From Planctomyces sp. (lineage in GTDB: Bacteria > Planctomycetota > Planctomycetia > Planctomycetales > Planctomycetaceae), in NCBI GenBank assembly GCA_027483405.1, contig JAIXUU010000025.1, positions 11,072 through 75,071 of the forward strand: a stretch of 64,000 bases of DNA. Reading direction: 5' to 3'. Both the position numbers and the translations under genes were made by a program. The notes below the pieces were generated by a model. That model made no database searches. It worked only from the letters and a program-made list of their open reading frames with translations, and had not been told where the DNA came from. This document shows, piece after piece, positions 1 through 64,000 of this stretch. The stretch's first letter is position 1, and every line of letters starts with the position of its first letter.

Positions 1-2223
1 GTCCGTGTTCGAGATATCGTTGATGGTACAGATCCTGATTCGTATCGCTGGCTGGCGACAGGATTGACCACGGCCCGCCTGCTCCATGGTTCGGCTAATA
101 CGATCGGCGGGCAGGACGCGGTCGTTCAAATGAAGATCGGTGCATCCACCCACGATCATCTCTTCCCTTTCTCTCGTCAGGGTGTGAAGTTCGCCCTCGG
201 GGAAAACGTGAAACGCAAGAATGGGCGTTTCCCGAATACGCGGCTGGGAGTCGAAGCTACGATCACCAGGGCTTTTGTCGAATCGCTCGATTATCGCTCC
301 CGCTGGATGGCCTATGATCGGCTCTCTGCCGAGGAAAAAGCCAAGACGCTTCCACCAAGGCGTGATCTGCGACTTGAAGCCTTATCCAAAATTCTGGCTG
401 GCGAGATCCTGATCCATTCGCATTGTTACCGGTCTGATGAAATTCTCATGCTGCTCCGCGTCGCCAGTTCTCACGGAATTCGCATTCAATCGCTGCAGCA
501 TGTCCTCGAAGGATTCAAAATTGCTCCGGAGATTGCAGCCCACGGGGCCAGCACCAGTACCTTTGCTGATCACTGGGCCTACAAAGTAGAAGCCTATGAT
601 GCGACGCCTTACAACGCGGCTATGTTGCTGCAGGCGGGGGCGAGTGTGGTGATCAAGAGTGATTTCCCTGTCACTCCCAATGCTTTGAACCATGAGGCCG
701 CCAAGTCTATTCGACATGGAAATGTGCCTCCGGAAGTGGCACTTCAGTTTGTGACGAGAAATCCCGCTCGAGAGCTGGGAATCGATGAGCATGTGGGGAC
801 CATCGAAATCGGCAAACTGGGCGACGTTGCGATCTTCAACACGCATCCCATGAGTGGATTCTCCCGGTGCGAAAAGACGTTCATTGGTGGCGAGTGGTAC
901 TTCGATCGATCCAGGCAACCGGCAGTCATGTCGGAGGCAGCTGCCAAAGCCTCCGAGAAAATTCCAGCACCAGACTGGCCTCCTGCTGAAAAGCGTTTGC
1001 CAGTGATGGAATGGCCAGAAAATCTGGGCAAGGAATACCTCCTCGTCAATTGTGAGATTCATCCCGTGGATCAACCGAAAATCAAGCTGGGGATGATTCA
1101 CATTAAGGAGGGAAAGATTCATGCACTGGGTGAGAAGCTTGAGGCCGATCCGTCCATTACGAGAATTGATCTCCAGGGAAGACGAGTTTTCCCGGGGATG
1201 ATCGATGCCAGCACGACTGTCGGCATCACAGAGATCAGCCAGCTTTCGGTCACTTCGGATTACTCCGAGATTGGCCAGTTCCAACCCGATCTGGCCGCAG
1301 CAGCGGCTGTGAATCCTGATTCTGAGCACATTTTCACTGCACGATCCGGTGGGATTACTCTGGCGGGTTTGAGTCCACAAGGTGGTCGCATCAGCGGGCA
1401 GAACTCGATCATCGCTCTCCAGGGCTGGACATCAGCCGAGATGACACTTCTTCGGGATGCGGGTTTGCAGATCCAGTGGCCAGGTGGCGATTCAAATGAG
1501 GGAGCAATTCGTGAACTGAAAGCGATGTTTACTGCTGCCCGAACGTATGCAGCAGCGATTTCGAAATCACCAGAATCTTTACTGACGCAAAGGGATCTGC
1601 GCCTGGAGGCGATGATCCCCTATGCCTCTGGCGAGAAGAAGGTGTTTATCGAAGCCAATACAGAGAAACAGATTGCGGAAGCACTCCTGTTTATTGAAGC
1701 AGAGAAGCTCCAGGCCGTGATTACTGGTGGGGCAGATGCCTGGAAACTGGCTGACGAACTCGCATCCCGAAAGATTCCTGTGATTGTGGGTGGCGTCATC
1801 CGGCGGCCCATTCACTCCTGGGATCCATTTGATGCCTGTTACGCCAATGCCGGGCGTTTGCACGAAGCCGGTGTCAAGATTGCGTTTCGTTCCGATGGAG
1901 CACCAGATAGCCGCAATACACCGTTCCATGCGGCGACTTCTGTGGCTTACGGGTTGCCGGAAAATGAGGCCATTAAAGCGATCACCATCTCTGCCGCCGA
2001 GATTCTGGGAGTTGGCGAACAGACTGGATCGATCACCCCCGGTAAGCGAGCTGACCTGGTCATTGCTGATGGCTCAATTCTTCTGCAGGGGACGCAGATT
2101 CATGGCGTTCTGATCGGGGGATCTGCAGTGCCGATTGATTCCCGACAACATCGTCTGGCAAAGAAGTACCAGGCTCGTTTGCCCAAACCTGCCCAGGGTG
2201 GTTTTGAAGTGCGAATTCCCTGA
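1..2223 (+). CDS. Amidohydrolase-family protein with two tandem amidohydrolase domains (5'-partial; frame is open from base 1)
   Basis: Frame 1 has no stop from position 1. Domain 1: LLHGSANTIGGQ, HSHCYRSDE, LQHVLEG, GTIEIGKLGDVAIF. Domain 2: FPGMIDA...GSITPGKRADLVI. Confidence 0.85.
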   Translation, partial: VRVRDIVDGTDPDSYRWLATGLTTARLLHGSANTIGGQDAVVQMKIGASTHDHLFPFSRQGVKFALGENVKRKNGRFPNTRLGVEATITRAFVESLDYRSRWMAYDRLSAEEKAKTLPPRRDLRLEALSKILAGEILIHSHCYRSDEILMLLRVASSHGIRIQSLQHVLEGFKIAPEIAAHGASTSTFADHWAYKVEAYDATPYNAAMLLQAGASVVIKSDFPVTPNALNHEAAKSIRHGNVPPEVALQFVTRNPARELGIDEHVGTIEIGKLGDVAIFNTHPMSGFSRCEKTFIGGEWYFDRSRQPAVMSEAAAKASEKIPAPDWPPAEKRLPVMEWPENLGKEYLLVNCEIHPVDQPKIKLGMIHIKEGKIHALGEKLEADPSITRIDLQGRRVFPGMIDASTTVGITEISQLSVTSDYSEIGQFQPDLAAAAAVNPDSEHIFTARSGGITLAGLSPQGGRISGQNSIIALQGWTSAEMTLLRDAGLQIQWPGGDSNEGAIRELKAMFTAARTYAAAISKSPESLLTQRDLRLEAMIPYASGEKKVFIEANTEKQIAEALLFIEAEKLQAVITGGADAWKLADELASRKIPVIVGGVIRRPIHSWDPFDACYANAGRLHEAGVKIAFRSDGAPDSRNTPFHAATSVAYGLPENEAIKAITISAAEILGVGEQTGSITPGKRADLVIADGSILLQGTQIHGVLIGGSAVPIDSRQHRLAKKYQARLPKPAQGGFEVRIP

Positions 2224-2300
2224 AAAGGTCGGTTCAGAATCTGTGCAGAAGGCGATCTCCTGAGCAGAACTTGTCTGCACAGATCTGGTGCTGAAAAATC

Positions 2301-2342
2301 ACCCAGGCGAGATCACTTGAGGGGTTGTGATCTCGCCTGGGT
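2301..2342. terminator. Long hairpin between convergent genes, probable bidirectional terminator
   Basis: acccaggcgagatcac / gtgatctcgcctgggt form a 16-bp perfect stem. Confidence 0.6.
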
Positions 2343-2365
2343 ATTAACGGTCGATGCCTTGAGTT

Positions 2366-3496
2366 TTAACGGACTTCGGTCTTCGCAGGGTTCTCTGCCT
2401 GACGAGTTGATTCTGAGGACTTATCGGGCAGGGCCTGAACGAGACGTTGCACATCGGTCCGTCGAAGAACTTGCTCGGTTCGCATGTAACGACGTGGGTT
2501 CTCTTTGAATCGATCACGCGATTCGCGAGAAACGAAGAGGAAGAGACTGTCATCATAAAACGCTGCGAACTGAGTTGAACCACTGACGGCTTTGGTTGTG
2601 TCCCACAAGACGACGGGGTCACATCCCAGAAGTTTCGGTGCAAACTGTTCGGGGGTCAGTTTGAAATCGGCCAGCTCTTGTTCTGTAGCCATGAAGTAGG
2701 TGATTCCCTGATGATCCCACGCGAAACGGCTGTCACCTCGCATCCATTGTCTGGCTCTTTGCAATGCCACCGGACTGAAACCATCCAGTCCAACGTCATC
2801 AGCATTGGCCATCGATTGTGATGGAGCCGATTTTCGCTCAAAGTTCTGATTCCCGGGAAGTGTTGCCGGTACTTTGTTCTGCATCCTTTGAGTCGGTGCA
2901 GCTTGGGCCAGGCTCATCGAGTATTTTTGAGCCACTCCACCAATCATCGAAGTGTAAGCTCCGACATCGAGATAGTTCTCGGAATGCAGGAGAACCTTGC
3001 CATTTCGAGGATCGATCATGACATCGGCAGGCAACCCCCGGACGCCATATTGTTGAACGAGCTGTGGATTCTGATCGGAGTCAACTTTCACAGCAGCCAC
3101 AGAAGTGCGCAAAAGCTGTTGAACTTGGGGATGAGGAAAGACACCCCGCTCCATCTGTTGGCATGGCCCGCACCAGGTAGCTGAGAAATGCAGCAGCACA
3201 GGTTTGTTCGTGCGGCTGGCTTCCTGGAGTGCTGTGTTATAGCTGCCCAGCCAGACACTTCCCTGCCCTCCCTGTGGATGTCCTCCCTGAGGATACTGCG
3301 CCCAGGCCGATTGTCCTGTGATGAAGACCATGAGAACCAGACCCATCGATCGCAGTCCCTTCTGGAAGGCCACGATTGTGTTGGAACAGATGTAGGACTG
3401 TGCATCCTGGCTCGAACGGTGCAGACATGAAGAGAGCATGAGTGGGCGGCTCCGAAGACAAATCCGTTTTGCAGCATTCGCACTGCAACCACTCAA
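2366..3496 (-). CDS. Exported thioredoxin-family protein with C-terminal YHS-like domains (true start possibly 3346)
   Basis: FSATWCGPC active site after a signal-like hydrophobic segment; C-terminal GLDGFSPVAL...G..Y.F and LGCDPV..F.F.S repeats. Confidence 0.75.
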   Translation of the reverse strand: MSGCSANAAKRICLRSRPLMLSSCLHRSSQDAQSYICSNTIVAFQKGLRSMGLVLMVFITGQSAWAQYPQGGHPQGGQGSVWLGSYNTALQEASRTNKPVLLHFSATWCGPCQQMERGVFPHPQVQQLLRTSVAAVKVDSDQNPQLVQQYGVRGLPADVMIDPRNGKVLLHSENYLDVGAYTSMIGGVAQKYSMSLAQAAPTQRMQNKVPATLPGNQNFERKSAPSQSMANADDVGLDGFSPVALQRARQWMRGDSRFAWDHQGITYFMATEQELADFKLTPEQFAPKLLGCDPVVLWDTTKAVSGSTQFAAFYDDSLFLFVSRESRDRFKENPRRYMRTEQVLRRTDVQRLVQALPDKSSESTRQAENPAKTEVR

Positions 3497-3703
3497 CCTT
3501 GCCTCATGAAAAAGTTGCCGCCGTCAGGAAGTTTCTTCGGTGAAGAGAAAGTCGAGAGAACTCGACGGAGACTGAGTTCTGCTCTCTTTAAGGGCGCTTT
3601 GCCGCATAAGTAGAATTGGAAGTCTGGGTAGAGTTTGACGACGGCGGATGGTGTTTGGCTTCTAACGGGATGTTCTTGAGAAGGATCGATTCAGAAGCAT
3701 TCT

Positions 3704-4381
3704 TCACCAGAAGACAGCCGCTCTGCCTGCCACGGAATTCCCTGTTTCTGGTGGGTGGGACTCAACTTTTGATTCGGCAAGATGATTTGACGATGGAAGT
3801 TTGGCCAGGCTTAGGAAGTTGGACAATAATCGGTGGCCACCTTGTGTCAGTATCGATTCCGGATGAAATTGCACGCCAAAAGTGGCATGGGTTCGGTGGC
3901 CAACGGCCATGAGCACGGGGGTATCGTGAGGTGCGTCGAGAGTCCATGCCAAAGGCTCCAGTTCGTCTGGTAAATCATGATGATCAATCACCAGTGAGTG
4001 ATAGCGGCCAGCTTGAAAAGTTTCTGGCAGACCATGGAACAGAGCGTGGCCATGATGAGTGACGCTTGATGCTTCTCCATGGAGGGGACGATGTGCCCGC
4101 ACGACTTTGCCGCCAAAGGCGGCACCAATCGCCTGATGCCCCAGACAGATGCCGAGTATGGGAATCTTCCCTGATAGTTGCTTGATGACTTCCAGAGAAA
4201 TCCCCGCTTCTGTAGGTGAGCATGGGCCAGGTGAGATGACAATGGCAGACGGGGCCATTTCGATGATCTGGTGGATCGAAAGGACATCATTTCTGACGAC
4301 ACGAACGTTCTGGCCAAGCTCGACCAGATAGCGGGCGACGTTCTGGACGAAGCTGTCATAATTGTCGATGATCAGCAGCAT
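3704..4381 (-). CDS. pabA: Aminodeoxychorismate/anthranilate synthase component II (glutamine amidotransferase)
   Basis: MLLIIDNYDSF, SPGPCSP, GICLGHQ, RYHSL, GVQFHPES; adjacent to component I. Confidence 0.9.
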   Translation of the reverse strand: MLLIIDNYDSFVQNVARYLVELGQNVRVVRNDVLSIHQIIEMAPSAIVISPGPCSPTEAGISLEVIKQLSGKIPILGICLGHQAIGAAFGGKVVRAHRPLHGEASSVTHHGHALFHGLPETFQAGRYHSLVIDHHDLPDELEPLAWTLDAPHDTPVLMAVGHRTHATFGVQFHPESILTQGGHRLLSNFLSLAKLPSSNHLAESKVESHPPETGNSVAGRAAVFW

Positions 4382-4488
4382 GTGGCACTTATCAGGCGTG
4401 GTCTATGGGTGGTCTATGGCGATCAGCGGGCATCATGAAAATAGCATCTCTTGCACTTCAAACGGAACAGTTTGACGCAAATGGATCT

Positions 4489-5925
4489 TTACGCACTCGA
4501 ATGGGATCGAGTCAGAGCCGCGAGCATTCCAGAGGCTTTGGTTAATGTTTCCTCGAACTCTTGAACAGGGTCGGAATTGACGACAATCCCGCCCCCAACT
4601 CCCAGTTGCAGCCAGCCCTCGCTCGCAATGAATGTGCGAATGAGAATACTGCTGTCGCACCAGAGATCGGGGGTCATGTAGAACAATGTTCCTGTGTAAG
4701 GGCCTCGTGTGGTGGGTTCCAGTTCAGCAATGATTTCCGTCGCTCGAACTTTCGGTGCTCCCGTGATCGAACCACCGGGAAAACAGGCTCGAAGGGCGTC
4801 CCAGGAGTCAAAAGACTCGGAGAGTTCTCCCGTGACAACACTCACGAGATGTTGAACAGTCCGATAGGTTTCCACTTCGCATAATGCAGGAACGTTCACG
4901 CTGCCGGCACAACAAACTCGCGAGAGATCGTTCCTCAGCAGATCCACAATCATCACATTCTCGGCCACATCCTTGCGGCTTTCTCGCAATTCGTCGCGTA
5001 GAAATAAATCCGCTTCAGCACCTTGCCTCCGGCGTGTCCCCTTGATGGGGCGTGTCTCAACGCTTTGCTTTTCGATCTTGAGAAATCGTTCGGGAGAAGC
5101 ACTCAATAACGACCATTTGGGCCTTTGCCAAAATGCCATGAATGGCGAGGGATTGTGCTGACGGAGCCTCTCCCAGATCTGCAGGCTGGGTATGGTTTGT
5201 GGAGTCAATAGACGCTGAGTCAGGTTGGCCTGAAAGATGTCGCCGGCCCGGATGTACTCGATCACACGATCTACAGCCTGAAGATAATCCTCCCTGCTAA
5301 AGTTACTCCAGATGTTGTCGTGTCCAGCTAATGCAAACGACGGTGCAGAGAGGCTTTCCAAAGAGCGATAGCTTATGTCTCCCTTTGGAGGAATCTGAGG
5401 AGTTAGATCAGTGACCTTCTGCTCAAGCAAATTCATAAATTGACGTGCCCGCGCTGTCGCCCTTTTTGCACGAGCTGCCGGTTCGATTTCGGGCCAGCCT
5501 TGAGAGATCAACCAACCTCGATTCTCAATATGATCCCAGGCAAAAACGACATCGTAAAAACTCATCGAGAAATCTGGGATGAGAAAGTCGCGATGTCTGG
5601 CTGACGGCATGCGATCAAACGCCCGACCGGCTTCATAAGAAAGCACCCCGGCGAAGCCACCCTGAAAAGGAGGAAGTTCCGGCTGACGCTCGAATGGCAG
5701 ATTCTTCATCACCTCGGCGATGGGGCTCAAAGGATCTGTTGATGGTTGGACGTTGTATTCATCGCTTAATGACCAGGGGTCGGCCATGACATACGAGTAT
5801 CTGCCCAGATGGGCGTGTTGAACAGCACTTTCGAGTACGCACAGTGCATTGAGTGACGCCAGTCGATGGGTCACGAATTGGGGGTGCATTTCCGCAATCA
5901 AGGGAATGACAACAGGGGGGATCAT
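4489..5925 (-). CDS. pabB: Aminodeoxychorismate synthase component I
   Basis: GDIFQANL, SASPERF, TRPIKGT, AENVMIVDLLRNDL, FPGGSITGAPK (the PabB form), GVGGGIV. Confidence 0.9.
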   Translation of the reverse strand: MIPPVVIPLIAEMHPQFVTHRLASLNALCVLESAVQHAHLGRYSYVMADPWSLSDEYNVQPSTDPLSPIAEVMKNLPFERQPELPPFQGGFAGVLSYEAGRAFDRMPSARHRDFLIPDFSMSFYDVVFAWDHIENRGWLISQGWPEIEPAARAKRATARARQFMNLLEQKVTDLTPQIPPKGDISYRSLESLSAPSFALAGHDNIWSNFSREDYLQAVDRVIEYIRAGDIFQANLTQRLLTPQTIPSLQIWERLRQHNPSPFMAFWQRPKWSLLSASPERFLKIEKQSVETRPIKGTRRRQGAEADLFLRDELRESRKDVAENVMIVDLLRNDLSRVCCAGSVNVPALCEVETYRTVQHLVSVVTGELSESFDSWDALRACFPGGSITGAPKVRATEIIAELEPTTRGPYTGTLFYMTPDLWCDSSILIRTFIASEGWLQLGVGGGIVVNSDPVQEFEETLTKASGMLAALTRSHSSA

Positions 5926-7391
5926 GCAGGACGTTCCTCCTGTCTTTGATTTTCTAAGGTCATGTCGTCATATCGATCCTGCTGCTGACGCCGTTCTTGC
6001 TTACGACGTTCTGTAGCACTGATTTCTGGTTCGGTGAGAAATCCCCAGCGGAGAGATTGATCCTGCTGATAATGTTTGCCAAGTGTTAATGCGGTCTTGG
6101 CTTTGCAGAGTTCGTAGCCAAGGTAAAAGGCATGTTCGGCAGTCAAAGTTCCCACACAGGCGATCATCCGATCATAGACTTCGTATGGGTCATTGCCATG
6201 CCAGTATCCATCGCGATTAAACAAGTGAATCTCGCCCCGCTCGGCAAAAATGCGAAAGTTCGGGTCTGTGACAAGCTGTCTTAAATGTGTCAGGCCTGCT
6301 TCGCCCTGCTCTTTCAGTTTAGGGTCCCGCAGAAGAACAAGGCTTCCGCCCAGATGCTTGGGCACCCGTTGTTGTTCAATTGCGAAATGAGTCAGCCGCC
6401 GGGCAATCTCAAACTCCCGAATGGAAGATCGACTCCAGTTGATCACTTCGGTTGTCAGGATGCTTTCAATCCGCCACTCGGTACATAAGGCTGCCAGAAG
6501 AAAGTTGACACCTGAACTGTCCACTTCGGTCATCTCTGTCAAGTTCCCGACCCCCATCATCATTTTGTCAGCGGGGAACTGCTGGCGTATTTGCCGATAG
6601 CGATTGATGGATTCTCCAAATCCAAATCCGATGGGTTCCAGAATGGGGTCGAGTCGAAAAGGAGTCCCTGAACTGAGAAATGCCTCGCGAGTGGTAACGA
6701 GCGTCTCCAGATTCTGAGGATGATCAGGAACCAGGACAAATTCGGCATTGGTCGATTGGGCCCAATCGCGGTTCGATGAATTGGCACTTAAGACAAGTTT
6801 GACTCCCGAGGCGACAGCCCGCTGGACTTCGTCTTGTGAGAAACTGTCGATCGATAGTCGGAAGCCGTGGCGATGAAGCGTTTGAATGGTGGTTTCGAGT
6901 TCGGGCCAGGCCACACCCGGAAGGCAACCGAGATCAATCACGTCAGCACCTGATTCGCGATAAGACTCCGCTTGCCTCAGAATCTGATCCAGAGAGAGTC
7001 GGGGGGCGTGATTAATCTCGGCGAGTATTTGAATTGTATGTTGCGTGAGATCTGGTGGCGTCTTTTGATCCTGCCCAAAGAATTCCGGCAGGTCAAACAG
7101 ATCTTTCGGGCCGCGAATGACCGGGAATCCCAGAAACTCATTCAGTGAATTCAATTCCCCTTCGACTGATCCGGGAAGGATTGCCTGATCAAATACACTG
7201 TACTCAAGGAGTGATTCTTTGAGTTTTCGCAGAATCCATGGTGTGGTCATCAGTGCTGCGACAGTGATCCCCAACACGCGAATCTCAAATTCAAAATTGG
7301 CTTTTTGAGAAAGGGGAAGGAGTGTCTGGCGCAGCGAATGCTCTGCCAGTTTTCCAGTGATGAACAGCAATCGTGGACGAGGTTTTTCCAA
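5922..7391 (-). CDS. Dihydropteroate synthase-related pterin-binding protein (Orf20/DUF6513-DUF4346 type; methanopterin-pathway associated)
   Basis: N-terminal LFITGKLAE, TIM-barrel GADVIDLGC and SIDSF, GVGNLTEMTEVDSSGVN, C-terminal HAFYLGYELCKA..AL..GK.Y.QD; overlaps pabB by 4 nt. Confidence 0.8.
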   Translation of the reverse strand: MEKPRPRLLFITGKLAEHSLRQTLLPLSQKANFEFEIRVLGITVAALMTTPWILRKLKESLLEYSVFDQAILPGSVEGELNSLNEFLGFPVIRGPKDLFDLPEFFGQDQKTPPDLTQHTIQILAEINHAPRLSLDQILRQAESYRESGADVIDLGCLPGVAWPELETTIQTLHRHGFRLSIDSFSQDEVQRAVASGVKLVLSANSSNRDWAQSTNAEFVLVPDHPQNLETLVTTREAFLSSGTPFRLDPILEPIGFGFGESINRYRQIRQQFPADKMMMGVGNLTEMTEVDSSGVNFLLAALCTEWRIESILTTEVINWSRSSIREFEIARRLTHFAIEQQRVPKHLGGSLVLLRDPKLKEQGEAGLTHLRQLVTDPNFRIFAERGEIHLFNRDGYWHGNDPYEVYDRMIACVGTLTAEHAFYLGYELCKAKTALTLGKHYQQDQSLRWGFLTEPEISATERRKQERRQQQDRYDDMTLENQRQEERPA

Positions 7392-7468
7392 GACGAGGTC
7401 ACGTTATTCCAAAAGAAATTCAACGGAATTCAGCACAGCCGATTTTGACTCTGAAATCGATCATTCTA

Positions 7469-8251
7469 TCATCGAACTGCACCACCGTTGACGTTAATCA
7501 CTTGTCCGGTGATAAAAGAGGCCTCTTCGCTGACCAGAAATCGAACTGCCCGAGCGATATCTTCTGGCAATCCCCATCGTTTCAGCGGGGTTTCTCGCAT
7601 GACCCGCTCTTGCCAGACCGGGCTGGCGGTTTCTCCCCAGGCGGTTTTGATCCATCCGGGAGCGACACAATTCAAGCGGACTTCAGGGGCAAAACTGACT
7701 GCCATCGAACGGGTGAAACCCATGACGGCATTCTTGGCTGCTGCGAAAAGTTCACCACTTTCCCCCTCCATGCCTCGATCTGCCTGATCCCAGCCGATGT
7801 TGATAATGCACCCTTTGCCCCGAGATTTCATACGCATGGCGATCGCGCGGGAAAGCTGATACGTTGCACGCACATCAACTGAGTGCAAAAGATCAATTTT
7901 ATTGATGGCTGGGAGGCGAGCCTCTTCGGTCGTGAGGAGATCCACCCCGGCATTATTGACCCAGATGTCAATCGATCCCATTTCTGACCATGCTTGTTCG
8001 GCCAAAGATTCGACCGCATCGTTGTTCCGCAGGTCTGCCTGAAAAATATGCGTTGTCCCTCCTTTTGAGAGGATCGACTTTCGGATTTGCTCTATTGAAT
8101 TGATCGATTTTCGAGAGTGTAAGCCGACCGTGGCCCCTGCCTGAGAAAGTTCCAGAGCAATTGCCTTTCCAATACCAGATGAACTCCCGGTGATGACTGC
8201 ATTCAGCCCGTGTAAGCTGCAGAATGCTTTCTTTTCAGGCATATTTGTCAT
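7469..8251 (-). CDS. SDR-family oxidoreductase with atypical active site (FxxxK instead of YxxxK)
   Basis: TGSSSGIG, WVNNAG, NCVAPGWIKT, ITGQVINVNGG. Start trimmed to MTNMPEK (the ORF track starts at 8362). Confidence 0.88.
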   Translation of the reverse strand: MTNMPEKKAFCSLHGLNAVITGSSSGIGKAIALELSQAGATVGLHSRKSINSIEQIRKSILSKGGTTHIFQADLRNNDAVESLAEQAWSEMGSIDIWVNNAGVDLLTTEEARLPAINKIDLLHSVDVRATYQLSRAIAMRMKSRGKGCIINIGWDQADRGMEGESGELFAAAKNAVMGFTRSMAVSFAPEVRLNCVAPGWIKTAWGETASPVWQERVMRETPLKRWGLPEDIARAVRFLVSEEASFITGQVINVNGGAVR

Positions 8252-8943
8252 CGCTGACGTGCTCCACTGGGGAAGAAAAACCTCATGAAAAGACCATGAG
8301 AACGGAATCATAACAGGCAGCGAACATATCCACACAACAGAGTGTCCACATGTGTGGCACACAATCTGCTGCTAAAGTTAGATGTTGGAACAGAAAAGAT
8401 GATCTGTCACAAATTCAGTGATCGTTTATGAAGGTGTTTTAACATCAATCGCGGCAGAGATTTACATTTCTACCACTTTTGGGAGAAATGCTTGTTGTGG
8501 CGAGAGTGTTGTTGACGGACTGTCCTCCAGGTTGCAAAATACGTTGGAGGAACAATCAGTCATGCGACATATTTAGGAATACTGATGTTCGTTTGGCAGA
8601 TTTCATGTAATGGGATAATCTGAAATCGCTAAATCCTTGCAAGTGTTTTGAGCAACTGTAAGGCAATGGTCTCGGGAAATGCTGAATAAGTGTGAACAGA
8701 CCTGCTGAATTGCTGCAGGTGAGCTCAACAGATCAATATAAATTGTTGTGTGGGTTCATCGAAATTGGTGTGAAGACTGAGATTGTGGTTCTGGTTTTTT
8801 GATCGATGTGTTTGATTCCAGGCACCAAGTTAACTCTGAGTGCTGATGGATTTGGAATAGTAAAACTTTGACCTGACTGATTTCACCCGCCGAATGGATC
8901 GGCGTCACTCAGTCATGGTCCTTTTAAGTAGAGAGCGAATATA

Positions 8944-9339
8944 ATGATTTCGAACGTTGCCGAACCTTTGGTCGAAAAAGGTTCATCCTTCCCCGATCTG
9001 TCGACTCAGCTTGAGAAAGACCTCGTTCAGGTCTTTAAGCTGTTGGCCGATGAAACTCGCCTGCGTATCCTGATGTATCTGATGAAAGATCAGGAATTGC
9101 ATGTGACTGCCCTCTGCGAGCGCCTGGGTCAGAGCCAGCCAGCAGTCAGCCATCACCTGGCTTTACTCCGCGTAGCTGGTCTGATTGAAGCCCGTCGCGA
9201 TGGTAAGCACAATTTCTACAGTGTGCGCCAGAAGCATTTCCACCGCATTATGGCTGAACTCTTCTCCAGCATTGGAGATGGCGAGCGTGACCGAATCCGC
9301 TTCAAGAACTTCGTGCTGTCACAGGAAGAGAACGCCTAA
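8944..9339 (+). CDS. ArsR/SmtB-family transcriptional regulator
   Basis: FKLLADETRLRIL, SQPAVSHHLALLR, RRDGKHNFYS. Confidence 0.9.
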   Translation: MISNVAEPLVEKGSSFPDLSTQLEKDLVQVFKLLADETRLRILMYLMKDQELHVTALCERLGQSQPAVSHHLALLRVAGLIEARRDGKHNFYSVRQKHFHRIMAELFSSIGDGERDRIRFKNFVLSQEENA

Positions 9340-9431
9340 GGTGCTTCCAGTCCGGGGATGATCCTGGACGTGATGGGTCAGATACATTGAGACTTGAGGT
9401 TTTGCTTACTTCAAAGGCTCGACAAAATGTG

Positions 9432-9467
9432 AGGAACCGTAGTGAAAACACTGCGGTTCCTTTTTTT
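9432..9467 (+). terminator. Intrinsic terminator downstream of the ArsR gene
   Basis: aggaaccgtagtg-aaaa-cactgcggttcct followed by a T-run. Confidence 0.8.
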
Positions 9468-9575
9468 ACATTCATGATCGCGATACGCTTTAATAACGCT
9501 TGGAATCTGTGTGATGTATTGAACTTGATCAAAGCCATTTTTTAAGGCTTTCCAGGAAAGGTGAGGCGCTGTCTG

Positions 9576-10727
9576 ATGTCCCAAGAGGCTAAGTCTTCAG
9601 CTTGTCTGGCATTGGCAGACGGATCCGTTTTTTTTGGCTCTGCGTTCGGTGCCTCGGGTGAGGTCACTGGCGAAGTGGTCTTTAACACAAGTATGACAGG
9701 TTATGGCGAAATTCTGACTGATCCCTCCTATTGCGGTCAGATCGTGACGATGACCTACCCGCTAATCGGGAATTACGGCATCAACTTCGAAGATGTGGAA
9801 AGCAATGGTCCTCGTCTGAGGGCTTTTGTGGTTCGGGAATTGTGCCGATCCCCAAGTAACTTTCGTTCAGAGCTTTCTCTGGATGATTATCTTCGCAAAG
9901 CCGGAGTTATTGGCCTCGAAGGGATCGATACCCGCTCGCTGGTTCGCCGCTTACGCAGCCAGGGAGCTGTCACGGGAGTGCTTTCGACTGTCGATCTCGA
10001 TCCACAGTCGCTTATTGCCAAAGCCCAGGCTGCCCCCAGCATTGTTGGTCAGGATCTTGTTCAGGAGGTCATGCCCGCTGCGAGTTTTGCCTGGACTGAA
10101 AAGCTGGGGAATTTCGCGACGCTGGCTCCGCAGGATTCCCAACCCACCCGCTATCACGTCGTCGCAATTGATTACGGCATGAAGTGGAATATCCTGCGAC
10201 ATCTGACCCAGGTTGGTTGTCGTGTGACGGTTGTCCCGGGCACTTCCACGGCAGCAGAAATTCTGGCTTTGCAACCGGATGGGGTCTTTTTGTCGAATGG
10301 CCCTGGTGATCCTGAGCCGCTGACTTATGCGATTCGGACAATTCGCGACTTGCTGGGTAAACTCCCCATCTTTGGCATCTGCCTGGGACACCAACTCCTT
10401 GGACTGGCTGCTGGAGCGAGAACCTATAAGCTGAAATTCGGTCATCGTGGTGCGAACCAGCCCGTGATGAATCTGCGGAACTCGAAAGTCGAGATTACCT
10501 CGCAGAATCACGGTTTTGCGATCGATGCTTTGACTTTGCCAGCGAATATCGAGGTCACTCACCGGAATCTGAATGATCAGACAATCGAGGGGATGCGACT
10601 GACCGATCAACCCGCTTTCAGTGTGCAGTATCATCCTGAAGCTGCTGCGGGGCCACATGACAGTGCTTATCTGTTCGAAGAGTTTTGCAGCCTGATGGAT
10701 CTGTCGGTCGAGAAAACGAAGGCTTGA
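9576..10727 (+). CDS. carA: Carbamoyl-phosphate synthase small subunit
   Basis: [47 protein letters not shown]. Confidence 0.97.
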
Positions 10728-10887
10728 TTCTGCATAGTGCCAGCTCAGGAAGCAGCGGGAACAATGACTGCTCGCAGATAACACCTGACGATCGATACGC
10801 TGGTTTGGCCTATCGATTCACACATAGTTGCTGGAAAAATTGACTTGTCTTTAATTCACACTCTTTAGTCTTTGGGATTCGAAAGAA

Positions 10888-11352
10888 ATGCCTACGGAAC
10901 GTACTCTTGTCCTGCTGAAGCCAGATGCTGTTGCCCGACGCCTGGCAGGGCCGATTCTCACTCGTTTTGAGCAGAAGGGCCTACGCATCGCAGCTCTGAA
11001 GCTGATTCAGGTTACCCCGGAACTGGCCAAGAGGCACTATGCCGAACATGTCCAGAAGCCATTTTATCCTATGCTCGAAAGCTTCATTACTGCTGGCCCG
11101 ACAGTGGCTTTGGTTCTCGAAGGCAAGTCAGCGATTAGTGTTGTTCGAGGCATGATGGGTCCGACCAATGGTCGCGATGCCGCCCCGGGAACCATTCGTG
11201 GCGATTATGGGACGAGTCGGCAGATGAACCTTGTTCATGGAAGTGATGGCCCCGAAGCTGCCGCGAAGGAAATCGCGATCTACTTTCAGCCGCATGAAGT
11301 GGTGGATGCCACTGAGCCACTTGCGCCATGGTTGTCGGCTGGTGACGAGTAA
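10888..11352 (+). CDS. ndk: Nucleoside diphosphate kinase
   Basis: [27 protein letters not shown]. Confidence 0.97.
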
Positions 11353-11405
11353 ATCATATCTGTCATGGCGGAGCAGTCCCCTTTCGACTGCTGATGATCA
11401 ACTTC

Positions 11406-11446
11406 CAACGCGTGTGACTCAGGATGAAGTTGAGTCACACGCGTTG
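11406..11446. terminator. Hairpin between convergent ndk and RidA genes
   Basis: caacgcgtgtgactca / tgagtcacacgcgttg form a 16-bp stem. Confidence 0.6.
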
Positions 11447-11475
11447 TTCATTGGCAGTCATTACTCGCCGAGAAG

Positions 11476-11946
11476 TTACTCTGGCTTGATGGAAACCCAG
11501 ACTGCGACTTCAACAGCCGCATTCAAAGGAAGTTCGCTGACTCCCACAGCGACTCGGGTGTGTCTGCCGGCTTCTCCAAAGATTTCGAGCATCAGGTCGG
11601 AAGCACCATTCACCACTGCAGGTTGAGAACTGAAACCTGGCGCCGATTGCACAAATCCGTCAATTTTCAGTATCCGCTCAATGCGATCAATCGAGCCAAG
11701 TGCTTTTTGCAGGTGGGAAAGTGCATTCAGTGCACATTGCCGGGCAGCTTTGGCGGCATCTTCAACAGAAACTTCTGAGCCTACTTTGCCAGTATGTAGC
11801 ACCTGGCCATTTGCCATGGGTAACTGACCGCTGGTGATCGCCATCTGGTGTGTGATCGTGACCGGGATGTAAGAGGCAATGGCCACTGGTGGTTGTGGCA
11901 GTTCGATCCCTAACGTTTTGAGACGCTGGGTGTATTCATTCGACAT
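11476..11946 (-). CDS. RidA (YjgF/YER057c/UK114) family protein
   Basis: [41 protein letters not shown]. Confidence 0.92.
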
Positions 11947-12280
11947 CGAGTTGATTCCTTGAGTGCTGCTGACACTGAGTGCCGGGAGCTTGTTGATGAA
12001 TTCTTTCCAGAACTGACCAGCACGAGTATCCGGGATTCTTGGCTTGATACAGAAACAGCATCACAACTGCTGCCTGAGATCTCCGCAAGTGACTCACATG
12101 CCGAGTCTCTGCGAAATGGATGGTTTTTGAGAATTGTGTTTGCGATGTTCACCGGGCAACGAAATGATACAGATGTCGTTGTTGGATCAAAGGCTGTCGA
12201 TGAATCGGGCGAGATGTCCGTATGTTGTAGATGCCGCAAAGAACGCGACTGTTGATGTCCTTCCGTGTCCACAGATGTGA

Positions 12281-13384
12281 GTGAGTCCGTCGATGATCGC
12301 AAAAAACATGACCAGTAAGGCCGGTTGGACCGGTATGCTGTTGGCCTTCGTATTCGTTCTGCTGGTGGCGGATTCTCGTAAGGCTCTGGCCCAGCCCCCC
12401 TTGCCTAAGAATCCGGCTCAGTGGGTCAATTCACAGCCATTGAGCTACGAACAGCTTCGTGGGAAAGCCATTTATCTGGTGTTCTTCGAAGAAACCTGCC
12501 CCAAATGTCGGGCCGCCTGGCCGGATATCCTTTCGGCTGCCAAATCCAATGAGAAACTGCCTGTCGTCTTTATTGCCGTAAACTCTGGAACGCAGCGAGC
12601 GGAAGTCGAGCGATATGCTCAGCAGGTAAAAATCAACTGGCCGATCATCGTCGATACGGATCGCAGTTTTGAGAAAGAATTCACCAGCAGTTCTGTGGGA
12701 GAAATCAGTCTGCAGAATATTCGTCAGATTCGCGGAATCAGCGCTGCCGGGAAAATTGAGAGCTTGCCTTACGACGAATACAGCGATGCCATCAAAGGGC
12801 TTGCCCAGGGTGCCACATGGAAAGTCGAACGTGCGGAAGTCCCACCGGAAATGATTTCTCTGTGGCAACAGGTTGAATTTGGTGCTTACGGCGGTGTTGC
12901 CCAGCCACTGAAAAAGGCGGCCCTTTCCAATCGCCCTGAGGTCAAATCGGTGGCAGAAAAAATGCTCGCAGTGGTCGATGCCGAGCGGCAGGAATTGGAG
13001 AACGAAGCATTGGCTTCCGCCGAAGCGGGCAACAAGTTCAAGGCTTATGAGCTACTGCTCAAATTGAACGATACCTTTAAGGGCTACCCGCTTTCAGATG
13101 GTGCTGCCAAGTTAAAGAAAGACCTCCCAAAAGATCCACAGGTGAAATCTGGGCTGGCTGCGCTTAAGCAGATTCAGAATATTGAGCGACAGCTGGCCAA
13201 TGCCAAGCCCCAGCTAAAGGAAAAGCTGGGTGAACAATTATCGAAGATGGTCACAGATTATCCTGAAACACAATTGGCCACTCATGCGGCGGCACTGCTC
13301 AAAGGAGCCGGTTTAGATGTTCCAGAGGCAGGTGGCGCGGCAGGTTCGCAAAATCCCCCCGCCATCAAATCGGGAACCTTTTAG
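12281..13384 (+). CDS. Exported TlpA/redoxin-domain protein with helical C-terminal region
   Basis: Signal-like N-terminus, WVNSQPLS..LRGK, CPKC motif, INWPIIVD. Confidence 0.75.
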   Translation: MSPSMIAKNMTSKAGWTGMLLAFVFVLLVADSRKALAQPPLPKNPAQWVNSQPLSYEQLRGKAIYLVFFEETCPKCRAAWPDILSAAKSNEKLPVVFIAVNSGTQRAEVERYAQQVKINWPIIVDTDRSFEKEFTSSSVGEISLQNIRQIRGISAAGKIESLPYDEYSDAIKGLAQGATWKVERAEVPPEMISLWQQVEFGAYGGVAQPLKKAALSNRPEVKSVAEKMLAVVDAERQELENEALASAEAGNKFKAYELLLKLNDTFKGYPLSDGAAKLKKDLPKDPQVKSGLAALKQIQNIERQLANAKPQLKEKLGEQLSKMVTDYPETQLATHAAALLKGAGLDVPEAGGAAGSQNPPAIKSGTF

Positions 13385-13413
13385 TTCGACTGTGGGGGGG
13401 CTTTGTTGACTCA

Positions 13414-15264
13414 TTAGTTTGCGGGAACCAGAACTTCTTCGGGGAGTTCAGCCGCAGTTGCAGCCTTGTAGTCAGCCTCTGCGGCGAAGTAACCTAGTAG
13501 GGCGAGAACTTCCTGAACACGAGCATCAAAGGTGGCCTGCTCGCGCAGGTTCAATCTCAAGAGATCGCTCGCGCCCTCATTTAATCGAATGGTTTCAAAT
13601 CGTTGCATCTCTTCGTTGAGACGGACAGAAGCACTGGCCTGACCAATGGCACGATAGGCATTTTCCAGGGCAATGACGGCAGTGCGAACTTCGACGGAGA
13701 TTTTATCAGCGGTGAATTGGCGTTTGGCCATATTCTGAGCCAGCTTCCCTTCCACCATCATGATTTTTCCGTTGGCGTTTCGACGTTGCAAAGGAACGGT
13801 AAACTGCAAACCGGCTTCTCCCTGAAAGGGACCTTTATCGTTAATCGAACTGGTTGGCCCGCCGACATCTTTTGTGGCAAGAACATGTGCGCCGAGTGTC
13901 GGCAGGAGTTCGTTCTGGGCTCTGGACAACTCGATCGATAACTGCTGACGGTCGAAATCGAGTGCCAGCAATTCCGGTCGGCGGGAGGTGGCAAAGGCAA
14001 TATCGGCTTCGAGCACTTCGGGAGTCACCAGCATGGGTGTTGGAAATCTTGACGGAAGCATGCTGTTGGGGGGAATAAAAGGATTACCCGCAGCGTCTCT
14101 CAAATAGAGTGAGAGTTTGACGGCCGAGCTTTGAAGCTTTTGTTCCGCTTCAATCAGCTTGACTTGCCGGGCAACTATCAATCGCTGGTTATCAATGATA
14201 TCTGATTCGGGACGGTCGCCTTCCTGAACTGTCGCGCGGATCTGCTGATCTCGATCCAGTGCCAGTGCCTGTAACTCACGAGCCACTCGCAGCCCCTGCC
14301 CTGCGGCCACCCATTCCCAATAGGCGACCGTACTATCACGAATAAACTGCAGGAGCTGGGTTTTGATCTCCGGTTCCACTTTTGATTGACCAACCTGAGT
14401 AATCCAGAGTTCAGCGCGGCGTTTGTCAATCGCACGGTTCTGCAACAGTGGAATCGCCAGACCCATCATGAACTCACCGCCATCGTTGGTTTGGCGATTT
14501 CCGTACCATGGTTCAAAGTTACCACGACCCGCGCGATAACCGGCAATCACTTCTCCACCATTCTGGAGCACGGGCTGGGCAATATCGAAACCATTGCGAT
14601 ACGTCTGGTAGTAGCCCAAGGGCTGGTTATTCAGATCAGCATTCAGCTTGAGGTCAAAAGCTCCCTGGGCAGCGAGATTGGCTCCATTGGCAATATTACG
14701 TCCATAAAGTGCATTCCTCAAAAGAGGAAACGACATGTAGACCGAGTCGATGACACTGTTGAGTACCAGGGGTGGACTGACTCGCTCATCACCCACGATG
14801 GGAATCTCATCGACACTGCCCGGGCTGGGAGGAATTTCCTGGCGGATCCTTCCGGGGAGCAAGGATCCCTCCATAAACTCATCGCCTCCACCGGCGGGAG
14901 GAGTGCTGCTTTGACCTGGTGGGGACGATGCTCCCTGTAAAGCAGCGGTCTGCTCAGCAGCAGTTGCACCTGCAGGTTCTGTATCCAGCACTTCAGAATT
15001 GGCAAGTTGAATTGTGGATGAGGTCTCGTCCGCAGGCACCTGATCTTCTGGAGTTTCAGGTGGGAAGGCTGTTTTGTTAGTTGTGTATCGAGAACTGGTC
15101 TCTTTGCCGGTGGTGTTTTCTTCGGAGATCTTGTGATTGGCGACGGTCGATTTCTCGACCGACGGTGCTGGTGAGATGGAGCGAACCACACTTGTACGAG
15201 CGGTTGAGCATCCGGCAATCACCAGGCAACCAACAAGCATCCATGCTTGTCCGGATCGCGTCAT
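13414..15264 (-). CDS. TolC-family outer-membrane efflux lipoprotein
   Basis: Lipobox LVIAGC, disordered linker, OEP repeats (RRPEL, PLQRRNANG); overlaps the upstream HlyD gene by 4 nt. Confidence 0.85.
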   Translation of the reverse strand: MTRSGQAWMLVGCLVIAGCSTARTSVVRSISPAPSVEKSTVANHKISEENTTGKETSSRYTTNKTAFPPETPEDQVPADETSSTIQLANSEVLDTEPAGATAAEQTAALQGASSPPGQSSTPPAGGGDEFMEGSLLPGRIRQEIPPSPGSVDEIPIVGDERVSPPLVLNSVIDSVYMSFPLLRNALYGRNIANGANLAAQGAFDLKLNADLNNQPLGYYQTYRNGFDIAQPVLQNGGEVIAGYRAGRGNFEPWYGNRQTNDGGEFMMGLAIPLLQNRAIDKRRAELWITQVGQSKVEPEIKTQLLQFIRDSTVAYWEWVAAGQGLRVARELQALALDRDQQIRATVQEGDRPESDIIDNQRLIVARQVKLIEAEQKLQSSAVKLSLYLRDAAGNPFIPPNSMLPSRFPTPMLVTPEVLEADIAFATSRRPELLALDFDRQQLSIELSRAQNELLPTLGAHVLATKDVGGPTSSINDKGPFQGEAGLQFTVPLQRRNANGKIMMVEGKLAQNMAKRQFTADKISVEVRTAVIALENAYRAIGQASASVRLNEEMQRFETIRLNEGASDLLRLNLREQATFDARVQEVLALLGYFAAEADYKAATAAELPEEVLVPAN

Positions 15265-16706
15265 TTTTTCCCTCGAAGAAGTTTGTCGTCCGTTGAACTC
15301 TTGTAATCATCCAGTTGAATAGCGGGTGGGAATCCGTTGAGTTGTCTCCAGAGTTCCTGCCCGATTGTGACCCGATCCAGCAACACCCAGGCTCTGGCCC
15401 GAATCCCTTGCCTCAAGACATTGGCTGTGGGCCACGGCCTTGTTTCATCCGGATCAGGCAATACCAGCACGCGAAATTTACCAATTCCGTCATCCATCGA
15501 ATCGACGACAGCGACAACACCACCGAAGGTTCCGACCGCGACTGAAGGCCAGCCGGAAAATTGAACCGCAGGCCAGCCTTCAAATTGCAACCTGACTTTG
15601 CGATGCTGGCCATCTTTAGATAGCGAGGCGACCAGCGGTGCATCATTTCCATCGACCTTGATTTCGACAGCGCGATCCGCAGTTAATGGAACGAGTTCCA
15701 AAAGCGGCGTGCCTGCCGAAATAATTTTTCCTCCCTGAAAGTTTGTCAGTCGCAGGACATAGCCATCAATCGGGGCTACCACGGACTGTACTTGCAACTT
15801 TTGTTTAGCTTGGATATCGGCGATCTCCTTCTCGGTACTGGCGATATCTCCCAACGACTTCTGATAAACGGCCCGTGCTGAGTCAATCTTGGTGATCGCC
15901 TCACGAATCTTGTAAAGTCGCTCGGCCTCTTTAGCCGACAGCTCGCTCTTGGCTGCTTCGACATAAGCATTGGCCTGTGCCAGTTTGGCCTGTTCCTCTT
16001 GAGCTTTTCGCTCAGCAATTTCGACTTCGTATCGAGATTCCACTTTCTGTTCGAAGAGCTGAATGCGTCGAATGCGATCCTTCTCGGCCTGCTCGTAGGC
16101 GGCAGTCGCTGCTTTCAGGTTCTGCTGCTCAGCAAGCAACTTCTGCCCAGCCATTTTGATGAATTCATCCTGGGCGAGTTCTGTCTGATTACGAATGGCT
16201 TCAAACGCTTGAACTTGTTGTTCGTAGGCAATGGCAATTGTCTTTTCTGTCTCGAGTTTACGCTGAGTGGCCATCAACTGTTCTTCGAGGCGAAAAATCA
16301 AAGCCGAGTCGATGACCTCAATATCCATGAGGACTTCGCCTTTTTTGACAATCGCTCCTTCCACCAACTCGGCACGAATATTCGTGATGCGACCTCCAAT
16401 GGGAGCATCGATTTCCTGCAGGCGATGATTGGGATCATAAGTGATCACTCGCCCGGAACCGACAACGGATTGCTGCCAGGGGGCGAACATCATGACAATC
16501 AGACTGATGGGCAACGCCCACAATAGTGCTGTCGAGATCCAGCGAATCGTACTGATCGGCTGGGCCAGTTGGAGTGCCGGAAAGTTCTGGGCTTGCCAGG
16601 TTTCGCCGACGTTCCAAAGCCCCAGAGTGTTGTCATGGTGACCATGATGCCCACCAGCGGGCACAATTGTGCCTTGCGGTGTGGTACTGATTTGTGTGGA
16701 AGCCAT
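15261..16706 (-). CDS. HlyD-family membrane fusion (periplasmic adaptor) protein
   Basis: N-terminal TM, IDAPIGGRI...VKKGEVL lipoyl half, long coiled coil, VVAPIDGYV...G.PLLELVP. Confidence 0.9.
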   Translation of the reverse strand: MASTQISTTPQGTIVPAGGHHGHHDNTLGLWNVGETWQAQNFPALQLAQPISTIRWISTALLWALPISLIVMMFAPWQQSVVGSGRVITYDPNHRLQEIDAPIGGRITNIRAELVEGAIVKKGEVLMDIEVIDSALIFRLEEQLMATQRKLETEKTIAIAYEQQVQAFEAIRNQTELAQDEFIKMAGQKLLAEQQNLKAATAAYEQAEKDRIRRIQLFEQKVESRYEVEIAERKAQEEQAKLAQANAYVEAAKSELSAKEAERLYKIREAITKIDSARAVYQKSLGDIASTEKEIADIQAKQKLQVQSVVAPIDGYVLRLTNFQGGKIISAGTPLLELVPLTADRAVEIKVDGNDAPLVASLSKDGQHRKVRLQFEGWPAVQFSGWPSVAVGTFGGVVAVVDSMDDGIGKFRVLVLPDPDETRPWPTANVLRQGIRARAWVLLDRVTIGQELWRQLNGFPPAIQLDDYKSSTDDKLLRGKK

Positions 16707-16818
16707 GTTTCACTCCTTCCGAGCGAATCGTGGATGATGTTCGTGATGCAGGCCTCGTCCGTTATTCAGTCAGGACGTCTTGAACTTCTTATCTGGAAAT
16801 GAAGCTCAATCTGGCATT

Positions 16819-19116
16819 CTAGGTCGCAGGTAAGGATGGTTGACGAGGTGCTTTCAAAGGTCGGGATTCGGCATTATCCATCTCGATGGTCTGGTCGCAC
16901 AGCGCGGCAACATCAGGCCGGGAGGTGGCGATGATCGTGGTCCATGTTTTGTCTGGCGCGAAGAGGACGCCCAGCAAACGCTGCCGCAAGTGGTCGGGCA
17001 AGCCATCCAGCCATCCGTCAATCAGAAGCAGACGCGGTGAGCCTGCCATGGCTCGTGCGAGCATCAGTTGCATCTGCTCCGTTGAAGAAAGCGGCTCACC
17101 TTTGGCCGATAGTTCTGTATGGATACCACCGTGTAATGTTTCAATTCGAGCCATGAGTGCGACATCTTCGAGTCGTCGCTTGACGGTTTGATCACTGACG
17201 TCGGGTCGATGCAAATGGACGTTGGTGGCAATGGAAGCAGACAGAATCTCAGGCATCTGGACGAAAGCCACCTGTGATCTGACAAGATCTTTACGAAGAT
17301 CATTCAGTGGTAAACCATCGAGCTCGATGATTCCCTCGAATTCGTAGGCCTCACCTGCCAGGGCCGAGAGAATTTTTGACCGATGCTCCGGCTGATTATC
17401 CAGAATGGCCAGCGATGAACCCGGAGTCACGGTACAAGTTAAATGGGGAGTCATCCAATGACCGACACCGGGCGAATGGCCCCACGAAACATTTCGCATA
17501 TCGAGAGCGATCGGTTTGCGTGATTCAGGCAACAAGACCCCTCTTTGCTGGGTCACAGGCAGGTCGAACAGATGGCCCAGTTTATTCACCGCCGCCATGA
17601 GATCGAACCATTCTTCAAGATGTTTACCGAGTTTCAGAAACGAACCCACAATGGTGGCGACAATCAGTTCGGCAGCGACGAGTTGGCCGAGTGTCAGTTG
17701 TTCTCGAAGTACAAGATAACCACCCAGGCCCAGCAGGGCGGTTGCTGCCACAGCCTGGAGTATCGCTAGAGCAATGTATTGCCTGAGAACAATCGTAAAG
17801 TGACTTTGCCTCGCATTGAGATAACGTGTGCATAGCGCATCGCTTCTTTGCCAAGCCAGAGCAGCACCATCAGGGGTGCGGAAGATCGCAGGGACGCGAA
17901 CCAGTTCTTCGAACCAGGCTAGTGCCATGTATTTATTGTTCGATTCTTCGATGGAAGTTCGCACCCCTCCGCGCCCCATTGTCAAAATGATGATCGACAA
18001 CAGCACAATCAGGACAAGGTCATAACCGAGAAGAAACGGATGATAGAACGCCATCAATGTCATACCGACAATTGTTGCCAGAATGATCGCTAATCCATCC
18101 ACCAGCAGGCTGCTGATGACTTTCTGAAGTGTCACCACTTCCAGAAACCGATTGACGAGTTCCTGTCCATCATGATGCAGCCATTCGGCTTCTTTGACTC
18201 GCGGAAGCCGCCATGCCAGGTCGGCAGTAATGCGAGTGAACAGGCGGCGTTGGATCACTTCTGAGATATAGATCTTCAGAATCTGGAAGGCGCCGAGCAG
18301 ACTTAATAGCCCCAGGAGAATAATGCTCAGAACAATAATTGGCTGGAAGACACCGCCAAAAGTCACCGCACGGACAAGTTGTTGAGCCGCTAATGGAGCC
18401 GAGACTGATAACAGGCCAGCCGCACATGCCATCAGGAAAATCGTCCAGATTTCATTTTTCTCTGGCGCGATCATGCGCAGCAGACGTTTCCAGGGAGGCT
18501 GGTGGTGCTCGTGGCCGGCACCCAGCCCATCGATATTGGGCTCAAAAACGACACAGCGCGCAGCAACTTGTGGAAAACTCTGGACGAAATTGAGCCAGGG
18601 CAAGTCTTTGCCGTAAAGCTCATTGGCAAACTCCATGGCCAGCGTTTTTTTTCGTCCCGAGACGACGAACAGCCTCTCAGTCAGTTCTGGTGCGGCTTTC
18701 GAAGATGGAGCTGAGGCGTTTGGAATTGGCACAGTTGGAATTGGTTCAGTGCGACAAAGGGCGATACCACCATGTTTCGCAAGTGCATGAACTTCACTGA
18801 TCGTCAGATCCATGAGCCGGATGGCCAAACCATGAGACCTGGCAACTTCGATGGCCCACTTCCACCACTTACTGTCGAAGTCACCCTGCCAGCACCGGGC
18901 GGCTGCTTCGAGTTCTCGTTGAACGATCAGAGGTTCCCACGGATTTTCAGTGAGTCTACCGAATTCGACCAGTGCGCCGGCTAAAGCCGCACCCTGACTC
19001 GTACCGGATGAGAAGCACTCGGTTTCATCTCCGTAGTCGTTTCGATCAGTCTCCGCGTGGCGGAGTTCCCCCGGCTCAGCTCTCGATGTCGAAGATGATA
19101 ATCTGCTCACAACCAA
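16819..19116 (-). CDS. Type I secretion-type ABC half-transporter (C39-like N-terminus, TMD, degenerate NBD)
   Basis: Six-TM ABC membrane domain with LTLGQLVAAE; NBD fold recognisable, but Walker A, signature, Walker B and H-switch are all substituted. Confidence 0.85.
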   Translation of the reverse strand: MVVSRLSSSTSRAEPGELRHAETDRNDYGDETECFSSGTSQGAALAGALVEFGRLTENPWEPLIVQRELEAAARCWQGDFDSKWWKWAIEVARSHGLAIRLMDLTISEVHALAKHGGIALCRTEPIPTVPIPNASAPSSKAAPELTERLFVVSGRKKTLAMEFANELYGKDLPWLNFVQSFPQVAARCVVFEPNIDGLGAGHEHHQPPWKRLLRMIAPEKNEIWTIFLMACAAGLLSVSAPLAAQQLVRAVTFGGVFQPIIVLSIILLGLLSLLGAFQILKIYISEVIQRRLFTRITADLAWRLPRVKEAEWLHHDGQELVNRFLEVVTLQKVISSLLVDGLAIILATIVGMTLMAFYHPFLLGYDLVLIVLLSIIILTMGRGGVRTSIEESNNKYMALAWFEELVRVPAIFRTPDGAALAWQRSDALCTRYLNARQSHFTIVLRQYIALAILQAVAATALLGLGGYLVLREQLTLGQLVAAELIVATIVGSFLKLGKHLEEWFDLMAAVNKLGHLFDLPVTQQRGVLLPESRKPIALDMRNVSWGHSPGVGHWMTPHLTCTVTPGSSLAILDNQPEHRSKILSALAGEAYEFEGIIELDGLPLNDLRKDLVRSQVAFVQMPEILSASIATNVHLHRPDVSDQTVKRRLEDVALMARIETLHGGIHTELSAKGEPLSSTEQMQLMLARAMAGSPRLLLIDGWLDGLPDHLRQRLLGVLFAPDKTWTTIIATSRPDVAALCDQTIEMDNAESRPLKAPRQPSLPAT

Positions 19117-19147
19117 TGCTCTCCAGGAGATTCAATTTTGATGCAAA

Positions 19148-19702
19148 TTATGTCGGCAGGGTCGTGGAAGAGTCTGACAGATCCGTCGGTTTGTCGACCA
19201 CAACCGTTTCGGAAAAATCAGTTGGATTGAAACTGCGATGTTCACCGAATGAAGTCTGTTCCGGCAAGCGATCGCCTGACATTCCATTAGATCGTGATGG
19301 CTCCGGCTGAGGGACGACCTTCTGCTGCAGAACGTGTGCCTCCCGACTCATCGACGAACTTGCATTTGTGGATGCATTGCTATCTGTCCCGGAGTTCTCT
19401 ATCTGATCTGGTGTGGGTTGATCGAGGAACACATTTCCCATTCTCAGCCACTCGGCGAGCCGGGGATTTGCCAGCCGGTAATAAACATGCCTGCCTGAAC
19501 GGCGTTCTTTGAGCAATTTGCGGGTTCTCAAGAGTGCCAGGTGTTGTGAAACTCCGGAGTGGCTGATTCCCAGCAACTCTTGCAGAGAATTCACGTTACG
19601 TTCACTGTCACGCAATTCTTCCACAATCTGGACGCGGCAGGGATGCGACAGGACTCCAAGAAGCTCGGCCATTTCCCTGGTAGCAACAGTCGAGGACGGC
19701 AT
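19148..19702 (-). CDS. ArsR/SmtB-family regulator with low-complexity C-terminal tail
   Basis: LSHPCRVQIV, SHSGVSQHLALLR, RRSGRHVYYRL; start trimmed to MPSSTV. Confidence 0.85.
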   Translation of the reverse strand: MPSSTVATREMAELLGVLSHPCRVQIVEELRDSERNVNSLQELLGISHSGVSQHLALLRTRKLLKERRSGRHVYYRLANPRLAEWLRMGNVFLDQPTPDQIENSGTDSNASTNASSSMSREAHVLQQKVVPQPEPSRSNGMSGDRLPEQTSFGEHRSFNPTDFSETVVVDKPTDLSDSSTTLPT

Positions 19703-19970
19703 CGATCGACACCTTTCGATGTTTGAATCTGTGTACGGGTTACTGTTACGACTGTAGATACGTTGATCGGCGTTAGAAAGATGACAAAATCGTAAGAAAA
19801 AGTTTGGCAGTGGCAAGTTGAACCAGGTTGTCCTTCTTGTTGCAGCAGGAATTGCCGACTGCCCCTTCAGGTGGCTGTCAGGCAGGATGGCCAATCGCTA
19901 CGATTTGAAATTATTGACTGAATGTCTGCAGATCGAATGTTCAAGAGAGTTCGAGAGGGAGTGGGCTGAG

Positions 19971-20342
19971 ATGTCCGTCAGAGGAATTCGTGGTGCAACC
20001 TGTGTGGATTGCGATAATCCTGAACTGCTTCTGGCTGCGACTCGAGAACTCCTGGCAGAACTGCTTCAGCAGAATGAAATCGTCGATTTCGACGAAATCG
20101 TTTCGGCGATCTTCACGACAACCCCCGATCTCACCTCGACATTTCCGGCCGAGGCGGCTCGCGCTCTCGGGATGCGGCAAGTGCCACTCCTGTGCGCATC
20201 AGAGATCGCAGTTCCCCAGGCGCTGCCACGTTGTATTCGTGTGTTACTGCATGTGAACTCAAGTAAGGCACCCAGTGAAATTGTGCATGTCTACCTGGGA
20301 GAAGCCAAGAAGTTACGCCCCGATATTCAGAGTGCGCAGTAA
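19971..20342 (+). CDS. aroH: Chorismate mutase, AroH class
   Basis: [15 protein letters not shown]...[29 protein letters not shown]. Confidence 0.95.
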
Positions 20343-20372
20343 CCCTTTCTCACACTGTGGATGAGCGAACGA

Positions 20373-21257
20373 TCAGCGCGGAACTTTGGAAATCAGTTCC
20401 AGAGGATTTGCACTCTGGTCAATCATTTCCAGTGTCTCGTGAGCGAGCGTCGCATCAGCCTCTTCCCGAGGATCGAGAATTTGAGCTCGTCTATGCCGAT
20501 GTGCCGGCGATTGTTCACAGTACGGGCAAGATTCTGTGTAGATGACCCTGCGGCAATGAGCACATTCATGGACGCCAAAGACCGGAATTGCAGCACTCAG
20601 ACGCTGATAGATAAAGTAACCAAAAGTAAAGATCACGAAGGCAATCAGCAGTAATGTGGCCAGCCAGTGACGCTCCCACAGAAAGCTCCACAACGTTGTG
20701 ACCAATGCAAAGCAGCAGAGACTGTAGAGTGCGATGTCGAGCAGACGCCGTCGATTGAATCGAATTCTGGCCAGTTCGCGATTGACGCGATGGCCGAATT
20801 TCTGCCGGAGTGCATCGACCTTTTCGTCTTCCAACTGAGTCGCCCGCTGGGTGTGGCCTGTCGCCACCAATAACCGCTGAACGCTATCGAGCACTCGGTA
20901 GGCATCGTCTTCAGTGAGAAACGACTGATGAGCTAACTGATTACGAAACTCACGCAGTTCGCTGATCAGGCTCCGTTCAAAAATTCCCAACTGATGGCGA
21001 AAGCAGTGATTCCACTGTTCCCAGACCACATTCAGCAAAATGTGTGGATCTGACAGCGGATCCGAAAATCTGGCAGAGGCCATGTTTCGATCACCGCGAA
21101 TCTGCGCAAGAATGACTTCTTCGACTCGATGTCCATACGACTTGCTCAATTCCTGTCGAATGAATGGAGTCCACTCTTCGACGAGGATTTCGAGGGCCAG
21201 ATGGATGCGATCGGCAGGTGTGGGCACGATGAAGACTTTACTGCGACAACGTCGCAC
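20373..21257 (-). CDS. Swt1-like HEPN domain protein with two TM helices and a C-terminal Cys4 zinc ribbon
   Basis: D...LLNV.WEQWN..F and ELREFRNQLAH (RxxxxH); two hydrophobic helices; CAHC-x8-CPYC. Confidence 0.75.
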   Translation of the reverse strand: MRRCRSKVFIVPTPADRIHLALEILVEEWTPFIRQELSKSYGHRVEEVILAQIRGDRNMASARFSDPLSDPHILLNVVWEQWNHCFRHQLGIFERSLISELREFRNQLAHQSFLTEDDAYRVLDSVQRLLVATGHTQRATQLEDEKVDALRQKFGHRVNRELARIRFNRRRLLDIALYSLCCFALVTTLWSFLWERHWLATLLLIAFVIFTFGYFIYQRLSAAIPVFGVHECAHCRRVIYTESCPYCEQSPAHRHRRAQILDPREEADATLAHETLEMIDQSANPLELISKVPR

Positions 21258-21498
21258 TCACGGAGGGATCGATTTCGGACAAATCGTGGGGCTGTTCAAG
21301 CTCGCGATCAATCAGGATCCGATGGAACAGCATTCGTCTCGCTATGATTGTGGTCATCAACAAGATGTCCATGGGCCACTCTTGGAACAATCTCGGTGTA
21401 AAGCCTGAGAATTCCGGGAAGTATCGCCGAATGTAAGGCTTATGACTGATGATCTAAAAATTCATGCTGTATGAATTCGTCTGGAAGTAGGGAGATCG

Positions 21499-22821
21499 TC
21501 AGGCGAGCTTCAGCTCGGGAAAATGAGTCGTCAGTTGAGACCAATGCTCTGCGCATTGTCGGCGGGCATCGGCAATCGAAGAACCCCATCCGAAGAGGGT
21601 GCAAACCGGGTATCCACTGGAAATGAGACTTCCAGGAATCGGGATGTCGGCAATCACAGGAAGAAGTTTCGCTTGTGGAATTGCTGGTTGATTGGACCTG
21701 AGAGCATGCGAATTCAACCAGAGAGTACGCAAATCCGGCGCATGAAAGGCTTCCCCTGCATAGACGACCTGCTTGCAACCGAAGTTGGGGCGCTGCAAAT
21801 GATCCCCACCTGCTGTTTTTTTCCCGGAAGTTGCGGACGCATCTCTAAAACAAGGTGGCATCAATTCGCTCTGCCAGGCCCTGAGATGCAGATCCATCAG
21901 CGATGCGGGATGGCCGACTGTTCCTTCCAGAATTTCACAACTCGCCGTGTAGCGCGGATTGATTTCGATCGGTCGCCACGACTCATCGCAGCGAATGCCA
22001 TCAATTCCCAGAATTCCTGACAGGCCAGTCGCTTTGACAATCGCGTTCGCCAGTGAACAGGCCAGTTCATCGATGGCTGGGGGAACAGTGATCGGGCCCA
22101 CGGAGCCGCGATAACCATATTTTCCCCAGGGAGTGCCGATCAGACCTTCAGTCCAGCCGATTCTCTCCACACAGCTGGAACTCGCCATGAAGATGCAGCT
22201 TTGCGGAACCCCATGGACGTTTTCCTGCAGGTATTCAAGCTCATCAAGCGAATGATGGAAGCTCTCTTCGGTAATATTGGCTTGAGAAACATCGCGAACA
22301 TTGAACCCTCCTCCGGAGTGCAGCGGTTTACGAATCCACTCTTGAATCTGGTAGGGATCGACTTTTGTAGCTTGTCGTGATGCGGACGTTGCGAAATGTC
22401 CGGGAAGGATGACTGCCAGCGGATTTCCACCGATACTGGCGAACGTTTCCTGCAGAAAGCGGGGATCACGAATCCGTTTGAGAAGCTGAGGTGTAACTCC
22501 AAGGAGAGGAATCGAGCACTTGTCAGCTTGCTCGAAGAATTTGACAGCATCTGCGGGCCAGTTCTCAAATGGGCCCGTGTAGGTCCAACCTTGCACGTGT
22601 TCGACATGGGTGGGATCCAGAGACCAATTCTCTGTTTCTGCGGGAAGTGACTGCCAGATCGATGACTCTTGAAGATCCAGATCTCCGTACTGGTCATAGG
22701 CGATAACTTGCCACCCGCCACGCTGAGCCGAGGCCGCTGCAGCACGCACACTTCCCCCTGCGATCAGAATTTTGGGGGTCGTCTGCATGGAGATTACATT
22801 TCTTGAATTGTGGTTCGGCAT
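21499..22821 (-). CDS. ATP-grasp protein of the COG2232/Orf9 type (H4MPT/methanofuran-pathway associated)
   Basis: ILIAGGSVRAAAASA.R.G..V.A.DQYGDLD, RKP..SGGG, YLQENVHG, GIDGI, IEINPRYTAS, D.P..G..I..G.PVCT. Confidence 0.75.
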   Translation of the reverse strand: MPNHNSRNVISMQTTPKILIAGGSVRAAAASAQRGGWQVIAYDQYGDLDLQESSIWQSLPAETENWSLDPTHVEHVQGWTYTGPFENWPADAVKFFEQADKCSIPLLGVTPQLLKRIRDPRFLQETFASIGGNPLAVILPGHFATSASRQATKVDPYQIQEWIRKPLHSGGGFNVRDVSQANITEESFHHSLDELEYLQENVHGVPQSCIFMASSSCVERIGWTEGLIGTPWGKYGYRGSVGPITVPPAIDELACSLANAIVKATGLSGILGIDGIRCDESWRPIEINPRYTASCEILEGTVGHPASLMDLHLRAWQSELMPPCFRDASATSGKKTAGGDHLQRPNFGCKQVVYAGEAFHAPDLRTLWLNSHALRSNQPAIPQAKLLPVIADIPIPGSLISSGYPVCTLFGWGSSIADARRQCAEHWSQLTTHFPELKLA

Positions 22822-23059
22822 GGGAGAATAGAATTGATCATAAAAATAAGTGTTCTTGTGGATACTTTCTTGTGGTCGGTTTTCGGCATTTGTGAGTTAC
22901 GCAAATGAAGTTACGGGACTCCTTTCGCCGCAGAAATCGAATTGTCGTAAAATTCGTCGTGTTTCTGGGATAGGCATTCACTTGTTCTGCGTGAACTTAG
23001 CTGCTATTTTTCGCAAATGCGGAAACGTTGTCGCTGAATATTTGCGGTGGAGTGCAAAC

Positions 23060-23179
23060 ATGGTCTACCGACCACGAACAAAATTGGTGAAGTTGAGGAA
23101 GTCGATTCGCTGCCCCAAGTGCGGCAAGCTGGTTGGTTTTGCCATTCGTTGCAAGACTTGCCACAAGAAGCTTCGGTAA
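23060..23179 (+). CDS. 39-aa basic Cys4 zinc-ribbon small protein (MVYRPRTKLVKLRKSIRCPKCGKLVGFAIRCKTCHKKLR)
   Basis: GGAG at 23049-23052, 7 nt before the ATG; CxxC-x9-CxxC; 14 K/R and no acidic residue. Confidence 0.65.
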   Translation: MVYRPRTKLVKLRKSIRCPKCGKLVGFAIRCKTCHKKLR

Positions 23180-23237
23180 TATCTTTCCCATTGGATTGTT
23201 TGGTATTTTTCTCAACTTGACCTGAACTGGATTTCAG

Positions 23238-23426
23238 ATGCCTCGTACAGAACGTGACCGTGAGTTGGCCAAGCGTCGCCAGCGTAAGGCCAAGATCAAG
23301 AAGCTCGAAAAGAAGTACGCAGCTGCTACCTCAGCCGCTGACAAGGAGCTGATTGTGGCCAAGGTTCGCCGCATGAGTCCCATGCTGAACTTTGTCGCTC
23401 GCGTTGAAGGGACCGAAGCCAAGTAG
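23238..23426 (+). CDS. 62-aa basic helical small protein (resembles the planctomycete DUF6800 family)
   Basis: ER.RELA.RR.RK.K.KKL pattern; protein-like composition; same strand as, and 58 nt after, the 39-aa ORF. Confidence 0.75.
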   Translation: MPRTERDRELAKRRQRKAKIKKLEKKYAAATSAADKELIVAKVRRMSPMLNFVARVEGTEAK

Positions 23427-23813
23427 CACAATTGGCATTTGCCACTGTGCTCGCTTGTTCCAGTGGGCTCGCTTGGTTCCGAGGTCTATAAAAGGTCTGC
23501 TATAGGCCGCTGTCACCGGCTCAAATGTTGACAACTTCAGGGTGATGCCAGTCTTGGCCTCGCCCTTTCTTCATTTTGAGGCCTCCTGGCGGCTATCAGA
23601 TTTTGAGCTTTGCCCTGTTAAAGGCTGCAACGGCGTTCCACTCATTCTGGCCGTGTGATCAACCATGCCCGCGTGGCCATTGTTGGAGCAGGAAAGAAAA
23701 CGGCCTCCACATATTGAATTCAGTATGTGAAGACCGTTGACTGGCTCAGTTCTCAAGTCCCATGGCGTCTGGAGAAACGAAGCCAAAAGCCATGGGGTCG
23801 AGTATTGGCGCGA

Positions 23814-25418
23814 TTAACTCTCTGCAGTGCCAAGATCTGTGCCGGTATGCACCTGATGATCAACTGTTTTGGGTTTGTAACCACCGATCATTCGGAAATA
23901 GATAATCAGAAGCAGATAGCAAACTGCCATTGTCGCCGGAACATATGCCGTTAACTTAAGAGCCATTTGACCTCCGTAAATCCCAGCTCGCAGGACGAGT
24001 GGCTTATCTGTTTCGGCAAAGGGTTTGGCTTCGGCCCACCAGGCCTGTAGCTTTGCCTGATTTTCTCTGGCAGCCTGGTTAGCAGGGGTTTCTGGCTCTT
24101 TAGCCAAAACTTCACCAGCGCGTGCCAGTTCTTTGCCACCATCTTCAAGAACACCAACTTTTGCTCCATTCAGACCAATCGTACTGAAACCAAAGAACGT
24201 ACTTGGCTCTGCTGCACGGTAACGCTCAAATGTTGCTTCAGATTCAGCCTTTAGCTTAGCAGAAGCATTAAAGTCTTGTTTAAACCCGATCGCAGGACCA
24301 CCCAGTAATCCTGCTGATAGCATGCCGACACCTCCCAGCATGCCAATTGCAACAGCCCCTCCGCGAGGAAATTGTTCGGATGCGACAGCCAACATGGTTG
24401 GCCATAGGAAGGTTTTTCCGCACGCATAGACCGTGGCTGCAATTGTGCACATTACCCAGCCATCAGCACTACCCAGAAGTGTCAGTCCAGTGGCTCCCAG
24501 AATCGCACTTGCAAGAAGCAGTCCCAGAGGGGAAATCGTATGTACGATTGGTCCAGCTACGAATCGCAATACGAACATCAATGACGACGTGTAGGCAAAA
24601 AGAGCCAAACCATAAGCTGGCTTTTCCATGATGGCGCCAGTGATTTTACTGATCCATGAATCTGTTCCGAGTTCGACATATCCAACCATCGCATGAATCA
24701 CGAGTAGCACAAGCATTAGCGGAGCAAAAATACTTTTGATCATCTGGAGTAAAGTAACGCCAGCATTTTCAGCTTCGGATTTCGGAAACTTCTGGCCCAG
24801 CAGCATGCCACCGTAGATCACCACTGGGATCAAAAACAGTGACATTTGAATTCTCCAGTCGACGGGATCGATTTGTTTTCCATCGGTAGTGTTTCCACCG
24901 GCCATAAAAAATGAAGCAAGGCTTCCCAGAACCAGCCCGGCTGGCCAGCCTGCATGAAGAATGTTGAGATAATGGGTTTTGTTTTTAGGGAATAAGGTGG
25001 CAGTCATTGGGTTGACGACAGCTTCACAAAGGCCATTACCAATTGCGAAAATGAACATACCAACGAAAAGACAGTAAAACGTCGCTTCCTTTCCACTAGT
25101 GCTGAACACCACAGGCGCAGCTAGGGTCAAGGCCGCCGAAATGATATGGAGAACAAAAGCGGCAATCAGCAGCTTGCCGTATCCAAGCTTATCTGCAACC
25201 AAAGAGCTGAGAATGATCACAATCCCGAAACCCGTCAGGCCCCCACCTGTGATCGTTCCAAGTTCAGTCATTGTAAAACTAAATTGGTTTGCCCACTGGC
25301 CCAGGATTCCACCGCGAACAGCATATCCTACACCGGCGGCAAGAATTGCTGTGAATCCAGCCCAGAGCAGGCGGTGAGCATTCGGCGCAGCACCTGCGGT
25401 CATCGTCGCAGAAGTCAT
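23814..25418 (-). CDS. MFS transporter (sugar-type, with large loop insertion)
   Basis: About 12 hydrophobic segments, LVADKLGYG, HAGWPAG, ELGTDSWI, WPTMLAVASEQFPRGG. Confidence 0.9.
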   Translation of the reverse strand: MTSATMTAGAAPNAHRLLWAGFTAILAAGVGYAVRGGILGQWANQFSFTMTELGTITGGGLTGFGIVIILSSLVADKLGYGKLLIAAFVLHIISAALTLAAPVVFSTSGKEATFYCLFVGMFIFAIGNGLCEAVVNPMTATLFPKNKTHYLNILHAGWPAGLVLGSLASFFMAGGNTTDGKQIDPVDWRIQMSLFLIPVVIYGGMLLGQKFPKSEAENAGVTLLQMIKSIFAPLMLVLLVIHAMVGYVELGTDSWISKITGAIMEKPAYGLALFAYTSSLMFVLRFVAGPIVHTISPLGLLLASAILGATGLTLLGSADGWVMCTIAATVYACGKTFLWPTMLAVASEQFPRGGAVAIGMLGGVGMLSAGLLGGPAIGFKQDFNASAKLKAESEATFERYRAAEPSTFFGFSTIGLNGAKVGVLEDGGKELARAGEVLAKEPETPANQAARENQAKLQAWWAEAKPFAETDKPLVLRAGIYGGQMALKLTAYVPATMAVCYLLLIIYFRMIGGYKPKTVDHQVHTGTDLGTAES

Positions 25419-25700
25419 TACGGATGTTCCTCTTGAAAGGCTCGGCAACAGGATACAAGAAAGGACAGAATTGTCCGTCATTCACAAGATCAGAAGCTAA
25501 TACCGGCTCGTATGGCAGGCTTTCCAACACGCTAATTCGAGACGAGCAGTCATCACCACCGTTCGATGGAGATTTTCGCCGCATCGTATCGACGTTCGTG
25601 CATGTTTTCCATGTTGAGATCGTGGATGTCAATCATTTCATGACACAGTTTCGCTGGAATGTCAGGAAACCGGGAATCGAGCTGGTCAAAGACCGAAATC

Positions 25701-26828
25701 TCATCCGGCGGATTCATCCCAATTGATCGGCGTCAAAGAAAACCAATCGCGTCGGCGTGTCATACGGATCCCCCCCGGAAAGTCTCCTGATAAAGGTTGC
25801 TTGTACTCTCCCAGAAACTCACAGAGGCGTTCCAGATGTCTGGCTGCCAGATCTTTTCTTGGCCACTGATTTCTAATCCAGATCTGCTTAAATGCTTCTC
25901 GTTGGACGATTGGTAGTCGTTTTCTCCACGGTGCGACCTGAAACTTCCCCAGGCTGCCTTCAAGCACACTCTCCTTTAAGAGTTCGTCTGCCAGGTTTTG
26001 CAGAAGCGTTTCCACTTCCTGGCTCTGCTTAGCCAGTTGAAGGAGGCTTTGTGCTGATGTCCGCTGGATTCCCATTTTGACCAGAGCATCGTCCAGCACA
26101 GGAAGCACCAGTTGCCTCAAGGCGTTTCGTGTCCAGACGGTTTCGCTATTGGTGCCGTCTTCCCGCCAATCTTGTCCGATCTCAAGGAGAAATTGGCGAA
26201 GGGTCGATTTGTTCAAGCCCAGCAGTGGTCGTTCCAGTGTCAGCGATGGTTCAAAGGGCTGCGATCTCCGCATACCTGCCAGACCACTGAAACTGCTCCC
26301 TCTGAGCAGATGATGCAGTACGGTTTCGGCTTGGTCATCAGCATGATGGGCCAGAACAATACATTTTGCCTGGTGTTCCTCAGCGACTCGTTTCAAGAAG
26401 TTGTAACGAGATCGGCGGAGTGTTTCTTCAGAAATCGAAGCATGATCGATTTCGCCAGGCCCCTGCCCCGCTTCGCTCTGTCGATCACCGATCCGTACTT
26501 GCAGTTGCTCCTGAACAGCCAGTTGCTTCACCCACGCCGCGTCCTCGTCAGATGCTTTCCCTCTCACCTGATGATTGAAATGAGCAATCAGCCAATCCGG
26601 TTTTTCTGGGAAACCGTGATCCCGTCGCCACTCATCGAGTTGCGAAACCAACAGGAATCCGTGCAGTAAAGCCAGACTGTCGATTCCTCCCGAGACAGCC
26701 ATCACCAGACGAGAAGATTCTCGTTTTGAAGATACACAAGATTTTGCCCACCAGTCACAAATTGCGGTCACGACAAGCCGAGCGGCGGTGCCGGTGGAAT
26801 CATCAGACATGTGGGCGGATGGATTCAT
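25701..26828 (-). CDS. tilS: tRNA(Ile)-lysidine synthetase
   Basis: AVSGGIDS PP-loop, AHFNHQVRG, R..RY.FL, AHHADDQAET, RPLL, W.ED.TN. Confidence 0.93.
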   Translation of the reverse strand: MNPSAHMSDDSTGTAARLVVTAICDWWAKSCVSSKRESSRLVMAVSGGIDSLALLHGFLLVSQLDEWRRDHGFPEKPDWLIAHFNHQVRGKASDEDAAWVKQLAVQEQLQVRIGDRQSEAGQGPGEIDHASISEETLRRSRYNFLKRVAEEHQAKCIVLAHHADDQAETVLHHLLRGSSFSGLAGMRRSQPFEPSLTLERPLLGLNKSTLRQFLLEIGQDWREDGTNSETVWTRNALRQLVLPVLDDALVKMGIQRTSAQSLLQLAKQSQEVETLLQNLADELLKESVLEGSLGKFQVAPWRKRLPIVQREAFKQIWIRNQWPRKDLAARHLERLCEFLGEYKQPLSGDFPGGIRMTRRRDWFSLTPINWDESAG

Positions 26829-27652
26829 TAAGCATCGCCAGTGCCCGGCTCCAGACGTGGGAAGAGCCTGACGGGGCTTGAGAATGTTGAAACTGTTGAT
26901 CGCTACGGCGATTTGATTCGTCGTGCCGACCTGTTACTATAAGGCTTACGGTGGTTTTCTGAAATCCTCAGTAACCAATGTAAGTGTTTGATTTGTAAAT
27001 GCTTGCAACGTGTGTTCGCAAGCAGTCATCAACCAGATAAAGCGATTGCAGATGGATTGTTGAATGCAGTGGGGGCAGTAAACGAATCTCGGAAAATTTT
27101 TGACGATTGAAGGGGCCATATCTGGCGTGATTTGAGTGTGTTGTGGGGAATCGTATTTGAAACTCCAGTTACAGTTTCAGGTGATCAGCCTCCACTCATT
27201 GAGAAGAACACCGAATGGCAGTTTCTCGACGCACTTCTACCAGTTATTTCGAAGTCCGCTGGCAAATCATGGCTCAGATCTGACTTACGCCGAGAACAAC
27301 CTGCCGAAGAGATGGATCATTTTGGAAATTGACTGTCATCGTTGTGAATGCTTGAAGAAGGCACACAGTTTGATTTGGTAAGCAGTTCCAGATTTCTGTT
27401 CGGTTATGGAAGTCTCATTGTAAGAGTTGGTATTCCCGACTCAGGCAGATCGGATTGATGAACTCGTTGTAAAAACTGTGTTTGTGAAATGATCAGCTGG
27501 TTCCTATATCGTCGAAAATCATCAATGACTGTTGAAGCTCCAATGAGTGGTGATTGATTGTCTTTGGTTCCCTTCAGACAGATCTGATTCGTTTCTCCGC
27601 CTTTTTCATTCAAGAATTCATTTGTCAGCCGACAAAATTTAAGGGCTGCCAA

Positions 27653-29194
27653 GTGGAAATAGTCATTGCAGGCATTCTCGGGTTGCTACTCGGAGCAGCA
27701 GCGGGATACTTCGCTGAACGAGTTGTTCGTGGTACTGCGTTCAAAACCCGTGCAGAAATCGTCGCTCAGGCCGAGCGTGACGCCGAGAACTTGCGAAAAG
27801 CTGCCGAGCTCTCTGCTAAAGAAGAACTTCTTAAGCGTCGAGAAGAACTTGACCGTGAGCTTTCAGCACAGCGAGATGAACTTCGCCAACTGGAGCGGGC
27901 TTTGGATAAAAAAGAAGCCACGATTCGCGAGCGCCAGGACGAGTTCGCCAAGCGGGAAAGAATGCTGGAGACCACTCAAACCAAGTTGGCAGAACGCGCC
28001 AAAGTGGTGGAAGCTCGTGATCGAGAAGTCGAAAAAATTCTCAAGCAGGAGCAGGAACAACTCTACAAGATCAGCGGCCTGGATCGTGAATCTGCCGTCC
28101 GAATGCTCCTGGATCAGCTTGAACGCGAACTCAAGAATGAAACCGGTGCTCTCGTAATGAAACACGAGGCCGATGTGAAAGCCCAGAGCGAAAAGCAGGC
28201 TCGGGAGATCATTGGTATGGCCATTCAGAGGTACGCCTCAGCCCATACTTCCGAATCAACAGTTTCCACAATTGACATCCCGAATGATGAAATGAAGGGG
28301 CGAATCATTGGTCGCGAAGGCCGCAATATTCGCGCCTTTGAAAAGGCCACCGGAGTCGATGTGATTGTTGATGACACACCGGGTGTGGTCGTTGTTTCGG
28401 CTTTTGACAGCGTTCGCCGGGAAACAGCTAAGCTCGCACTGATTAAGCTGATTCAAGATGGTCGCATGCACCCCACACGCATCGACGAAATCGTGCTCGA
28501 AACTCAGAAGGAAATGGAAGAATATATTCTTCGTCAGGGAGCCGAGGCTGCACAGGAAGCCACGATTCCTAACCTCCACGAGAAACTGCTCGCACTCATG
28601 GGGCGACTTCACTTCCGTACCAGCTACAGCCAGAACGTACTGCGGCATTCGATTGAAGTTTCTGCACTCACAGGCATGATGGCAGAGCAACTGGGTCTGG
28701 ACGGCAATCTCGCCCGCCGCTGCGGCTTCCTGCATGATATTGGAAAGGCCGCCGACCATGAAATGGAAGGTGGTCACCCGGCTGTGGGTGCCGAATTGCT
28801 CAAGCGGTATGGCGAACGTCCCGAGGTGATCCATGCCGCACGCGGCCATCACGACGATATTCGTCCTGATTACATCTACACAGTTCTGGTGGCGGCTGCC
28901 GATGCCTGTTCGGCTTCTCGACCTGGTGCACGCCGCGAGTCGCTTGAGCGATACGTCAAACGTCTGGAAGAACTGGAATCGATTGCCTGTGGATTTCCAG
29001 GTGTCGAGCAGGCTTATGCAGTTCAGGCAGGCCGGGAGATTCGCGTCATTGTGAATCCTCAGGATGTGAATGATCGCGAAGCGGCCCGTTTGTGCCGCGA
29101 TCTGGCAACAGCGATTGAACAATCTCTCACCTACCCTGGTGAAGTTAAAGTCACCGTCCTGAGAGAAACACGAGTCATTGAATACGCACGCTAG
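27653..29194 (+). CDS. rny: Ribonuclease Y
   Basis: N-terminal TM (GTG start), coiled coil, KH domain [15 protein letters not shown] domain [14 protein letters not shown]-like [10 protein letters not shown]. Confidence 0.97.
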
Positions 29195-29231
29195 AACCTG
29201 TTTGGAAAGACAGTCTTTCGAAACAGGTTTT
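29195..29231 (+). terminator. Hairpin immediately after rny
   Basis: aacctgttt-g-gaaaga / tctttc-g-aaacaggtt followed by T residues. Confidence 0.6.
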
Positions 29232-29352
29232 CGAAGGACTGTGTCTTCGAATCAGTGCGACAAACTGGCTCGCTGATTGTCCAGTGATTGCTTCTGGTTT
29301 CGCCAGGACGATGTGCTCTCGTGGAGCGATTCACTCAAGGGTGATTCACAAA

Positions 29353-29853
29353 ATGGCTTTGTCGAGTGACAGCGAGCGGGAGTTGACGGCCTATCACGAG
29401 GCGGGTCATATCTTTGTAGGGATCCTGCATGGCGGAAGATTGAAGCTCGCCAGTCTGGAACCGGAAGAAGACGAAGGTCCACGTCGATTTGGCGATACCA
29501 CGATGGCCTGGCGAAAATCGATCCGGGAGCGCAGCGATTTTCCCCTGATCTTATGCGAAGTTGCTTTAGCAGGGCCGATGGCAGAAACAATCTACAGCGG
29601 AGATGAAACCCACCCTGCTCATGTTCCGCAGTGGCAGCCAGACTGGCGAAATGCTCTGCAGATGGCCGAAAGGCTCATGCCCGATCTTCGCAAACAGATC
29701 GAGTTTCTCGAAGATCGATGTGCGAGGCTCCATCGATTCTTGAGGGAAGACCATCACTGGTCAGCCATTGGCGATATTGCCGATCTGCTGATGTGCCATG
29801 ACGTTGTTGAGCACGATGATGTCATCGATCTCATTCAGCACTGGCGCCGTTAA
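29353..29853 (+). CDS. Stand-alone FtsH-like (peptidase M41-type) metalloprotease domain protein
   Basis: TAYHEAGH (HExxH) and VALAGPMAE; no AAA domain or TM. Confidence 0.7.
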   Translation: MALSSDSERELTAYHEAGHIFVGILHGGRLKLASLEPEEDEGPRRFGDTTMAWRKSIRERSDFPLILCEVALAGPMAETIYSGDETHPAHVPQWQPDWRNALQMAERLMPDLRKQIEFLEDRCARLHRFLREDHHWSAIGDIADLLMCHDVVEHDDVIDLIQHWRR

Positions 29854-29893
29854 GTTTGCTCAGTGGGGCCAGGGGACTTTCCTTAGATTACGG

Positions 29894-31084
29894 TTACGGA
29901 TTATCGAGTTTGAGGGAGATGCTCTTCAAATCACCGTCTCGAATCACTTTCACTTGGATAACCTGATTGATCTTAAACCGTTCCATAGCTCGAAAGACAT
30001 CCATTTCTCCAGTGATTGGGAAGTCATCCATCTGGACAATAATGTCGCCAAGAATGAGATCGCCATCCTCATCGCTCCACATTGGGCGAATCCCTGCTCG
30101 TGCTGCTGCACTGTTTTCGATGACATGTTTCACCAGTGCACCCGAGGTAACTCCGAGACGCCGAGCAAAGGTATCGTACATGAAAATGATCCCCAGCTCG
30201 GGGCGTTCGTTCCAGCCATGCTTGATCAGTTCTGGAACATAGGCATTCACTGTATCGACAGGGATCGCAAAGCCGATGCCTGCCGAGCCACCTGAGTTGC
30301 TGAGAATGGTTGTGTTCACACCGATCAATCGCCCGGCACTATCCAGCAGTGGCCCACCTGAATTTCCCGGGTTGATGGCTGCATCGGTCTGAATCATGCC
30401 ACGAATCGTCTCTCCCGTCGCCCCGGGCACATCGCGGCCCAATCCACTGATGACACCGGTCGTCAACGTGTGATCGAAGCCAAAGGGATTACCGATCGCG
30501 AAAACCTTTTGACCCACCTGGAGATCATCAGATGTTCCCACAGGAATTGGACGCAGACGGCTGGCAGGTGCCTTGATCCTCAATACTGCCAGATCTCGAT
30601 CCGGTTCGTATCCCACAAGTGCCGCATCCCATTCTGAGTTATCCGCGAGGATCACCGTGGCAGATTGTGCATTGCGGATGAGGTGATAATTCGTGACGAC
30701 ATGTCCCTGATGATCCCAGACGAATCCACTTCCGGTACCACGCGTAATCTGCACAGGATTGGGACTCGCCTGGGCTCGATTCACTGTCAGACTGCTGATG
30801 TAAACCACACTTGGAAGAGATTCGCGAAAAATCTCGATAGTGGTCTTTTCATCATCAGATAGATTACCGCGGGGAGTGATCGGGCGGGAAACGGCATTGA
30901 CCCAATTGCGACTGAAGGGCCAGATTCCAGCAGAACTTAACGCCCACAGGCCACCGGAAAAGAGCAGCAGAGCCACCAGCCAGTTGCTGACACCGGTACC
31001 GTTCTGAGGAGAAAACCGTTGTCTGAAATCATCATCAAAAGCCACGGCTGGCATCCTCTGGGTTTGGCAGCCCATCTCAATCAA
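29894..31084 (-). CDS. HtrA/DegP-family serine protease (S1C) with one PDZ domain
   Basis: GTGSGFVWD, VVTNYHLI, DRDLAVL, QTDAAINPGNSGGPL, C-terminal PDZ. Confidence 0.93.
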   Translation of the reverse strand: MIEMGCQTQRMPAVAFDDDFRQRFSPQNGTGVSNWLVALLLFSGGLWALSSAGIWPFSRNWVNAVSRPITPRGNLSDDEKTTIEIFRESLPSVVYISSLTVNRAQASPNPVQITRGTGSGFVWDHQGHVVTNYHLIRNAQSATVILADNSEWDAALVGYEPDRDLAVLRIKAPASRLRPIPVGTSDDLQVGQKVFAIGNPFGFDHTLTTGVISGLGRDVPGATGETIRGMIQTDAAINPGNSGGPLLDSAGRLIGVNTTILSNSGGSAGIGFAIPVDTVNAYVPELIKHGWNERPELGIIFMYDTFARRLGVTSGALVKHVIENSAAARAGIRPMWSDEDGDLILGDIIVQMDDFPITGEMDVFRAMERFKINQVIQVKVIRDGDLKSISLKLDNP

Positions 31085-31237
31085 TCACACAGTGTCAAAT
31101 GCGACTGTGAGCCGATATGCGACAGTTTCATTCATTATTAGGACAGTCGCCCTTGAATGCTATCGCAAACCGGAAAGGGAGTTGAATCCAACGCGATTGA
31201 ACTTTTGTTGATGGAATGGCCAGATTCGAATCAATGC

Positions 31238-32014
31238 TCAACCAGCGATGGGCTGCATTTTTTCCATCAATGTCTCGAAAGCTTTCACAAGTCTCCGTTG
31301 AGACTTTCCATCGAGGTGCTGAAACTCGCTGATCACCTCATCCGAAAGCAGTGCTGAAAATTTCTCGCAGGTTGAGGTGAGTCGTTTGAAAATCTGCTCA
31401 GCACTCGGCGGCACACGTTCATCATGGGAGCTCGCCTTATCAGGAACTGTCACTGCACCGGCATTGAAGGGTGCATAATCCCCAGTTTCTCGTGCAAAGC
31501 TGGAAGCCGTTGGATCTGACTGCATTCCTGAACCATTGCCAGGGACAGCGCCATCAAATGGCGCCTCTTCTCCATCGATTGGCATGCGGACAGCCACAGG
31601 TTCGCCTGCCAGCAGCATGTAAGGTTCATCATCTGCAGGAAGGCTCAGGTCTTCACCCCGTTGGGCCCTTCTCCAGGCTTTCATTTCCGCGACTGTGGCC
31701 TGAATCTCATCAGCCCATTGTAGGCATTCCGCCGCATCATCCCATGCCACAGCCGAATAAAAGTGAGACCATTTCAGGTGCGGGTACTGACCACGGACAT
31801 CTCCAAAAGTTTCCCAGACGCGCCGCCGCTGATAGACCTGATCGGGACTTAAATGAACCAGATTGGCGAAGTCGGCGTCAGTTCGACCTTTGGCGAATTT
31901 GACAGTCCACTGGGCAGCACATTCCCCCACGGTCCAGTTGCATTGACTGACCGCCTCCTGGGCAATCGAAATCAATTCCTGTTCGCTGGAAGCAGTGGCA
32001 TGTGCTGTTGACAT
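31238..32014 (-). CDS. Conserved hypothetical protein, possible HTH nucleic-acid-binding N-terminal domain
   Basis: Trp-rich N-terminal domain (GRTDADFA.LV.LSPDQVYQRRRVW...WSHF), acidic linker, C-terminal helix. Confidence 0.65.
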   Translation of the reverse strand: MSTAHATASSEQELISIAQEAVSQCNWTVGECAAQWTVKFAKGRTDADFANLVHLSPDQVYQRRRVWETFGDVRGQYPHLKWSHFYSAVAWDDAAECLQWADEIQATVAEMKAWRRAQRGEDLSLPADDEPYMLLAGEPVAVRMPIDGEEAPFDGAVPGNGSGMQSDPTASSFARETGDYAPFNAGAVTVPDKASSHDERVPPSAEQIFKRLTSTCEKFSALLSDEVISEFQHLDGKSQRRLVKAFETLMEKMQPIAG

Positions 32015-32401
32015 GAAATCACCTTGGTTATTTCTGAGCATGGCAAGAACCGGCCATCGCTGATCGAGGGCCCCAGACATTTCGCCATTACCCAGAAGTT
32101 ATTCCAGCGGCGACGAAACCTCCAGTGCCCGCATCCTGTTTCCCAGGAAACCACACTCTCGCTTTTCTGGCAGGCGGTCAACTTTGCCGAAAGGCGAAGG
32201 GCTGACTTGCTTGACCCGTGGGACTCGAAAACCTACATTTCGGGAGTTGGAAAAGTGACGAATCCGCAAATTTTGAGTGTTGGGTAAAGTTGCACGCTTT
32301 TACTCAACAAATCATTTGTGGAGTTCCGATAACAGATCCTGCCATGGTCGATTGAGGATCGAGAGCGTCGAAGCGATCGATTTCAGCAATCGCCAGACAA
32401 C

Positions 32402-32473
32402 GGCGCCGTAGCCAAGTGGCTAAGGCAGTGGATTGCAAATCCACCATCCCCGGTTCGAATCCGGGCGGCGCCT
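32402..32473 (+). tRNA. tRNA-Cys (GCA), 72 nt, CCA not encoded
   Basis: Cloverleaf: acceptor GGCGCCG/CGGCGCC, D arm GCC/GGC, anticodon stem GTGGA/TCCAC with loop TTGCAAA, T arm CCCGG-TTCGAAT-CCGGG. Confidence 0.98.
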
Positions 32474-32525
32474 TGAATTTTATCAGAGGACACTGGCGGC
32501 CATTCTTGGCCACCGGCGGACACTC

Positions 32526-32562
32526 AACGCCTAACTTCTGATTCTCAGAGGAGTTAGGCGTT
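32526..32562 (+). terminator. Hairpin downstream of tRNA-Cys
   Basis: aacgcctaact-tctga / tcaga-gg-agttaggcgtt. Confidence 0.5.
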
Positions 32563-32665
32563 TCGCTTTTCCGGGGTGATTCCAACACTCCACTGCCACC
32601 AGCGGACACCTCAGGACAGGTTTCTTAACTCAATCATTGACGCTCTTCATCTCAGTTCGATGAAT

Positions 32666-33427
32666 CTAGGGCTGGAAAACCCTAGCCCTATGAAAGCGAA
32701 TGGCCTCTGGGTCCGGTCGGAACCTGGATGGTAAGGCGAGTGGAACTCCCTCAAGTTGATCCAGTGAGCACTTCAGCTTCGCGTCTGACACGTTGTCGAT
32801 CAGGCGTCGTGAAACGATGACACGCAAGTTGTCATCCAGCGAAAACAATCCCCGGTCGAACGCTCGGTCTAAAAGTGCGTTGAGACACAAACCATTACGG
32901 GGGTCGGCACGACGCTCAACGGATTCGCTCCACGGAATGATGTGACTCGCCGTGAGAAGTTCGGCACCAGCGACACCTGAGATGGCGCATGTGGAGTTGT
33001 AGGTGGTCAACACGGCGGCCCGGAAGAACGACTGAACCCGGCGAGCTCGCACGGTTCGCTCGATGTCGGTCGGGCCCGTCGGCAGGCAGAGTTCGGGCAC
33101 ATGGGAGTTATCAGCAACTGCAATTCGTTCTGCGGCCTCTTCCGCTTCCGCAGCAAGGCCTTCAGCGTTGTTTAAAAACTCCATCCAGATTTCGCGATCG
33201 GCTTTACTGAGATTCGACAAACCACGAATTCCACGGGCTTGAAGCTCGGGATCAAGGTTCGCGAAGTTGCATGCCTTCATCGTCAGAGCATTGGGTGTGC
33301 GGCCAATGAGTTCTGCGACTTCAATGATCTCCGGGTGGTTGTGATGCAACTTCCCAAATGGCAGTCGAATATAAAGACGAAGTGCCAAAAGAAGTTGATC
33401 ACGAGTCCAAAGATCAGAGCGAGCCAT
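32666..33427 (-). CDS. HNH endonuclease (HNH_2-type, putative modification-dependent restriction enzyme)
   Basis: Helical N-terminal domain plus R..QSFFR..VL..Y...CAISG, ASHIIPWS, DPRNGLCL...DRAFDRG. Confidence 0.85.
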   Translation of the reverse strand: MARSDLWTRDQLLLALRLYIRLPFGKLHHNHPEIIEVAELIGRTPNALTMKACNFANLDPELQARGIRGLSNLSKADREIWMEFLNNAEGLAAEAEEAAERIAVADNSHVPELCLPTGPTDIERTVRARRVQSFFRAAVLTTYNSTCAISGVAGAELLTASHIIPWSESVERRADPRNGLCLNALLDRAFDRGLFSLDDNLRVIVSRRLIDNVSDAKLKCSLDQLEGVPLALPSRFRPDPEAIRFHRARVFQP

Positions 33428-33527
33428 GAAATACGGAACCTTCTTGGGAAATCATTCCCTGATCACAGTCGCCAGAATATCAACATTGAGTCGACTCGTC
33501 GTCAAAATTATCGACTGAGTTTCTTGA

Positions 33528-33719
33528 TTGCCAACTTCTCGTAATTGCATGGATGCGGTACGCAGTGTAGCCCGATTTCTAATGGCTGATGGTTCCTGGG
33601 GGAATGATCATCGTGAAATGCGGGAACACGACCCGCTAACTAGTACACCTTTGGCGTTCATGGCACTAGGGCACTGGTTGGTAGAAGATAAAGTGAACAT
33701 GCCTCGATCGATTGAATGA
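33528..33719 (+). pseudogene. Probable gene relic resembling the C-terminal end of a prenyltransferase/squalene-cyclase-repeat protein
   Basis: MADGSWGND..EMREHDPLTSTPLAFMAL matches the Q.xDGSW...E.DP...T..A..AL repeat pattern; an in-frame TGA at 33525 precedes it. Confidence 0.4.
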
Positions 33720-33792
33720 CTTTTTGACTTCCTATCCAAGTTGAAGTCATGGCACTTCTTTAATCCGCTGATCTATCGATGATGTTCTTAAA

Positions 33793-34245
33793 TCAATAGA
33801 TCGTGTGGCTATGGCGTGAAAGCAGTATCTTATCGGAATAACCCCAGAAAACATAATTCATGATGGATATCACGAGTATCAAAACGATTCGCGTTCGAGG
33901 AGATCGAAAACAAAGCAGCATTCCGAGATAAAGCATGATGAGTGGGACGGCGTGAATCAGAAGCTTGAGGGTTAGTGGGTTCCAGTTATGGATACTCCGT
34001 GGATTGGTTGGTGAGTCGTGCTTATCGCCATAGAAGAACATCATGAGAATGATGGCCTTGGTTACGGGCAGGCCAAAGAGCATGAAGATGCAGGCTAGTA
34101 GTCCGTTCACAAATCGCCAAAAATTATCCTTTTGTTCGGTCAGTTCGCGAGGGCTATCGGAAGGGAATTTCGGCTCATGATGAACTCGGGTTCGATCCGT
34201 GTTGAATTCATCAGAGGCGAGAGTGATTTTTGGTTCTTCGTTCAT
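33793..34245 (-). CDS. Hypothetical membrane protein (about 3 TM) in an AT-richer stretch
   Basis: Polar N-terminus then three hydrophobic segments; no recognisable family. Confidence 0.55.
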   Translation of the reverse strand: MNEEPKITLASDEFNTDRTRVHHEPKFPSDSPRELTEQKDNFWRFVNGLLACIFMLFGLPVTKAIILMMFFYGDKHDSPTNPRSIHNWNPLTLKLLIHAVPLIMLYLGMLLCFRSPRTRIVLILVISIMNYVFWGYSDKILLSRHSHTIY

Positions 34246-34473
34246 TCACCCCTCCGCCGCACGGATTGTTTCAGTATTTGATCGAGGTAGGTGTTCTTTC
34301 AAGTTAATACTATGGTCGTTGAGCATGGAAGTCGATATGTGGCTTTCGAGTGTTGTATGTGGTGATTTTACTTGAAAGGTTGCAACATGATGAAAGACGA
34401 CAGTCCGCCTCGCCCTCCTGGAACTTTTGCAGAGGCCATGCATGGTCAATTTCGTGCGGCAAAAGCACACCGC

Positions 34474-35961
34474 ATGGAAAACGCGACGTTTCTTATGGCT
34501 CTCGACCAGGGGACGACTTCCAGCCGGGCGATACTCTTTGATCGAGACGGAAAAGTGGCGGGGCGTGGGCAGGAAGAAGTCACGCCGCTCTTCCCTACTC
34601 CGGGGCATGTCGAACAGGATCCGAACCAGTTGTGGCTGACGACGTTGAGCAGTGCCCGCAAGGCGATTGATGCCGTGGGTGCTGCTCCCAGAGAGATTTC
34701 TGCGATTGGTCTGACCAATCAACGGGAAACAACCATCATCTGGGATCGGCACACCGGAGTTCCGGTCTCCAATGCGGTGGTGTGGCAAAGCCGCATTACT
34801 TCGCCGGAATGTGCCCGGCTCAAGGCGTTGGGCCACGAGCCACTCATCCGAGAAAAGACAGGGCTGGTTCTCGATCCCTACTTTTCGGCCACCAAGATCA
34901 GCTGGATTCTGGATCAATCCCCTGCTCTTCGCGCGCGGGCCGAAAAAGGCGATTTGTGCTTTGGAACAGTCGATTCGTTTCTGCTGTGGCGTTTGACTGC
35001 TGGTCAGCTGCATGCGACTGATGTCACCAATGCCAGCCGGACGCTCTTGTGGAATCTGCACGAGGGAGCATGGGATCAGGAATTGTTGGAGATCTTTCGA
35101 GTTCCCCGGGCCATGCTGCCGGAGGTGAAGCCATCGAGCGGCCTGTTTGGCGTGACGGATCGCAAATGGTTTGGCGAAGAGATCCCCATTACCGGGATCG
35201 CTGGTGACCAGCAGGCGGCTACCTTCGGCCAGCAATGCTTTACCCCTGGACTGGTCAAGAACACCTACGGGACGGGTTGCTTTGTGGTGATGAATACCGG
35301 CTCTTCCATTGTGCCCTCGAAGTATGGCTTGCTGGCCACTGCCGGTTGGAAAATGCAGGGAAAGACAACCTTCGCGCTGGAAGGGGCGATCTTTGCAGCG
35401 GGAGCGGTGATTCAATGGTTGCGAGATGGCTTGCAGATTATCCAGCAGGCGAGTGACAGCGAGCAACTGGCGAGTCGAGTGTCTGACAATGGCGGCGTCT
35501 ATCTGGTGCCCGCGTTTGTTGGTCTGGGAGCCCCGTATTGGGATGCTGATGCCCGTGGGGCGATCTATGGGTTGACTCGCGGCGCCACGAAAGAACACGT
35601 GTGCCGGGCAGCCCTCGAATCGATCGTATTGCAGACGCGCGATGTGGTGGAAGCCATGACGTGTGATTCGGGATTATCGATCCCAGAACTGCGGGTCGAT
35701 GGCGGGGCGACAGCGAATAACCTGCTGATGCAGATGCAGGCCGATATTCTGGGCATTCCCGTGCAACGACCACAGATCCTGGAAACAACGGCACTGGGAG
35801 CCGCTTATCTGGCGGGATTGGCATCGGGTTTCTGGCCACAGATGTCTGATTTGTCACATCACTGGCATGTGGATCGAGTCTTTGAACCACGCATCACTGT
35901 CGATCATCGTGAAACGTGGTATGCCGGCTGGAAGAAGGCGATTGAGCGGACGCGGTCTTAA
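34474..35961 (+). CDS. glpK: Glycerol kinase
   Basis: ALDQGTTSSR, GLTNQRETT, DPYFSATK, GDQQAA, KNTYGTGCF, LGAPYWD, LRVDGGA, ETTALGAA. Confidence 0.96.
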   Translation: MENATFLMALDQGTTSSRAILFDRDGKVAGRGQEEVTPLFPTPGHVEQDPNQLWLTTLSSARKAIDAVGAAPREISAIGLTNQRETTIIWDRHTGVPVSNAVVWQSRITSPECARLKALGHEPLIREKTGLVLDPYFSATKISWILDQSPALRARAEKGDLCFGTVDSFLLWRLTAGQLHATDVTNASRTLLWNLHEGAWDQELLEIFRVPRAMLPEVKPSSGLFGVTDRKWFGEEIPITGIAGDQQAATFGQQCFTPGLVKNTYGTGCFVVMNTGSSIVPSKYGLLATAGWKMQGKTTFALEGAIFAAGAVIQWLRDGLQIIQQASDSEQLASRVSDNGGVYLVPAFVGLGAPYWDADARGAIYGLTRGATKEHVCRAALESIVLQTRDVVEAMTCDSGLSIPELRVDGGATANNLLMQMQADILGIPVQRPQILETTALGAAYLAGLASGFWPQMSDLSHHWHVDRVFEPRITVDHRETWYAGWKKAIERTRS

Positions 35962-35979
35962 AGTCGATCGATGATCGAG

Positions 35980-37254
35980 TTATTGACAACTCCAGGTTCG
36001 TGCTGCCGACCAGCGTGAACTGGGTTGACCTATGGCGACCAGCGGGCTGTCCAGTGCATACACCTCGATCAAGTGCTCTATCACTGCCATCGAGAATGAT
36101 TTTTGTGGTGGCATGGGAGCTTTGAGTTCATTGAGAGTCCAATGATTCAAAGCCAGTCGATGCAGATGATCGAGATCAGCGCAGGGGCCTTCGGGGAGTC
36201 CGGGCTCGACCCACTTTTGCAGTGATGGTGGGAGTTTTTGCAGGTCATCTTCGGTGAGGTAAAGCGTGACTTTTTCACTGCGCATCGAATAGACCGCCTA
36301 GCCCATCGACGGAGCGCCGAGATCAAACAGAACCAATAGTGCGGGGAGCCACAGGAGACTTCCCATTACCAGGTGACGAACATTTTCTGGGAAAGAGAAG
36401 AGTGGCCTGGATGGAGTCTGTAGACTCTCAACCTTTGGCAAAAGTGGCTCGCTCTGCCGTTTTGATTTTCGAAGCTGGCGTTGCTGTACCAGCAGACCAA
36501 AAGCAATTCCCGCACAACTGATGTTCCAGAGGATCACTCCGGCGCTGTGGTTCAATCCCCACGGGCCGAGAGCTGAGATCAGCAGCCCATGCATGATCAT
36601 CGCCAGGATCAGTCCCACGGAACGTGTGCGGGGGATGGCAACCAGTATCCCTACCAGCACTTCACCAGCGGGGAGAACCAGGCTGAGTGTGTGCCAGATG
36701 GTGGGTGACCAGAGCCGGAACATCGCGCTGAGCCCTAATGATTGCAGCAAACCGGCCAAGAGCGTGGGGCCGAGTTCGTGGGCAAAGGCCAGGTCGATCT
36801 TCGAGATCCCGGAGCAGATGTAGATCGTCACGAGGATCACGAGCCACCAGCGGCATGCTGTTCGAGGCGCAAAGAGCAGCCAACTCAAGACGATCAAGCC
36901 TCCGTGCCAGACCCAGGGCTGCAGTCGTTGCTGACTGGCCAGCACCAGCCAGCAGGTGCTGCACAGGACAGGGATGCACCACCACGTCTTTGGGTTGGGT
37001 AACAAAACTCCCGCCACCAGACCAATGAGCAACGCGATCGTTGCGACAGGATCGACCCACGGCGAAAACTTCTCGATCAGAGGCACATACGGGATCGTAG
37101 GAAATTCGTGAACACCCCACCACAAAGGCCAGGTGGCGAGAATCATGAGGATCCACAAGCAGCACACCCAGCGGATCAATAGGTCCGGAATATTGATCCC
37201 AGCCGCCATACCTTTACTTGGCGATATCGTTACAGATGAAGAGGTCGGCATCAC
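35980..37254 (-). pseudogene. Multipass membrane protein (HTTM/DoxX-like) interrupted by one in-frame TAG at 36298-36300
   Basis: ORFs 36298..37254 and 35980..36285 are in the same frame and read ...APSMG*AVYSMRSEKV...; motifs QQRLQPW and SGISKID..F. Confidence 0.65.
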
Positions 37255-38438
37255 TTTTGTGTCAATGCAAACAGAGTCAATGCCGCAGCTGCCGCAGCAA
37301 GGATGGCCAGAGTAATCTTGATCCAGCTGTAGGGGCGGTCGCCACTCACTTCGCCCGTGACGGCATTCACCATGACGGGGTACGTCTTGTCGCGATAGCG
37401 GTAGGCCAGCAACCAGACAGGCAACAGAAGGTGTTTGAAAGTGAGTGCCGTAAACTGAGTTTTCAGGTCATGGACACGTTGCTCATCGCCACCAATCCGC
37501 TGGCGGGTTTCGGCCATTAAGGCTTGCCGCATTCTTTGCTGGCCCAACTCGAACGATTGATCGAGCGGAATGTCATAAGTTCTCGCAAAAATTCCAGCCA
37601 TGGCATCGGGGGTAAAGGGGACGCATTTTTCCAGAGGCCAGGGTTCCAGATGCTGCGCAAGATCGTGACGTTGTGACCGAATGGCAAGAATCAGCACATC
37701 ATCAAAAAAACGCTGGAATTGACCGGAAGCATAAGACCATCTCGTGCGGCGTTCGGTGCGTCGATCTTTACCCGTACCGACTGAGACAGTGTAGTGATCG
37801 CCACGTTCGCCCTGATAACGATTAAAAGTCATGGCATCGAATGTGAAATAAGGTAGATAAACGCCTTCAAACTTCCCTTTGGCTCCTAGTTTCTTGAAAT
37901 CGTTAGGAGCGAACCAGCGGGATTGAACCCACTGCTCGATACAACTGGCGGCTTTCTCGCGAACAATAAAAAATGGAAGAACCCCATCGACCGGAATGCG
38001 AGCTGTCGATTTATGGACATCATTTCGTTGAATCGGGCTGCCGCAGTAAGGGCAGCGGCTGCTGGTGAGTGTCCCCACGAAGAGGACATTGGCACCGCAG
38101 CCATCGCAGTGAACTTCCTGGTCTCCGACGGTGGCGCTGTTGACCTCTCCATCGGCGGTCTCGATGTCTGCATGCTGCTCTTGCAGTCGCTCGAGCATGG
38201 CGTCGAGATCCTGCTCGACGATGGCAGCATCAGCAGGGATCTCCAGTTGTTCCACATGGTTGCAAAATGGGCACTGAAGCTGCTGGATACCAATCCGGAA
38301 TTCGAGATCAGCCCCGCATTGACTGCAAGGAAAGACTCGAGCCTGACCATCGTTGATGACTCGTGAGCTGCCTCCAGCCGCTGGTCGCTCGGGTTCAGGT
38401 TCGGGCTCGAAAGTCGTAATCGGCGTTGGATCAGACAT
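37251..38438 (-). CDS. Double zinc-ribbon membrane-anchored protein (YdjG-like partner of SPFH protein)
   Basis: CSQC...CPFC and CDGC...CPYC, GVLPF, YLPYFTFD, HLLLPVW, VNAVTGEVSG.RP.S..K, C-terminal TM. Confidence 0.75.
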   Translation of the reverse strand: MSDPTPITTFEPEPEPERPAAGGSSRVINDGQARVFPCSQCGADLEFRIGIQQLQCPFCNHVEQLEIPADAAIVEQDLDAMLERLQEQHADIETADGEVNSATVGDQEVHCDGCGANVLFVGTLTSSRCPYCGSPIQRNDVHKSTARIPVDGVLPFFIVREKAASCIEQWVQSRWFAPNDFKKLGAKGKFEGVYLPYFTFDAMTFNRYQGERGDHYTVSVGTGKDRRTERRTRWSYASGQFQRFFDDVLILAIRSQRHDLAQHLEPWPLEKCVPFTPDAMAGIFARTYDIPLDQSFELGQQRMRQALMAETRQRIGGDEQRVHDLKTQFTALTFKHLLLPVWLLAYRYRDKTYPVMVNAVTGEVSGDRPYSWIKITLAILAAAAAALTLFALTQK

Positions 38439-38597
38439 GCTGCTTGATGCACCTTAAGTGCGTGGCTTTGCTTGAAAGTCTTCCACAGAGGGTGAGGCTT
38501 GGCGACATCGAGCATTCCAGCGACTGGGTATCAGCCCGCCGCTGGAAATGAGTGGATATTGCCCGCATTCATCGAGAGTTGGAACTGCACGGGATGA

Positions 38598-39725
38598 TCA
38601 AGGAGTGGGCGGGAGTGGAGGCGGGCCGCTCTGGAACAGGCTGGCCAGAGGAGTCTGGCCGGCTGGCTTCCACTGATCCATACCTGTGCTCCAGACAAGA
38701 CTCTCAGCCGAGAGCTGGCCTGTCTGAATGGCTTGTTGAACCTGGGCGGGCGTGTAAGGGCCCAGTGATTGTCCATTCAAGGCCACATGCCACTGGACGG
38801 CACCGGGCAATGGTGGTGGGCTGCCCACATTCGCTGCAGCAGCAGGGCCACTGGCTCCCGGTGCGACATAACCCGGCTGATTCATAAAACGACTTGCCAT
38901 AGCAAAGCCCATCCCCATGCCCAGTCCGTCCCCTGCTCCACCATTCGGATTGTTTGCAGCATCTCCCATGGCTTCGCCGAACTTGTACTGTTGGAACTTG
39001 TTCATATCTCCAATCACACCCATGCTGCTGCGGGTATCGAGCGCCTTTTCGACCGCTTCCGGGAAGGAGATATTGACGATCTGCAGATTGGGGATCGACA
39101 GCCCGTATTCATCGTCGATCTGCTCTTGAACCGCTTTGCGCAGTTCTTCGGACATCCCGCGATAGTTGGCAGCCAGATCAAGTGCGGCAATCTGCTTTTC
39201 ACCAAGTAAGGTGGACATGCTGTTGACGATGATCGAGCGGAGTAACTCGCCAATCTCATCGGCTTCGACCTCACCATCAGTCCCGACGAGTTCTTTGAGC
39301 AATGCCTTCGGATCGATTGCCTTGAGAGCATAAGTTCCAAAGGCCCGTAGACGAATCGGACCAAACTCAGGGTCGCGAAGCATCACAGGGTTCTGGGTGC
39401 CCCATTTAAGATCCGTGATCTGGCGGGTGCTGACGAAATAGACCTCGGAACGAAAAGGACTGTTGAAGCCGTACTTCCAGCCTTGCAGTGTTCCGAGAAT
39501 GGGAAGGTTTTCGGATTTCAGCTGATAGTTTCCGGGTTCGAAAACATCGGCGATTTGTCCGCGATAGACAAACACAGCCATCTGGCCGGGCCTGACAATC
39601 AGTTGGGCGCCATTTTTGATTTCGTTCTGATAACGAGGAAATCGCCAGACGAGTGTGGTGCGGTTATCATCCAGCCACTCGATAATGTCGATCAGTTCAG
39701 CGCGCAGTTTGTCAAAAAGACCCAT
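38598..39725 (-). CDS. SPFH (band 7)-domain protein, YdjI-like, with C-terminal GYF_2/DUF4339 domain
   Basis: IKNGAQLIVRPGQ.AVF, N.PIL..L.GWK.GF.SPF, KWGT.NP, IRLRAFG; tail WHVALNGQSLGPY...VW..GM..W. Confidence 0.85.
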   Translation of the reverse strand: MGLFDKLRAELIDIIEWLDDNRTTLVWRFPRYQNEIKNGAQLIVRPGQMAVFVYRGQIADVFEPGNYQLKSENLPILGTLQGWKYGFNSPFRSEVYFVSTRQITDLKWGTQNPVMLRDPEFGPIRLRAFGTYALKAIDPKALLKELVGTDGEVEADEIGELLRSIIVNSMSTLLGEKQIAALDLAANYRGMSEELRKAVQEQIDDEYGLSIPNLQIVNISFPEAVEKALDTRSSMGVIGDMNKFQQYKFGEAMGDAANNPNGGAGDGLGMGMGFAMASRFMNQPGYVAPGASGPAAAANVGSPPPLPGAVQWHVALNGQSLGPYTPAQVQQAIQTGQLSAESLVWSTGMDQWKPAGQTPLASLFQSGPPPLPPTP

Positions 39726-39876
39726 GATAGAACCTTGGGTGAGGACGAGTGGAATGTGACTGGTCAGTGATTGAACAGAATGGCGAACACCATTCGTGGG
39801 CATAACGCCTGAATACTATCGATACCGCAACCTCGACTTCAAGGTGGTGCTGCTCGGTTTGAAAAGGACTTTCTCC

Positions 39877-40815
39877 ATGAGTTTTGACCTCGTTGGTCTG
39901 GGTGAGTTGTTATGGGATTGTTTGCCTGAAGGCCGGGTGATGGGTGGCGCCCCCGGGAATGTGGTGTTTCATGCCCAGCAGCTCGGACTGAATGCAGCAC
40001 TGGCGACACGAATTGGGAACGACTCGGCCGGTCGCGACCTGTTGCAGCAGGTGAAGTCCCTCGGGCTGCCCACACATTTGATGCAGATTGATGCTCACAG
40101 ACCGACGAGCCTCGTCACGATAGAACTTGATCAAACCGGGTCTGCGACATATGTCTTTACTCCCGATTGTGCCTGGGATGGTCTTGAGCAGTCGCCACTC
40201 TGGCTGGAAGCGTGTGCCTCGGCCCGGTCGATCTGCTTTGGATCACTGGCGCAGCGCGGCAAGCGATCTCATCAGACGATCTGGTCCTGCCTGAAAATCT
40301 CCCGTGAAAAATCACCAGCAGCTTGCCGCCTGTTTGATATCAATCTCAGGGCACCTCATATCGATCGTGAGGCGATCGTTGCCTCGTTGCGACTGACGTC
40401 AGCCTTGAAGCTGAATGAGGATGAATGGCCTGTATTAATGGGCATGCTGGAAAGTTCGCCTCAGGGAGTTCCATCGACCACATTTGAGAAAGCTTCGGCA
40501 GAAGTGGTCTTCAAGAAATTCCCTGAATTACAGTGGATTTGTGTGACGCAGGGCAAAGCGGGATTGAGTCTCTGTACTCGAGAGGAGTGGGTCAAAGTGC
40601 CCGGGCAATCCATTCAAGTCGTGGATACCGTCGGCGCTGGCGATGCTACTTCCGCCGGTTTGATCTATGGGCATTTGCAGAACTGGCCACTCGTAAAAAC
40701 CGCTCGATTTGCCAATACGTTGGGTGGCCTGGTCGCAAGTCATCGAGGGGCTACGCCACGATTACCGTTACAACAATTGGCGGCCCAATTTGAGGTTTGC
40801 CAATTTGAAGTTTGA
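39877..40815 (+). CDS. PfkB-family carbohydrate kinase (fructokinase-like)
   Basis: GLGELLWD, GGAPGN, FDINLR, KLNEDE, DTVGAGD. Confidence 0.92.
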   Translation: MSFDLVGLGELLWDCLPEGRVMGGAPGNVVFHAQQLGLNAALATRIGNDSAGRDLLQQVKSLGLPTHLMQIDAHRPTSLVTIELDQTGSATYVFTPDCAWDGLEQSPLWLEACASARSICFGSLAQRGKRSHQTIWSCLKISREKSPAACRLFDINLRAPHIDREAIVASLRLTSALKLNEDEWPVLMGMLESSPQGVPSTTFEKASAEVVFKKFPELQWICVTQGKAGLSLCTREEWVKVPGQSIQVVDTVGAGDATSAGLIYGHLQNWPLVKTARFANTLGGLVASHRGATPRLPLQQLAAQFEVCQFEV

Positions 40816-40863
40816 TTGGCGGGATGATTCAATTCTGGTCATCCAGATGCGACCTGTGCTGAA

Positions 40864-41529
40864 TTACTGCTCAACGTGAAAAATCAGTTGTTCGGAGGGA
40901 TATCGAACCTTCGCTGCAGCGGCATATTTGTCATCTTCAGCACGATATCCGAGCGTGCAGACAACGACAGTCTCGTAGCCATCTTTGCGACAATCCAGAA
41001 TCTCGTCGTATTTGGCAGGAATAATCCCTTCCATCGGGCAGGTATCGATGCCGATGAGCGCAGCAGCCGTCATCAGATTTCCCAGGGCAATATAGACCTG
41101 TCGTATGTTCCATTCGCGTACGGTCATACCCGCAGGAGGATTCTGAAGTGAGTTGATAATGACATTTTTCAGACCGGCAAGAGATTCGAGAGGAACCTGC
41201 CGCGTTGTGGAGATGGAATGCATGTATCGTTCGACATCTTCCGTTGTGAGTTCGCTTTTTGCAGTCAGCACCACGACATGCGAGGCGTCGCGAACCTGAG
41301 TCTGCCCCCAGGAAATGGCTGGAAACTGACTTTTGACAGTCATATCTGTCACCACATAAAAGCGCCAGGGCTGCAGGCCAAAAGATGAAGGCGTGAGAAC
41401 AAGTGACTCTTCGAGAACCTTCCACGTGTGATCAGGGATTTTCTTGTGGCTGTCGAATTTTTTGACCGCATACCGCCATTGAAGAGCCTGGTGAAGATGC
41501 TCGGGAGAAATAGGGTGAGTCACGATCAA
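40864..41529 (-). CDS. Nitroreductase-family NAD(P)H-dependent oxidoreductase
   Basis: WRYAVKKFD, TPSSFGLQPW, IDTCPMEG, LGYR. Confidence 0.92.
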   Translation of the reverse strand: MIVTHPISPEHLHQALQWRYAVKKFDSHKKIPDHTWKVLEESLVLTPSSFGLQPWRFYVVTDMTVKSQFPAISWGQTQVRDASHVVVLTAKSELTTEDVERYMHSISTTRQVPLESLAGLKNVIINSLQNPPAGMTVREWNIRQVYIALGNLMTAAALIGIDTCPMEGIIPAKYDEILDCRKDGYETVVVCTLGYRAEDDKYAAAAKVRYPSEQLIFHVEQ

Positions 41530-41671
41530 CAGCCTTTCCGGGCGAGCGTACTTAATGCTTAGATGGACGAACTACAAATTATAAATCGGAAGGAGAGTTC
41601 GCCAATCGGCCAGGCTGTGAATGTTTTGAAATGAGCCTGACGATGAAAACTGCGAGACGTATCTCTGTAAA

Positions 41672-42580
41672 TCAATTTTGAATGAGCGGCCCAGCGGCAG
41701 AGCGTTGGACACTTGTTAATTCAGCCAGATTTGACTGGATTGTGCGACAGAAGTCTTCGAGTGGCAAGTCGTTGGAATCGACGCCAAACGGATCTTCAAT
41801 TTCAACCCCGATCTCTTCAATACCGAACATGGTGTAGGCGATGATGAGGGTCGCCACAATCGTCTGCCAGCCAAAGTCATTGACGAGGGCTAGTGGTAAT
41901 GTAAAGCAATAAACCATCAGAACTCGCCTCAAGTGAACGGTATACGCAAAAGGCGCAGGGGTGTTGCGAATTCGCTCACATCCCCCGAGGTAATCCACCA
42001 GCAGCGTAATGTTCTGATCGAAAAACCCCTGTTGAATACTGTCGATATGCCCTGTTCTGTGGGCCTCGTTGACGAGATTCGTCAATTGGCTGGCAACAAA
42101 CATCGGGGGGTGGAGAGCACTGATTGCAGCATGCACATCATCTGGCGGCAGTTCTTGAGCAATTGGGCCCAGGCTGCGTTCATTTCTCAGTCGGTACATG
42201 GTGGCCCACGAAAAGGCGGAAGTCCATAAACTCAAACGCTGCTGAATTTCTGGAGTCGATTGCAGTAATGATTGATTAAGCCTGCCCAGGTTTCGGGATT
42301 CGTTAATCAGCGATCCCCAGAGTTTCCGTCCTTCCCAGAAGCGGTCATAGGAAGAATTGGTGCGGAAGACAAGCAGCAGACCGACAACGACACCAAGTAA
42401 AGTATGCCCTGTTGCCGGAAACTCAAAACCACGAAACCAATCGGGGAATCGGTAGTGAGCCATGGTGACCACTGTGGACCAGATCACGCAAACAGCCACC
42501 CGCCCGAGTATTTCCTGAACCATAGAGCCGCGAACATCGAACAAATGGCTTGTCCAGCGATGCGGGTTGTAAGGAATCAT
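41672..42580 (-). CDS. Bestrophin-family (YneE-type) ion channel
   Basis: LLLVFRTNSSYDRFWEGRKLWG, CERI.NTP.PFAY, IEEIGVEIEDPFG...NDLPL. Confidence 0.93.
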   Translation of the reverse strand: MIPYNPHRWTSHLFDVRGSMVQEILGRVAVCVIWSTVVTMAHYRFPDWFRGFEFPATGHTLLGVVVGLLLVFRTNSSYDRFWEGRKLWGSLINESRNLGRLNQSLLQSTPEIQQRLSLWTSAFSWATMYRLRNERSLGPIAQELPPDDVHAAISALHPPMFVASQLTNLVNEAHRTGHIDSIQQGFFDQNITLLVDYLGGCERIRNTPAPFAYTVHLRRVLMVYCFTLPLALVNDFGWQTIVATLIIAYTMFGIEEIGVEIEDPFGVDSNDLPLEDFCRTIQSNLAELTSVQRSAAGPLIQN

Positions 42581-42679
42581 AAAGTCAAGCTCTTTCAGAG
42601 TCTGGGGATCATCCCTTCTGGATTTCCCAAAGATTAGGAGCAGAAAGCTCTTGCACGTCAATGATGCAGAAAATGTGAC

Positions 42680-42708
42680 TTGACGTTTCGGTGCCATGCA
42701 GGCATATT
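42680..42708 (+). promoter_or_regulatory. Candidate sigma70-type promoter of the metal ABC operon
   Basis: TTGACG (42680-42685), 17-nt spacer, CATATT (42703-42708). Confidence 0.45.
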
Positions 42709-42718
42709 GAAAATAATG

Positions 42719-42734
42719 TTTTGAGTAATCAAAA
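42719..42734. promoter_or_regulatory. Candidate DtxR/TroR-type operator (6-4-6 palindrome)
   Basis: TTTTGA-gtaa-TCAAAA lies between the predicted -10 and the start codon of an operon encoding DtxR-domain fusions. Confidence 0.45.
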
Positions 42735-42744
42735 ACGCTGTGAA

Positions 42745-43803
42745 ATGGTTATGTCCGCCTGTTTGACTCTTTCCCGCCGAGAATTTTTCCCCTGGCTGGC
42801 TCTGCTGTCGGGGTGTTCGACAGGGTTGAGCAGTCCACCATTAAGTCGACCTGCCAGTATTGTGGCCTCTACGGGAATGGTAGGTGATCTGGTTCGTGAA
42901 CTGGTTCCGTCCTCCCTGGGGGAAGTAACCACATTGATTCGCCCCGGCGTCGATCCCCACCTGTATCGACCCACACGGGCCGACTTACTGAAGGTGCTGA
43001 ATGCACGTCTGATTTTCAGTTCGGGGCTGCATCTTGAAGGGAGAATGGATGCCCTGTTTGAGCGAGCGGATCGACCGGGTCGCCCGTCGATTGCCATTTC
43101 GAGTGACATTCCCAAAGACCAGATCATTTATCCCGATGACCACTCGGGTCGTCCAGATCCGCATTTGTGGATGGATGTGAGCCTGTGGCGAGCAACTCTG
43201 GGGCTGATTTCTCGAACCTTGAAAGATGTTTTTCCAGAGGCTCAGGACGAAATTGCCAGACGAGAAGCCCAACTTTCCGACGTGCTGGCCCGTCTTGACA
43301 AAACTGTTGAGGAGATGGTGGCCTCGATCCCGGAACCTCAGCGATTGCTGGTCACCTCTCATGATGCCTTTGCCTATTTTTCCAGGCGTTATCACATCCC
43401 TGTCGAATCGATTCAGGGAGTGACGACAGATTCTGAACCTGGCGTGGCAGATATTGATCGCCTCGTCGATATCATCACCAGCCGTAAACTGCCGGCAATT
43501 TTTACAGAATCCAGCGTGAATGATCGTGGTTTGAGGGCTGTCGTTGAAGGCGTAAAGGCCCGAGGTCATGATCTTATTCTCGCTGGGCCGCTCTATACAG
43601 ATGCCTTGGGAGAGCCAGGTTCCCCGGCAGATACCTATGTCGGCATGATGCTGGAAAATGCCCGCCAGATCGCGTCCATCCTGGGAGGATCAACTGCTCC
43701 CCTCGATCGCTGGACTGAATCATCTGGCAATACTCACAGCAGCTCCCGGTGTCTTTTCAAATCGCTGAGCCCAGCGGTGAAAATGTGCGAGGTAGACCAC
43801 TGA
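42745..43803 (+). CDS. Mn/Zn/Fe ABC transporter substrate-binding lipoprotein (TroA/MntA type)
   Basis: SRREFF...LLSGC signal; GVDPHLY, DPHLW, TSHDAF.YF, YTDALG (His3-Asp ligand set). Confidence 0.92.
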
Positions 43804-43805
43804 TC

Positions 43806-44594
43806 ATGAATGCCGAGAATTCTCCACCAGATTCACCGCTTGTCATTCATGATATGACGGTGGCTTACGGCCGAAAGCCTGTGCTCTGGAATATTGACTA
43901 TGTCTCACCCAGTCGAAAACTGATCGCGATTGTTGGCCCCAATGGGGCTGGCAAAAGTACCCTATTGAAGGCGGCTTTGGGTTTGATCCCCCGGCAGAAT
44001 GGAGAGGCTCTGTTTTTTGGCCAGCCTTATCAGAAGGTTCGACAAAAAGTGGCCTATGTTCCGCAGCGATCCAGTGTGGACTGGGATTTCCCGATCAGTG
44101 CCCTCGAAGTGGCGGCCATGGGCTGTTACGGACGTATGGGGTGGTTTCGCCCAGTGAATCGCGATGCCAAAAATACGGCTTTGGCAGCTCTCGAACAGGT
44201 CGGTCTGGGAGATGTGGCCAGACGTCAGATTGGTCAACTTTCTGGAGGCCAGCAACAGCGGGTGTTTCTTGCCAGAGCCCTGGCTCAGGATGCCGATCTT
44301 TATCTGATGGATGAGCCGTTTGCTGCCGTCGATGCCACGACTGAGCAATCGATTGTGGCCATGCTGCAGGCATTGAGAGATCGAGGCAAGACGACGATTG
44401 TCGTGCATCATGATCTTCAAACTGTCTCGGAATACTTTGACGAAGTGCTGTTACTGAACTTGCGGCTGATTGCAGCGGGAGCGGTTTCCGAGGTGTTGAC
44501 GCCTCAAAATCTGAAGGCCACATACGGTGGTCAGCTTTCCATTCTGGATGCAGTGGGCCAGCGGATGTCAGCGAGACAATCCGTGACCAGTTAG
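43806..44594 (+). CDS. Metal ABC transporter ATP-binding protein (TroB/MntB type)
   Basis: [40 protein letters not shown]. Confidence 0.95.
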
Positions 44595-44671
44595 AGTTTC
44601 CAGGCGATTGAGTTCCGCTGGATCAATTCCAGTTAATCGATCAGTTCTTTGAATTTGCTTCAGCCAGAACG

Positions 44672-46111
44672 GTGATTGTCAAGACGATGTTTTCCATGAG
44701 TTATAACGCTCTGCTGGTGCTTTCGGGCACAATGCTCTTAGGGGCGTCGTGCGGATTGATGGGCGTTTTCTTGACTTTGCGGCGTCAGGTTCTGCTGAGT
44801 GATGTGATCAGTCATGCCGCTTTACCCGGCGTGGCGATGGCGTTCCTTTTGGGGTTATGGCTGGCCCCTGAAAAAGCAGGCACACTTCCGTGGCTGGTCG
44901 GTGGATCGATGTTCGCTTCGGGGGTTGCCGTCCTGATCTGTTTTGCACTTCAGCAGGTCAAACCTCTCTGGGGAGAAGCGGCTTTTGGCATTCCGCTGGG
45001 TGGATTTCTCGCACTGGGAGTTGTCTTCTTTTCGATCATTCAGCAGGTTCCTTCAGGAAATGCGGCTGGACTCGAGGGCCTGCTCTTCGGAAGAGCGGCA
45101 GCTCTTTCGAGCACCGATGTGCTCCTGTTGGGCGGGTTGGCAGGGATCGTCGTGATTGTCTGTCTGCTGTTACGAAAAGAATTGCTGCTGATCGCTTTTG
45201 ATCGGGAATTTGCCATTGCTCAGGGATTGCCTGTCGCTTTGCTGGATATGTTGCTGACTGGGATGACAGCTGCCATTTGTGTGCTGGCTCTGCCGATGGT
45301 GGGGTTTTTACTGGTGGTGGCATTGATGGTGACACCGGCTGCAGCGGCGCGGTTCTGGTCTGATCGACTGGGACTGATGATCCCGGTTTCTGTAATGCTG
45401 GGGATGGTGTCTGCAGGGCTGGGAACACTGATCAGCGGTCAGCTGGAGTATGTTCCGACAGGGCCGGCGATTGTCCTCTGTGCCACAATGTTCTTTGCGA
45501 TCAGTGTCTGCTTTGGCTGGTCACATGGCGTTGTCTACCAGTGGTGGAGTCGTCGATTGCTGAAGCAGGAGCAGTTGCTGGACGACCTGTTGCGAAGTAC
45601 CTACGAAGAATTCGAAGCGGCAACGGCGAAACTCCATTCTCCAACGATGGCTCCAGCGGAAACTGGTCAACAAGACTTGAATCAACAGTCGCTGGACAAG
45701 CGTTTGAGCGGTGTTCATCCATGGGCCGGGGCCCCGGAAGAATTCTGGTTGCATCAGGAGGTTTGCTTTCCGAAATCGATACCCACGAAAGATCTGTCGC
45801 TCCTTAAACAGAATGCAGTGAATCGAGGCTGTTTAAGAATCGATAGTGCGGGTCAATGGCGAATGACTGAACTGGGCTGGCAGAAAGCGAAGGCTGTTGT
45901 TTTGCGACATCGCCTGCTGGAATTGTATTTGATTGAACATGCTGAATTTCCTCCGGCTCAAGGTGATCGGACTGCCGACCTACTGGAACATGCTCTGGGG
46001 CCGCACACCGTCGATGAACTGAAGATCCTGCTTCGAATTGACTTTGGGCAAGGGGTCATTCGCAGTCCCCATCCGTTGGAAGCGACGTCAATTCGTGAAG
46101 TTTCTCCTTGA
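44672..46111 (+). CDS. Metal ABC permease fused to a C-terminal DtxR/MntR-like domain
   Basis: SDVISHAALPG, L.G.LFG, P.AAAR, GP.IV; tail MTELG...VLRHRLLELYL...LEH...SPH. Confidence 0.9.
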   Translation: MIVKTMFSMSYNALLVLSGTMLLGASCGLMGVFLTLRRQVLLSDVISHAALPGVAMAFLLGLWLAPEKAGTLPWLVGGSMFASGVAVLICFALQQVKPLWGEAAFGIPLGGFLALGVVFFSIIQQVPSGNAAGLEGLLFGRAAALSSTDVLLLGGLAGIVVIVCLLLRKELLLIAFDREFAIAQGLPVALLDMLLTGMTAAICVLALPMVGFLLVVALMVTPAAAARFWSDRLGLMIPVSVMLGMVSAGLGTLISGQLEYVPTGPAIVLCATMFFAISVCFGWSHGVVYQWWSRRLLKQEQLLDDLLRSTYEEFEAATAKLHSPTMAPAETGQQDLNQQSLDKRLSGVHPWAGAPEEFWLHQEVCFPKSIPTKDLSLLKQNAVNRGCLRIDSAGQWRMTELGWQKAKAVVLRHRLLELYLIEHAEFPPAQGDRTADLLEHALGPHTVDELKILLRIDFGQGVIRSPHPLEATSIREVSP

Positions 46112-46161
46112 AAACAACTGTGATGAAATTGCCAACCTTGATTGTGACATGAATTAAATCC

Positions 46162-47538
46162 ATGGAGTTACTGACACAAATCCTGCAGGCACTTTCCACC
46201 TGGTGTCTGATTGATACCTGGATGGTGGTGATGGCTGCATTGGTGGCCATGGCTTGTGCTATTCCGGGCTCATTTCTGGTTTTGCGCAGGCAGTCCTTAC
46301 TGGCCGATGGCGTGAGTCATGCTGCTTTGCCGGGCGTAGTCGTGGCATTTCTCTTGAGTGGATTATTACCAGCCGGAAGTGGCTGGAGTGTGGTCATTCT
46401 TTTAGCGGGAGCAGCAGTTTCAGGGATACTGGCTTCCGTCCTGATTGAACAACTGCAGAAATTGCGAACGATCCACGCAGATACCGCTTTGGGCATTGTT
46501 TTTACTACATTGTTTGCTGTAGGCCTGCTGCTGTTAAGAACACTGGCCGATCGAATTCATCTCGATCCGGCCTGTATTGTGTTTGGCAATCTGGAGGTTG
46601 CAGTCGTTGAGACCTTTGCAGGAACCAGCCTCCCCATTGGTGTTGTAGTGGCCTTGGTGACGTTGGTTCTCAATCTGACCTGTCTATCGCTCTTTTATAA
46701 AGAACTGCTGATCTCGACGTTTGATACCGTGTTCGCTGAGTCGATAGGAATCGCCGCTTCCCGTGTTCAACTCCTGCTGGCGGTGCTGGTGGCGGTGACA
46801 ATTGTGGGGGCGTTTCAAACGGTGGGAAGTCTGCTGGTCTTGGGGATGCTGGTGATTCCCCCTGCCACAGCGAGGCTGCTGACATACCATTTTCCATCGA
46901 TGATACTGCTGTCGATGGGCATTGGATTGTTTTCGGCTGTGATGGGGCATGTGTTGGCCATCAGTCTCGTTGGCCCACTGCTGGCGTCTATTGGTGTGGA
47001 CGGGATAGAAGCTGTCAGTACAAGTGGCATGATGGTTCTCGTGGCCAGTGGATGCCTGCTGCTGGCGCTCCTGTTGAGTCCCGAATATGGAGCGTTGAGC
47101 CGGCTGGGTCAGCAGATGCGTACCCAGATGCGAATTGCAGAAGAAGACCTGCTGGCGGTCCTCTATCGATTGGAGGAGGCCGGCCGACAGGTTTCGACGA
47201 AAGATCTGGCATCTCTGGTGGCGGAATCGACAGGGCAGCCCGCCTGGAGAATCTGGGCCGCAAGTCGGCAATTGATCAGGAGAGGAGCCATGTCATACGA
47301 AGATCAACATTATGTGCTGACTGAGATTGGCCGTCAGGGAGGGCGACAGATCGTGCGTGCACATCGACTCTGGGAGACATTTCTGGCTCAGCGATTGGGT
47401 TTACGCCCCGAGCAATGGCACGATAATGCCAGCCGAGCGGAACATTACATTTCTTCGGAACTGCGTCATGAACTTTCGAACGATCTGATGCGACCCGATC
47501 AGGACCCTCAAGGTCGGCAGATTCCACCTGAAAGTTGA
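46162..47538 (+). CDS. Second metal ABC permease fused to a C-terminal DtxR/MntR-like domain
   Basis: ADGVSHAALPG, VG.LLV..ML.IPPA.AR; tail EEDLL..LY...LTEIG...IVRAHRLWETFL...H..A...EHY...DPQG..IP. Confidence 0.92.
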   Translation: MELLTQILQALSTWCLIDTWMVVMAALVAMACAIPGSFLVLRRQSLLADGVSHAALPGVVVAFLLSGLLPAGSGWSVVILLAGAAVSGILASVLIEQLQKLRTIHADTALGIVFTTLFAVGLLLLRTLADRIHLDPACIVFGNLEVAVVETFAGTSLPIGVVVALVTLVLNLTCLSLFYKELLISTFDTVFAESIGIAASRVQLLLAVLVAVTIVGAFQTVGSLLVLGMLVIPPATARLLTYHFPSMILLSMGIGLFSAVMGHVLAISLVGPLLASIGVDGIEAVSTSGMMVLVASGCLLLALLLSPEYGALSRLGQQMRTQMRIAEEDLLAVLYRLEEAGRQVSTKDLASLVAESTGQPAWRIWAASRQLIRRGAMSYEDQHYVLTEIGRQGGRQIVRAHRLWETFLAQRLGLRPEQWHDNASRAEHYISSELRHELSNDLMRPDQDPQGRQIPPES

Positions 47539-47647
47539 GAGCTAAAACTTGATGAGATCATGCATTCAAGCATCAATCACTCTGAATTTTCCGTGGGGTT
47601 GTTACACTTGAATTCAGATGGAATCCCTTGGAATCGACAGGATGAAC

Positions 47648-48115
47648 ATGGCTCGCAAAAAAACGATATCAGCAAATGAGGGCCCCTCTTTTGAAGAGGC
47701 CCTTGAGGAACTTCAAGGGATCGTTGATCAGCTGGATGAAGGCCAGTTACCACTGAACGACGCTCTTCAAGGGTTTGAGCGCGGCATTCATCTGTATCGG
47801 GTTTGTAGCGAAATTCTGGAAAACGCTGAATCGAAAGTTGAGATGCTGCAGTCGCAGCTGAAAGGATCCGGGCCAGAGGCAATTCCCGTCGATTCGATCA
47901 TTAAAAGCACCATTGATACCAGCCTCGAAAAGACTTCGCCGATGTCGTCAGATCGCACGGAGGCCACCTTGAGCCGTGATCCAGCCACAGTGCCAGAGGC
48001 ACCTTTTGATGCACAAGTTGATGCCGATCCAGGACGTGGCACTGAACAACTTTATTCAGAAGATTCGATGAGATCTGAAAATAACTCTCCTCGCCCCAAT
48101 ACAGGGCTGTTTTAA
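47648..48115 (+). CDS. xseB: Exodeoxyribonuclease VII small subunit with low-complexity C-terminal tail
   Basis: SFEEAL.EL..IV.QL.EG.LPL..AL..FERG..L...C...L..AE.KV. Confidence 0.9.
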   Translation: MARKKTISANEGPSFEEALEELQGIVDQLDEGQLPLNDALQGFERGIHLYRVCSEILENAESKVEMLQSQLKGSGPEAIPVDSIIKSTIDTSLEKTSPMSSDRTEATLSRDPATVPEAPFDAQVDADPGRGTEQLYSEDSMRSENNSPRPNTGLF

Positions 48116-48209
48116 TCTGAATCGTGATTCTCCAGACCGACGATTCAGTGATAAACATGATTTTCGCAGGGCCTGCATTACTACGGGATGAGCCTCGTTT
48201 CTGCACTGG

Positions 48210-49457
48210 ATGGGAGTTTTCGTGAACCAGGAACGCTCACATCAGCCACCGCTCGCCAATAGCAGACAGCAAAACGTCGCTCAGCTCAGTTCTCAAAAGT
48301 TGAGTTCAACGCAGATTACAGCGGCACAGTGGTCTCCGGCTGGACGTTCTGCGATTGCACTGGTTCGTGTTCACGGCGATTTAAGTCGCCTGAGTTCTTC
48401 GGCTCAACAATTGTTTCACTCTGCAGGGCAGGTCAACTGGACCAGTCTTCCCGAGAAAAGTGTGCATTATGGCCACTGGGGGCAAGAACATGCTGAAGGG
48501 GTCGTCCTGACTCAAATTGAAAAGGATGTGCTGGAAATCTCCTGTCATGGAGGGACTGCTGCGGTCGAAAACCTTTTGACTTCGCTGCAGGGAATTGGCG
48601 TGATCGTGCAGTCGTGGCAGCAGCAACTCGCCTCCCGCAAAAACTATCTGGTTGCAGAATGCACAGAGGTGCTCACTCGTGCTGTGACTGTCAAATCGGC
48701 TCAATTGATTCTGGCTCACAGTCTCGAAAAACTCCCGGAATTCGCAGCAGATATCAACTGGCCTGCGGATGAACGATCGCGAAATGAAGCGATCCGATCG
48801 GTGGAGTTGAGTCTCAAATGGTGGGAGACCGGTCGGCGTCTGACAGAAGGCTGGGTCGTCTCGATCGTTGGTTTGCCCAATGCCGGAAAATCGAGCCTGA
48901 TCAATCAACTGCTGGGATACGAGCGTTCCATTGTGATTGATCAACCAGGGACCACGCGGGATATTGTACGGGCTTCAACTGCGATCGGTGGCTGGCTGGT
49001 TCATCTGGCCGATACCGCAGGTGTTCGCGAAAGTGAAGATCCGCTCGAAGCGGAAGGCATCCAGAAGACGATGACCACTGCCGGGCAGGCGGATCTGGTG
49101 ATGTATGTGGTCGATGCCAGTCAATCATTGCAGGCCGCTGACGTACAGCTTTCCCGCCAGTTTCGCGATGTGGTAATCCTCCTTAACAAGTGCGATCTCC
49201 CCATGGACCGCGACGTCCTGCAACAATGGCCAGACGCCCTGCCCATTTCGACAGTGACGTCTCAAGGCATCATGCCGCTTCTGGACATCCTGGCGCGACG
49301 ACTCATGCGTCGTGGCCCTGCACCAGACGTCATGATTCCCGTGACCATGCGACAGCAGAGTTGCCTGCAGAAAATTCTGACAGCACTCAAGGCTTCAAAT
49401 ATCGACCAATATCTGTTGGCAAAACATGAGCTGGCCACTGGAAATTGCTCGAACTGA
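48210..49457 (+). CDS. MnmE/TrmE-like GTPase, shortened and lacking the C-terminal FCxGK motif
   Basis: SPAGRSAIALVRV, EISCHGG, GLPNAGKSS, PGTTRD, DTAG, NKCD, ISTV. Confidence 0.8.
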   Translation: MGVFVNQERSHQPPLANSRQQNVAQLSSQKLSSTQITAAQWSPAGRSAIALVRVHGDLSRLSSSAQQLFHSAGQVNWTSLPEKSVHYGHWGQEHAEGVVLTQIEKDVLEISCHGGTAAVENLLTSLQGIGVIVQSWQQQLASRKNYLVAECTEVLTRAVTVKSAQLILAHSLEKLPEFAADINWPADERSRNEAIRSVELSLKWWETGRRLTEGWVVSIVGLPNAGKSSLINQLLGYERSIVIDQPGTTRDIVRASTAIGGWLVHLADTAGVRESEDPLEAEGIQKTMTTAGQADLVMYVVDASQSLQAADVQLSRQFRDVVILLNKCDLPMDRDVLQQWPDALPISTVTSQGIMPLLDILARRLMRRGPAPDVMIPVTMRQQSCLQKILTALKASNIDQYLLAKHELATGNCSN

Positions 49458-49521
49458 CAACGATGGACTTGACTTGTCAGGAATTCTACAGCTTTCAAAA
49501 AACCGATAGCTGCGATCTGTG

Positions 49522-49959
49522 CTAGTGGGAGTCAGTTCGGTTGATGAGAAACGTGGCTGTCTCAGAGAGAAACTGCGTCACGATGTTCGCATAAGGCTGT
49601 GGGAGAGGGACTTCGGCGAGTGCTTCGGTCATCAGTTCCATCCACCGATTTCTGGCCGCTGGTGTGATCTCGAAGCTGGCATGTCTCATGCGCAGCCGTG
49701 GTGCGCCCCGTTTGGTGAGGTAGTCCTGCGATCCTCCCAGTCGGTAGACCAGAAAGTCTGCCAGGCGGGTTTCGGCAGCTTCCCAATCATGGGGAGGATA
49801 CATGCCGCCAACAAGTGAATCATGCTGAACACGCTGATAGAACGCGTGCACAAGTTGCCTGATGCTGGGTTCACCAATGGCAGGAATGACCGTCGATGGG
49901 AGATCCACAGGAGGTACTGTCGGCTCAGACAATCGAATTCGACTCCCCATTGGAACCAC
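49522..49959 (-). CDS. Truncated (2/2) haemoglobin, group II-like
   Basis: IGEPSIRQLV.AFY.RV..D, FL...LGG...Y....G.PRLRMRH..F.I.....W...M. Confidence 0.9.
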   Translation of the reverse strand: MVPMGSRIRLSEPTVPPVDLPSTVIPAIGEPSIRQLVHAFYQRVQHDSLVGGMYPPHDWEAAETRLADFLVYRLGGSQDYLTKRGAPRLRMRHASFEITPAARNRWMELMTEALAEVPLPQPYANIVTQFLSETATFLINRTDSH

Positions 49960-50162
49960 AGTTGTTCACATCCACTCGGTCATCCCATGGCGGGCGGTGA
50001 TGAGTCGCTTGCTCAATCTCGGTGAACCATTGGTGCTCATCAGATGTTAATCGCACGGGACGTGTGCGGTTAAGTCAAAAAATGACTATAACTCAACCAC
50101 GGCTTCGGTAAAGCGAAACGTGATTTTGATGGAAACTTACTGAAATCACCTTTTCAGGGTGA

Positions 50163-51047
50163 ATGGCTGAATTTCGCCTGTTAACTGCTGTGAAAGTGCG
50201 ATCCGTGGATAATCGAACCCTTATTCGTGTTGGCCATAGCCCTGATCCTGATGATGCCTTCATGTTTCATGCATTGGCGAACGATAAAATTCCGACCGGC
50301 CAGTACGTTTTCACTCACGAACTCCAAGATATCGAGACGCTCAATCAGCGGGCCTTCCGTGGGGAGCTGGAGCTTTCCGCAGTCAGTCTGCATGGTTACG
50401 CCTATTTGACAGACAAATACGCCCTGTGCGCCTGTGGCTGCAGCATGGGAGATAATTATGGCCCCATGGTTGTCGCTCGTCAGCCGATGGAAATTGACGA
50501 TCTGATTGGCAAGAGAATTGCCATCCCTGGAAAGTTGACCACAGCCGTTCTGTCGTTGCGATTACTGCTCGGAGATCGATTTACTCCCGTACTTTATCCC
50601 TTTGACGAAATTCTGAATGTGGTCGAGCGTGGTGAAGTTGATGCAGGGCTGATAATTCATGAAGGCCAGTTGACCTACGCCTCTCAAGGCTTGAGTCTGG
50701 TGGTCGATTTGGGTAAATGGTGGCTGCAGAAGACCGGGCTTCCTTTGCCACTGGGAGGTAATGCCATCCGGCGTGATCTGGGCCGCAAAGCGATGGAAGA
50801 AGTCACGGCTCTGCTCAAACAGAGCATTGTTTATGGTCTTGAACATCGCCAGGAAGCGTTAGGCCACGCCAAGAAGTATGGTCGAGATCTCGATGACCAC
50901 AAGGCTGATGTCTTTGTTGGTATGTACGTGAATGACTGGACGATCGACTTTGGAGATCGCGGCCGTGAGGCTGTGAAATTGCTGCTGGCGAGAGCTTATG
51001 AACACAAACTCATTCCGCATCCGGTCGAGTTAGAGTTCATTGGCTGA
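50163..51047 (+). CDS. mqnD: 1,4-dihydroxy-6-naphthoate synthase (futalosine menaquinone pathway)
   Basis: GHSPDPDDAFMFHAL, DIETLN, G..YGP.VV, IAIPG..TTA, LIIHEG.LTY, LPLPLGG, MYVN..T. Confidence 0.9.
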   Translation: MAEFRLLTAVKVRSVDNRTLIRVGHSPDPDDAFMFHALANDKIPTGQYVFTHELQDIETLNQRAFRGELELSAVSLHGYAYLTDKYALCACGCSMGDNYGPMVVARQPMEIDDLIGKRIAIPGKLTTAVLSLRLLLGDRFTPVLYPFDEILNVVERGEVDAGLIIHEGQLTYASQGLSLVVDLGKWWLQKTGLPLPLGGNAIRRDLGRKAMEEVTALLKQSIVYGLEHRQEALGHAKKYGRDLDDHKADVFVGMYVNDWTIDFGDRGREAVKLLLARAYEHKLIPHPVELEFIG

Positions 51048-51165
51048 TTGCGGGTTCATTTGAATCCGTTTTGTGAGATGTTTTCGTGTGGCATTGGGTA
51101 GTTGGCAGGCAGCAACCCAATGCCACACGAGTTTTCTCTCCTTGAAAGTCTCTCGTCGCTCGTGA

Positions 51166-51254
51166 GCGGCGGGTGGCTGGGGTTGAGTCTTCGAACCCCC
51201 AGCAATCGCCGGCAACAACTGGGGGGTTCGCGAAGACGCTCAACCCGAGCCACC
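51166..51254. repeat. REP-like palindromic element, copy A
   Basis: ggtggctggggttgagtcttcgaacccccag-loop-ctggggggttcgcgaagacgctcaacccgagccacc; near-identical to the reverse complement of 63550-63638. Confidence 0.85.
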
Positions 51255-51497
51255 TCATGCCAAGGAGCGCAGTTAAACCTTAGGCTCAGCATGAGATGAA
51301 CTCATTTGCCATTGATCAATCTTCAGGCTGGAGTTGGGTCATTTGCAGGTTTACATCTCGTGCGATCGGAGAACTCTCCGATCGCACATCTTCAGTCGCT
51401 CATGCGAGGCTGTTGGCTTCATCCATGGCGATGAGTTATGCGAATATGCACGTCGTCGCTACTTGGAAACATAATCCAAGCAGTTAACGACCTGTCA

Positions 51498-53624
51498 TCA
51501 TTTTTGAGCATCAGCGGGCAGTTGCTGAGGAATTTGCCACCGGCTGTCGAGGATCAGATTTTCCACGATTTCTTCCCGGAAGCTGCCGTTTTCCTGCTCT
51601 TCAAAACGAATAACCGCCAGATCTCCCAGACGAGGATATAACTGAGCGTTAGAACCTTTGAACTCAGCTTCATGGAATGTGTGACCACTGTTGATCACAA
51701 CGTATTTGAGCGAATTCAGTGGATTCGGCACAATCATCGCGATGGCATGGTTCTGAGGTGAAAACTCTTTCCCGTTCACGACAATTCTGTCTTTTGTCCA
51801 TTCGATGGGAAGTTGATCGACAATTCGTGCGATCAGTGTGTTTGATCCGGGATCTCCACACAGAATCAGATTCTTGTCCATAAGAATCTCATCACTCAGG
51901 CCGTTATCCACAATTGCCGGCGGTCTCCCGCGCAGCCATCGATCAAACTCCTGCTGACTTCTTTTGAGAGACCAGTTCGTGTAGGCCTCGTGAGCACTAT
52001 TCCATGCCCGCCCGCTCCCCGTCACATGAACGAATGGTTGAGTGAAGGCGTCATCAATGGGGCCTTGCAGGCGATGATGCTTGTGCCTCATGTCATTAAT
52101 CTCGACATCGCGCGAGGCTTTGTACTCCAGTTGTTTCCAACCGTTGCCGCGAAGTTCGTAATACACATCGGGAAGCAAGCCTTCGGCAGCATTTCGTAGA
52201 GGCAGGACCTCACTGCCATCAATCCGGATTGACTCGGCGGCCTGGCGATCCACACTCAGGATCGCCACGTTTTTCGTAGAGACTTCGACAAGGTCAGCGT
52301 CATTTTTAATTTCAGCATCAATCGTCGAAATCTGGTAAGGGAATTCCTGTCGAATGACTTTCAGCCAGTCGGCCTCAGGGTATTTGACTGTCCAGGTCGT
52401 AAAGCGAATCTTCGGATTCAGTGGAAAACGAACGCGCCCCGATTGGCGATATCGATCATGAAAGGCCTGGAACTCCTGTTCGGATTCCGGATGCCATTTG
52501 TGTGCCACCCCCTGCCCGATCAATACCGGGATCTCCACTCCCGCTTCGCGAGCCGCTTTCTGCATGGTCTGTGCGGCCGCGAGTTGAGGATCCTCCGATC
52601 CACCGTAGCCAATCATGGGAACTAATCCCGCATTGGGGGCATAGTCGATCGCATCGTAGATTCGCAACAGCTCTCGACGTGGAGACTCGATGGGCTCTTT
52701 GAGCTTCTGGTAGACAATCGTATCAGCAAAGCCGGCACCAGCTCCTACAGAAGACCATTGATCCGGATGATGGACACCCAGATGCCAGGCACCGGCACCA
52801 CCCATTGAAAATCCCCACAGATTGATTCTCTGATCGTCAATGCGAAATCGCCTGATCACATCCCGGATCGCTTCGAAAACATCTGTCTCGCCTGCCCAGC
52901 GATACGCGTTATTTCCTCTGCCAAAAACTTCCAGACGAAAATGCTTTGGCGACTGCTTGAGAGTCTTGCCCTCATGCTGGTCAATGAATTTCACTTCGTT
53001 CAAATCATTGTCCCGGCCGTGAAGCACAACTTCGAGTGGCCATCGATCCGCGCTTTCCTGCTGATAACCTTCGGGAATCCAGAGCGAATAGGGCTGGATC
53101 GATTCATCGACTTCCGAAACATAACCCAGAACATGCTGTCCACCGGGAGCCAACCAGGGAGCTTCTTTTTTCTCAGCGGCAGCGACTCGATTCAGCCCTT
53201 GTCTGGTGACTCGAACAAGTGCATCTCGTTGAGTGCTGTTGCGAATTTCCTCATGACGCAAAGCCCAGTCAATGGCTTTGGGAAACACCTGAATGTCTGC
53301 AGGCTGGGCAGATCGGGGGAGTTCTAAATCCTTGAGTTGGCTTACCTGTCGCAGCTTCTGGATCTCTTCGATACTCGTCAGTGATGCCGGATCGATCGGC
53401 TCGGGTGGAGCTTTTTTGGTCGTCACCTGTGCGAGAAGATGAGCGTTTGTCGTTGTTGATTGTGCCGCCAGCGGGGTTGTGCAGATGAGGTTCAACACCA
53501 GCAGTCCACAACCACTCAGGCAATGACTCCAGCGGGAAGAGCAACTTATTCGCCACAAGTCTGAGAAGGTGATCCATCCTGTATGAGCAGTCAAAGCCAT
53601 AATGGTTTCTCGAAGAAGTGTCAT
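51498..53624 (-). CDS. Exported alpha/beta-hydrolase (esterase/peptidase S9-like) protein
   Basis: Signal-like N-terminus, L.V.LHG, GE.DV.E, GFSMGG nucleophile elbow, G..H; C-terminal NLILCGDP..N accessory domain. Confidence 0.8.
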   Translation of the reverse strand: MTLLRETIMALTAHTGWITFSDLWRISCSSRWSHCLSGCGLLVLNLICTTPLAAQSTTTNAHLLAQVTTKKAPPEPIDPASLTSIEEIQKLRQVSQLKDLELPRSAQPADIQVFPKAIDWALRHEEIRNSTQRDALVRVTRQGLNRVAAAEKKEAPWLAPGGQHVLGYVSEVDESIQPYSLWIPEGYQQESADRWPLEVVLHGRDNDLNEVKFIDQHEGKTLKQSPKHFRLEVFGRGNNAYRWAGETDVFEAIRDVIRRFRIDDQRINLWGFSMGGAGAWHLGVHHPDQWSSVGAGAGFADTIVYQKLKEPIESPRRELLRIYDAIDYAPNAGLVPMIGYGGSEDPQLAAAQTMQKAAREAGVEIPVLIGQGVAHKWHPESEQEFQAFHDRYRQSGRVRFPLNPKIRFTTWTVKYPEADWLKVIRQEFPYQISTIDAEIKNDADLVEVSTKNVAILSVDRQAAESIRIDGSEVLPLRNAAEGLLPDVYYELRGNGWKQLEYKASRDVEINDMRHKHHRLQGPIDDAFTQPFVHVTGSGRAWNSAHEAYTNWSLKRSQQEFDRWLRGRPPAIVDNGLSDEILMDKNLILCGDPGSNTLIARIVDQLPIEWTKDRIVVNGKEFSPQNHAIAMIVPNPLNSLKYVVINSGHTFHEAEFKGSNAQLYPRLGDLAVIRFEEQENGSFREEIVENLILDSRWQIPQQLPADAQK

Positions 53625-53665
53625 TCAAGTTGTCTGGTTTAATCGAATGGGTGCGGTCAAAAATT

Positions 53666-53899
53666 TCAAGGCGAAGCATCTGGTGAGTTGCGGTCAGTGG
53701 CAAGTTCCGTGGCGACGAAGCCGCACTGTCGATGTGCCCCGTCACAGAAAGGCTTGTTCTGGCTGGCCCCGCAGCGACACAGAGCGATGTTTTTTCCCGG
53801 TGGCAGGTCAAACCGCGAGTATTGATGATCAATGATTGTCACCGGGCCTGTAATGACCAACGGGCCATTTTCGCGAGTGCGAATGACCACTTCGTTCAT
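53666..53899 (-). CDS. CDGSH iron-sulfur domain protein
   Basis: NGPL.I.G...LCRCGASQNKPFCDGAH. Confidence 0.9.
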   Translation of the reverse strand: MNEVVIRTRENGPLVITGPVTIIDHQYSRFDLPPGKNIALCRCGASQNKPFCDGAHRQCGFVATELATDRNSPDASP

Positions 53900-54195
53900 C
53901 TGGGGCTGTGTCTGGAGGGGATCAACTTGAGAATTCATTTCAGATCATCAGACCATGTCGACGGTGTTGTGGGGCCGGAATCGATTTTGGAAATCGACAC
54001 TCGATCTCTGTTATCAACAGATGAGAGCTTAACGAAACCAGCGGCTCAATGCCCTGAAAATTCAAGGGATCGGTCTTAACGATCAAGAGGAGAGACCGTT
54101 GCCGAATCTCACTAAGGTCACAGAGGCAATTTTTGATTTGTGAGCTTGTGGCAAGTTCTGTAGAACAATGCGAAGTTTCCAACAGAAAGTTCAGC

Positions 54196-55332
54196 ATGGC
54201 GAAAGCCTACGTCCCAGGACTGACAATCAGCCGCCAGACCGTCTGGCATTCGAAGCGATTACTGCCGATTCCTGGCGAAGTACTGGCTTCTGTAGGAGAT
54301 GTTGTCAGTGCTCGGCAGGGAGTGGCTCGGGCACAGCTCCCCGGTGAGCCGTACCCAGTCAATATCGCCCGCCTGCTTCAGGTTTCTCCCAGCGATGTCC
54401 CCAAATTCCTTCTCAAGAAATTGGGCGACCCGATTTCGATGGATGAGGAATTGGCATGGACCGGTGGGCTTTTCGGCTGGTCGCCTCGCAGTGTCTGTGC
54501 CCCCTGTGGCGGTGTGGTCGAATCGATTTCTCCCATTACCGGGCAGGTCCTCATTCGCAGTGAACCACAAGTCATCGAGGTGGCTGCTTATTTGAGTGGA
54601 GTTGTGACTGAAGTTGTTCCTCAAGAAGGTGTGGTGGTCACCAGTCGGGCCGCTGTCGTCCAGGGGATATTTGGAATTGGTTCCGAAGCCTATGGCGAAA
54701 TTGTACTCGCTGGCCAATCACCCGAGGAGACTTTGACAGAAGATCGCTTGAATAGCAGTTACCATGGGAAAATTGTCGTTGGCGGCGGTCGCATGACGGA
54801 AGGGGCTGTTCGTAAAGCGGCTCATCTGGGAATCTCAGCTCTGGTTTCGGGAGGGATTGATGATTCCGACTTGCGTGAGATTCTGGGGTATGATCTGGGG
54901 GTCGCGATTACCGGTACTGAAAAACTTGGTACGACTCTGGTCATCACCGAAGGATTTGGTGAAATCCCGATGGCCAGACGAACTTTTGAACTCTTCAAAT
55001 CAAAAGTTGGTTGCTACGGCTCCTGCAATGGGGCCACTCAAATTCGTGCCGGTGTGATGCGGCCCGAAGTCGTGATTCCGGAAGTCGAACAGAACAGTTT
55101 GGCAATCTCGGTAGAAACAGGTCGATCACAGGAACCGGTGTTTTTGACCGATGGTGCAGCCGTACGCATTATTCGTGATCCGTGGTTCGGCGTGATTGGC
55201 AAGGTCTTGAAATTGCCGCATGAACCACTGCTGCTCGATTCGGGTGCGAAAGCACGGGTGTTGATTGTGGCTCTGGCCGATGGTCGTCATGTGACAGTAC
55301 CCCGCGCAAACGTTGAATTGCTGGAGACCTGA
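54196..55332 (+). CDS. Conserved hypothetical soluble protein: barrel-sandwich hybrid N-terminus, alpha/beta core, KOW-like C-terminus
   Basis: R.LPIPGEVL..VGD.V, AP..G.V..IS..TG, GIFG.G.E..G, TL..TEGFG...M, G..VRIIR.P.FG..G.V. Confidence 0.75.
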   Translation: MAKAYVPGLTISRQTVWHSKRLLPIPGEVLASVGDVVSARQGVARAQLPGEPYPVNIARLLQVSPSDVPKFLLKKLGDPISMDEELAWTGGLFGWSPRSVCAPCGGVVESISPITGQVLIRSEPQVIEVAAYLSGVVTEVVPQEGVVVTSRAAVVQGIFGIGSEAYGEIVLAGQSPEETLTEDRLNSSYHGKIVVGGGRMTEGAVRKAAHLGISALVSGGIDDSDLREILGYDLGVAITGTEKLGTTLVITEGFGEIPMARRTFELFKSKVGCYGSCNGATQIRAGVMRPEVVIPEVEQNSLAISVETGRSQEPVFLTDGAAVRIIRDPWFGVIGKVLKLPHEPLLLDSGAKARVLIVALADGRHVTVPRANVELLET

Positions 55333-55335
55333 CCG

Positions 55336-56460
55336 ATGGGATCGTCACATCTTGAATGGTTGTCAGGCACGGTGCACTCCTCAAGCGGTAACGCTTTGCG
55401 TTCCGTTTGGCGATGGTTGAATTGTTCTTTGGCCATGATGTGGGTCTTGGCCATTTGCTCGCTTCCTTTGACTGCGATATCGCAAGCGTCCGAAACGATT
55501 GCCCTGCAGGAAACTCCAGGAGTCCCCTCCACAACTCAGTCTGACGTTCAGTTCGAGTCCTCTTCTGATGTGGTCACTCCTTCAGCAGAGATGGCCACGC
55601 CGCCTGCCAATGAGGCCGCAGATAATCCCCTTGAAGATACGGCCTCGAAGCTATTCTCTGAGAAAAGGTTCTGGTCACTGATTCTGGTGCTGGCGGTCTG
55701 TTTCAGCGTGTTGATCTGCACCTTCCGCGCCAGAATGGGTGCCAAGGTTTATGTCCGACCGATTGCTGGTTTGAAGGCGATTGAAGAAGCTGTGGGGCGG
55801 GCGACCGAAATGGGGCGTCCTGTGTTGTTCGTCCCTGGAATCATGGATTTGAATGAATTGCAGACCGTGGCCGGTCTGAGTGTCCTATCGTCAGTCGCGA
55901 AAGAGTCGGCAGCTTATGAGAACAATGTGCATGTTCCAACGGCCAGGTCACTGGTGATGACGGCTGCTCGTGAAGTGGTTCAGGCGGCATGCATCGAAGC
56001 CGGCAAGCCCGATGTCTACAACGATGACTCGGTTCGATACATCACCGATGAACAGTTTGCTTATGTGGCTGAAGTTTGCGGCTGGACACAGCGGGAAAAG
56101 CCAGCGGCTTGCTTTTATATGGGCCAGTTTTTTGCGGAATCACTACTACTAGCGGAAAATGGGAATTCTGTTGGTGCGATTCAAATTGCCGGGACTGCTG
56201 AATCGTCGCAACTTCCGTTTTTTGTGGCATCGTGTGATTACACACTTCTGGGAGAGGAATTGTTTGCCGCTTCCGCCTATCTTTCTGGTGAGCCACAGCA
56301 ACTGGGGAGTCTGCAGGGACAGGATCTGGGAAAAGCACTGGCAGTGACTTTGCTGTTGGTGGGATGCCTGCTCATCACGTTAGTCCAGTTTAAGGAATTA
56401 GGGCCATACCCCCAAATAGCCTATGACGTTCTGTATCATCAGATTCTGGGGAGAGATTGA
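55336..56460 (+). CDS. DUF6754-like membrane protein
   Basis: Signal/linker, TM, then VR.IAGL.AI.EAVGRATEMGRP.LF..G, G.F.AESL..AE.G, Q.PFF...CDYTL.GEELFAASAYLS, GSL.GQD, C-terminal TM. Confidence 0.7.
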   Translation: MGSSHLEWLSGTVHSSSGNALRSVWRWLNCSLAMMWVLAICSLPLTAISQASETIALQETPGVPSTTQSDVQFESSSDVVTPSAEMATPPANEAADNPLEDTASKLFSEKRFWSLILVLAVCFSVLICTFRARMGAKVYVRPIAGLKAIEEAVGRATEMGRPVLFVPGIMDLNELQTVAGLSVLSSVAKESAAYENNVHVPTARSLVMTAAREVVQAACIEAGKPDVYNDDSVRYITDEQFAYVAEVCGWTQREKPAACFYMGQFFAESLLLAENGNSVGAIQIAGTAESSQLPFFVASCDYTLLGEELFAASAYLSGEPQQLGSLQGQDLGKALAVTLLLVGCLLITLVQFKELGPYPQIAYDVLYHQILGRD

Positions 56461-56592
56461 TTTCGACAGCAATTTGAGATGATTTTCGCTCGACAAGCGT
56501 CCGTTGAATGAAGGCTTTCAACCCGCTTTCTCTGGATACTTCATCCTTAAGTTTTCTTCGGTGAGTCATATTTCGGGAAGATCAAGCGACTG

Positions 56593-57285
56593 ATGTTCAA
56601 ACGGCAAATACCAATGCTGATTGCCATGTTGACCGGACTCATCATGGTGGTTTCATTTTTCTCACCCAGGCTGGAGTGGATGAGCGCCGTTGTGGAGTCG
56701 TGGTTCCTGATCCTGGCAGCCATTGCCATGCTGCTGGGCGGGGCCAATCTCTTCATGCATCATTCGAACCTGATCTACAACCAGAAGCCGGGCTGGGGAT
56801 ACTCCGCACTCACTCTGGCTGGTTTTCTAGTCACCCTCGTCGCGGGTCTATTGAAACTGGGTGTGCCTCTGACGCCTCAGTTTCCGGAATATGCGTGGGC
56901 TGGAAATTTTGAAGATCAGCCGGGAGTCATCTGGTGGCTGTATGAGTACATCATCAAACCATCGACAAGCACGATGTTCGCATTGTTGTCGTTTTTTGTG
57001 GCTTCGGCGGCCTTTCGTGCCTTTCGCGCAAAGAGCACTGAAGCGGCTCTGCTGCTGGTGACGGCTCTCGTGGTGCTGCTGGGGCGATCTTATGCCGGCA
57101 CAATCTTGTCAGCACCCGTTGGCGATGCCTATTCTTTCGCTGCATTGACCGATTTTGTGATCATGAGTGTGATCAATACCTCCGGGCAGAGGGCGATTGT
57201 CATTGGAATTGCACTGGGTGTGGCCGCCACTTCACTGCGGATTCTGCTGGGGATGGATCGCTCGTATCTGGGTGCTGATGAATAG
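56593..57285 (+). CDS. Hypothetical multipass membrane protein (about 6 TM)
   Basis: Hydrophobic throughout; TMFALLSFF.ASAAFRAFR, RAI.IG.ALG.....LR...G.DR.YLG. Confidence 0.75.
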   Translation: MFKRQIPMLIAMLTGLIMVVSFFSPRLEWMSAVVESWFLILAAIAMLLGGANLFMHHSNLIYNQKPGWGYSALTLAGFLVTLVAGLLKLGVPLTPQFPEYAWAGNFEDQPGVIWWLYEYIIKPSTSTMFALLSFFVASAAFRAFRAKSTEAALLLVTALVVLLGRSYAGTILSAPVGDAYSFAALTDFVIMSVINTSGQRAIVIGIALGVAATSLRILLGMDRSYLGADE

Positions 57286-57430
57286 CCAGTATCACCCCTC
57301 TGAGGTACATCCACGATAAAAGTCAGTCCGAGCACTCCCTATCAAGAGGAACCCTGATATCATCTGCATTCCTCGATACTTCTGCCGTCGCAAGAGTTTA
57401 CAAGAAGCTGTGTTCGTCTGAGGATGTGAG

Positions 57431-57958
57431 ATGCTGCGAGTTGGGATCGTGACAATCTCTGATCGTGCCAGCCAGGGCGTTTATGAAGATCGGGGCGGCC
57501 CCGCCATCAGAGAATACCTGGATGATGTTCTTGCGTGTGCGTATGAGGTCGATTACCGCCTGATTGCCGATGAACAGCCTCTGATTGAAGCGACGCTGAT
57601 CGAACTTGCTGATCAATCGAACTGCAGTTTGATTGTGACGACCGGAGGAACCGGGCCTGCCCTGCGGGACGTTACTCCGGAAGCGACAACCGCTGTCTGC
57701 ACAAAGCTGCTCCCTGGTTTTGGAGAGTTAATGCGGAAGGTTTCGCTGGAGAAAGTTCCCACAGCCATCCTTTCGCGACAGACGGCCGGGATTCGCGGTC
57801 GTTCATTGATGATCAATCTCCCCGGACAACCCCGCGCCATTCGTGAATGTCTCGATGGAGTTTTTGCAGCTGTTCCTTATTGCATTGAACTGATTGGCGG
57901 CCCAGTCTTCGACACTCGTCCCGAACGACTCGTGGCTTTCCGTCCCAGGAAATCTTGA
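57431..57958 (+). CDS. mog: Molybdopterin adenylyltransferase
   Basis: TISDRAS.G.YED.GGP, TTGGTGPA.RDVTPEA, PGFGE.MR, LSRQTAG.R, NLPG.P. Confidence 0.95.
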   Translation: MLRVGIVTISDRASQGVYEDRGGPAIREYLDDVLACAYEVDYRLIADEQPLIEATLIELADQSNCSLIVTTGGTGPALRDVTPEATTAVCTKLLPGFGELMRKVSLEKVPTAILSRQTAGIRGRSLMINLPGQPRAIRECLDGVFAAVPYCIELIGGPVFDTRPERLVAFRPRKS

Positions 57959-58047
57959 ATCCTGCAAGGAATGTCGCTTCATCCTGAGATTACACCAAAC
58001 AAATCGTTTACCTGAGTGATACAGATCGACAGCTTTTGAGGTGAAAC

Positions 58048-59481
58048 TTGGCTCGCTACTTCAAATACAAATCTTCAGACGATGTGATTGCCGATGCCGC
58101 CCGGTTGGGTCATCGCCTGGAAGCGACTCAAGATTTATCGCCGCTGTTTCAATCGCTGCCGGTTGGTGGCCGCGAGGTCGGTAACCGATTGTGCATTCAG
58201 CCGATGGAAGGTTGTGATGGAACACCGGCCGGTTTTCCCGATGAGCTGACATTCAGACGCTACGTTCGCTTTGGAGCTGGTGGTGCAAAACTCATCTGGG
58301 GTGAGGCGACGGCGATTGAAGAATGCGGACGGATGAATCCGCGGCAACTGCTGATTTCTGAAGAAACGATGCCCGCGCTGGAAAAGATGCTCAACGATTG
58401 TCGGCTGGCTCATCAAGAGGCGGGCTTCTCAACGGATGATCTGCTGCTCGGTCTGCAATTGACGCATTCCGGCCGCTACAGCTACCGCACACCACTGCTG
58501 GCCATGCGCGACCCGATTCTGGATCTGGTGACCATCGATAAGCAAACGGGGCAACTCGTCGCTGCCGACAAGCCCGTACTGACGGATGCTGAGTTAGAAC
58601 AGATTGGCGAGCTGTATGTTCTGGCGGCCCGCCGGGCTTATCAGATCGGTTGCGATTTTATCGACATCAAGCAGTGCCACCGATATCTGTTATCCGAGCT
58701 TCTGGCAGCCAGAATTCGGCCGGGAAGTTATGGCGGTTGTCTCGAAAATCGAATGCGGCTGGTTCTCGATATGATCAAAGCCATTCGTGCGGAAGTCCCG
58801 AAGCTGATTCTGGCAACGCGTATGAATGTCTTCGATGGTATCCCCTTTAAAGGACAAGGTGAGGAGTTTATAGGGCAGCCGATTCCAGTCACTTTCCCCA
58901 TTGAAACCAGCTTTGGTGCCAGTGCCACCGATCCTTTGCAGATCGACCTGACAGAGCCACTGGAAGTGGTACGGCGGTTGGCGAATGCAGGTATTTCGCT
59001 GATCAATGTCTCAGTCGGGAATCCGTATGCCTGCCCGCATTATGTGCGTCCTGCTGAACAGCCACCAGTCGATGGTTATCACGCCCCCGAACATCCACTT
59101 TTGGGAGTATTGCGGCACTTTGAGGTGACTAAAGAGGTGCAGAAGGCCGCGGGTGCAGTTCCGGTCGTGGGGAGTGGGTATAGCTGGCTGCAGGATTACG
59201 CTTTTGAAGTTGGGGCTGCCAATGTGAAGCAAGGCCGTTGTCAATTTGTGGGGCTGGGGAGAGGTTCACTTTCTCAGCCTGATTTTGCGATCCATCTGGC
59301 GAAGAACGGGGCTTTGAACCGGAAGACCGTCTGTCGAACTTTTTCGTATTGCACAAATCTGATGCGTACCAAGGATCATCCCTGGGGGCAGTACGCCACG
59401 GGTTGCCCGCCCTTTGATAAGGAAGTTTACGGCCCACTCTGGAAAGAGGCAGAAGCTAAACGCAGTGCTGCCAGCAAATAG
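58048..59481 (+). CDS. NADH:flavin oxidoreductase (Old Yellow Enzyme-like)
   Basis: GNR.CIQPMEGCD, GGAKLIW.EA, LQLTHSGR, IDIK.CH.YL.SE.L, YGG..ENR.R, VGLGR. Confidence 0.9.
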   Translation: MARYFKYKSSDDVIADAARLGHRLEATQDLSPLFQSLPVGGREVGNRLCIQPMEGCDGTPAGFPDELTFRRYVRFGAGGAKLIWGEATAIEECGRMNPRQLLISEETMPALEKMLNDCRLAHQEAGFSTDDLLLGLQLTHSGRYSYRTPLLAMRDPILDLVTIDKQTGQLVAADKPVLTDAELEQIGELYVLAARRAYQIGCDFIDIKQCHRYLLSELLAARIRPGSYGGCLENRMRLVLDMIKAIRAEVPKLILATRMNVFDGIPFKGQGEEFIGQPIPVTFPIETSFGASATDPLQIDLTEPLEVVRRLANAGISLINVSVGNPYACPHYVRPAEQPPVDGYHAPEHPLLGVLRHFEVTKEVQKAAGAVPVVGSGYSWLQDYAFEVGAANVKQGRCQFVGLGRGSLSQPDFAIHLAKNGALNRKTVCRTFSYCTNLMRTKDHPWGQYATGCPPFDKEVYGPLWKEAEAKRSAASK

Positions 59482-59483
59482 TT

Positions 59484-60575
59484 TTGTCCGTTCAAGATGA
59501 ATGTCTGGCAAAAGTTGCCGTTCCGAAAATCTGCTCTGTTCGATGGGGATTGCCAGATGTACGATATCGGCACACTTCCCACGGATGGGGTCAAATCATG
59601 GCCGATTATCGTCATCTCTTAGCGATCTGTTTCCTGTCATCATCTCCTCTGGTGATGATGCCCGAAGGCTTTGCGACGGATCAGGATTCCATCGCAAACC
59701 CCGTCATCGCCGCACCGGTCGATGGTCATGCATCGCCAGTCAGAAGTATGGATACTGCAGGCAGTCCTCCTGCCCCATCGCGAGTGATCAATGTCAGTCG
59801 CGATCCCAGCGGTGAAATTCATATCTCACTCTCGGTCAGTACTCCGGAAGGAACATCGTCCCGTATCTGGAGGGCAAGGAGTCTGCCCGATCTGAAATCG
59901 AATCAGCCAGAGGGGTATGAAATTTTTGTGGAGTTTCTCAAAGGAGAAGTGGCTAACCGTGCCAGGCAGCGTGGCTTAGCCCGTGAGAGACAGAAACGGG
60001 AACAGGAGGGATTGCCTGTCGAAGACCATCCCGATGGACTTATCCAAGAAGTACCCGCTCAACCCGAAGCGGAACGGGTGGCTCAGCCAGAGCCGATCCG
60101 AATCCGTGAAATTGCCAGGCTGCCAGTGGTTGTTCCCCAGTCCAGTGCAGCGTGGCCTTCAAGTGAATCTCAGCCAAGGCAAATCCAGGCCGATATTCAT
60201 GGCGGGCGCATTGATATTCGGGATGATGTCGATGGCACGATTGCCATCAGTTGGCAGCCTCGAACAAACACCGCAGGACGAGAGCGGTTCTGGGTGGGGA
60301 ACTCGATTGAGAAATTGAAGGAATCTGACAGCGAGTTGGCCCAGTGGTATTGGCAACTGACAGGTGGGCCACCCACTGTTCTGCCGACCGATCCAAACAC
60401 ACTGATTTCCAACTCAGGTCTATCTGTGATCGGGTTGCCACCACCTCCTCCGCCAGTCGATCCAGCGGATGTCGAGGCAATCGTGCCTGTGACAGAAGTG
60501 GGAGGCTTGCCTCTGGCTCCTCCACCCATCGTGATTCCACAGGAAGACCTGCCGCTGAAAGCTCCCGTCCCGTGA
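59484..60575 (+). CDS. Hypothetical exported Pro-rich protein (start possibly 59598)
   Basis: Long ORF filling the gap in a co-directional run; signal-like segment at MADYRHLLAICFLSS; Pro-rich tail. Confidence 0.55.
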   Translation: MSVQDECLAKVAVPKICSVRWGLPDVRYRHTSHGWGQIMADYRHLLAICFLSSSPLVMMPEGFATDQDSIANPVIAAPVDGHASPVRSMDTAGSPPAPSRVINVSRDPSGEIHISLSVSTPEGTSSRIWRARSLPDLKSNQPEGYEIFVEFLKGEVANRARQRGLARERQKREQEGLPVEDHPDGLIQEVPAQPEAERVAQPEPIRIREIARLPVVVPQSSAAWPSSESQPRQIQADIHGGRIDIRDDVDGTIAISWQPRTNTAGRERFWVGNSIEKLKESDSELAQWYWQLTGGPPTVLPTDPNTLISNSGLSVIGLPPPPPPVDPADVEAIVPVTEVGGLPLAPPPIVIPQEDLPLKAPVP

Positions 60576-60663
60576 GTTGGGCCAATTGATGGCAGATGGA
60601 TTTGCGAAAACTGGCCGGGAGTTCCATGATTCATGAAGAGATGATGCATTTCAGTTTCTTCAC

Positions 60664-61323
60664 ATGGAAATTCGCCAAGTGATTCCTGCGTTATTTGCAT
60701 TTCGATTTGAATGGCCAGTCCCCAGGCTTGATCCGTGGAAGAAAGATTCTGCGAACTGGGTTCCCATCGATTCCCAGCATCGATTGCAGAGAGTTGAGCT
60801 GGGCACTGGGACAGCGGGAAACTCACTCGAAGTTTATCTCGGTTGGAATGCGGAGGGGTTGGGTGTGCGCTGCCTGGCTGGGAATCTCCCTGATCGACCG
60901 GTCTCAAACCCATTACAGGCGAGTTCGACCGATGGCCTGCAGATCTGGATCGATACGCGAAACACTCAAAACATTCATCGTGCTTCCCGGTTCTGCCACC
61001 ATTTCTGTTGCCTTCCGACGACGACAAAAGGGGCGCAAAAGGGAGTGGTGATTCAGCAGCCGATTGCTCGCGCAAAAGATGAGCAAGCACTGGCTAACCC
61101 CGATGAGATTCCCTGTCGCAGTCGAGTCGATGCCCACGGATATGAATTGGAAGTCTGGCTACCGGCTGGAAAGCTGGAAGGGTTTGATCCGATTGGCAGT
61201 CCGCGACTCAGCTTTTACTATCGATGGATCCACCATGGAATTCCCGATCAATTTCTGACAGTGGGGCTGGAGTTCCCTGTGGATGCTGACCCGAGCTTAT
61301 GGCAGACCATTGTGTTGTCGTAG
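60664..61323 (+). CDS. CBM9/DOMON-like beta-sandwich domain protein
   Basis: GWN.EGL, DGLQIWIDTR, ASRFCH.F, Y.LE.W.P...L.GFDP. Confidence 0.7.
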   Translation: MEIRQVIPALFAFRFEWPVPRLDPWKKDSANWVPIDSQHRLQRVELGTGTAGNSLEVYLGWNAEGLGVRCLAGNLPDRPVSNPLQASSTDGLQIWIDTRNTQNIHRASRFCHHFCCLPTTTKGAQKGVVIQQPIARAKDEQALANPDEIPCRSRVDAHGYELEVWLPAGKLEGFDPIGSPRLSFYYRWIHHGIPDQFLTVGLEFPVDADPSLWQTIVLS

Positions 61324-61370
61324 GAATCAAAGGCTTCTCAGGCAGTCGCTTCTCTCAATAGGGCTTTCTC

Positions 61371-62840
61371 ATGACAAGGTCTGCAGCACGCCGGGCAAGA
61401 CAAGCGATTGCATCAGTGCCAGGTGTGCTGCTGCTGGTGGGCTTGATTTTGTCAGGTCTGGGCCATGGGACTCAGGCCGAAGATTGGCCATGGTTTCTGG
61501 GTTCGACACATCTCGGAATCTCCCATGAGACAGATCTGGCGAAGAAATGGCCTGCTTCAGGGCCTCCCGTGTTATGGAAAGCGACAATTGGTGAAGGTTA
61601 TTCGGCACCTTCGATTGTCGGTGATCGAATCATTATTCATCACCGGATCAGAAAACAGGAGTTTGTCGATTGCCTGAAAACCACGACTGGGGAAAGGCTC
61701 TGGCGATATGAGACGACCACGTCGTATGTCGATCCTTACGGATACAATGGCGGCCCGAGAGCCACTCCACTGATTGCCCAAGGTCTGGTGATCACCTTTG
61801 GGCCAGAGGGTCGGCTGATCTGTCTGGATCTCGAACATGGCCAGTTGAAGTGGGAAGAAAAAAAAAAAAAAAAATGGCGGGTGCCGGAGCACTTCTTTGG
61901 ATTTGGCTGCAGCCCGATCATTGATGGCCAGCGCTTGATTGTCCTGGTGGGCGGACAACCGAATTCGGGTGTTGTGGCCTTTGATCTTGCTACAGGAAAC
62001 GTCCTCTGGGAAGCCGTGGGAAAATCGACCTGGGATGGCTGTGTGACTTCAACAGGAAAGCCCTATCGCTGGACGGGCGAAGAAATGGTGGTCAGTTACT
62101 CATCGCCTGTCATTCATGAAGTCGATGGCAAAAGGCATTTGCTTTGCCTGATGCGGCAAGGATTGGTTTCGCTCGATCCAGAGACCGGCAAAGAACGATT
62201 TCACTACTGGTTCCGCGCGAGAGTCCATGAATCGGTTAATGCGGCTCGGCCTGTCGTCTGGGGTCGAAAAATTCTTTTAGTCGCGGCTTATGAAGCCGGA
62301 TCTGTGCTGCTGGAACTTCAGCCTGGCGGGACGGGTGTTAAAGAAGTCTGGAAGAAACCCGATCAGTTACAGGCCCACTGGTCAACTCCCTTTTATGATC
62401 AAGGAGTGATCTATGGGTTTTCTGGCAGGCATGAAAATGGCGCGATGCTTCAGGCGGTTGATGCTGAATCGGGTGAGCTTTTGTGGGAAGAATCTGGCTT
62501 GAACATTGATGCCGAACTTCTGGAGAGAAGTTCGCAGACAGGTCGATTGAAACGTCGCGATACGGGTGAAGAGGTTCCCTGGCCATTTTATGGGCGAGGC
62601 TCAAAAATCCGCATAGGGAATCGGTATATCTTGTGGAGTGAACGTGGCACTCTCATGCTGGGGGAACTCTCTCGTCAGGGTTATCGAGAGGTGAGTCGTA
62701 CCGGTTGGGAAGATCTAACTTATCCCACATGGGTGGCACCAGTTCTTGCCAACGGTCAATTGTATCTGCGGGATGAAGACACCCTGCTCTGCCTCGATGT
62801 CGCAGAACCCCGTACAGAGCCAAAAACACCCGGTAAGTGA
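61371..62840 (+). CDS. PQQ-like beta-propeller repeat protein (exported)
   Basis: DWPWFLG, GEGYSAP, GPRATP, CSP.IDG, YSSP, repeated D..TG...W motifs, W.APVLANG.LYLRD. Confidence 0.9.
   Translation: MTRSAARRARQAIASVPGVLLLVGLILSGLGHGTQAEDWPWFLGSTHLGISHETDLAKKWPASGPPVLWKATIGEGYSAPSIVGDRIIIHHRIRKQEFVDCLKTTTGERLWRYETTTSYVDPYGYNGGPRATPLIAQGLVITFGPEGRLICLDLEHGQLKWEEKKKKKWRVPEHFFGFGCSPIIDGQRLIVLVGGQPNSGVVAFDLATGNVLWEAVGKSTWDGCVTSTGKPYRWTGEEMVVSYSSPVIHEVDGKRHLLCLMRQGLVSLDPETGKERFHYWFRARVHESVNAARPVVWGRKILLVAAYEAGSVLLELQPGGTGVKEVWKKPDQLQAHWSTPFYDQGVIYGFSGRHENGAMLQAVDAESGELLWEESGLNIDAELLERSSQTGRLKRRDTGEEVPWPFYGRGSKIRIGNRYILWSERGTLMLGELSRQGYREVSRTGWEDLTYPTWVAPVLANGQLYLRDEDTLLCLDVAEPRTEPKTPGK
61858..61874 (+). 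repeat. A17 homopolymer inside the PQQ-propeller gene
   Basis: tgggaag-A17-tggcgg, translated in frame as WEEKKKKKW. Confidence 0.9.
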
Positions 62841-62979
62841 TCACGATTTTGATTCAAGCCCTTTTCTGGCAGTTGCATCAGGCGAACTGTTTAGCAATGC
62901 TGCATGCAGTTGATCGGATAGCCAGACAATGGAAACTCCGGCAGAACTGTCCCATGGTTCCAAAGGAGGAGTATTCGTC

Positions 62980-63354
62980 ATGAGAACAGCCAGTAATGTC
63001 CTGGGAACTCCACTGATTCCCTGTGGTTTTGACCCTTTGACGGGCTTCTATCGAGACGGTTGCTGCAATACCGGGGGTGACGACACGGGCCTGCATCTGG
63101 TTTGTTCAGAAGTTACCGCAGAATTTCTGGAGTTTTCCAAGGCACGTGGTAACGATCTCGTCACGCCAGTTCCTCAGTGGAATTTTCCCGGATTAAAGCC
63201 CGGAGACCGCTGGTGTCTGTGTGTTGTCCGTTGGAAGGAAGCACTCGAACACGGCGTCGCTCCTCCCGTGGTTCTCGAAGCAACCCATATCTCGACACTC
63301 GAATTCGTGACACTCGATGAACTCAACGAGCACTCAGTGTCATCCAGTGACTGA
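62980..63354 (+). CDS. DUF2237-family protein
   Basis: GGAGGA RBS; NVLG..L..C...P.TGFYRDG.C.TG..D.G.H.VC, GNDL.TP, LKPGDRWCLC..RW.EA. Confidence 0.92.
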   Translation: MRTASNVLGTPLIPCGFDPLTGFYRDGCCNTGGDDTGLHLVCSEVTAEFLEFSKARGNDLVTPVPQWNFPGLKPGDRWCLCVVRWKEALEHGVAPPVVLEATHISTLEFVTLDELNEHSVSSSD

Positions 63355-63549
63355 TGAAGCGGAAGTTTTTAAAACTTCTGGACGCTGTCACGAGCCGTGA
63401 TCTTGGTATCTCACAGGCTCTGGCTCACTTTTCACCCTCACCAGATATCGGACGACAGGCTGTCTGAACGAGATGAGTTTGAACGGAGTTTTGCAGCCAT
63501 CATGTGGTGATAATACAGTTTGCAGTATTCAACTGCATTCCGTGATATG

Positions 63550-63638
63550 GGGTGGCTGGGGTTCAGCGTCTTCGCGAACCCCCAGTTTGTGCCAAAAATC
63601 GCTGGGGGTTCGAAGACTCAACCCCAGCCACCCGCCGC
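63550..63638. repeat. REP-like palindromic element, copy B (inverted relative to copy A)
   Basis: gggtggctggggttcagcgtcttcgcgaacccccag-loop-ctgggggttcgaagactcaaccccagccacccgccgc. Confidence 0.85.
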
Positions 63639-63700
63639 GCATTAGTTCATTGGAATCGGGATGAGCCGAGCCCAGCGACCTTTCTCACTCAATAAATTCA

Positions 63701-63727
63701 CCCCGCCAACAATCGATGTTGGCGGGG
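63701..63727. terminator. Intrinsic terminator-like hairpin between convergent genes
   Basis: ccccgccaaca-atcga-tgttggcgggg, flanked by A-rich and T-rich sides. Confidence 0.65.
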
Positions 63728-63799
63728 TTTCTCGAATTTCGTTAACAAAGGATGCATACCATCCAGCAAGCTTTGGCTGTCAGGGAAAGCGAGTCTGAA

Positions 63800-64000
63800 C
63801 TAACGAGTGGCCGCCTGTTGAAGTTCTTCTGGCGACATTTTCAGATCGGCGGGTTTAATCCCCTTTTTGTAGGAACCAAAGCCATACATGGTTGGTACAA
63901 ATTCGCCGACAAAAGCCACATTCGAGGTAGGATTAATGGCGGCTTCCTGCCCCAGTCCCCAATAGACCGCATTGATGATCATTCTGCGAACACCTTCGCT
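63800..64000 (-). CDS. 3' end of a probable ThuA-like domain protein (partial)
   Basis: The minus strand reads SEGVRRMIINAVYWGLG...NV.FVG.F.PT.YGFG..KKG.KP.DL and is open to the window edge. Confidence 0.55.
   Translation of the reverse strand, partial: SEGVRRMIINAVYWGLGQEAAINPTSNVAFVGEFVPTMYGFGSYKKGIKPADLKMSPEELQQAATR

Follow-up and report, generated by a model that had tools for sequence, protein, structure and literature searches.

Methanopterin is a C1-carrier coenzyme, and beta-RFAP synthase catalyzes the committed step of its synthesis. In Methylorubrum, dihydromethanopterin (H2MPT) is reduced to tetrahydromethanopterin (H4MPT) with NADPH by DmrA, a DHFR-family enzyme whose occurrence is almost exclusively alpha-proteobacterial (PMC6193120). 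DmrB/AfpA and the archaeal DmrX are FMN flavoproteins with the same pathway role, and in Methylosinus the afpA gene lies in an island with the order orf19-orf20-afpA-orf21-orf22 (PMC3615186). For Planctomycetes, the enzyme that produces the active, reduced form of the coenzyme is still missing, the published view being that their genomes contain no recognised gene for the Afp/DmrB reductase (Chistoserdova 2016, PMC5020050). The gap at the DmrB step that the original prediction invoked is therefore real according to the literature on that gene. DHFR orthologues have been reported from planctomycetes (PMC6193120), so the folate reductase need not be missing.

Pterin reductases with the fold of short-chain dehydrogenases (SDRs) have also been described. 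They offer a natural comparison for the protein analyzed here, an SDR of 260 amino acids that lacks the catalytic Tyr. Trypanosomatid PTR1 and FolM, the bacterial dihydromonapterin/dihydrofolate reductase, share with it the fold, the NADPH-type basic residues past beta-2, an Asp in the region of the catalytic Ser, a genomic link to pterin genes, among them the gene for pterin-4a-carbinolamine dehydratase (PCD), and, in the function that we propose, hydride transfer to the pterin ring. However, both keep the Tyr of the YxxxK motif and carry Arg within their Gly-rich motif, whereas our SDR has Phe in place of the Tyr, Asp in place of the tetrad Asn, and TGSSSGIG. Dihydropteridine reductase (QDPR/DHPR) is another pterin reductase with the SDR fold and a genetic pairing with PCD, much as a PCD gene comes after the SDR gene in many relatives. 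It retains YxxxK, however, and its role is in aromatic amino-acid hydroxylation, on quinonoid dihydropterins; next to our SDR we saw no hydroxylase gene.

The SDR gene is the first of an operon in our window, the whole 64-kb stretch of DNA that was analyzed. The coordinates (Table 1) agree with the gene order originally described, in which the SDR is followed by a DHPS-like gene, pabB, and pabA, all on the minus strand, and the 4-nt overlap noted between the Orf20-type gene and pabB is a stop/start ATGA. The longest reading frame of the SDR extends to 8362. We took 8251 as its start, which agrees with the RNA coverage: in two metatranscriptome runs it ends at 8280 on the 5′ side and is zero over 8284 to 9000. 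One metatranscriptome contig (6664 to 7813) spans the junction between the SDR and the DHPS-like gene, and another (5493 to 6033) spans the junction between the latter and pabB. A promoter and terminator scan of 3300 to 9000 gave counts that were not above those of shuffled sequences (8 vs 4.2 ± 2.1 and 5 vs 5.2 ± 2.5).

Table 1. Features of the operon and of the SDR active site, in window coordinates
Feature	Position	Strand	Basis or detail
Tyr-less SDR, 260 aa, first gene of operon	7469..8251	(-)	ORF, Pfam, family alignment
DHPS-like pterin-binding protein, 489 aa	5922..7391	(-)	DUF6513 + Pterin_bind + PterinBD-DUF4346, TIGR00284 type, "Orf20/MptH-like"
pabB-like, aminodeoxychorismate synthase component I	4489..5925	(-)	Chorismate_bind; ATGA overlap with DHPS-like stop
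pabA/trpG type glutamine amidotransferase component II	3704..4381	(-)	trpG_papA
Operon transcript 5′ end, approximate	8252..8283	(-)	metatranscriptome coverage
Divergent ArsR/SmtB-family regulator	8944..9339	(+)	domain search and synteny
SDR active-site segment INIGWDQADRGMEGESGELFAAAK	7733..7804	(-)	W154 7790-7792, D155 7787-7789, F169 7745-7747, K173 7733-7735
D126 codon	7874..7876	(-)	alignments to 2hq1, 3enn, 3emk; 250/250 in family

The active site differs from that of ordinary SDRs in the way first read from the sequence. The codons CTT TTC GCA GCA GCC AAG (7733 to 7750) encode LFAAAK, and in alignments with three solved FabG-type SDRs, F169 falls opposite the Tyr and K173 opposite the Lys of YxxxK. 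The segment INIGWDQ (7784 to 7804) indeed lies at the catalytic-Ser stretch, and the basic residues HSRK, residues 45 to 48, directly follow beta-2. Of the tetrad Asn-Ser-Tyr-Lys, K173 alone is retained; D126 takes the place of the Asn, G-W-D-Q-A that of the Ser stretch, and F169 that of the Tyr. The Ser stretch is occupied by W154-D155-Q156, with the Ser of solved SDRs falling opposite W154 or A157 depending on gap placement and D155 within the stretch, in a loop with a pLDDT of about 72. The cofactor motifs TGSSSGIG, NNAG, and PGWIKT are all present.

These features belong to a family. D126, W154, D155, F169, and K173 were each found in 250 of 250 full-length members, as were G22, G26, G28, and G102, and the substrate loop of the family carries four near-invariant Trp residues. 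Of 51 ordinary SDRs matched in the same searches, 45 had the Tyr and 31 had Asn at position 126. Every family member with a source name comes from Planctomycetota. Judged by this alignment, F169 is a trait of the whole family and not a lesion, since it is invariant in the 250 full-length relatives. A pseudogene or decayed SDR is ruled out by the invariance of the substitutions and by transcription; the protein is an intact, transcribed, and strongly conserved Rossmann-fold protein with all of its cofactor-binding motifs.

Database models place the SDR among generic members of the superfamily. In Pfam, it matches adh_short_C2 (PF13561, 163.5 bits against a cut-off of 27, 7.9e-48) and PF00106 (126.6 bits, cut-off 26.6); Pfam found only SDR-type Rossmann domains and no DHFR domain in it, and no flavodoxin-like FMN domain in it or in any scanned ORF of at least 200 aa in the window. 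The AF2 model has an overall pLDDT of 91.5, the substrate loop being its least confident part (about 72), and Foldseek matched it to FabG structures with TM scores of about 0.82 to 0.84. The best solved sequence match was 2hq1 (1e-39). The pteridine-reductase model NF006598 scored 160.7 bits (cut-off 288), ranking sixth after generic FabG and glucose-dehydrogenase models, and the TmpR model NF012208, for a bifunctional dihydropteridine/dihydrofolate reductase, scored 141.5 (cut-off 325). No NCBIfam model scored above threshold for the SDR or for ten diverse relatives, and members of its cluster are named only “FabG” or “SDR.”

PTR1/FolM kinship was therefore rejected, as NCBIfam, the PDB profile search, and Foldseek gave generic FabG-like matches only, and neither PTR1 nor FolM ranked among the top matches in sequence or fold. 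The likeness to FolM and PTR1 drawn in the original prediction does not extend to relationship, for neither in sequence nor in fold is the family closer to these enzymes than to FabG. On sequence and predicted structure, the SDR is instead generic and FabG/glucose-ribitol-dehydrogenase-like. With SDRs of that type it shares length, the Gly motif, NNAG, and PGxxxT, in addition to its best sequence and structure matches. It differs from them at the catalytic residues. Of their Asn-Ser-Tyr-Lys, the Asn is Asp and the Tyr is Phe in the family, the Lys is unchanged, and the Ser stretch holds Ala and an insertion of Trp-Asp-Gln; the loop before the Phe is a net two residues longer.

The neighboring genes point to pterin and pABA synthesis. 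The DHPS-like protein has the DUF6513, Pterin_bind, and PterinBD-DUF4346 architecture and scores 186.2 bits against TIGR00284 (cut-off 256.65). We take this TIGR00284-type protein to be the equivalent of Methylorubrum Orf20, and it presumably condenses HMDP-PP with beta-RFAP. Its homologues share operons with DUF447 and beta-RFAP synthase; a search for solved structures related to it by sequence found none, and a literature search found no paper mentioning DUF6513. The pabB-like protein scores 320.7 bits against TIGR00553 (cut-off 328.4) and 363 against the TrpE model (cut-off 517.7), and gene context favors PabB over TrpE. The pabA-like protein is above the cut-off for trpG_papA (220.9, cut-off 121). 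Among the scanned ORFs of at least 200 aa elsewhere in the 64-kb window, we found no H4MPT C1-transfer genes and no known Dmr types.

The proposed synteny of the SDR with an orf20-type gene across Planctomycetota was found, and the linkage goes beyond what had been proposed. A DHPS-like gene lies directly downstream of the SDR in 20 of the 64 species loci with at least 2.5 kb of downstream sequence. When any pterin, pABA, or H4MPT gene next to the SDR is counted, the linkage holds for 29 of 69 genome loci and for 34 of 44 loci from metagenomes. These contexts come in at least four arrangements, at about 50% protein identity: SDR>PCD>DHPSL>pabB>pabA, SDR>DHPSL>pabB>pabA>DUF447>MptG, SDR>pabB>pabA, and HPPK-SDR. 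One locus (L089) has the order SDR, DHPS-like gene, DUF447, and beta-RFAP synthase (TIGR00144, 145.8, above the cut-off of 113.5). Of the 69 genome loci, 19 have a PCD (Pterin_4a) gene directly after the SDR, and four of these 19 lack a nearby DHPS-like gene. Of the 69 closest species loci, 40, with Gimesia among them, keep the SDR beside ArsR-carA-ndk and away from any pterin gene, so its linkage to pterin genes within Planctomycetaceae could partly be inherited synteny. In the one locus examined from a Tyr-containing sister clade, there was no pterin context.

The fusions with HPPK (FolK) are all metagenomic, with the SDR as the C-terminal part, and form a single uninterrupted reading frame in 23 of 23 loci; Pfam found a full HPPK domain and adh_short on each of the three named P0243, P0253, and P0512. 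HPPK supplies the DHPS-like enzyme with its pterin pyrophosphate substrate. FolB-FolK and FolK-FolP fusions also join HPPK to an enzyme of the same pathway, but here the partner is a Tyr-less SDR, and a literature search found no earlier report of HPPK joined to an SDR. On a long contig bearing one such fusion, the only further pterin gene was that of a chorismate-binding enzyme 6 kb away.

Taken with this context, the SDR probably works in the H4MPT pathway, and we give a probability of about 0.5 to its being an NADPH-dependent dihydro(methano)pterin reductase in which a Trp-Asp site replaces Ser and Tyr. It would reduce the pterin ring for H4MPT synthesis in Planctomycetota, as a stand-in for DmrA and DmrB/AfpA. 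Hydride would pass from NADPH to C6 of the 7,8-dihydropterin, either H2MPT or the dihydropterin-RFAP product of the neighboring enzyme, with Asp155 giving or positioning the proton at N5 and Trp154 stacking against the pterin. Such roles would explain why the Ser/Tyr machinery for carbonyl reduction is dispensable. The part of Asp155 would resemble that of the lone carboxylate in DHFR and of Asp181 in PTR1. The basic residues past beta-2 (H45, R47/K48) suggest a preference for NADPH, and the frequent PCD adjacency suggests that the enzyme may also re-reduce oxidised cofactor.

We infer the specific step from 7,8-H2MPT to H4MPT; the PCD adjacency and HPPK fusion fit other pterin-level reductions too, the fusion and the DHPS-like neighbor point to an early step as much as to the last one, and the PCD adjacency also fits quinonoid-pterin recycling. 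The proposed reaction and pathway role would be those of DmrA, though the folds are unrelated. DmrB/AfpA and DmrX would share the pathway role, but they are flavoproteins whereas the SDR is a nicotinamide-dependent Rossmann protein; by analogy, afpA adjoins orf20 in Methylosinus as the SDR adjoins its orf20-type gene. A literature search for dihydromethanopterin together with short-chain dehydrogenase found no paper. Because it is located in, transcribed with, and in some relatives fused to methanopterin-synthesis genes, the SDR is the best candidate so far for the missing pterin-reducing enzyme of Planctomycetes, and its family is a concrete, clonable one that operons, fusions, and transcripts support independently. 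If the proposal is true, it adds a further non-homologous solution to H2MPT reduction after DmrA, DmrB, and DmrX, widens the notion of a functional SDR active site to one that reduces its substrate without Ser, Tyr, or Asn, and corrects thousands of database entries labelled “3-oxoacyl-ACP reductase FabG.”

The same placement would suit another reductive step of methanopterin assembly, the one that comes right after HPPK and the DHPS-like enzyme have acted. The SDR could convert the ribofuranosyl of dihydropterin-RFAP reductively to the ribityl side chain, a ring opening for which we know of no gene or enzyme assigned in any organism, or it could serve a tetrahydro-level pathway by reducing the pterin ring of HMDP-PP or of the coupling product. 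Its position immediately upstream of the cotranscribed DHPS-like gene and at the C-terminus of HPPK fits such a step, domain order in known folate-enzyme fusions being pathway order, and the loss of Ser and Tyr argues against ordinary carbonyl chemistry; the Trp-Asp chemistry would then be new to the SDR superfamily. We nevertheless consider this unlikely. DUF447, a widely conserved member of H4MPT clusters with a reported flavin-binding fold, is an equally good candidate for the ring opening, nothing in the SDR sequence separates such a substrate from H2MPT, and the H2MPT reductase of Planctomycetes would still be missing. A FolM/DHPR-like enzyme for folate or unconjugated pterin likewise has a low probability, whether as a dihydrofolate/dihydropteroate reductase, in pterin-aldehyde salvage feeding HPPK, or as a quinonoid-dihydropterin reductase with PCD. 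HPPK and pabB/pabA are common to folate synthesis, the pteridine-reductase and TmpR scores are sizeable though sub-threshold, and PCD directly follows the SDR in the 19 of 69 loci that include four without the DHPS-like gene. Yet the longer operons carry the methanopterin-specific beta-RFAP synthase and DUF447, aldehyde reduction normally requires the Tyr that the SDR lacks, planctomycetes have reported DHFR orthologues (PMC6193120), and PCD genes also occur within methylotroph H4MPT islands, e.g. pcbD-mptG (PMC3615186).

With three of four tetrad residues replaced and the SDR fused or adjacent to would-be partners, one might suspect a catalytically dead NADP(H) binder that serves HPPK or the DHPS-like enzyme as a scaffold or regulatory subunit, just as some heteromeric ketoreductases contain inactive SDR subunits. 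There is little chance of this, as D126, W154, D155, and F169 are themselves invariant (each 250/250), which with the four near-invariant loop Trp residues suggests a re-tooled rather than decayed active site, and the nicotinamide-positioning PGxxxT and the Lys are retained. The lowest probability, a very small one, goes to a lineage-specific oxidoreductase unrelated to pterins whose neighbors reflect inherited Planctomycetaceae gene order. ArsR-carA-ndk neighbors (45/74) are commoner than the DHPS-like gene (20/64), and other SDR contexts are unrelated to pterins. This reading is disfavored by the in-frame HPPK fusions in 23 independent metagenome loci, the four pterin-linked architectures at about 50% protein identity, and the SDR/DHPS-like junction within a transcript contig; these three are unlikely to have arisen together from inherited synteny alone. 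The ArsR/SmtB gene itself is the most conserved neighbor of the SDR (45 of 74 loci), and it may control the operon or reflect mere synteny.

Four head-to-tail genes on the minus strand of the window encode the Tyr-less short-chain dehydrogenase/reductase (SDR), an Orf20/MptH-like pterin-binding protein (DHPS-like), PabB and PabA, in that order. This gene run had been read in the original prediction with an overlap between the second and third genes, and both the gene order and the overlap were confirmed, ATGA being common to the stop codon of DHPS-like and the start codon of pabB. The SDR and DHPS-like genes are separated by 77 nt, a gap with no gene for pterin-4a-carbinolamine dehydratase (PCD). 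The DHPS-like protein scored 186 bits against NCBIfam TIGR00284 "dihydropteroate synthase-like", below the cut-off of 256.65, and the pabB product scored 320.7 against the NCBIfam pabB model (cut-off 328.4). The window belongs to a Planctopirus-like planctomycete. Identity is 96% both between the window SDR and its P. hydrillae counterpart and between the DHPS-like protein and that of P. ephydatiae. The gene next after pabA encodes a thioredoxin-fold protein, a neighbour that pabA also has on this side at many related loci. A divergent ArsR/SmtB-family regulator lies opposite the SDR, with carA and ndk beyond; the ArsR-SDR pairing occurs in 45/74 related genome loci and is commoner than the SDR/DHPS-like pairing. 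The regulator could control the operon, or could merely be syntenic with carA and ndk.

Positions of the operon and of other features in the window
Feature	Position	Strand	Remarks
Thioredoxin-fold protein	2366-3496	-	C-terminal YHS domain
pabA	3704-4381	-	NCBIfam trpG_papA, over cut-off
pabB	4489-5925	-	Pfam Chorismate_bind
DHPS-like	5922-7391	-	489 aa; Pfam DUF6513 + Pterin_bind + PterinBD-DUF4346
SDR	7469-8251	-	longest ORF extends to 8362; Pfam adh_short_C2/adh_short
ArsR/SmtB-family regulator	8944-9339	+	divergent from SDR
carA	9561-10727		
ndk	10888-11352		
Swt1-like HEPN-domain protein	20373-21257	-	
ATP-grasp_3 protein	21499-22821	-	440 aa; no NCBIfam match
HNH_2 endonuclease-domain protein	32666-33427	-	
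Metal-uptake cluster	42691-47538	+	ZnuA, ABC ATPase, two tandem ABC-3 permeases

Two biofilm metatranscriptomes contained RNA from a relative with approximately 92% identity. Their contigs span 3904-8280, with single contigs crossing the DHPS-like/SDR junction (6664-7813) and the pabB/DHPS-like junction (5493-6033), and depth was zero over 8284-9000 in both runs. From these assembled contigs of a relative's RNA, we have moderate confidence in one transcript that starts just 5' of the ATG at 8251.

The SDR contains the motifs VGLHSRKS, NNAG, IINIGWDQADRGMEGESGELFAAAKNA, and PGWIKTAWGE. The codons CTT TTC GCA GCA GCC AAG, from which Phe had been predicted to replace the catalytic Tyr, match the sequence exactly, and when HMMER aligned the SDR with three solved enzymes of the FabG type, F169 did face the Tyr, with K173 facing the Lys. 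In the same alignments, D126 takes the tetrad Asn position and G-W-D-Q-A fills the catalytic-Ser region, in a loop that is net two residues longer. Of the N-S-Y-K tetrad only the Lys is therefore kept, with three residues replaced rather than the Tyr alone. Phe was present in 105/105 readable motifs among the best 120 database relatives. A search over 1.8 billion cluster representatives gave the broad subfamily signature [GS]-W-D-x(4)-G-x(8)-[FY]-x(3)-K-G-A, with Phe carried by 83 of the top 146 representatives. D126, W154, D155, G160, F169, and K173 are invariant across 250 full-length Phe-type members; W200, W205, W213, and W226 are each kept in 240-247 of these and H45 in 232, and positions 47/48 are mostly basic. 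Among 51 ordinary SDRs that these searches also brought up, 31 carry Asn at 126 and 45 carry Tyr at 169. Drift was rejected as the source of the substitutions because they are invariant across the 250 members. Judged from sequence, the pattern is that of a re-tooled active site, and Phe is a family character.

All source names on family members are Planctomycetota (Planctopirus, Gimesia, Maioricimonas, Planctomicrobium, Schlesneria, Thalassoglobus, Pirellulaceae, and Thermoguttaceae). A compact sister clade of planctomycete SDRs (proteins P0259 and P0408-P0423), with the signature FFGWDGVERGM.GDTA.LY..VKGA, shares D126 and the Trp-Asp motif and bears Tyr instead of Phe. In its sole genomic context seen (locus L170), no pterin gene is adjacent and SHMT lies 5 kb off.

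The original prediction had proposed synteny with orf20-type genes as a check, and this came out positive. In a one-genome-per-species collection, 301 stretches encode an SDR relative, and we analyzed the best 80 loci of these. Among the 64 loci with at least 2.5 kb downstream, 20 have the DHPS-like gene as the next one after the SDR, in the same orientation, and two more have it elsewhere within the locus. Once PCD, pabB, and pabA are counted too, 29/69 loci are linked, most commonly as SDR>PCD>DHPS-like>pabB>pabA, but the remaining 40, Gimesia among them, keep the divergent ArsR-carA-ndk side alone. Part of the linkage within Planctomycetaceae could therefore be inherited gene order. That doubt is removed by the wider metagenome set, seeded from a 51%-identical SDR member, in which 34 of the 44 loci with at least 2 kb downstream are linked to pterin, pABA, or tetrahydromethanopterin (H4MPT) genes in several architectures: HPPK>SDR (n = 12), SDR>DHPS-like>pabB>pabA>DUF447>MptG (n = 6), SDR>pabB>pabA (n = 4), and PCD placed between SDR and DHPS-like (n = 5). 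A Pterin_4a (PCD) gene was observed at L018:10795-11139, L122:2268-2630, and some 24 further related loci; in many relatives it lies between SDR and DHPS-like, and in four genome loci it comes after the SDR without any DHPS-like gene. In some distant high-GC relatives, gene calling even merged SDR and DHPS-like into one ORF; frameshifts probably account for this, yet the same adjacency is visible.

One locus (L089) has the order SDR>DHPS-like>DUF447>beta-RFAP synthase, with a score of 145.8 for the synthase against TIGR00144 (cut-off 113.5). Because the first committed step towards methanopterin is that of beta-RFAP synthase (PMC6787355), these are H4MPT, not folate, operons. In all 23 HPPK-positive loci (L090-L168), HPPK and SDR share one unbroken frame of 406-573 codons; P0243, P0253, P0495, and P0512 each carry a complete HPPK domain and adh_short (Pfam), with the Phe kept. 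HPPK (FolK)/Tyr-less SDR fusion proteins of about 405-420 aa come from GC-rich planctomycete-like metagenome contigs, and we found no published description of such a fusion.

DmrA, one of the known enzymes reducing dihydromethanopterin (H2MPT) to H4MPT, is nearly confined to alpha-proteobacteria, DmrB/AfpA originated from archaeal DmrX, and planctomycetes have orthologues of DfrA, a true DHFR (Burton et al. 2018, PMC6193120). The Methylosinus island is orf19-orf20-afpA-orf21-orf22, pcbD adjoins mptG there, and pabB is [quoted passage not shown] (PMC3615186). PCD and pabB are thus established companions of H4MPT genes, and the position of the proteobacterial reductase beside orf20 is paralleled by that of the Tyr-less SDR beside an orf20-type gene. 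We found no literature tying any SDR to dihydromethanopterin, and none naming DUF6513.

The AlphaFold2 model of the SDR was confident (pLDDT 91.5, pTM 0.91), with loop 151-170 its weakest part (pLDDT ~72). Foldseek against the PDB returned FabG, glucose/ribitol dehydrogenase, and 7-alpha-HSDH (TM ~0.8), and searching the PDB by sequence and by profile gave the same picture; none showed a preference for PTR1/FolM. The SDR also fell far under the cut-offs of the NCBIfam pteridine-reductase and TmpR models. Given these generic matches and scores, we rejected membership of the PTR1/FolM or TmpR families, and any pterin-reductase-like working is inferred from gene context.

The SDR is an intact, conserved, and expressed protein with NAD(P)-binding motifs, tied genetically into the synthesis of the H4MPT cofactor and, in some lineages, physically fused to it. 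Of the pterin-reductase role originally predicted, pathway membership is strongly supported by the operons, the HPPK fusions, and the beta-RFAP synthase linkage, and we put the probability of a role in H4MPT or pterin cofactor metabolism at about 0.8; the exact reaction is something we infer. The simplest substrate would be 7,8-H2MPT, i.e. the missing Dmr step, to which we give roughly even odds. The HPPK fusions and DHPS-like adjacency leave room for an earlier intermediate, and the PCD adjacency for re-reduction of oxidized cofactor. In dihydropterin reduction, the SDR would pass hydride from NADPH to the substrate, with Asp155 as the putative proton-handling carboxylate, likened to the single acidic residue that handles the proton in DHFR and to Asp181 of PTR1. 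Trp154 and the Trp-rich loop may hold the pterin and the aminobenzene groups between them. The Ser/Tyr oxyanion machinery is not required for imine reduction of this kind, and that would explain its loss. We propose that this protein is a pterin-type reductase built on the SDR fold, its active site departing from the canonical one, and thus a candidate further class of dihydromethanopterin reductase. Through this family, a long-noted gap in the pathway becomes approachable by simple experiments.

Elsewhere in the window, we noted an ATP-grasp_3 protein; ATP-grasp ligases take part in methanopterin and methanofuran synthesis. Both ABC-3 permeases of the metal-uptake cluster carry a DtxR-type Fe_dep_repr_C metal-binding domain as a C-terminal fusion. 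The Swt1-like HEPN and HNH_2 proteins may be defence or mobile-element remnants.

Follow-up and report, generated by a model that had tools for sequence, protein, structure and literature searches.

The only ABC subunit encoded by a Planctopirus operon has, as read from its translation, no functional set of ATPase motifs (Walker A, Q-loop, LSGGQ signature, Walker B Glu, and H-loop His), and the operon is predicted to encode, under the control of an ArsR-family protein, an envelope-spanning tripartite exporter built from a HlyB-like inner-membrane protein, an adaptor of the HlyD type, and a TolC-type channel that is a lipoprotein. The explanation favored here, with modest confidence, is that of an ATPase-dead tripartite exporter in which the nucleotide-binding domain (NBD) has been kept as a module and energy is drawn from another source. 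The operon lies on the reverse strand of a 64-kb stretch of DNA (termed the window; all coordinates are those of this whole stretch), and its genes follow the order ArsR > ABC > HlyD > lipoprotein-OMF.

19148..19702 (-): ArsR/SmtB-family winged-helix regulator, the first gene of the operon (NF033788 HTH_metalloreg, 79.8 bits against a cutoff of 55; Pfam HTH_5)
16819..19116 (-): HlyB/PCAT1-like ABC-fold inner-membrane subunit, 765 amino acids counted from a TTG codon, with GGAG 6-9 nt upstream
15261..16706 (-): HlyD-family periplasmic adaptor, 481 amino acids, one transmembrane helix (PF13437; TIGR01843, 60 bits)
13414..15264 (-): outer-membrane factor (OMF) of the OEP/TolC family, 616 amino acids (PF02321, 60.5 bits, in two stretches; lipobox IAGC)

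Gene calls and domain matches confirmed this run of genes and the intact ABC reading frame, both of which had been proposed in an earlier note on this DNA; the frame is unbroken over 765 codons. The end of the ArsR gene and the ABC start are separated by 31 nt, the HlyD-type gene starts 112 nt downstream of the ABC gene and is preceded by a strong Shine-Dalgarno sequence (GGAAGGAG), and the OMF gene, which carries a lipoprotein signal, overlaps the adaptor gene by 4 nt. When called mechanically, the ArsR open reading frame extends to a TTG at 19894; an orthologue is annotated from a Met equivalent to 19702, and that in L004 was called as 184 amino acids. Scans of the operon for promoters and terminators gave results at chance level, and no inverted repeat that might serve as an ArsR operator palindrome was found in 19080-19900. 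From a ∼96% identical strain, two short metatranscriptome contigs match portions of the ABC gene and of the ArsR gene, which is too weak to be taken as proof of an operon transcript.

The ABC gene product consists of a C39-like domain, a six-helix transmembrane domain (TMD), and an NBD, in this order.

18502..18999 (-): N-terminal C39-like domain, residues 40-205, reached by the Foldseek alignments to PCAT1 and HlyB
17557..18501 (-): type IV ABC-exporter TMD, residues 206-520, six helices taken from an AF2 model
16873..17556 (-): degenerate NBD, residues 521-748 (PF00005, 32.4 bits; pLDDT 90-98)

The AF2 model of the whole protein (pLDDT 83.8, pTM 0.83) was built on an alignment in which P-loop-bearing members predominate. 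Its best structural matches in Foldseek were PCAT1 (6v9z) and HlyB (8dck/7sgr), over about 715-727 columns that include the N-terminal domain, and the modeled architecture is thus CLD/C39-TMD-NBD with a type IV exporter fold. The C39-like domain is without a conserved nucleophile Cys (Cys34 is not kept in the relative L006), the protein has no Peptidase_C39 Pfam match, and a His-rich linker, HEHH (18502-18513, -), forms the end of the domain. The TMD is the best-conserved part of the protein, with about 50 invariant columns, charged and polar helix residues among them, and this conservation is family-wide, basal members included. Invariant residues within the membrane are D340, H359, D366, Q478, and E483, and conserved residues are also present in the cytoplasmic helix extensions (NRF and E391/S392/K395). 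Since D340, D366, and E483 are just as conserved in basal members that retain the catalytic Glu and His, they are not a specific adaptation to ATP-independence.

The span to which the earlier note had drawn attention, 16819-17460, corresponds to residues 553-765, i.e. the NBD. Five motif positions were located within it.

17377..17400 (-): Walker A equivalent, DNQPEHRS (consensus GxxGxGKS/T), with three of three Gly and the Lys replaced
17248..17271 (-): Q-loop equivalent, VAFVQMPE (family consensus VALVRxxE), canonical Gln absent
17077..17091 (-): signature equivalent, LSSTE (LSGGQ), placed by translation and alignment
17014..17031 (-): Walker B, LLLIDG, with Gly in place of the catalytic Glu after LLLID; the Asp is invariant in the family
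16918..16932 (-): H-loop equivalent, IATSR (TGR in the family), His absent

Translation gave exactly the letters that the note had reported at Walker A, the signature, Walker B, and the H-switch, and with the NBDs of ABCB10 and P-glycoprotein as references, the motif stretches aligned opposite GxxGxGKS, LSGGQ, LLLDE, and AHR. Given that the P-loop has been lost on top of the catalytic residues, canonical ATP hydrolysis or binding is most probably absent; for binding, this judgment follows from motif chemistry.

At a threshold of E ≤ 1e-30 to the CLD and TMD part, the family comprises 1,233 clusters at 50% identity, mainly planctomycete, with further members in records labeled Methylococcales and Polyangiaceae. 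Full-text searches of open-access papers yielded no description of it. Approximately 200 relatives have Gly after Walker B, an H-loop TGR, R/D in the Q-loop, and a signature PLTxNQ; the catalytic Glu, the H-loop His, and the Q-loop Gln are absent from nearly all members sampled, and the P-loop is present in most. The P-loop-less proteins, that of Planctopirus included, form one clade with a FastTree support of 100, a value obtained again with IQ-TREE (LG+C20) after removal of the P-loop columns. The sister of this clade is a group in which the P-loop is present, and the nearest paralogous clade likewise lacks the catalytic Glu and the His. At the base of the family, L067, L080 (Tautonia), and L081 retain DE or DD together with the H-loop His, and the loss of motifs was therefore stepwise. 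These alignments and trees support a degeneracy that is family-wide, stepwise, and ancient, in which the loss of the P-loop alone would be specific to the Planctopirus clade. A number of short members (P0146, P0126, P0266, P0233, and others) were considered as possible natural deletions of the NBD. They stop abruptly right after the TMD or in mid-NBD, one of them in mid-Walker A, and since they resemble contig-end fragments, natural loss of the NBD is not claimed.

Mean NBD identity in the P-loop-less clade is 38%, yet many NBD positions are invariant, among them D704 and the Asp of Walker B. The same degenerate motifs, in conserved synteny, are found in orthologues with 97, 96, and 78% identity, and three other Planctopirus-like genomes show no difference in these motifs. 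Close relatives with intact motifs, which according to the note would have indicated recent decay or sequence error, were therefore not observed. In comparison with P. ephydatiae, the dN/dS of the NBD was 0.088 and that of the TMD 0.042; dN of the NBD relative to the 78% orthologue was 0.185, with dS saturated. By these substitution rates the NBD is under purifying selection, a point that the note had proposed to check. Retention of the NBD, of the helix-extension residues, and of the Walker B Asp could equally mean partner docking or ligand binding.

Searches of the window with phmmer (using a P-loop-bearing relative as query) and with a motif regular expression revealed no other ABC NBD. With respect to RTX-like cargo, no open reading frame in the window has two or more GGxGxD repeats and none exceeds 770 amino acids. 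These results uphold the view that neither a second ABC gene nor an RTX passenger is encoded nearby; a cargo may be encoded elsewhere. In addition, no double-glycine peptide gene was found near the ABC gene, no cargo-like conserved neighbor was found across the family loci, and the HPF-like small open reading frame and NhaR gene seen beside relatives are missing from the window. About 85 family loci were inspected. Each has one family ABC gene, with a HlyD gene nearly always directly after it. NhaR-type regulators are the commonest beside these loci (22 loci), and an ArsR/SmtB-family regulator is found upstream of the ABC gene here and in three other lineages.

The favored explanation may be set out as follows. 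The family would derive from ABC exporters of the type I secretion or PCAT type, and NBD catalysis would have been lost long ago through replacement of Glu by Gly and of His by Arg, loss of the Gln, and degeneration of the signature; a further loss, that of the P-loop, would then have occurred in one ancient sub-clade that includes Planctopirus. The NBD would persist as a folded cytoplasmic module seated on the coupling helices, with a likely role in dimerization, gating, or regulation. The ABC protein most likely acts as a homodimer, and the machine is probably not driven by the ATPase of this protein. Substrate would pass from the conserved TMD into the HlyD-OMF duct, with energy supplied from elsewhere than its own ATP hydrolysis, and by analogy with SbmA/BacA, ion-motive coupling via the TMD would be the most likely alternative energy source. 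A more specific version, in which the family is an ATP-independent, ion-motive engine for a HlyD-TolC duct, with a fossil NBD for gating or dimerization and with His linkers and ArsR/NhaR regulators pointing to cation or metal export, is put forward only tentatively.

Three other explanations were weighed in some detail. In the first, the ABC protein would not be coupled to any source of energy and would serve either as a gated, passive conduit or as a scaffold on which the HlyD-OMF duct is assembled; such a device would act as a release valve or an envelope tether, opened by a ligand or through its regulator-controlled expression level. In its favor, all nucleotide motifs have been lost, and constraint is lower on the NBD than on the TMD, with a relatively wider gap in the P-loop-less clade (NBD/TMD identity ratio of 0.57 against 0.69); the dedicated regulators, ArsR here and NhaR-type in 22 loci, also suggest conditional deployment. 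However, conservation of the TMD, with its ∼50 invariant columns and a dN/dS of 0.02-0.04, exceeds what would be expected of a scaffold, and an uncoupled duct open to the outside would leak cytoplasm or periplasm. A conduit of this kind is considered unlikely.

Re-purposing of the NBD for the binding of something other than ATP, be it a metal ion, a second messenger, or phosphate, by which the TMD would be regulated or powered, perhaps in a cation or metal efflux system resembling CzcCBA, is likewise regarded as rather improbable, although several features point in this direction. Taken over the family, the cytoplasmic linker that immediately precedes TM1 has about four times the background level of His (2.6 in 27 residues, compared with 2.4%), the most extreme linkers being HGHGHGHGHGHDH and that of the Planctopirus protein containing HEHH. 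The cytoplasmic N terminus of the Planctopirus adaptor is also His-rich (GGHHGHHD), an ArsR/SmtB-family regulator stands upstream here and in the three other lineages, the Walker B Asp and D704 are invariant despite loss of the P-loop, and D340, H359, D366, and E483 are invariant in the membrane. Against this, many members have no His-rich linker, and the His-rich tail of the adaptor is confined to Planctopirus orthologues. Inspection of the ArsR sequence by eye revealed neither the alpha3N CxC nor the alpha5 DxH...H/E metal site: ERNVNSLQE stands in the alpha3 region and ANPRLAEWLRMGNVF in that of alpha5, and HPC, near alpha2, is the one motif seen. Furthermore, the regulator most often found beside family loci is of the NhaR type and not a metalloregulator, and no metal-related genes flank the operon.

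According to the third explanation, the protein forms a heterodimer with an active ABC half-transporter encoded at another locus, which would contribute one or more functional ATP sites. Heterodimeric exporters in which one site is degenerate are well established (PMC7756269), and selection has kept the NBD together with the conserved residues of the cytoplasmic helix extensions. In known cases, however, the two genes are adjacent, whereas a second exporter gene was found beside the family ABC gene in 0 of about 85 loci, and the active partner encoded in the same operon elsewhere, which the earlier note had named as evidence against its reading, was thus not encountered. Canonical NBDs in the flanks of four to five loci were examined as candidate partners; they belong to soluble ABC-F proteins or to an oligopeptide-importer ATPase and were judged coincidental or unexplained. 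In a pattern-dependent scan in which each species was represented by one genome, the best 80 loci belonged to 80 different records, and among these Planctopirus hydrillae has one locus only, that of the orthologue. In the Planctopirus protein, moreover, the site has been lost on its Walker A/B/H side as well as on its signature side, so that in a hybrid dimer one site would be dead and the signature of the other defective. The nearest paralogous clade being without Glu and His, a partner would therefore have to come from another ABC subfamily, with which the TMD interface had not co-evolved. Given one family copy per locus, 80 records for the best 80 loci, and a single Planctopirus locus among them, an unlinked partner is disfavored and a heterodimer appears doubtful; of the two possibilities raised in the note, that of a channel energized or gated differently is the better reading. 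Finally, recent decay or sequencing error, by which an otherwise ordinary ABC transporter for type I secretion would be on its way to becoming a pseudogene, all its motifs struck together as in a relic, is rejected as highly improbable because the motifs are kept in orthologues and the NBD dN/dS is 0.088, and it also runs counter to the intact frame and to the age and monophyly of the P-loop-less clade.

Type I secretion and ABC-type tripartite efflux are assumed to be powered by the ATP that their ABC subunit hydrolyzes. This assumption is contradicted by a large and conserved family whose sole ABC subunit is predicted from its motifs to be unable to hydrolyze ATP and, in one clade, probably unable to bind it. 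The family also offers a graded natural series, predicted on the same grounds, that runs from catalytic members through ATP-binding, non-catalytic members to those without a P-loop; such a series could be used to test what an NBD does beyond supplying energy and whether a type IV TMD with an attached NBD can run on an ion gradient. If the TMD can run in this way, the family would supply the step that is missing between ABC exporters and secondary transporters of the SbmA type. On the tentative ion-motive reading, it would represent a fourth energization class of tripartite systems beside ABC, RND, and MFS, and the series from Glu/His-bearing to P-loop-less members would record a transition from primary to secondary transport. 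For planctomycete biology, the family adds a widespread, regulated, envelope-spanning system.

Among known systems, the HlyB-HlyD-TolC machine of E. coli (7SGR, 8DCK) and LssB/PrtD-type type I secretion systems share the domain order, including a C39-like domain without the nucleophile. The HlyB fold is shared as well (Foldseek E value of 2e-20 over about 715 columns), and the ABC gene adjoins genes for a HlyD-family adaptor and an OMF. By contrast, every ATPase motif of the Planctopirus protein is degenerate, its OMF is a lipoprotein encoded in the operon, the family has dedicated ArsR or NhaR-type regulators, and an RTX or other cargo gene was not found nearby. Scores against the curated type I secretion models were 83-111 bits compared with cutoffs of 510-853 (83.2, 102.8, and 97.2 bits for TIGR01846, TIGR03375, and TIGR01842 against 725, 693, and 510, respectively), and those of P-loop-bearing relatives likewise fell below the cutoffs. 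PCAT1 (6V9Z/4RY2) is the best Foldseek match and has an N-terminal C39-fold domain in common with the Planctopirus protein, and of the NHLP-type bacteriocin exporter models (TIGR03796/TIGR03797), TIGR03796 is the best NCBIfam match; the Planctopirus protein differs from both in having neither the catalytic Cys nor the ATPase motifs, and no second ABC subunit is encoded nearby.

The heterodimeric exporters TM287/288, TmrAB, BmrCD, and MsRv1273c/72c display the same types of substitution (the Walker B Glu and the H-loop His are gone and the signature is degenerate), but one consensus site remains in them and each is the product of two neighboring genes, whereas the single Planctopirus gene holds degenerate versions of both site halves and its P-loop is gone. 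Experimental precedents for coupling of an ABC exporter TMD to ion gradients are reportedly provided by LmrA-MD and proton-coupled MsbA; these are ATPase-competent proteins or artificial truncations, in contrast to the natural and family-wide loss of ATPase motifs described here. SbmA/BacA (SLiPT) proteins are proton-driven peptide transporters that evolved from type IV ABC transporters (PMC13316013), and they resemble the Planctopirus family in having a type IV ABC-exporter TMD and, as predicted for that family, in no longer using ATP. Whereas SLiPTs have lost the NBD and coupling helices, have gained TM0 helices, and are importers with no adaptor or OMF, the Planctopirus family has a folded NBD, conserved cytoplasmic helix-extension residues, and a tripartite export operon.

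Four co-directional genes occupy 13414-19894 on the minus strand of the window and are listed below from upstream to downstream.

First gene, upstream of the ABC gene, minus strand: ArsR/SmtB-family regulator (NF033788, 79.8 bits; cutoff 55)
16819-19116, minus strand: ABC-type protein of 765 aa
15261-16706, minus strand: HlyD-family adaptor
13414-15264, minus strand: OEP/TolC-family protein with a lipoprotein signal

The ArsR and ABC genes are separated by 31 nt and the ABC and adaptor genes by 112 nt, the adaptor and OEP genes overlap by 4 nt, and GGAG-type ribosome-binding sites lie 5' of both the ABC gene and the adaptor gene. Neither another ABC nucleotide-binding domain (NBD) nor an RTX-like or giant ORF was found within the 64-kb window, which bears out the claim of the earlier note that this is the sole ABC gene, with no RTX passenger nearby. 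Short contigs from biofilm metatranscriptomes (runs X2 and X3), ~96% identical, span 18464-18652 and 19582-19832, segments of the ABC gene and of the ArsR gene, and give a thin hint that these genes are transcribed in nature by a related strain.

Translation at the motif coordinates yielded DNQPEHRS, VAFVQMPE, LSSTE, LLLIDG and IATSR, which HMMER alignment to ABCB10 and P-glycoprotein placed opposite GxxGxGKS, the Q-loop, LSGGQ, LLLDE and AHR, respectively; the translation reproduced the motifs reported in the earlier note exactly. Because Asp, Pro, His and Arg stand in place of the P-loop glycines and lysine, and both the catalytic base and the switch histidine are absent, the protein should, as judged from its sequence and by established ABC enzymology, neither bind nor hydrolyse ATP. 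An AlphaFold2 model built from 121 family sequences (pLDDT 83.8, pTM 0.83, NBD blocks 90-98) had as its top structural matches PCAT1 (6v9z) and HlyB in the HlyB/D complex (8dck, 7sgr), with ~715-727 columns aligned, including the N-terminal domain. Since no Pfam match to Peptidase_C39 was found in the protein, and its sole cysteine near the N-terminus is not kept in a 78% identical orthologue, this domain was taken to be C39-like without the nucleophile, as in HlyB. The nearest curated families were T1SS and NHLP-bacteriocin exporters, at 83-111 bits against cutoffs of 510-853, and the protein therefore falls outside every curated family.

The wider family was sampled as the 120 best homologues, mostly from Planctomycetota and 37-45% identical, and 80 loci from a one-genome-per-species collection. 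In nearly all of these, the Walker B Asp is followed by Gly (in some cases Ser, Thr, His or Ala), the H-loop histidine position reads TGR, the Q-loop position is R/D and the signature is PL(S/T)xxQ; a normal P-loop, GxSGSGKS, is kept by most. The transmembrane domain (TMD) is exceptionally well conserved: it has ~50 invariant columns, among them D340, H359, D366, Q478 and E483 within or close to the membrane, and strongly conserved cytoplasmic helix extensions. A query of the C39-like domain plus TMD against 1.84 billion representative proteins returned 1,233 clusters with E<=1e-30, and relaxing the threshold to E<=0.001 raised the count to only 2,046, which shows a large family with sharp limits. 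No published description of it was found in full-text literature searches. Members are also present in records with non-planctomycete labels, some of which may be mis-binned contigs: loci L055, L059, L076 and L086 (Methylococcales MAGs), L078 (Polyangiaceae), L087 (Akkermansia), L023, L049 and L062. The Methylococcales sequences constitute a separate deep clade that has DG, DT or DA and lacks the histidine. An in-frame stop divides the family ABC gene of one Pirellulaceae MAG into two ORFs (L072:7950-9368 and 9372-10139, locus coordinates), reflecting either a pseudogene or an assembly error.

Each of the ~85 loci examined carries one family ABC gene, with a HlyD gene directly 3' in nearly every case where the contig continues, usually followed by an outer-membrane channel (OMF) gene. 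The earlier note had raised an active partner encoded beside the gene in relatives; none emerged, and the ~8 kb around the family gene at these loci holds no additional exporter-type ABC gene. The few matches to a canonical-NBD regular expression in the flanks were the near-canonical L067 family member itself, one importer ATPase (precomputed Pfam ABC_tran plus oligo_HPY) and two-NBD proteins at four of ~80 loci, immediately adjacent to the OMF gene or close to the cassette:

L026, 13584-15305, plus strand: two-NBD protein, ABC-F type
L056, 13546-15288, minus strand: two-NBD protein, ABC-F type
L080, 13676-15718, minus strand: two-NBD protein
L042, 3919-5589, plus strand: two-NBD protein

The type was assigned for the two that were scanned with Pfam (ABC_tran twice plus ABC_tran_Xtn). 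Four loci is somewhat above a rough chance estimate of about one, and no such protein is present in the window. The best 80 loci listed came from 80 different records, with one from a Planctopirus genome in this pattern-dependent scan, which suggests a single family copy in each genome and a probable homodimer. That an unlinked partner from another ABC subfamily pairs with the degenerate protein is improbable: such pairing, to our knowledge unprecedented, would yield a dimer in which one site is dead and the other has a defective signature.

Decay of the ABC gene was ruled out by the low NBD dN/dS and by the shared motifs and synteny of the orthologues. The window derives from a Planctopirus. 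Gene order and degenerate motifs are identical in Planctopirus ephydatiae (97% identity), P. hydrillae (96%) and a 'Planctomyces sp.' MAG (78%), so the intact motifs that the earlier note had considered for close relatives did not appear. The purifying selection it had also raised was found, with Nei-Gojobori dN/dS against P. ephydatiae of 0.088 (NBD), 0.042 (TMD) and 0.31 (N-terminal domain); against the 78% orthologue, NBD dN was 0.185 with dS saturated. The NBD is clearly under purifying selection, although its constraint is weaker than that of the TMD.

Proteins without a recognizable P-loop (Planctopirus, Planctellipticum, a Schlesneria-like MAG and others) form one clade, with FastTree support of 100 and SH-aLRT of 100 under IQ-TREE LG+C20 with the P-loop columns taken out. 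The single origin of this clade thus holds with the trait's own columns excluded. Its sister (support 99) is a P-loop-bearing group with a Schlesneria paludicola record among its members. Mean identity within the clade is only 38% in the NBD vs 66% in the TMD, yet G526, G566, D600, R613, N632, H634, R637, P675, A687, R688, P694, D700, D704, T726 and T731, among others, are invariant in the NBD; P-loop loss is thus an ancient event in a domain that continues to be maintained. Elsewhere in the tree the P-loop was lost independently several more times, and its states require at least 16 changes in all across the 205 rows. Basal members (L067:7482-9716; L080:7398-9674, Tautonia sociabilis; L081:2706-4439) have D-E or D-D after Walker B, the H-loop histidine and a normal P-loop, and the L067 signature is near-canonical (LSSGQ), thus indicating stepwise decay from catalytic, through non-catalytic with a P-loop, to P-loop-less. 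These three, ATPase-competent by appearance, would be natural comparators for experiments.

The preferred reading is that the retained NBD, still joined to the TMD, probably serves as a dimerization, gating or regulatory module, and that transport into the HlyD-OMF duct would draw on an energy source other than the protein's own ATP hydrolysis. Ion coupling of ABC TMDs has reportedly been shown for LmrA-MD and MsbA. The best precedent is SbmA/BacA, proton-driven secondary transporters that use a glutamate ladder and arose from type IV ABC transporters through loss of the NBDs (PMC13316013). Conservation of the family's membrane acidic residues is just as strong in the basal members, which look ATPase-competent; these residues thus represent a family trait rather than an adaptation to ATP loss, which counts against a simple ion-coupling version.

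No cargo-like gene is conserved beside the cassette across loci. Of ~80 loci, 22 encode an NhaR-type LysR regulator (NF008284, 250.6 bits; cutoff 219) within 8 kb. In about half of these the regulator gene is divergent and ~100-800 bp upstream of the ABC gene, and the linkage is seen for basal, P-loop-bearing and P-loop-less members alike. Between the NhaR and ABC genes, ~14 loci carry a conserved ~110-aa ORF (consensus ...RE.AERRL.FALSRF...I.RV.V.L.D.NGPRGG.DK.CRI...) that has no Pfam or NCBIfam match and by eye resembles an HPF/RaiA-type fold. Examples, in locus coordinates, are as follows; about 10 more of the ORF occur.

L007, 8577-9500, minus strand: NhaR-type regulator
L012, 6480-7496: NhaR-type regulator
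L021, 6024-6950: NhaR-type regulator
L060, 5965-6888: NhaR-type regulator
L012, 7575-7952, plus strand: ~110-aa ORF
L060, 6965-7429, plus strand: ~110-aa ORF
L058, 2815-3165, plus strand: ~110-aa ORF
L066, 3034-3486, plus strand: ~110-aa ORF

Neither the NhaR-type gene nor the HPF-like ORF is present in the window; an ArsR-family gene is directly upstream and co-directional in Planctopirus and three other lineages. The cytoplasmic linker directly before the elbow helix/TM1 averages 2.6 His per 27 residues vs a 2.4% background (~190 family members), with three or more in 80 of 193, some with HGHGHGHGHGHDH runs; here it reads HEHH (18502-18513), and the Planctopirus adaptor N-terminus begins GGHHGHHD (about 16629-16652). 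The regulators and histidine enrichment may hint at inducible cation or metal export. The hint is weak because no known metal sites were seen by eye in the window's ArsR sequence, many family members are without a His-rich linker and the adaptor tail is genus-specific.

In architecture, the operon resembles HlyB-HlyD-TolC and PCAT-type exporters. Heterodimeric exporters have one degenerate site, whereas here there is one gene and both site halves are degenerate; in contrast to SLiPTs, the protein keeps its NBD and is encoded in a tripartite export operon. The system does not belong among ordinary T1SSs, since its ABC protein lacks the defining ATPase features and scores below the curated cutoffs.

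Follow-up and report, generated by a model that had tools for sequence, protein, structure and literature searches.

In bacterial immunity and in toxin systems, HEPN nucleases have a central place. A membrane-bound form, with an N-terminal HEPN domain, a pair of transmembrane (TM) helices and a C-terminal Zn-ribbon, was noted by Anantharaman, Makarova, Burroughs, Koonin and Aravind (Anantharaman et al. 2013, Biol Direct 8:15; PMC3710099), with a protein of Planctomyces (now Rubinisphaera) brasiliensis as the example. That paper gives this HEPN-2TM-Zn-ribbon group one sentence and contains no distribution, selection or synteny data for it; it also draws the analogy with Ire1-type membrane HEPN enzymes. 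We found no later experimental work on the family in the literature, nor any tested membrane-tethered bacterial HEPN forms outside CRISPR type VI.

The gene studied here lies in a 64,000-nucleotide stretch of DNA from a Planctopirus genome (referred to as the window). It is an open reading frame at 20373..21257 (-), encoding 294 aa from a GTG start, and its parts follow the same order as in the 2013 group (Swt1/Abi2-type HEPN, TM pair, zinc ribbon), with no difference in kind. The R. brasiliensis protein (WP_013628213.1 / ADY59486.1) sits in the 90% cluster of a homologue, P0053, that aligns with the window protein over its full length (HEPN, TM helices, CPYC ribbon) at 36% identity. From these alignments the window protein appears to be the orthologue of the 2013 example, the link running through the R. 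brasiliensis protein by species. NCBI names the family "Swt1 family HEPN domain-containing protein". The architecture and its functional reading have been known since 2013, and this is no new kind of system. A preliminary description of the gene, made from the DNA letters, implied a higher novelty than is warranted, as its functional alternatives are essentially the published reading. What we add are distribution, descent, selection and gene-neighbourhood data for a family noted in 2013.

Among other described systems, the HEPN-DUF499 proteins (Ava_2192 type) resemble the family very closely over the HEPN domain and the first part of the helix after it (profile positions 3-155, E 1e-40 to 1e-57), and the RN(R/K)WAH motif is common to both. 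They are, however, soluble proteins of about 1100 aa linked to a BrxC/PglY-like AAA+ ATPase, lack the TM hairpin and the CPYC ribbon, and have been reported from R-M/BREX-like operons. The preliminary description had also pointed to the type VI CRISPR accessories, and this comparison holds as an analogy only. Csx28 and Csx27 of type VI-B share with the window protein a HEPN-like domain (divergent in Csx28) and membrane anchoring, but the window gene has no cas13b or cas gene nearby, gives no PADLOC match to Csx, and belongs to a different HEPN family. Csx28 is moreover reported to be a membrane pore rather than a nuclease. With the eukaryotic Ire1/RNase L KEN domain and C6orf70 the common element is a concept, that of a membrane-tethered HEPN RNase, active as a dimer, that cuts RNA at the membrane face; a kinase domain and a lumenal sensor are present in Ire1, but the window protein has a loop of 0-4 residues and no sensor domain, and it shows no specific sequence relationship to these eukaryotic proteins. 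In HEPN-MNT type II/VII toxin-antitoxin pairs such as HepT-MntA the toxin is an Rx4-6H HEPN RNase working as a dimer, but their HEPN family is different, HepT was a weak Foldseek match, and a nucleotidyltransferase partner was found neither here nor in 80 related loci.

Architecture and conservation of the protein

The features of the gene and its upstream gap are as follows, all on the minus strand.

20373..21257 (-): whole ORF, 294 aa as listed; likely true CDS 20373-21227, 284 aa
20862..21197 (-): Swt1-family HEPN domain (PF18731), residues 21-132; AF2 pLDDT 90-98
20928..20945 (-): predicted Rx4H catalytic motif RNQLAH, R105-H110, inside the conserved block ELREFRNxxAHQ
20742..20852 (-): basic helical stalk, residues 136-172, continuous with TM helix 1 in the AF2 model; K146 and L150 nearly invariant
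20676..20741 (-): TM helix 1, residues 173-194, from hydropathy; conserved family-wide
20595..20663 (-): TM helix 2, residues 199-221, from hydropathy; F212 and R219 nearly invariant
20508..20594 (-): predicted C4 zinc ribbon, residues 222-250, GVHECxxCxxxIYxxxCPYC
20376..20507 (-): variable C-terminal tail, residues 251-294; pLDDT 41-60; missing or unalignable in many homologues
21344..21371 (-): promoter-like site, one consensus match in the 241-nt upstream gap; weak, not above shuffled sequence

Translation probably begins at the second GTG, at 21227 (284 aa), 30 nt inside the listed GTG at 21257, because the NCBI records of three Planctopirus species give a protein of 284 aa, the N-termini of homologues in other genera match position V11, and in the genus comparison the ten codons upstream of 21227 have non-synonymous changes only while the next codons vary synonymously. 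A 5,423,075-bp chromosome from the same genus carries a copy whose protein is 100% identical to that of the window, and the P. hydrillae copy is 94% identical to the window protein. A scan of the window's genome recovered this same PF18731 match as the single copy. The promoter-like site listed above was the only one found by the promoter/terminator scan around the gene, which gave no terminator, and an Rfam search of 19800-21800 gave no match.

The N-terminal domain had been proposed to be a Swt1-like HEPN domain. This was borne out by a full-length, high-scoring match to PF18731 (HEPN_Swt1; E 4.7e-26, 91.8 bits where the curated cut-off is 27.5; profile positions 2-113 of 115). It was the only Pfam domain found in the 294-aa protein, which has no DUF499 AAA+ ATPase, and NCBIfam returned noise only (HgcAB-like over the TM helices, Spt4 over the ribbon). 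A word-indexed search yielded 63 homologues, all with PF18731 and nearly all of 240-290 aa. The RNQLAH motif does lie at 20928-20945, as R105-H110, and its expected conservation among orthologues was observed: R105, N106, A109, H110 and Q111, together with E100 and E103, were invariant in alignments of 25 and 62 sequences, and R105, N106 and H110 also in a set of 56. The motif reads RNQLAH in Planctopirus (RNHLAH in the genome G004) and RN(R/K/Q)WAH in nearly all other members and in the wider bacterial Swt1 family, so that the change of Trp to Leu inside it is confined to the Planctopirus genus.

These residues bear on whether the domain is an enzyme at all. Eukaryotic Swt1 HEPN domains are thought to be inactive, and the HEPN domain here might similarly be the non-catalytic RNA- or nucleotide-binding module proposed for eukaryotic Swt1, with the protein acting as a membrane scaffold or sensor; the Leu that Planctopirus has for the near-universal Trp of RNRWAH would fit such a role. 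We consider it quite unlikely, since the motif R, N and H with the flanking E, A and Q are all invariant, and this combination is the signature attributed to catalytically active bacterial versions (PMC3710099).

The remaining parts named in the preliminary description (a basic linker, two TM helices and CAHC-x8-CPYC) are all present and conserved in the 62 homologues, which places the motif, the TM pair and the Cys pattern far beyond chance. Seven K/R residues fall within the 18 residues preceding TM helix 1, and positive charge at this place is a feature of the whole family. The loop between the two TM helices has 4 residues (ERHW), and a short loop between hydrophobic helices is kept across the family. 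The segment GVHECAHCRRVIYTESCPYC begins six residues after TM helix 2 and forms the putative C4 zinc ribbon, in which CAHC-x8-CPYC corresponds to C232/C235/C244/C247 (positions 20517-20564). In the 62 sequences E231, C244 and P245 of the ribbon were invariant, and G228, C232, C235, I239, Y240, Y246 and C247 were conserved at 90% or more. The last 44 residues showed weak conservation. The same division was seen in the substitution rates within the genus, where dN/dS was 0.03 for the HEPN domain, 0-0.04 for the stalk and TM helices, 0 for the ribbon (dN = 0) and 0.38-0.89 for the tail. The low values point to strong purifying selection on the HEPN domain, the stalk with the TM helices, and the ribbon. 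A query of the stalk, TM helices and ribbon (residues 160-252) for other N-terminal partners, a search of limited sensitivity, returned family members only.

Structure and membrane topology

The AF2 model built with the 62-sequence alignment had a mean pLDDT of 86, with 94-98 across the HEPN domain, stalk and TM helices. It contains a single unbroken helix over residues 136-193 (stalk and TM helix 1), a turn, TM helix 2 at 198-221, and finally a small beta ribbon. About 37 helical residues separate the HEPN domain from the membrane surface in this monomer model, and the ribbon lies at the surface. A model of the domain alone (residues 12-136) was all-helical, with a pLDDT of 90.

Foldseek searches of the PDB gave nothing significant, either for the full-length model (helical-bundle noise such as ferritins and designed proteins) or for the HEPN domain alone (best E 0.79); in the latter search the HEPN toxin HepT (6m6w_D) ranked 8, with a probability of 0.15 and a TM-score of 0.31. 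Sequence and profile searches of the PDB gave no HEPN entry. Membership of the HEPN superfamily consequently rests on the Pfam match and the motif, not on fold comparison. For the ribbon, the sequence and profile searches of the PDB showed sub-threshold similarity to the zinc ribbons of archaeal Nop10, Spt4 and RpoE'' (E 0.1-2.4), which we would read as a fold-class resemblance only.

Both the HEPN domain and the zinc ribbon are predicted to face the cytoplasm, on the basis of the positive-inside rule and the 4-residue loop. As there is no outside domain, any trigger would have to act within the membrane or from the cytoplasm, and the periplasmic loop of 0-4 residues makes the cell-surface sensing suggested in 2013 unlikely for the HEPN-2TM-Zn-ribbon group. 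Sequence supports the overall molecular picture well, with a HEPN domain that is predicted to be cytoplasmic and is borne on a helical stalk, followed by a TM hairpin and a putative zinc ribbon next to the membrane.

Distribution and descent

The full architecture was present in 104 of 150 high-quality genomes of Planctomycetaceae (GTDB family), covering 57 of 74 genera, and almost always as one full-length copy. Across these and about 230 genomes from the rest of the phylum it was seen solely in Planctomycetaceae. Fifteen of the genomes from outside the family had matches, all of them to the HEPN domain and the stalk start only (profile positions 3-155), and the matches outside Planctomycetaceae were mostly in ORFs of about 1100 aa. 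This HEPN-DUF499 type is the only HEPN_Swt1 form seen in other families of the phylum. It occurs phylum-wide, at times beside the TM form in one genome, and in Planctomycetaceae genomes four such second Swt1-type HEPN domains were noted at the N-terminus of ORFs of about 1100 aa (G020:C179:14441-14887, G157:C1:6956025-6956462, G108:C228 and G149:C38). A search of 1.84 billion representatives gave 2646 matches; about 45 of the best 150 had the full architecture, and the others among those 150 had the HEPN module only, fused to DUF499, a UvrD helicase or an Mrr_N+STAND NTPase. Named matches in the species-genome collection all came from Planctomycetaceae (Planctopirus, Schlesneria, Planctomicrobium and Thalassoglobus), and Rubinisphaera was among the named protein matches. 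By these comparisons the Planctopirus gene is an orthologue in a Planctomycetaceae-specific family known from computation.

The HEPN protein tree and the RNase Y tree, each covering 15 genomes, had their main clades in common (Planctopirus with G016; G011 with G020; G009 with G018 and G022), and the pairwise distances of the two proteins were correlated (Mantel r 0.60, p 2e-4, with the Planctopirus genomes left out). This agreement indicates mainly vertical inheritance with repeated loss. The gene is missing from about 23% of Planctomycetaceae genera, and two decayed copies represent loss in progress: a frameshifted copy whose HEPN and TM+ribbon parts occupy different frames (locus L133, G079:C6:206200-210000), and a locus where only a 106-aa TM+CPYC-ribbon ORF is left, with no HEPN (L130, G128:C63:8300-11600). 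Apparent split genes in the genome G087 were rejected, being the result of a contig break. Given the absences together with the occasional breakage, the gene is dispensable.

RNase Y is itself the classical membrane-anchored endoribonuclease, and in the window its gene lies at 27554-29194 (+), 6 kb from that of the HEPN protein. The two are unrelated in fold, RNase Y having KH+HD (RNase_Y_N, KH and HD) with one TM helix at the N-terminus. Unlike the dispensable HEPN protein, RNase Y was found in every one of the 17 related genomes checked; within the genus it is 99-100% identical.

The main rival reading of the protein is a defence function. In that case the protein would be a single-gene abortive-infection effector, i.e. 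a HEPN RNase held inactive at the membrane which, when freed by a phage-induced perturbation of the membrane or cytoplasm, shuts down translation. HEPN RNases are mostly toxins or defence effectors, and the closest HEPN relatives of the family, which count against its being a resident RNase, are in defence-type fusions (with BrxC/PglY-like DUF499 ATPases, the UvrD helicase, and Mrr_N+STAND). The patchy distribution and the occasional pseudogenes go the same way, but the largely vertical descent, the single copy and the very low dN/dS do not.

Gene neighbourhood

The gene lies between an aroH and an ATP-grasp gene, as the preliminary description had it. Downstream and convergent is an AroH-type chorismate mutase gene (PF07736), and upstream, across a 241-nt gap, is the ATP-grasp gene (PF02655). 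Farther off in the window are an ArsR-type regulator, an ABC/HlyD/OEP export set, carA, an MFS transporter, tilS, RNase Y and an HtrA protease. The window neighbours of the HEPN gene are housekeeping genes. Their order is kept only within the Planctopirus genus. An operon with the ATP-grasp gene was rejected as a general feature, the adjacency being confined to the genus.

Several other features of the window were observed. As listed, the ArsR-type ORF at 19148-19894 (-) and the aroH ORF at 19818-20342 (+) share 77 nt; the Pfam match to chorismate mutase does not start until residue 54, and the aroH start is hence probably further downstream. Two small basic ORFs had no Pfam match. The one at 22850-23179 (+) has a C-terminal CPKC-x12-CKTC, possibly a zinc ribbon, and is 88% conserved in the genome G003, and the one at 23238-23426 (+) encodes a 62-aa Lys/Arg-rich protein. 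The region 13414-19116 (-) contains a type I secretion-like set composed of an OEP (TolC-like) protein, a HlyD-family protein and a 765-aa ABC protein, which is much extended at its N-terminus and scores only weakly for ABC_membrane and ABC_tran.

The gene had also been described as standing alone, with no antitoxin or defence neighbours, and our survey agrees, since no neighbour was conserved across genera. PADLOC found no defence system in the neighbourhood, giving domain-level matches only on the flanking genes, and no model match on the HEPN protein itself, where a CARF_2M match over the TM helices was at noise level (E 0.055). There were no matches to cas genes, cas13b or Csx among the window neighbours. 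In the 80 related loci there was no universal neighbour, no conserved small antitoxin-like partner and no nucleotidyltransferase. All this goes against a defence effector, as does the absence of a defence island, the neighbourhoods varying between genera without being defence-rich; the solitary position of the gene, apparently with its own upstream gap, would on the other hand suit one. Taking this together with the relatives and the descent, we hold a defence effector to be possible, though not probable.

Upstream neighbours in the 80 loci were clade-specific: DUF1501 in 26, often with a PSCyt/DUF1549/DUF1553 gene before it (15), and a membrane-bound Exo_endo_phos (EEP) protein in 15. In the Schlesneria-like clade the HEPN gene is immediately preceded by PSCyt1/DUF1549/DUF1553 and DUF1501 genes (L030:1534-5830 and 25 other loci). 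Pairs of PSCyt1/DUF1549/DUF1553 and DUF1501 genes are very abundant in planctomycetes, and the link with the HEPN gene may therefore be inherited gene order.

The EEP gene could be a functional partner, for instance in envelope- or lipid-linked signalling, in which case Planctopirus would keep half of a two-gene module. The EEP gene precedes the HEPN gene on the same strand, about 100-400 nt apart, in 18 genomes of 9 genera, and stands even beside the degraded remnant in G128. Nevertheless, none of the four Planctopirus genomes sampled has it, the HEPN gene occurs without EEP in about 45 genomes and EEP without the HEPN gene in about 18, and in other genomes the two are 8-120 kb apart. Co-occurrence is weak overall. 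As EEP is absent from Planctopirus and often unlinked, the pairing is weak evidence of coupling, and given the vertical descent the adjacency may be simply inherited gene order. We regard a two-gene module as very unlikely. The EEP proteins are of about 330-370 aa; the gene lies directly upstream of the HEPN gene at L044:4887-5891 and also in G053, G149, G113, G170, G124, G071, G041, G022, G087, G108, G077, G145, G068, G047, G160, G156, G122 and G128. One copy that was read, in G128, has hydrophobic, TM-like N-terminal segments.

Discussion

The preliminary description had put forward, by inference, either an RNase triggered by stress or phage or a housekeeping RNase that is localised, and its alternatives keep that status here. 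The vertical descent, single copy, low dN/dS and non-defence surroundings point to a resident, regulated RNase, and the defence-type HEPN relatives, the dispensability and the occasional decay keep an abortive-infection role alive. About half of our confidence goes to a resident, regulated, membrane-proximal RNase that would serve a stress response or RNA quality control, and would not be a mobile defence cassette.

A resident RNase of this kind may work as follows. The protein would be an inner-membrane protein with the HEPN domain and the C4 ribbon in the cytoplasm, held by a tight two-helix hairpin with essentially no periplasmic loop. Going by what is known of HEPN enzymes, two chains may pair through the long stalk and the TM hairpins, and the paired RNxxAH motifs would then form the composite, metal-independent endoRNase site typical of these enzymes. 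RNA would thus be cut close to the membrane. The zinc ribbon may bind RNA, ribosomes or a partner, or have a regulatory part, and would not be a lid for the active site.

A more specific version is that of a lineage-specific housekeeping or stress RNase, the bacterial counterpart of the Ire1-type HEPN nucleases, which would dimerise within the plane of the strongly invaginated cytoplasmic membrane of planctomycetes and cleave membrane-proximal mRNAs, tRNAs or ribosome-bound RNA, the CPYC ribbon docking on ribosomes or RNA. We propose it only tentatively. If true, it would mean that a HEPN nuclease had been domesticated from defence into core RNA metabolism in a single bacterial family.

What keeps the family of interest is that, for HEPN proteins, it behaves unusually well and lends itself to experiment. 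For Planctopirus limnophila, genetic tools are available. With one gene in one copy, strongly conserved and confined to the Planctomycetaceae with their unusual membrane organisation, the HEPN-2TM-Zn-ribbon family is a clean case for study, and its substrate and trigger would tell whether a 'defence' nuclease was domesticated for membrane-localised RNA control.
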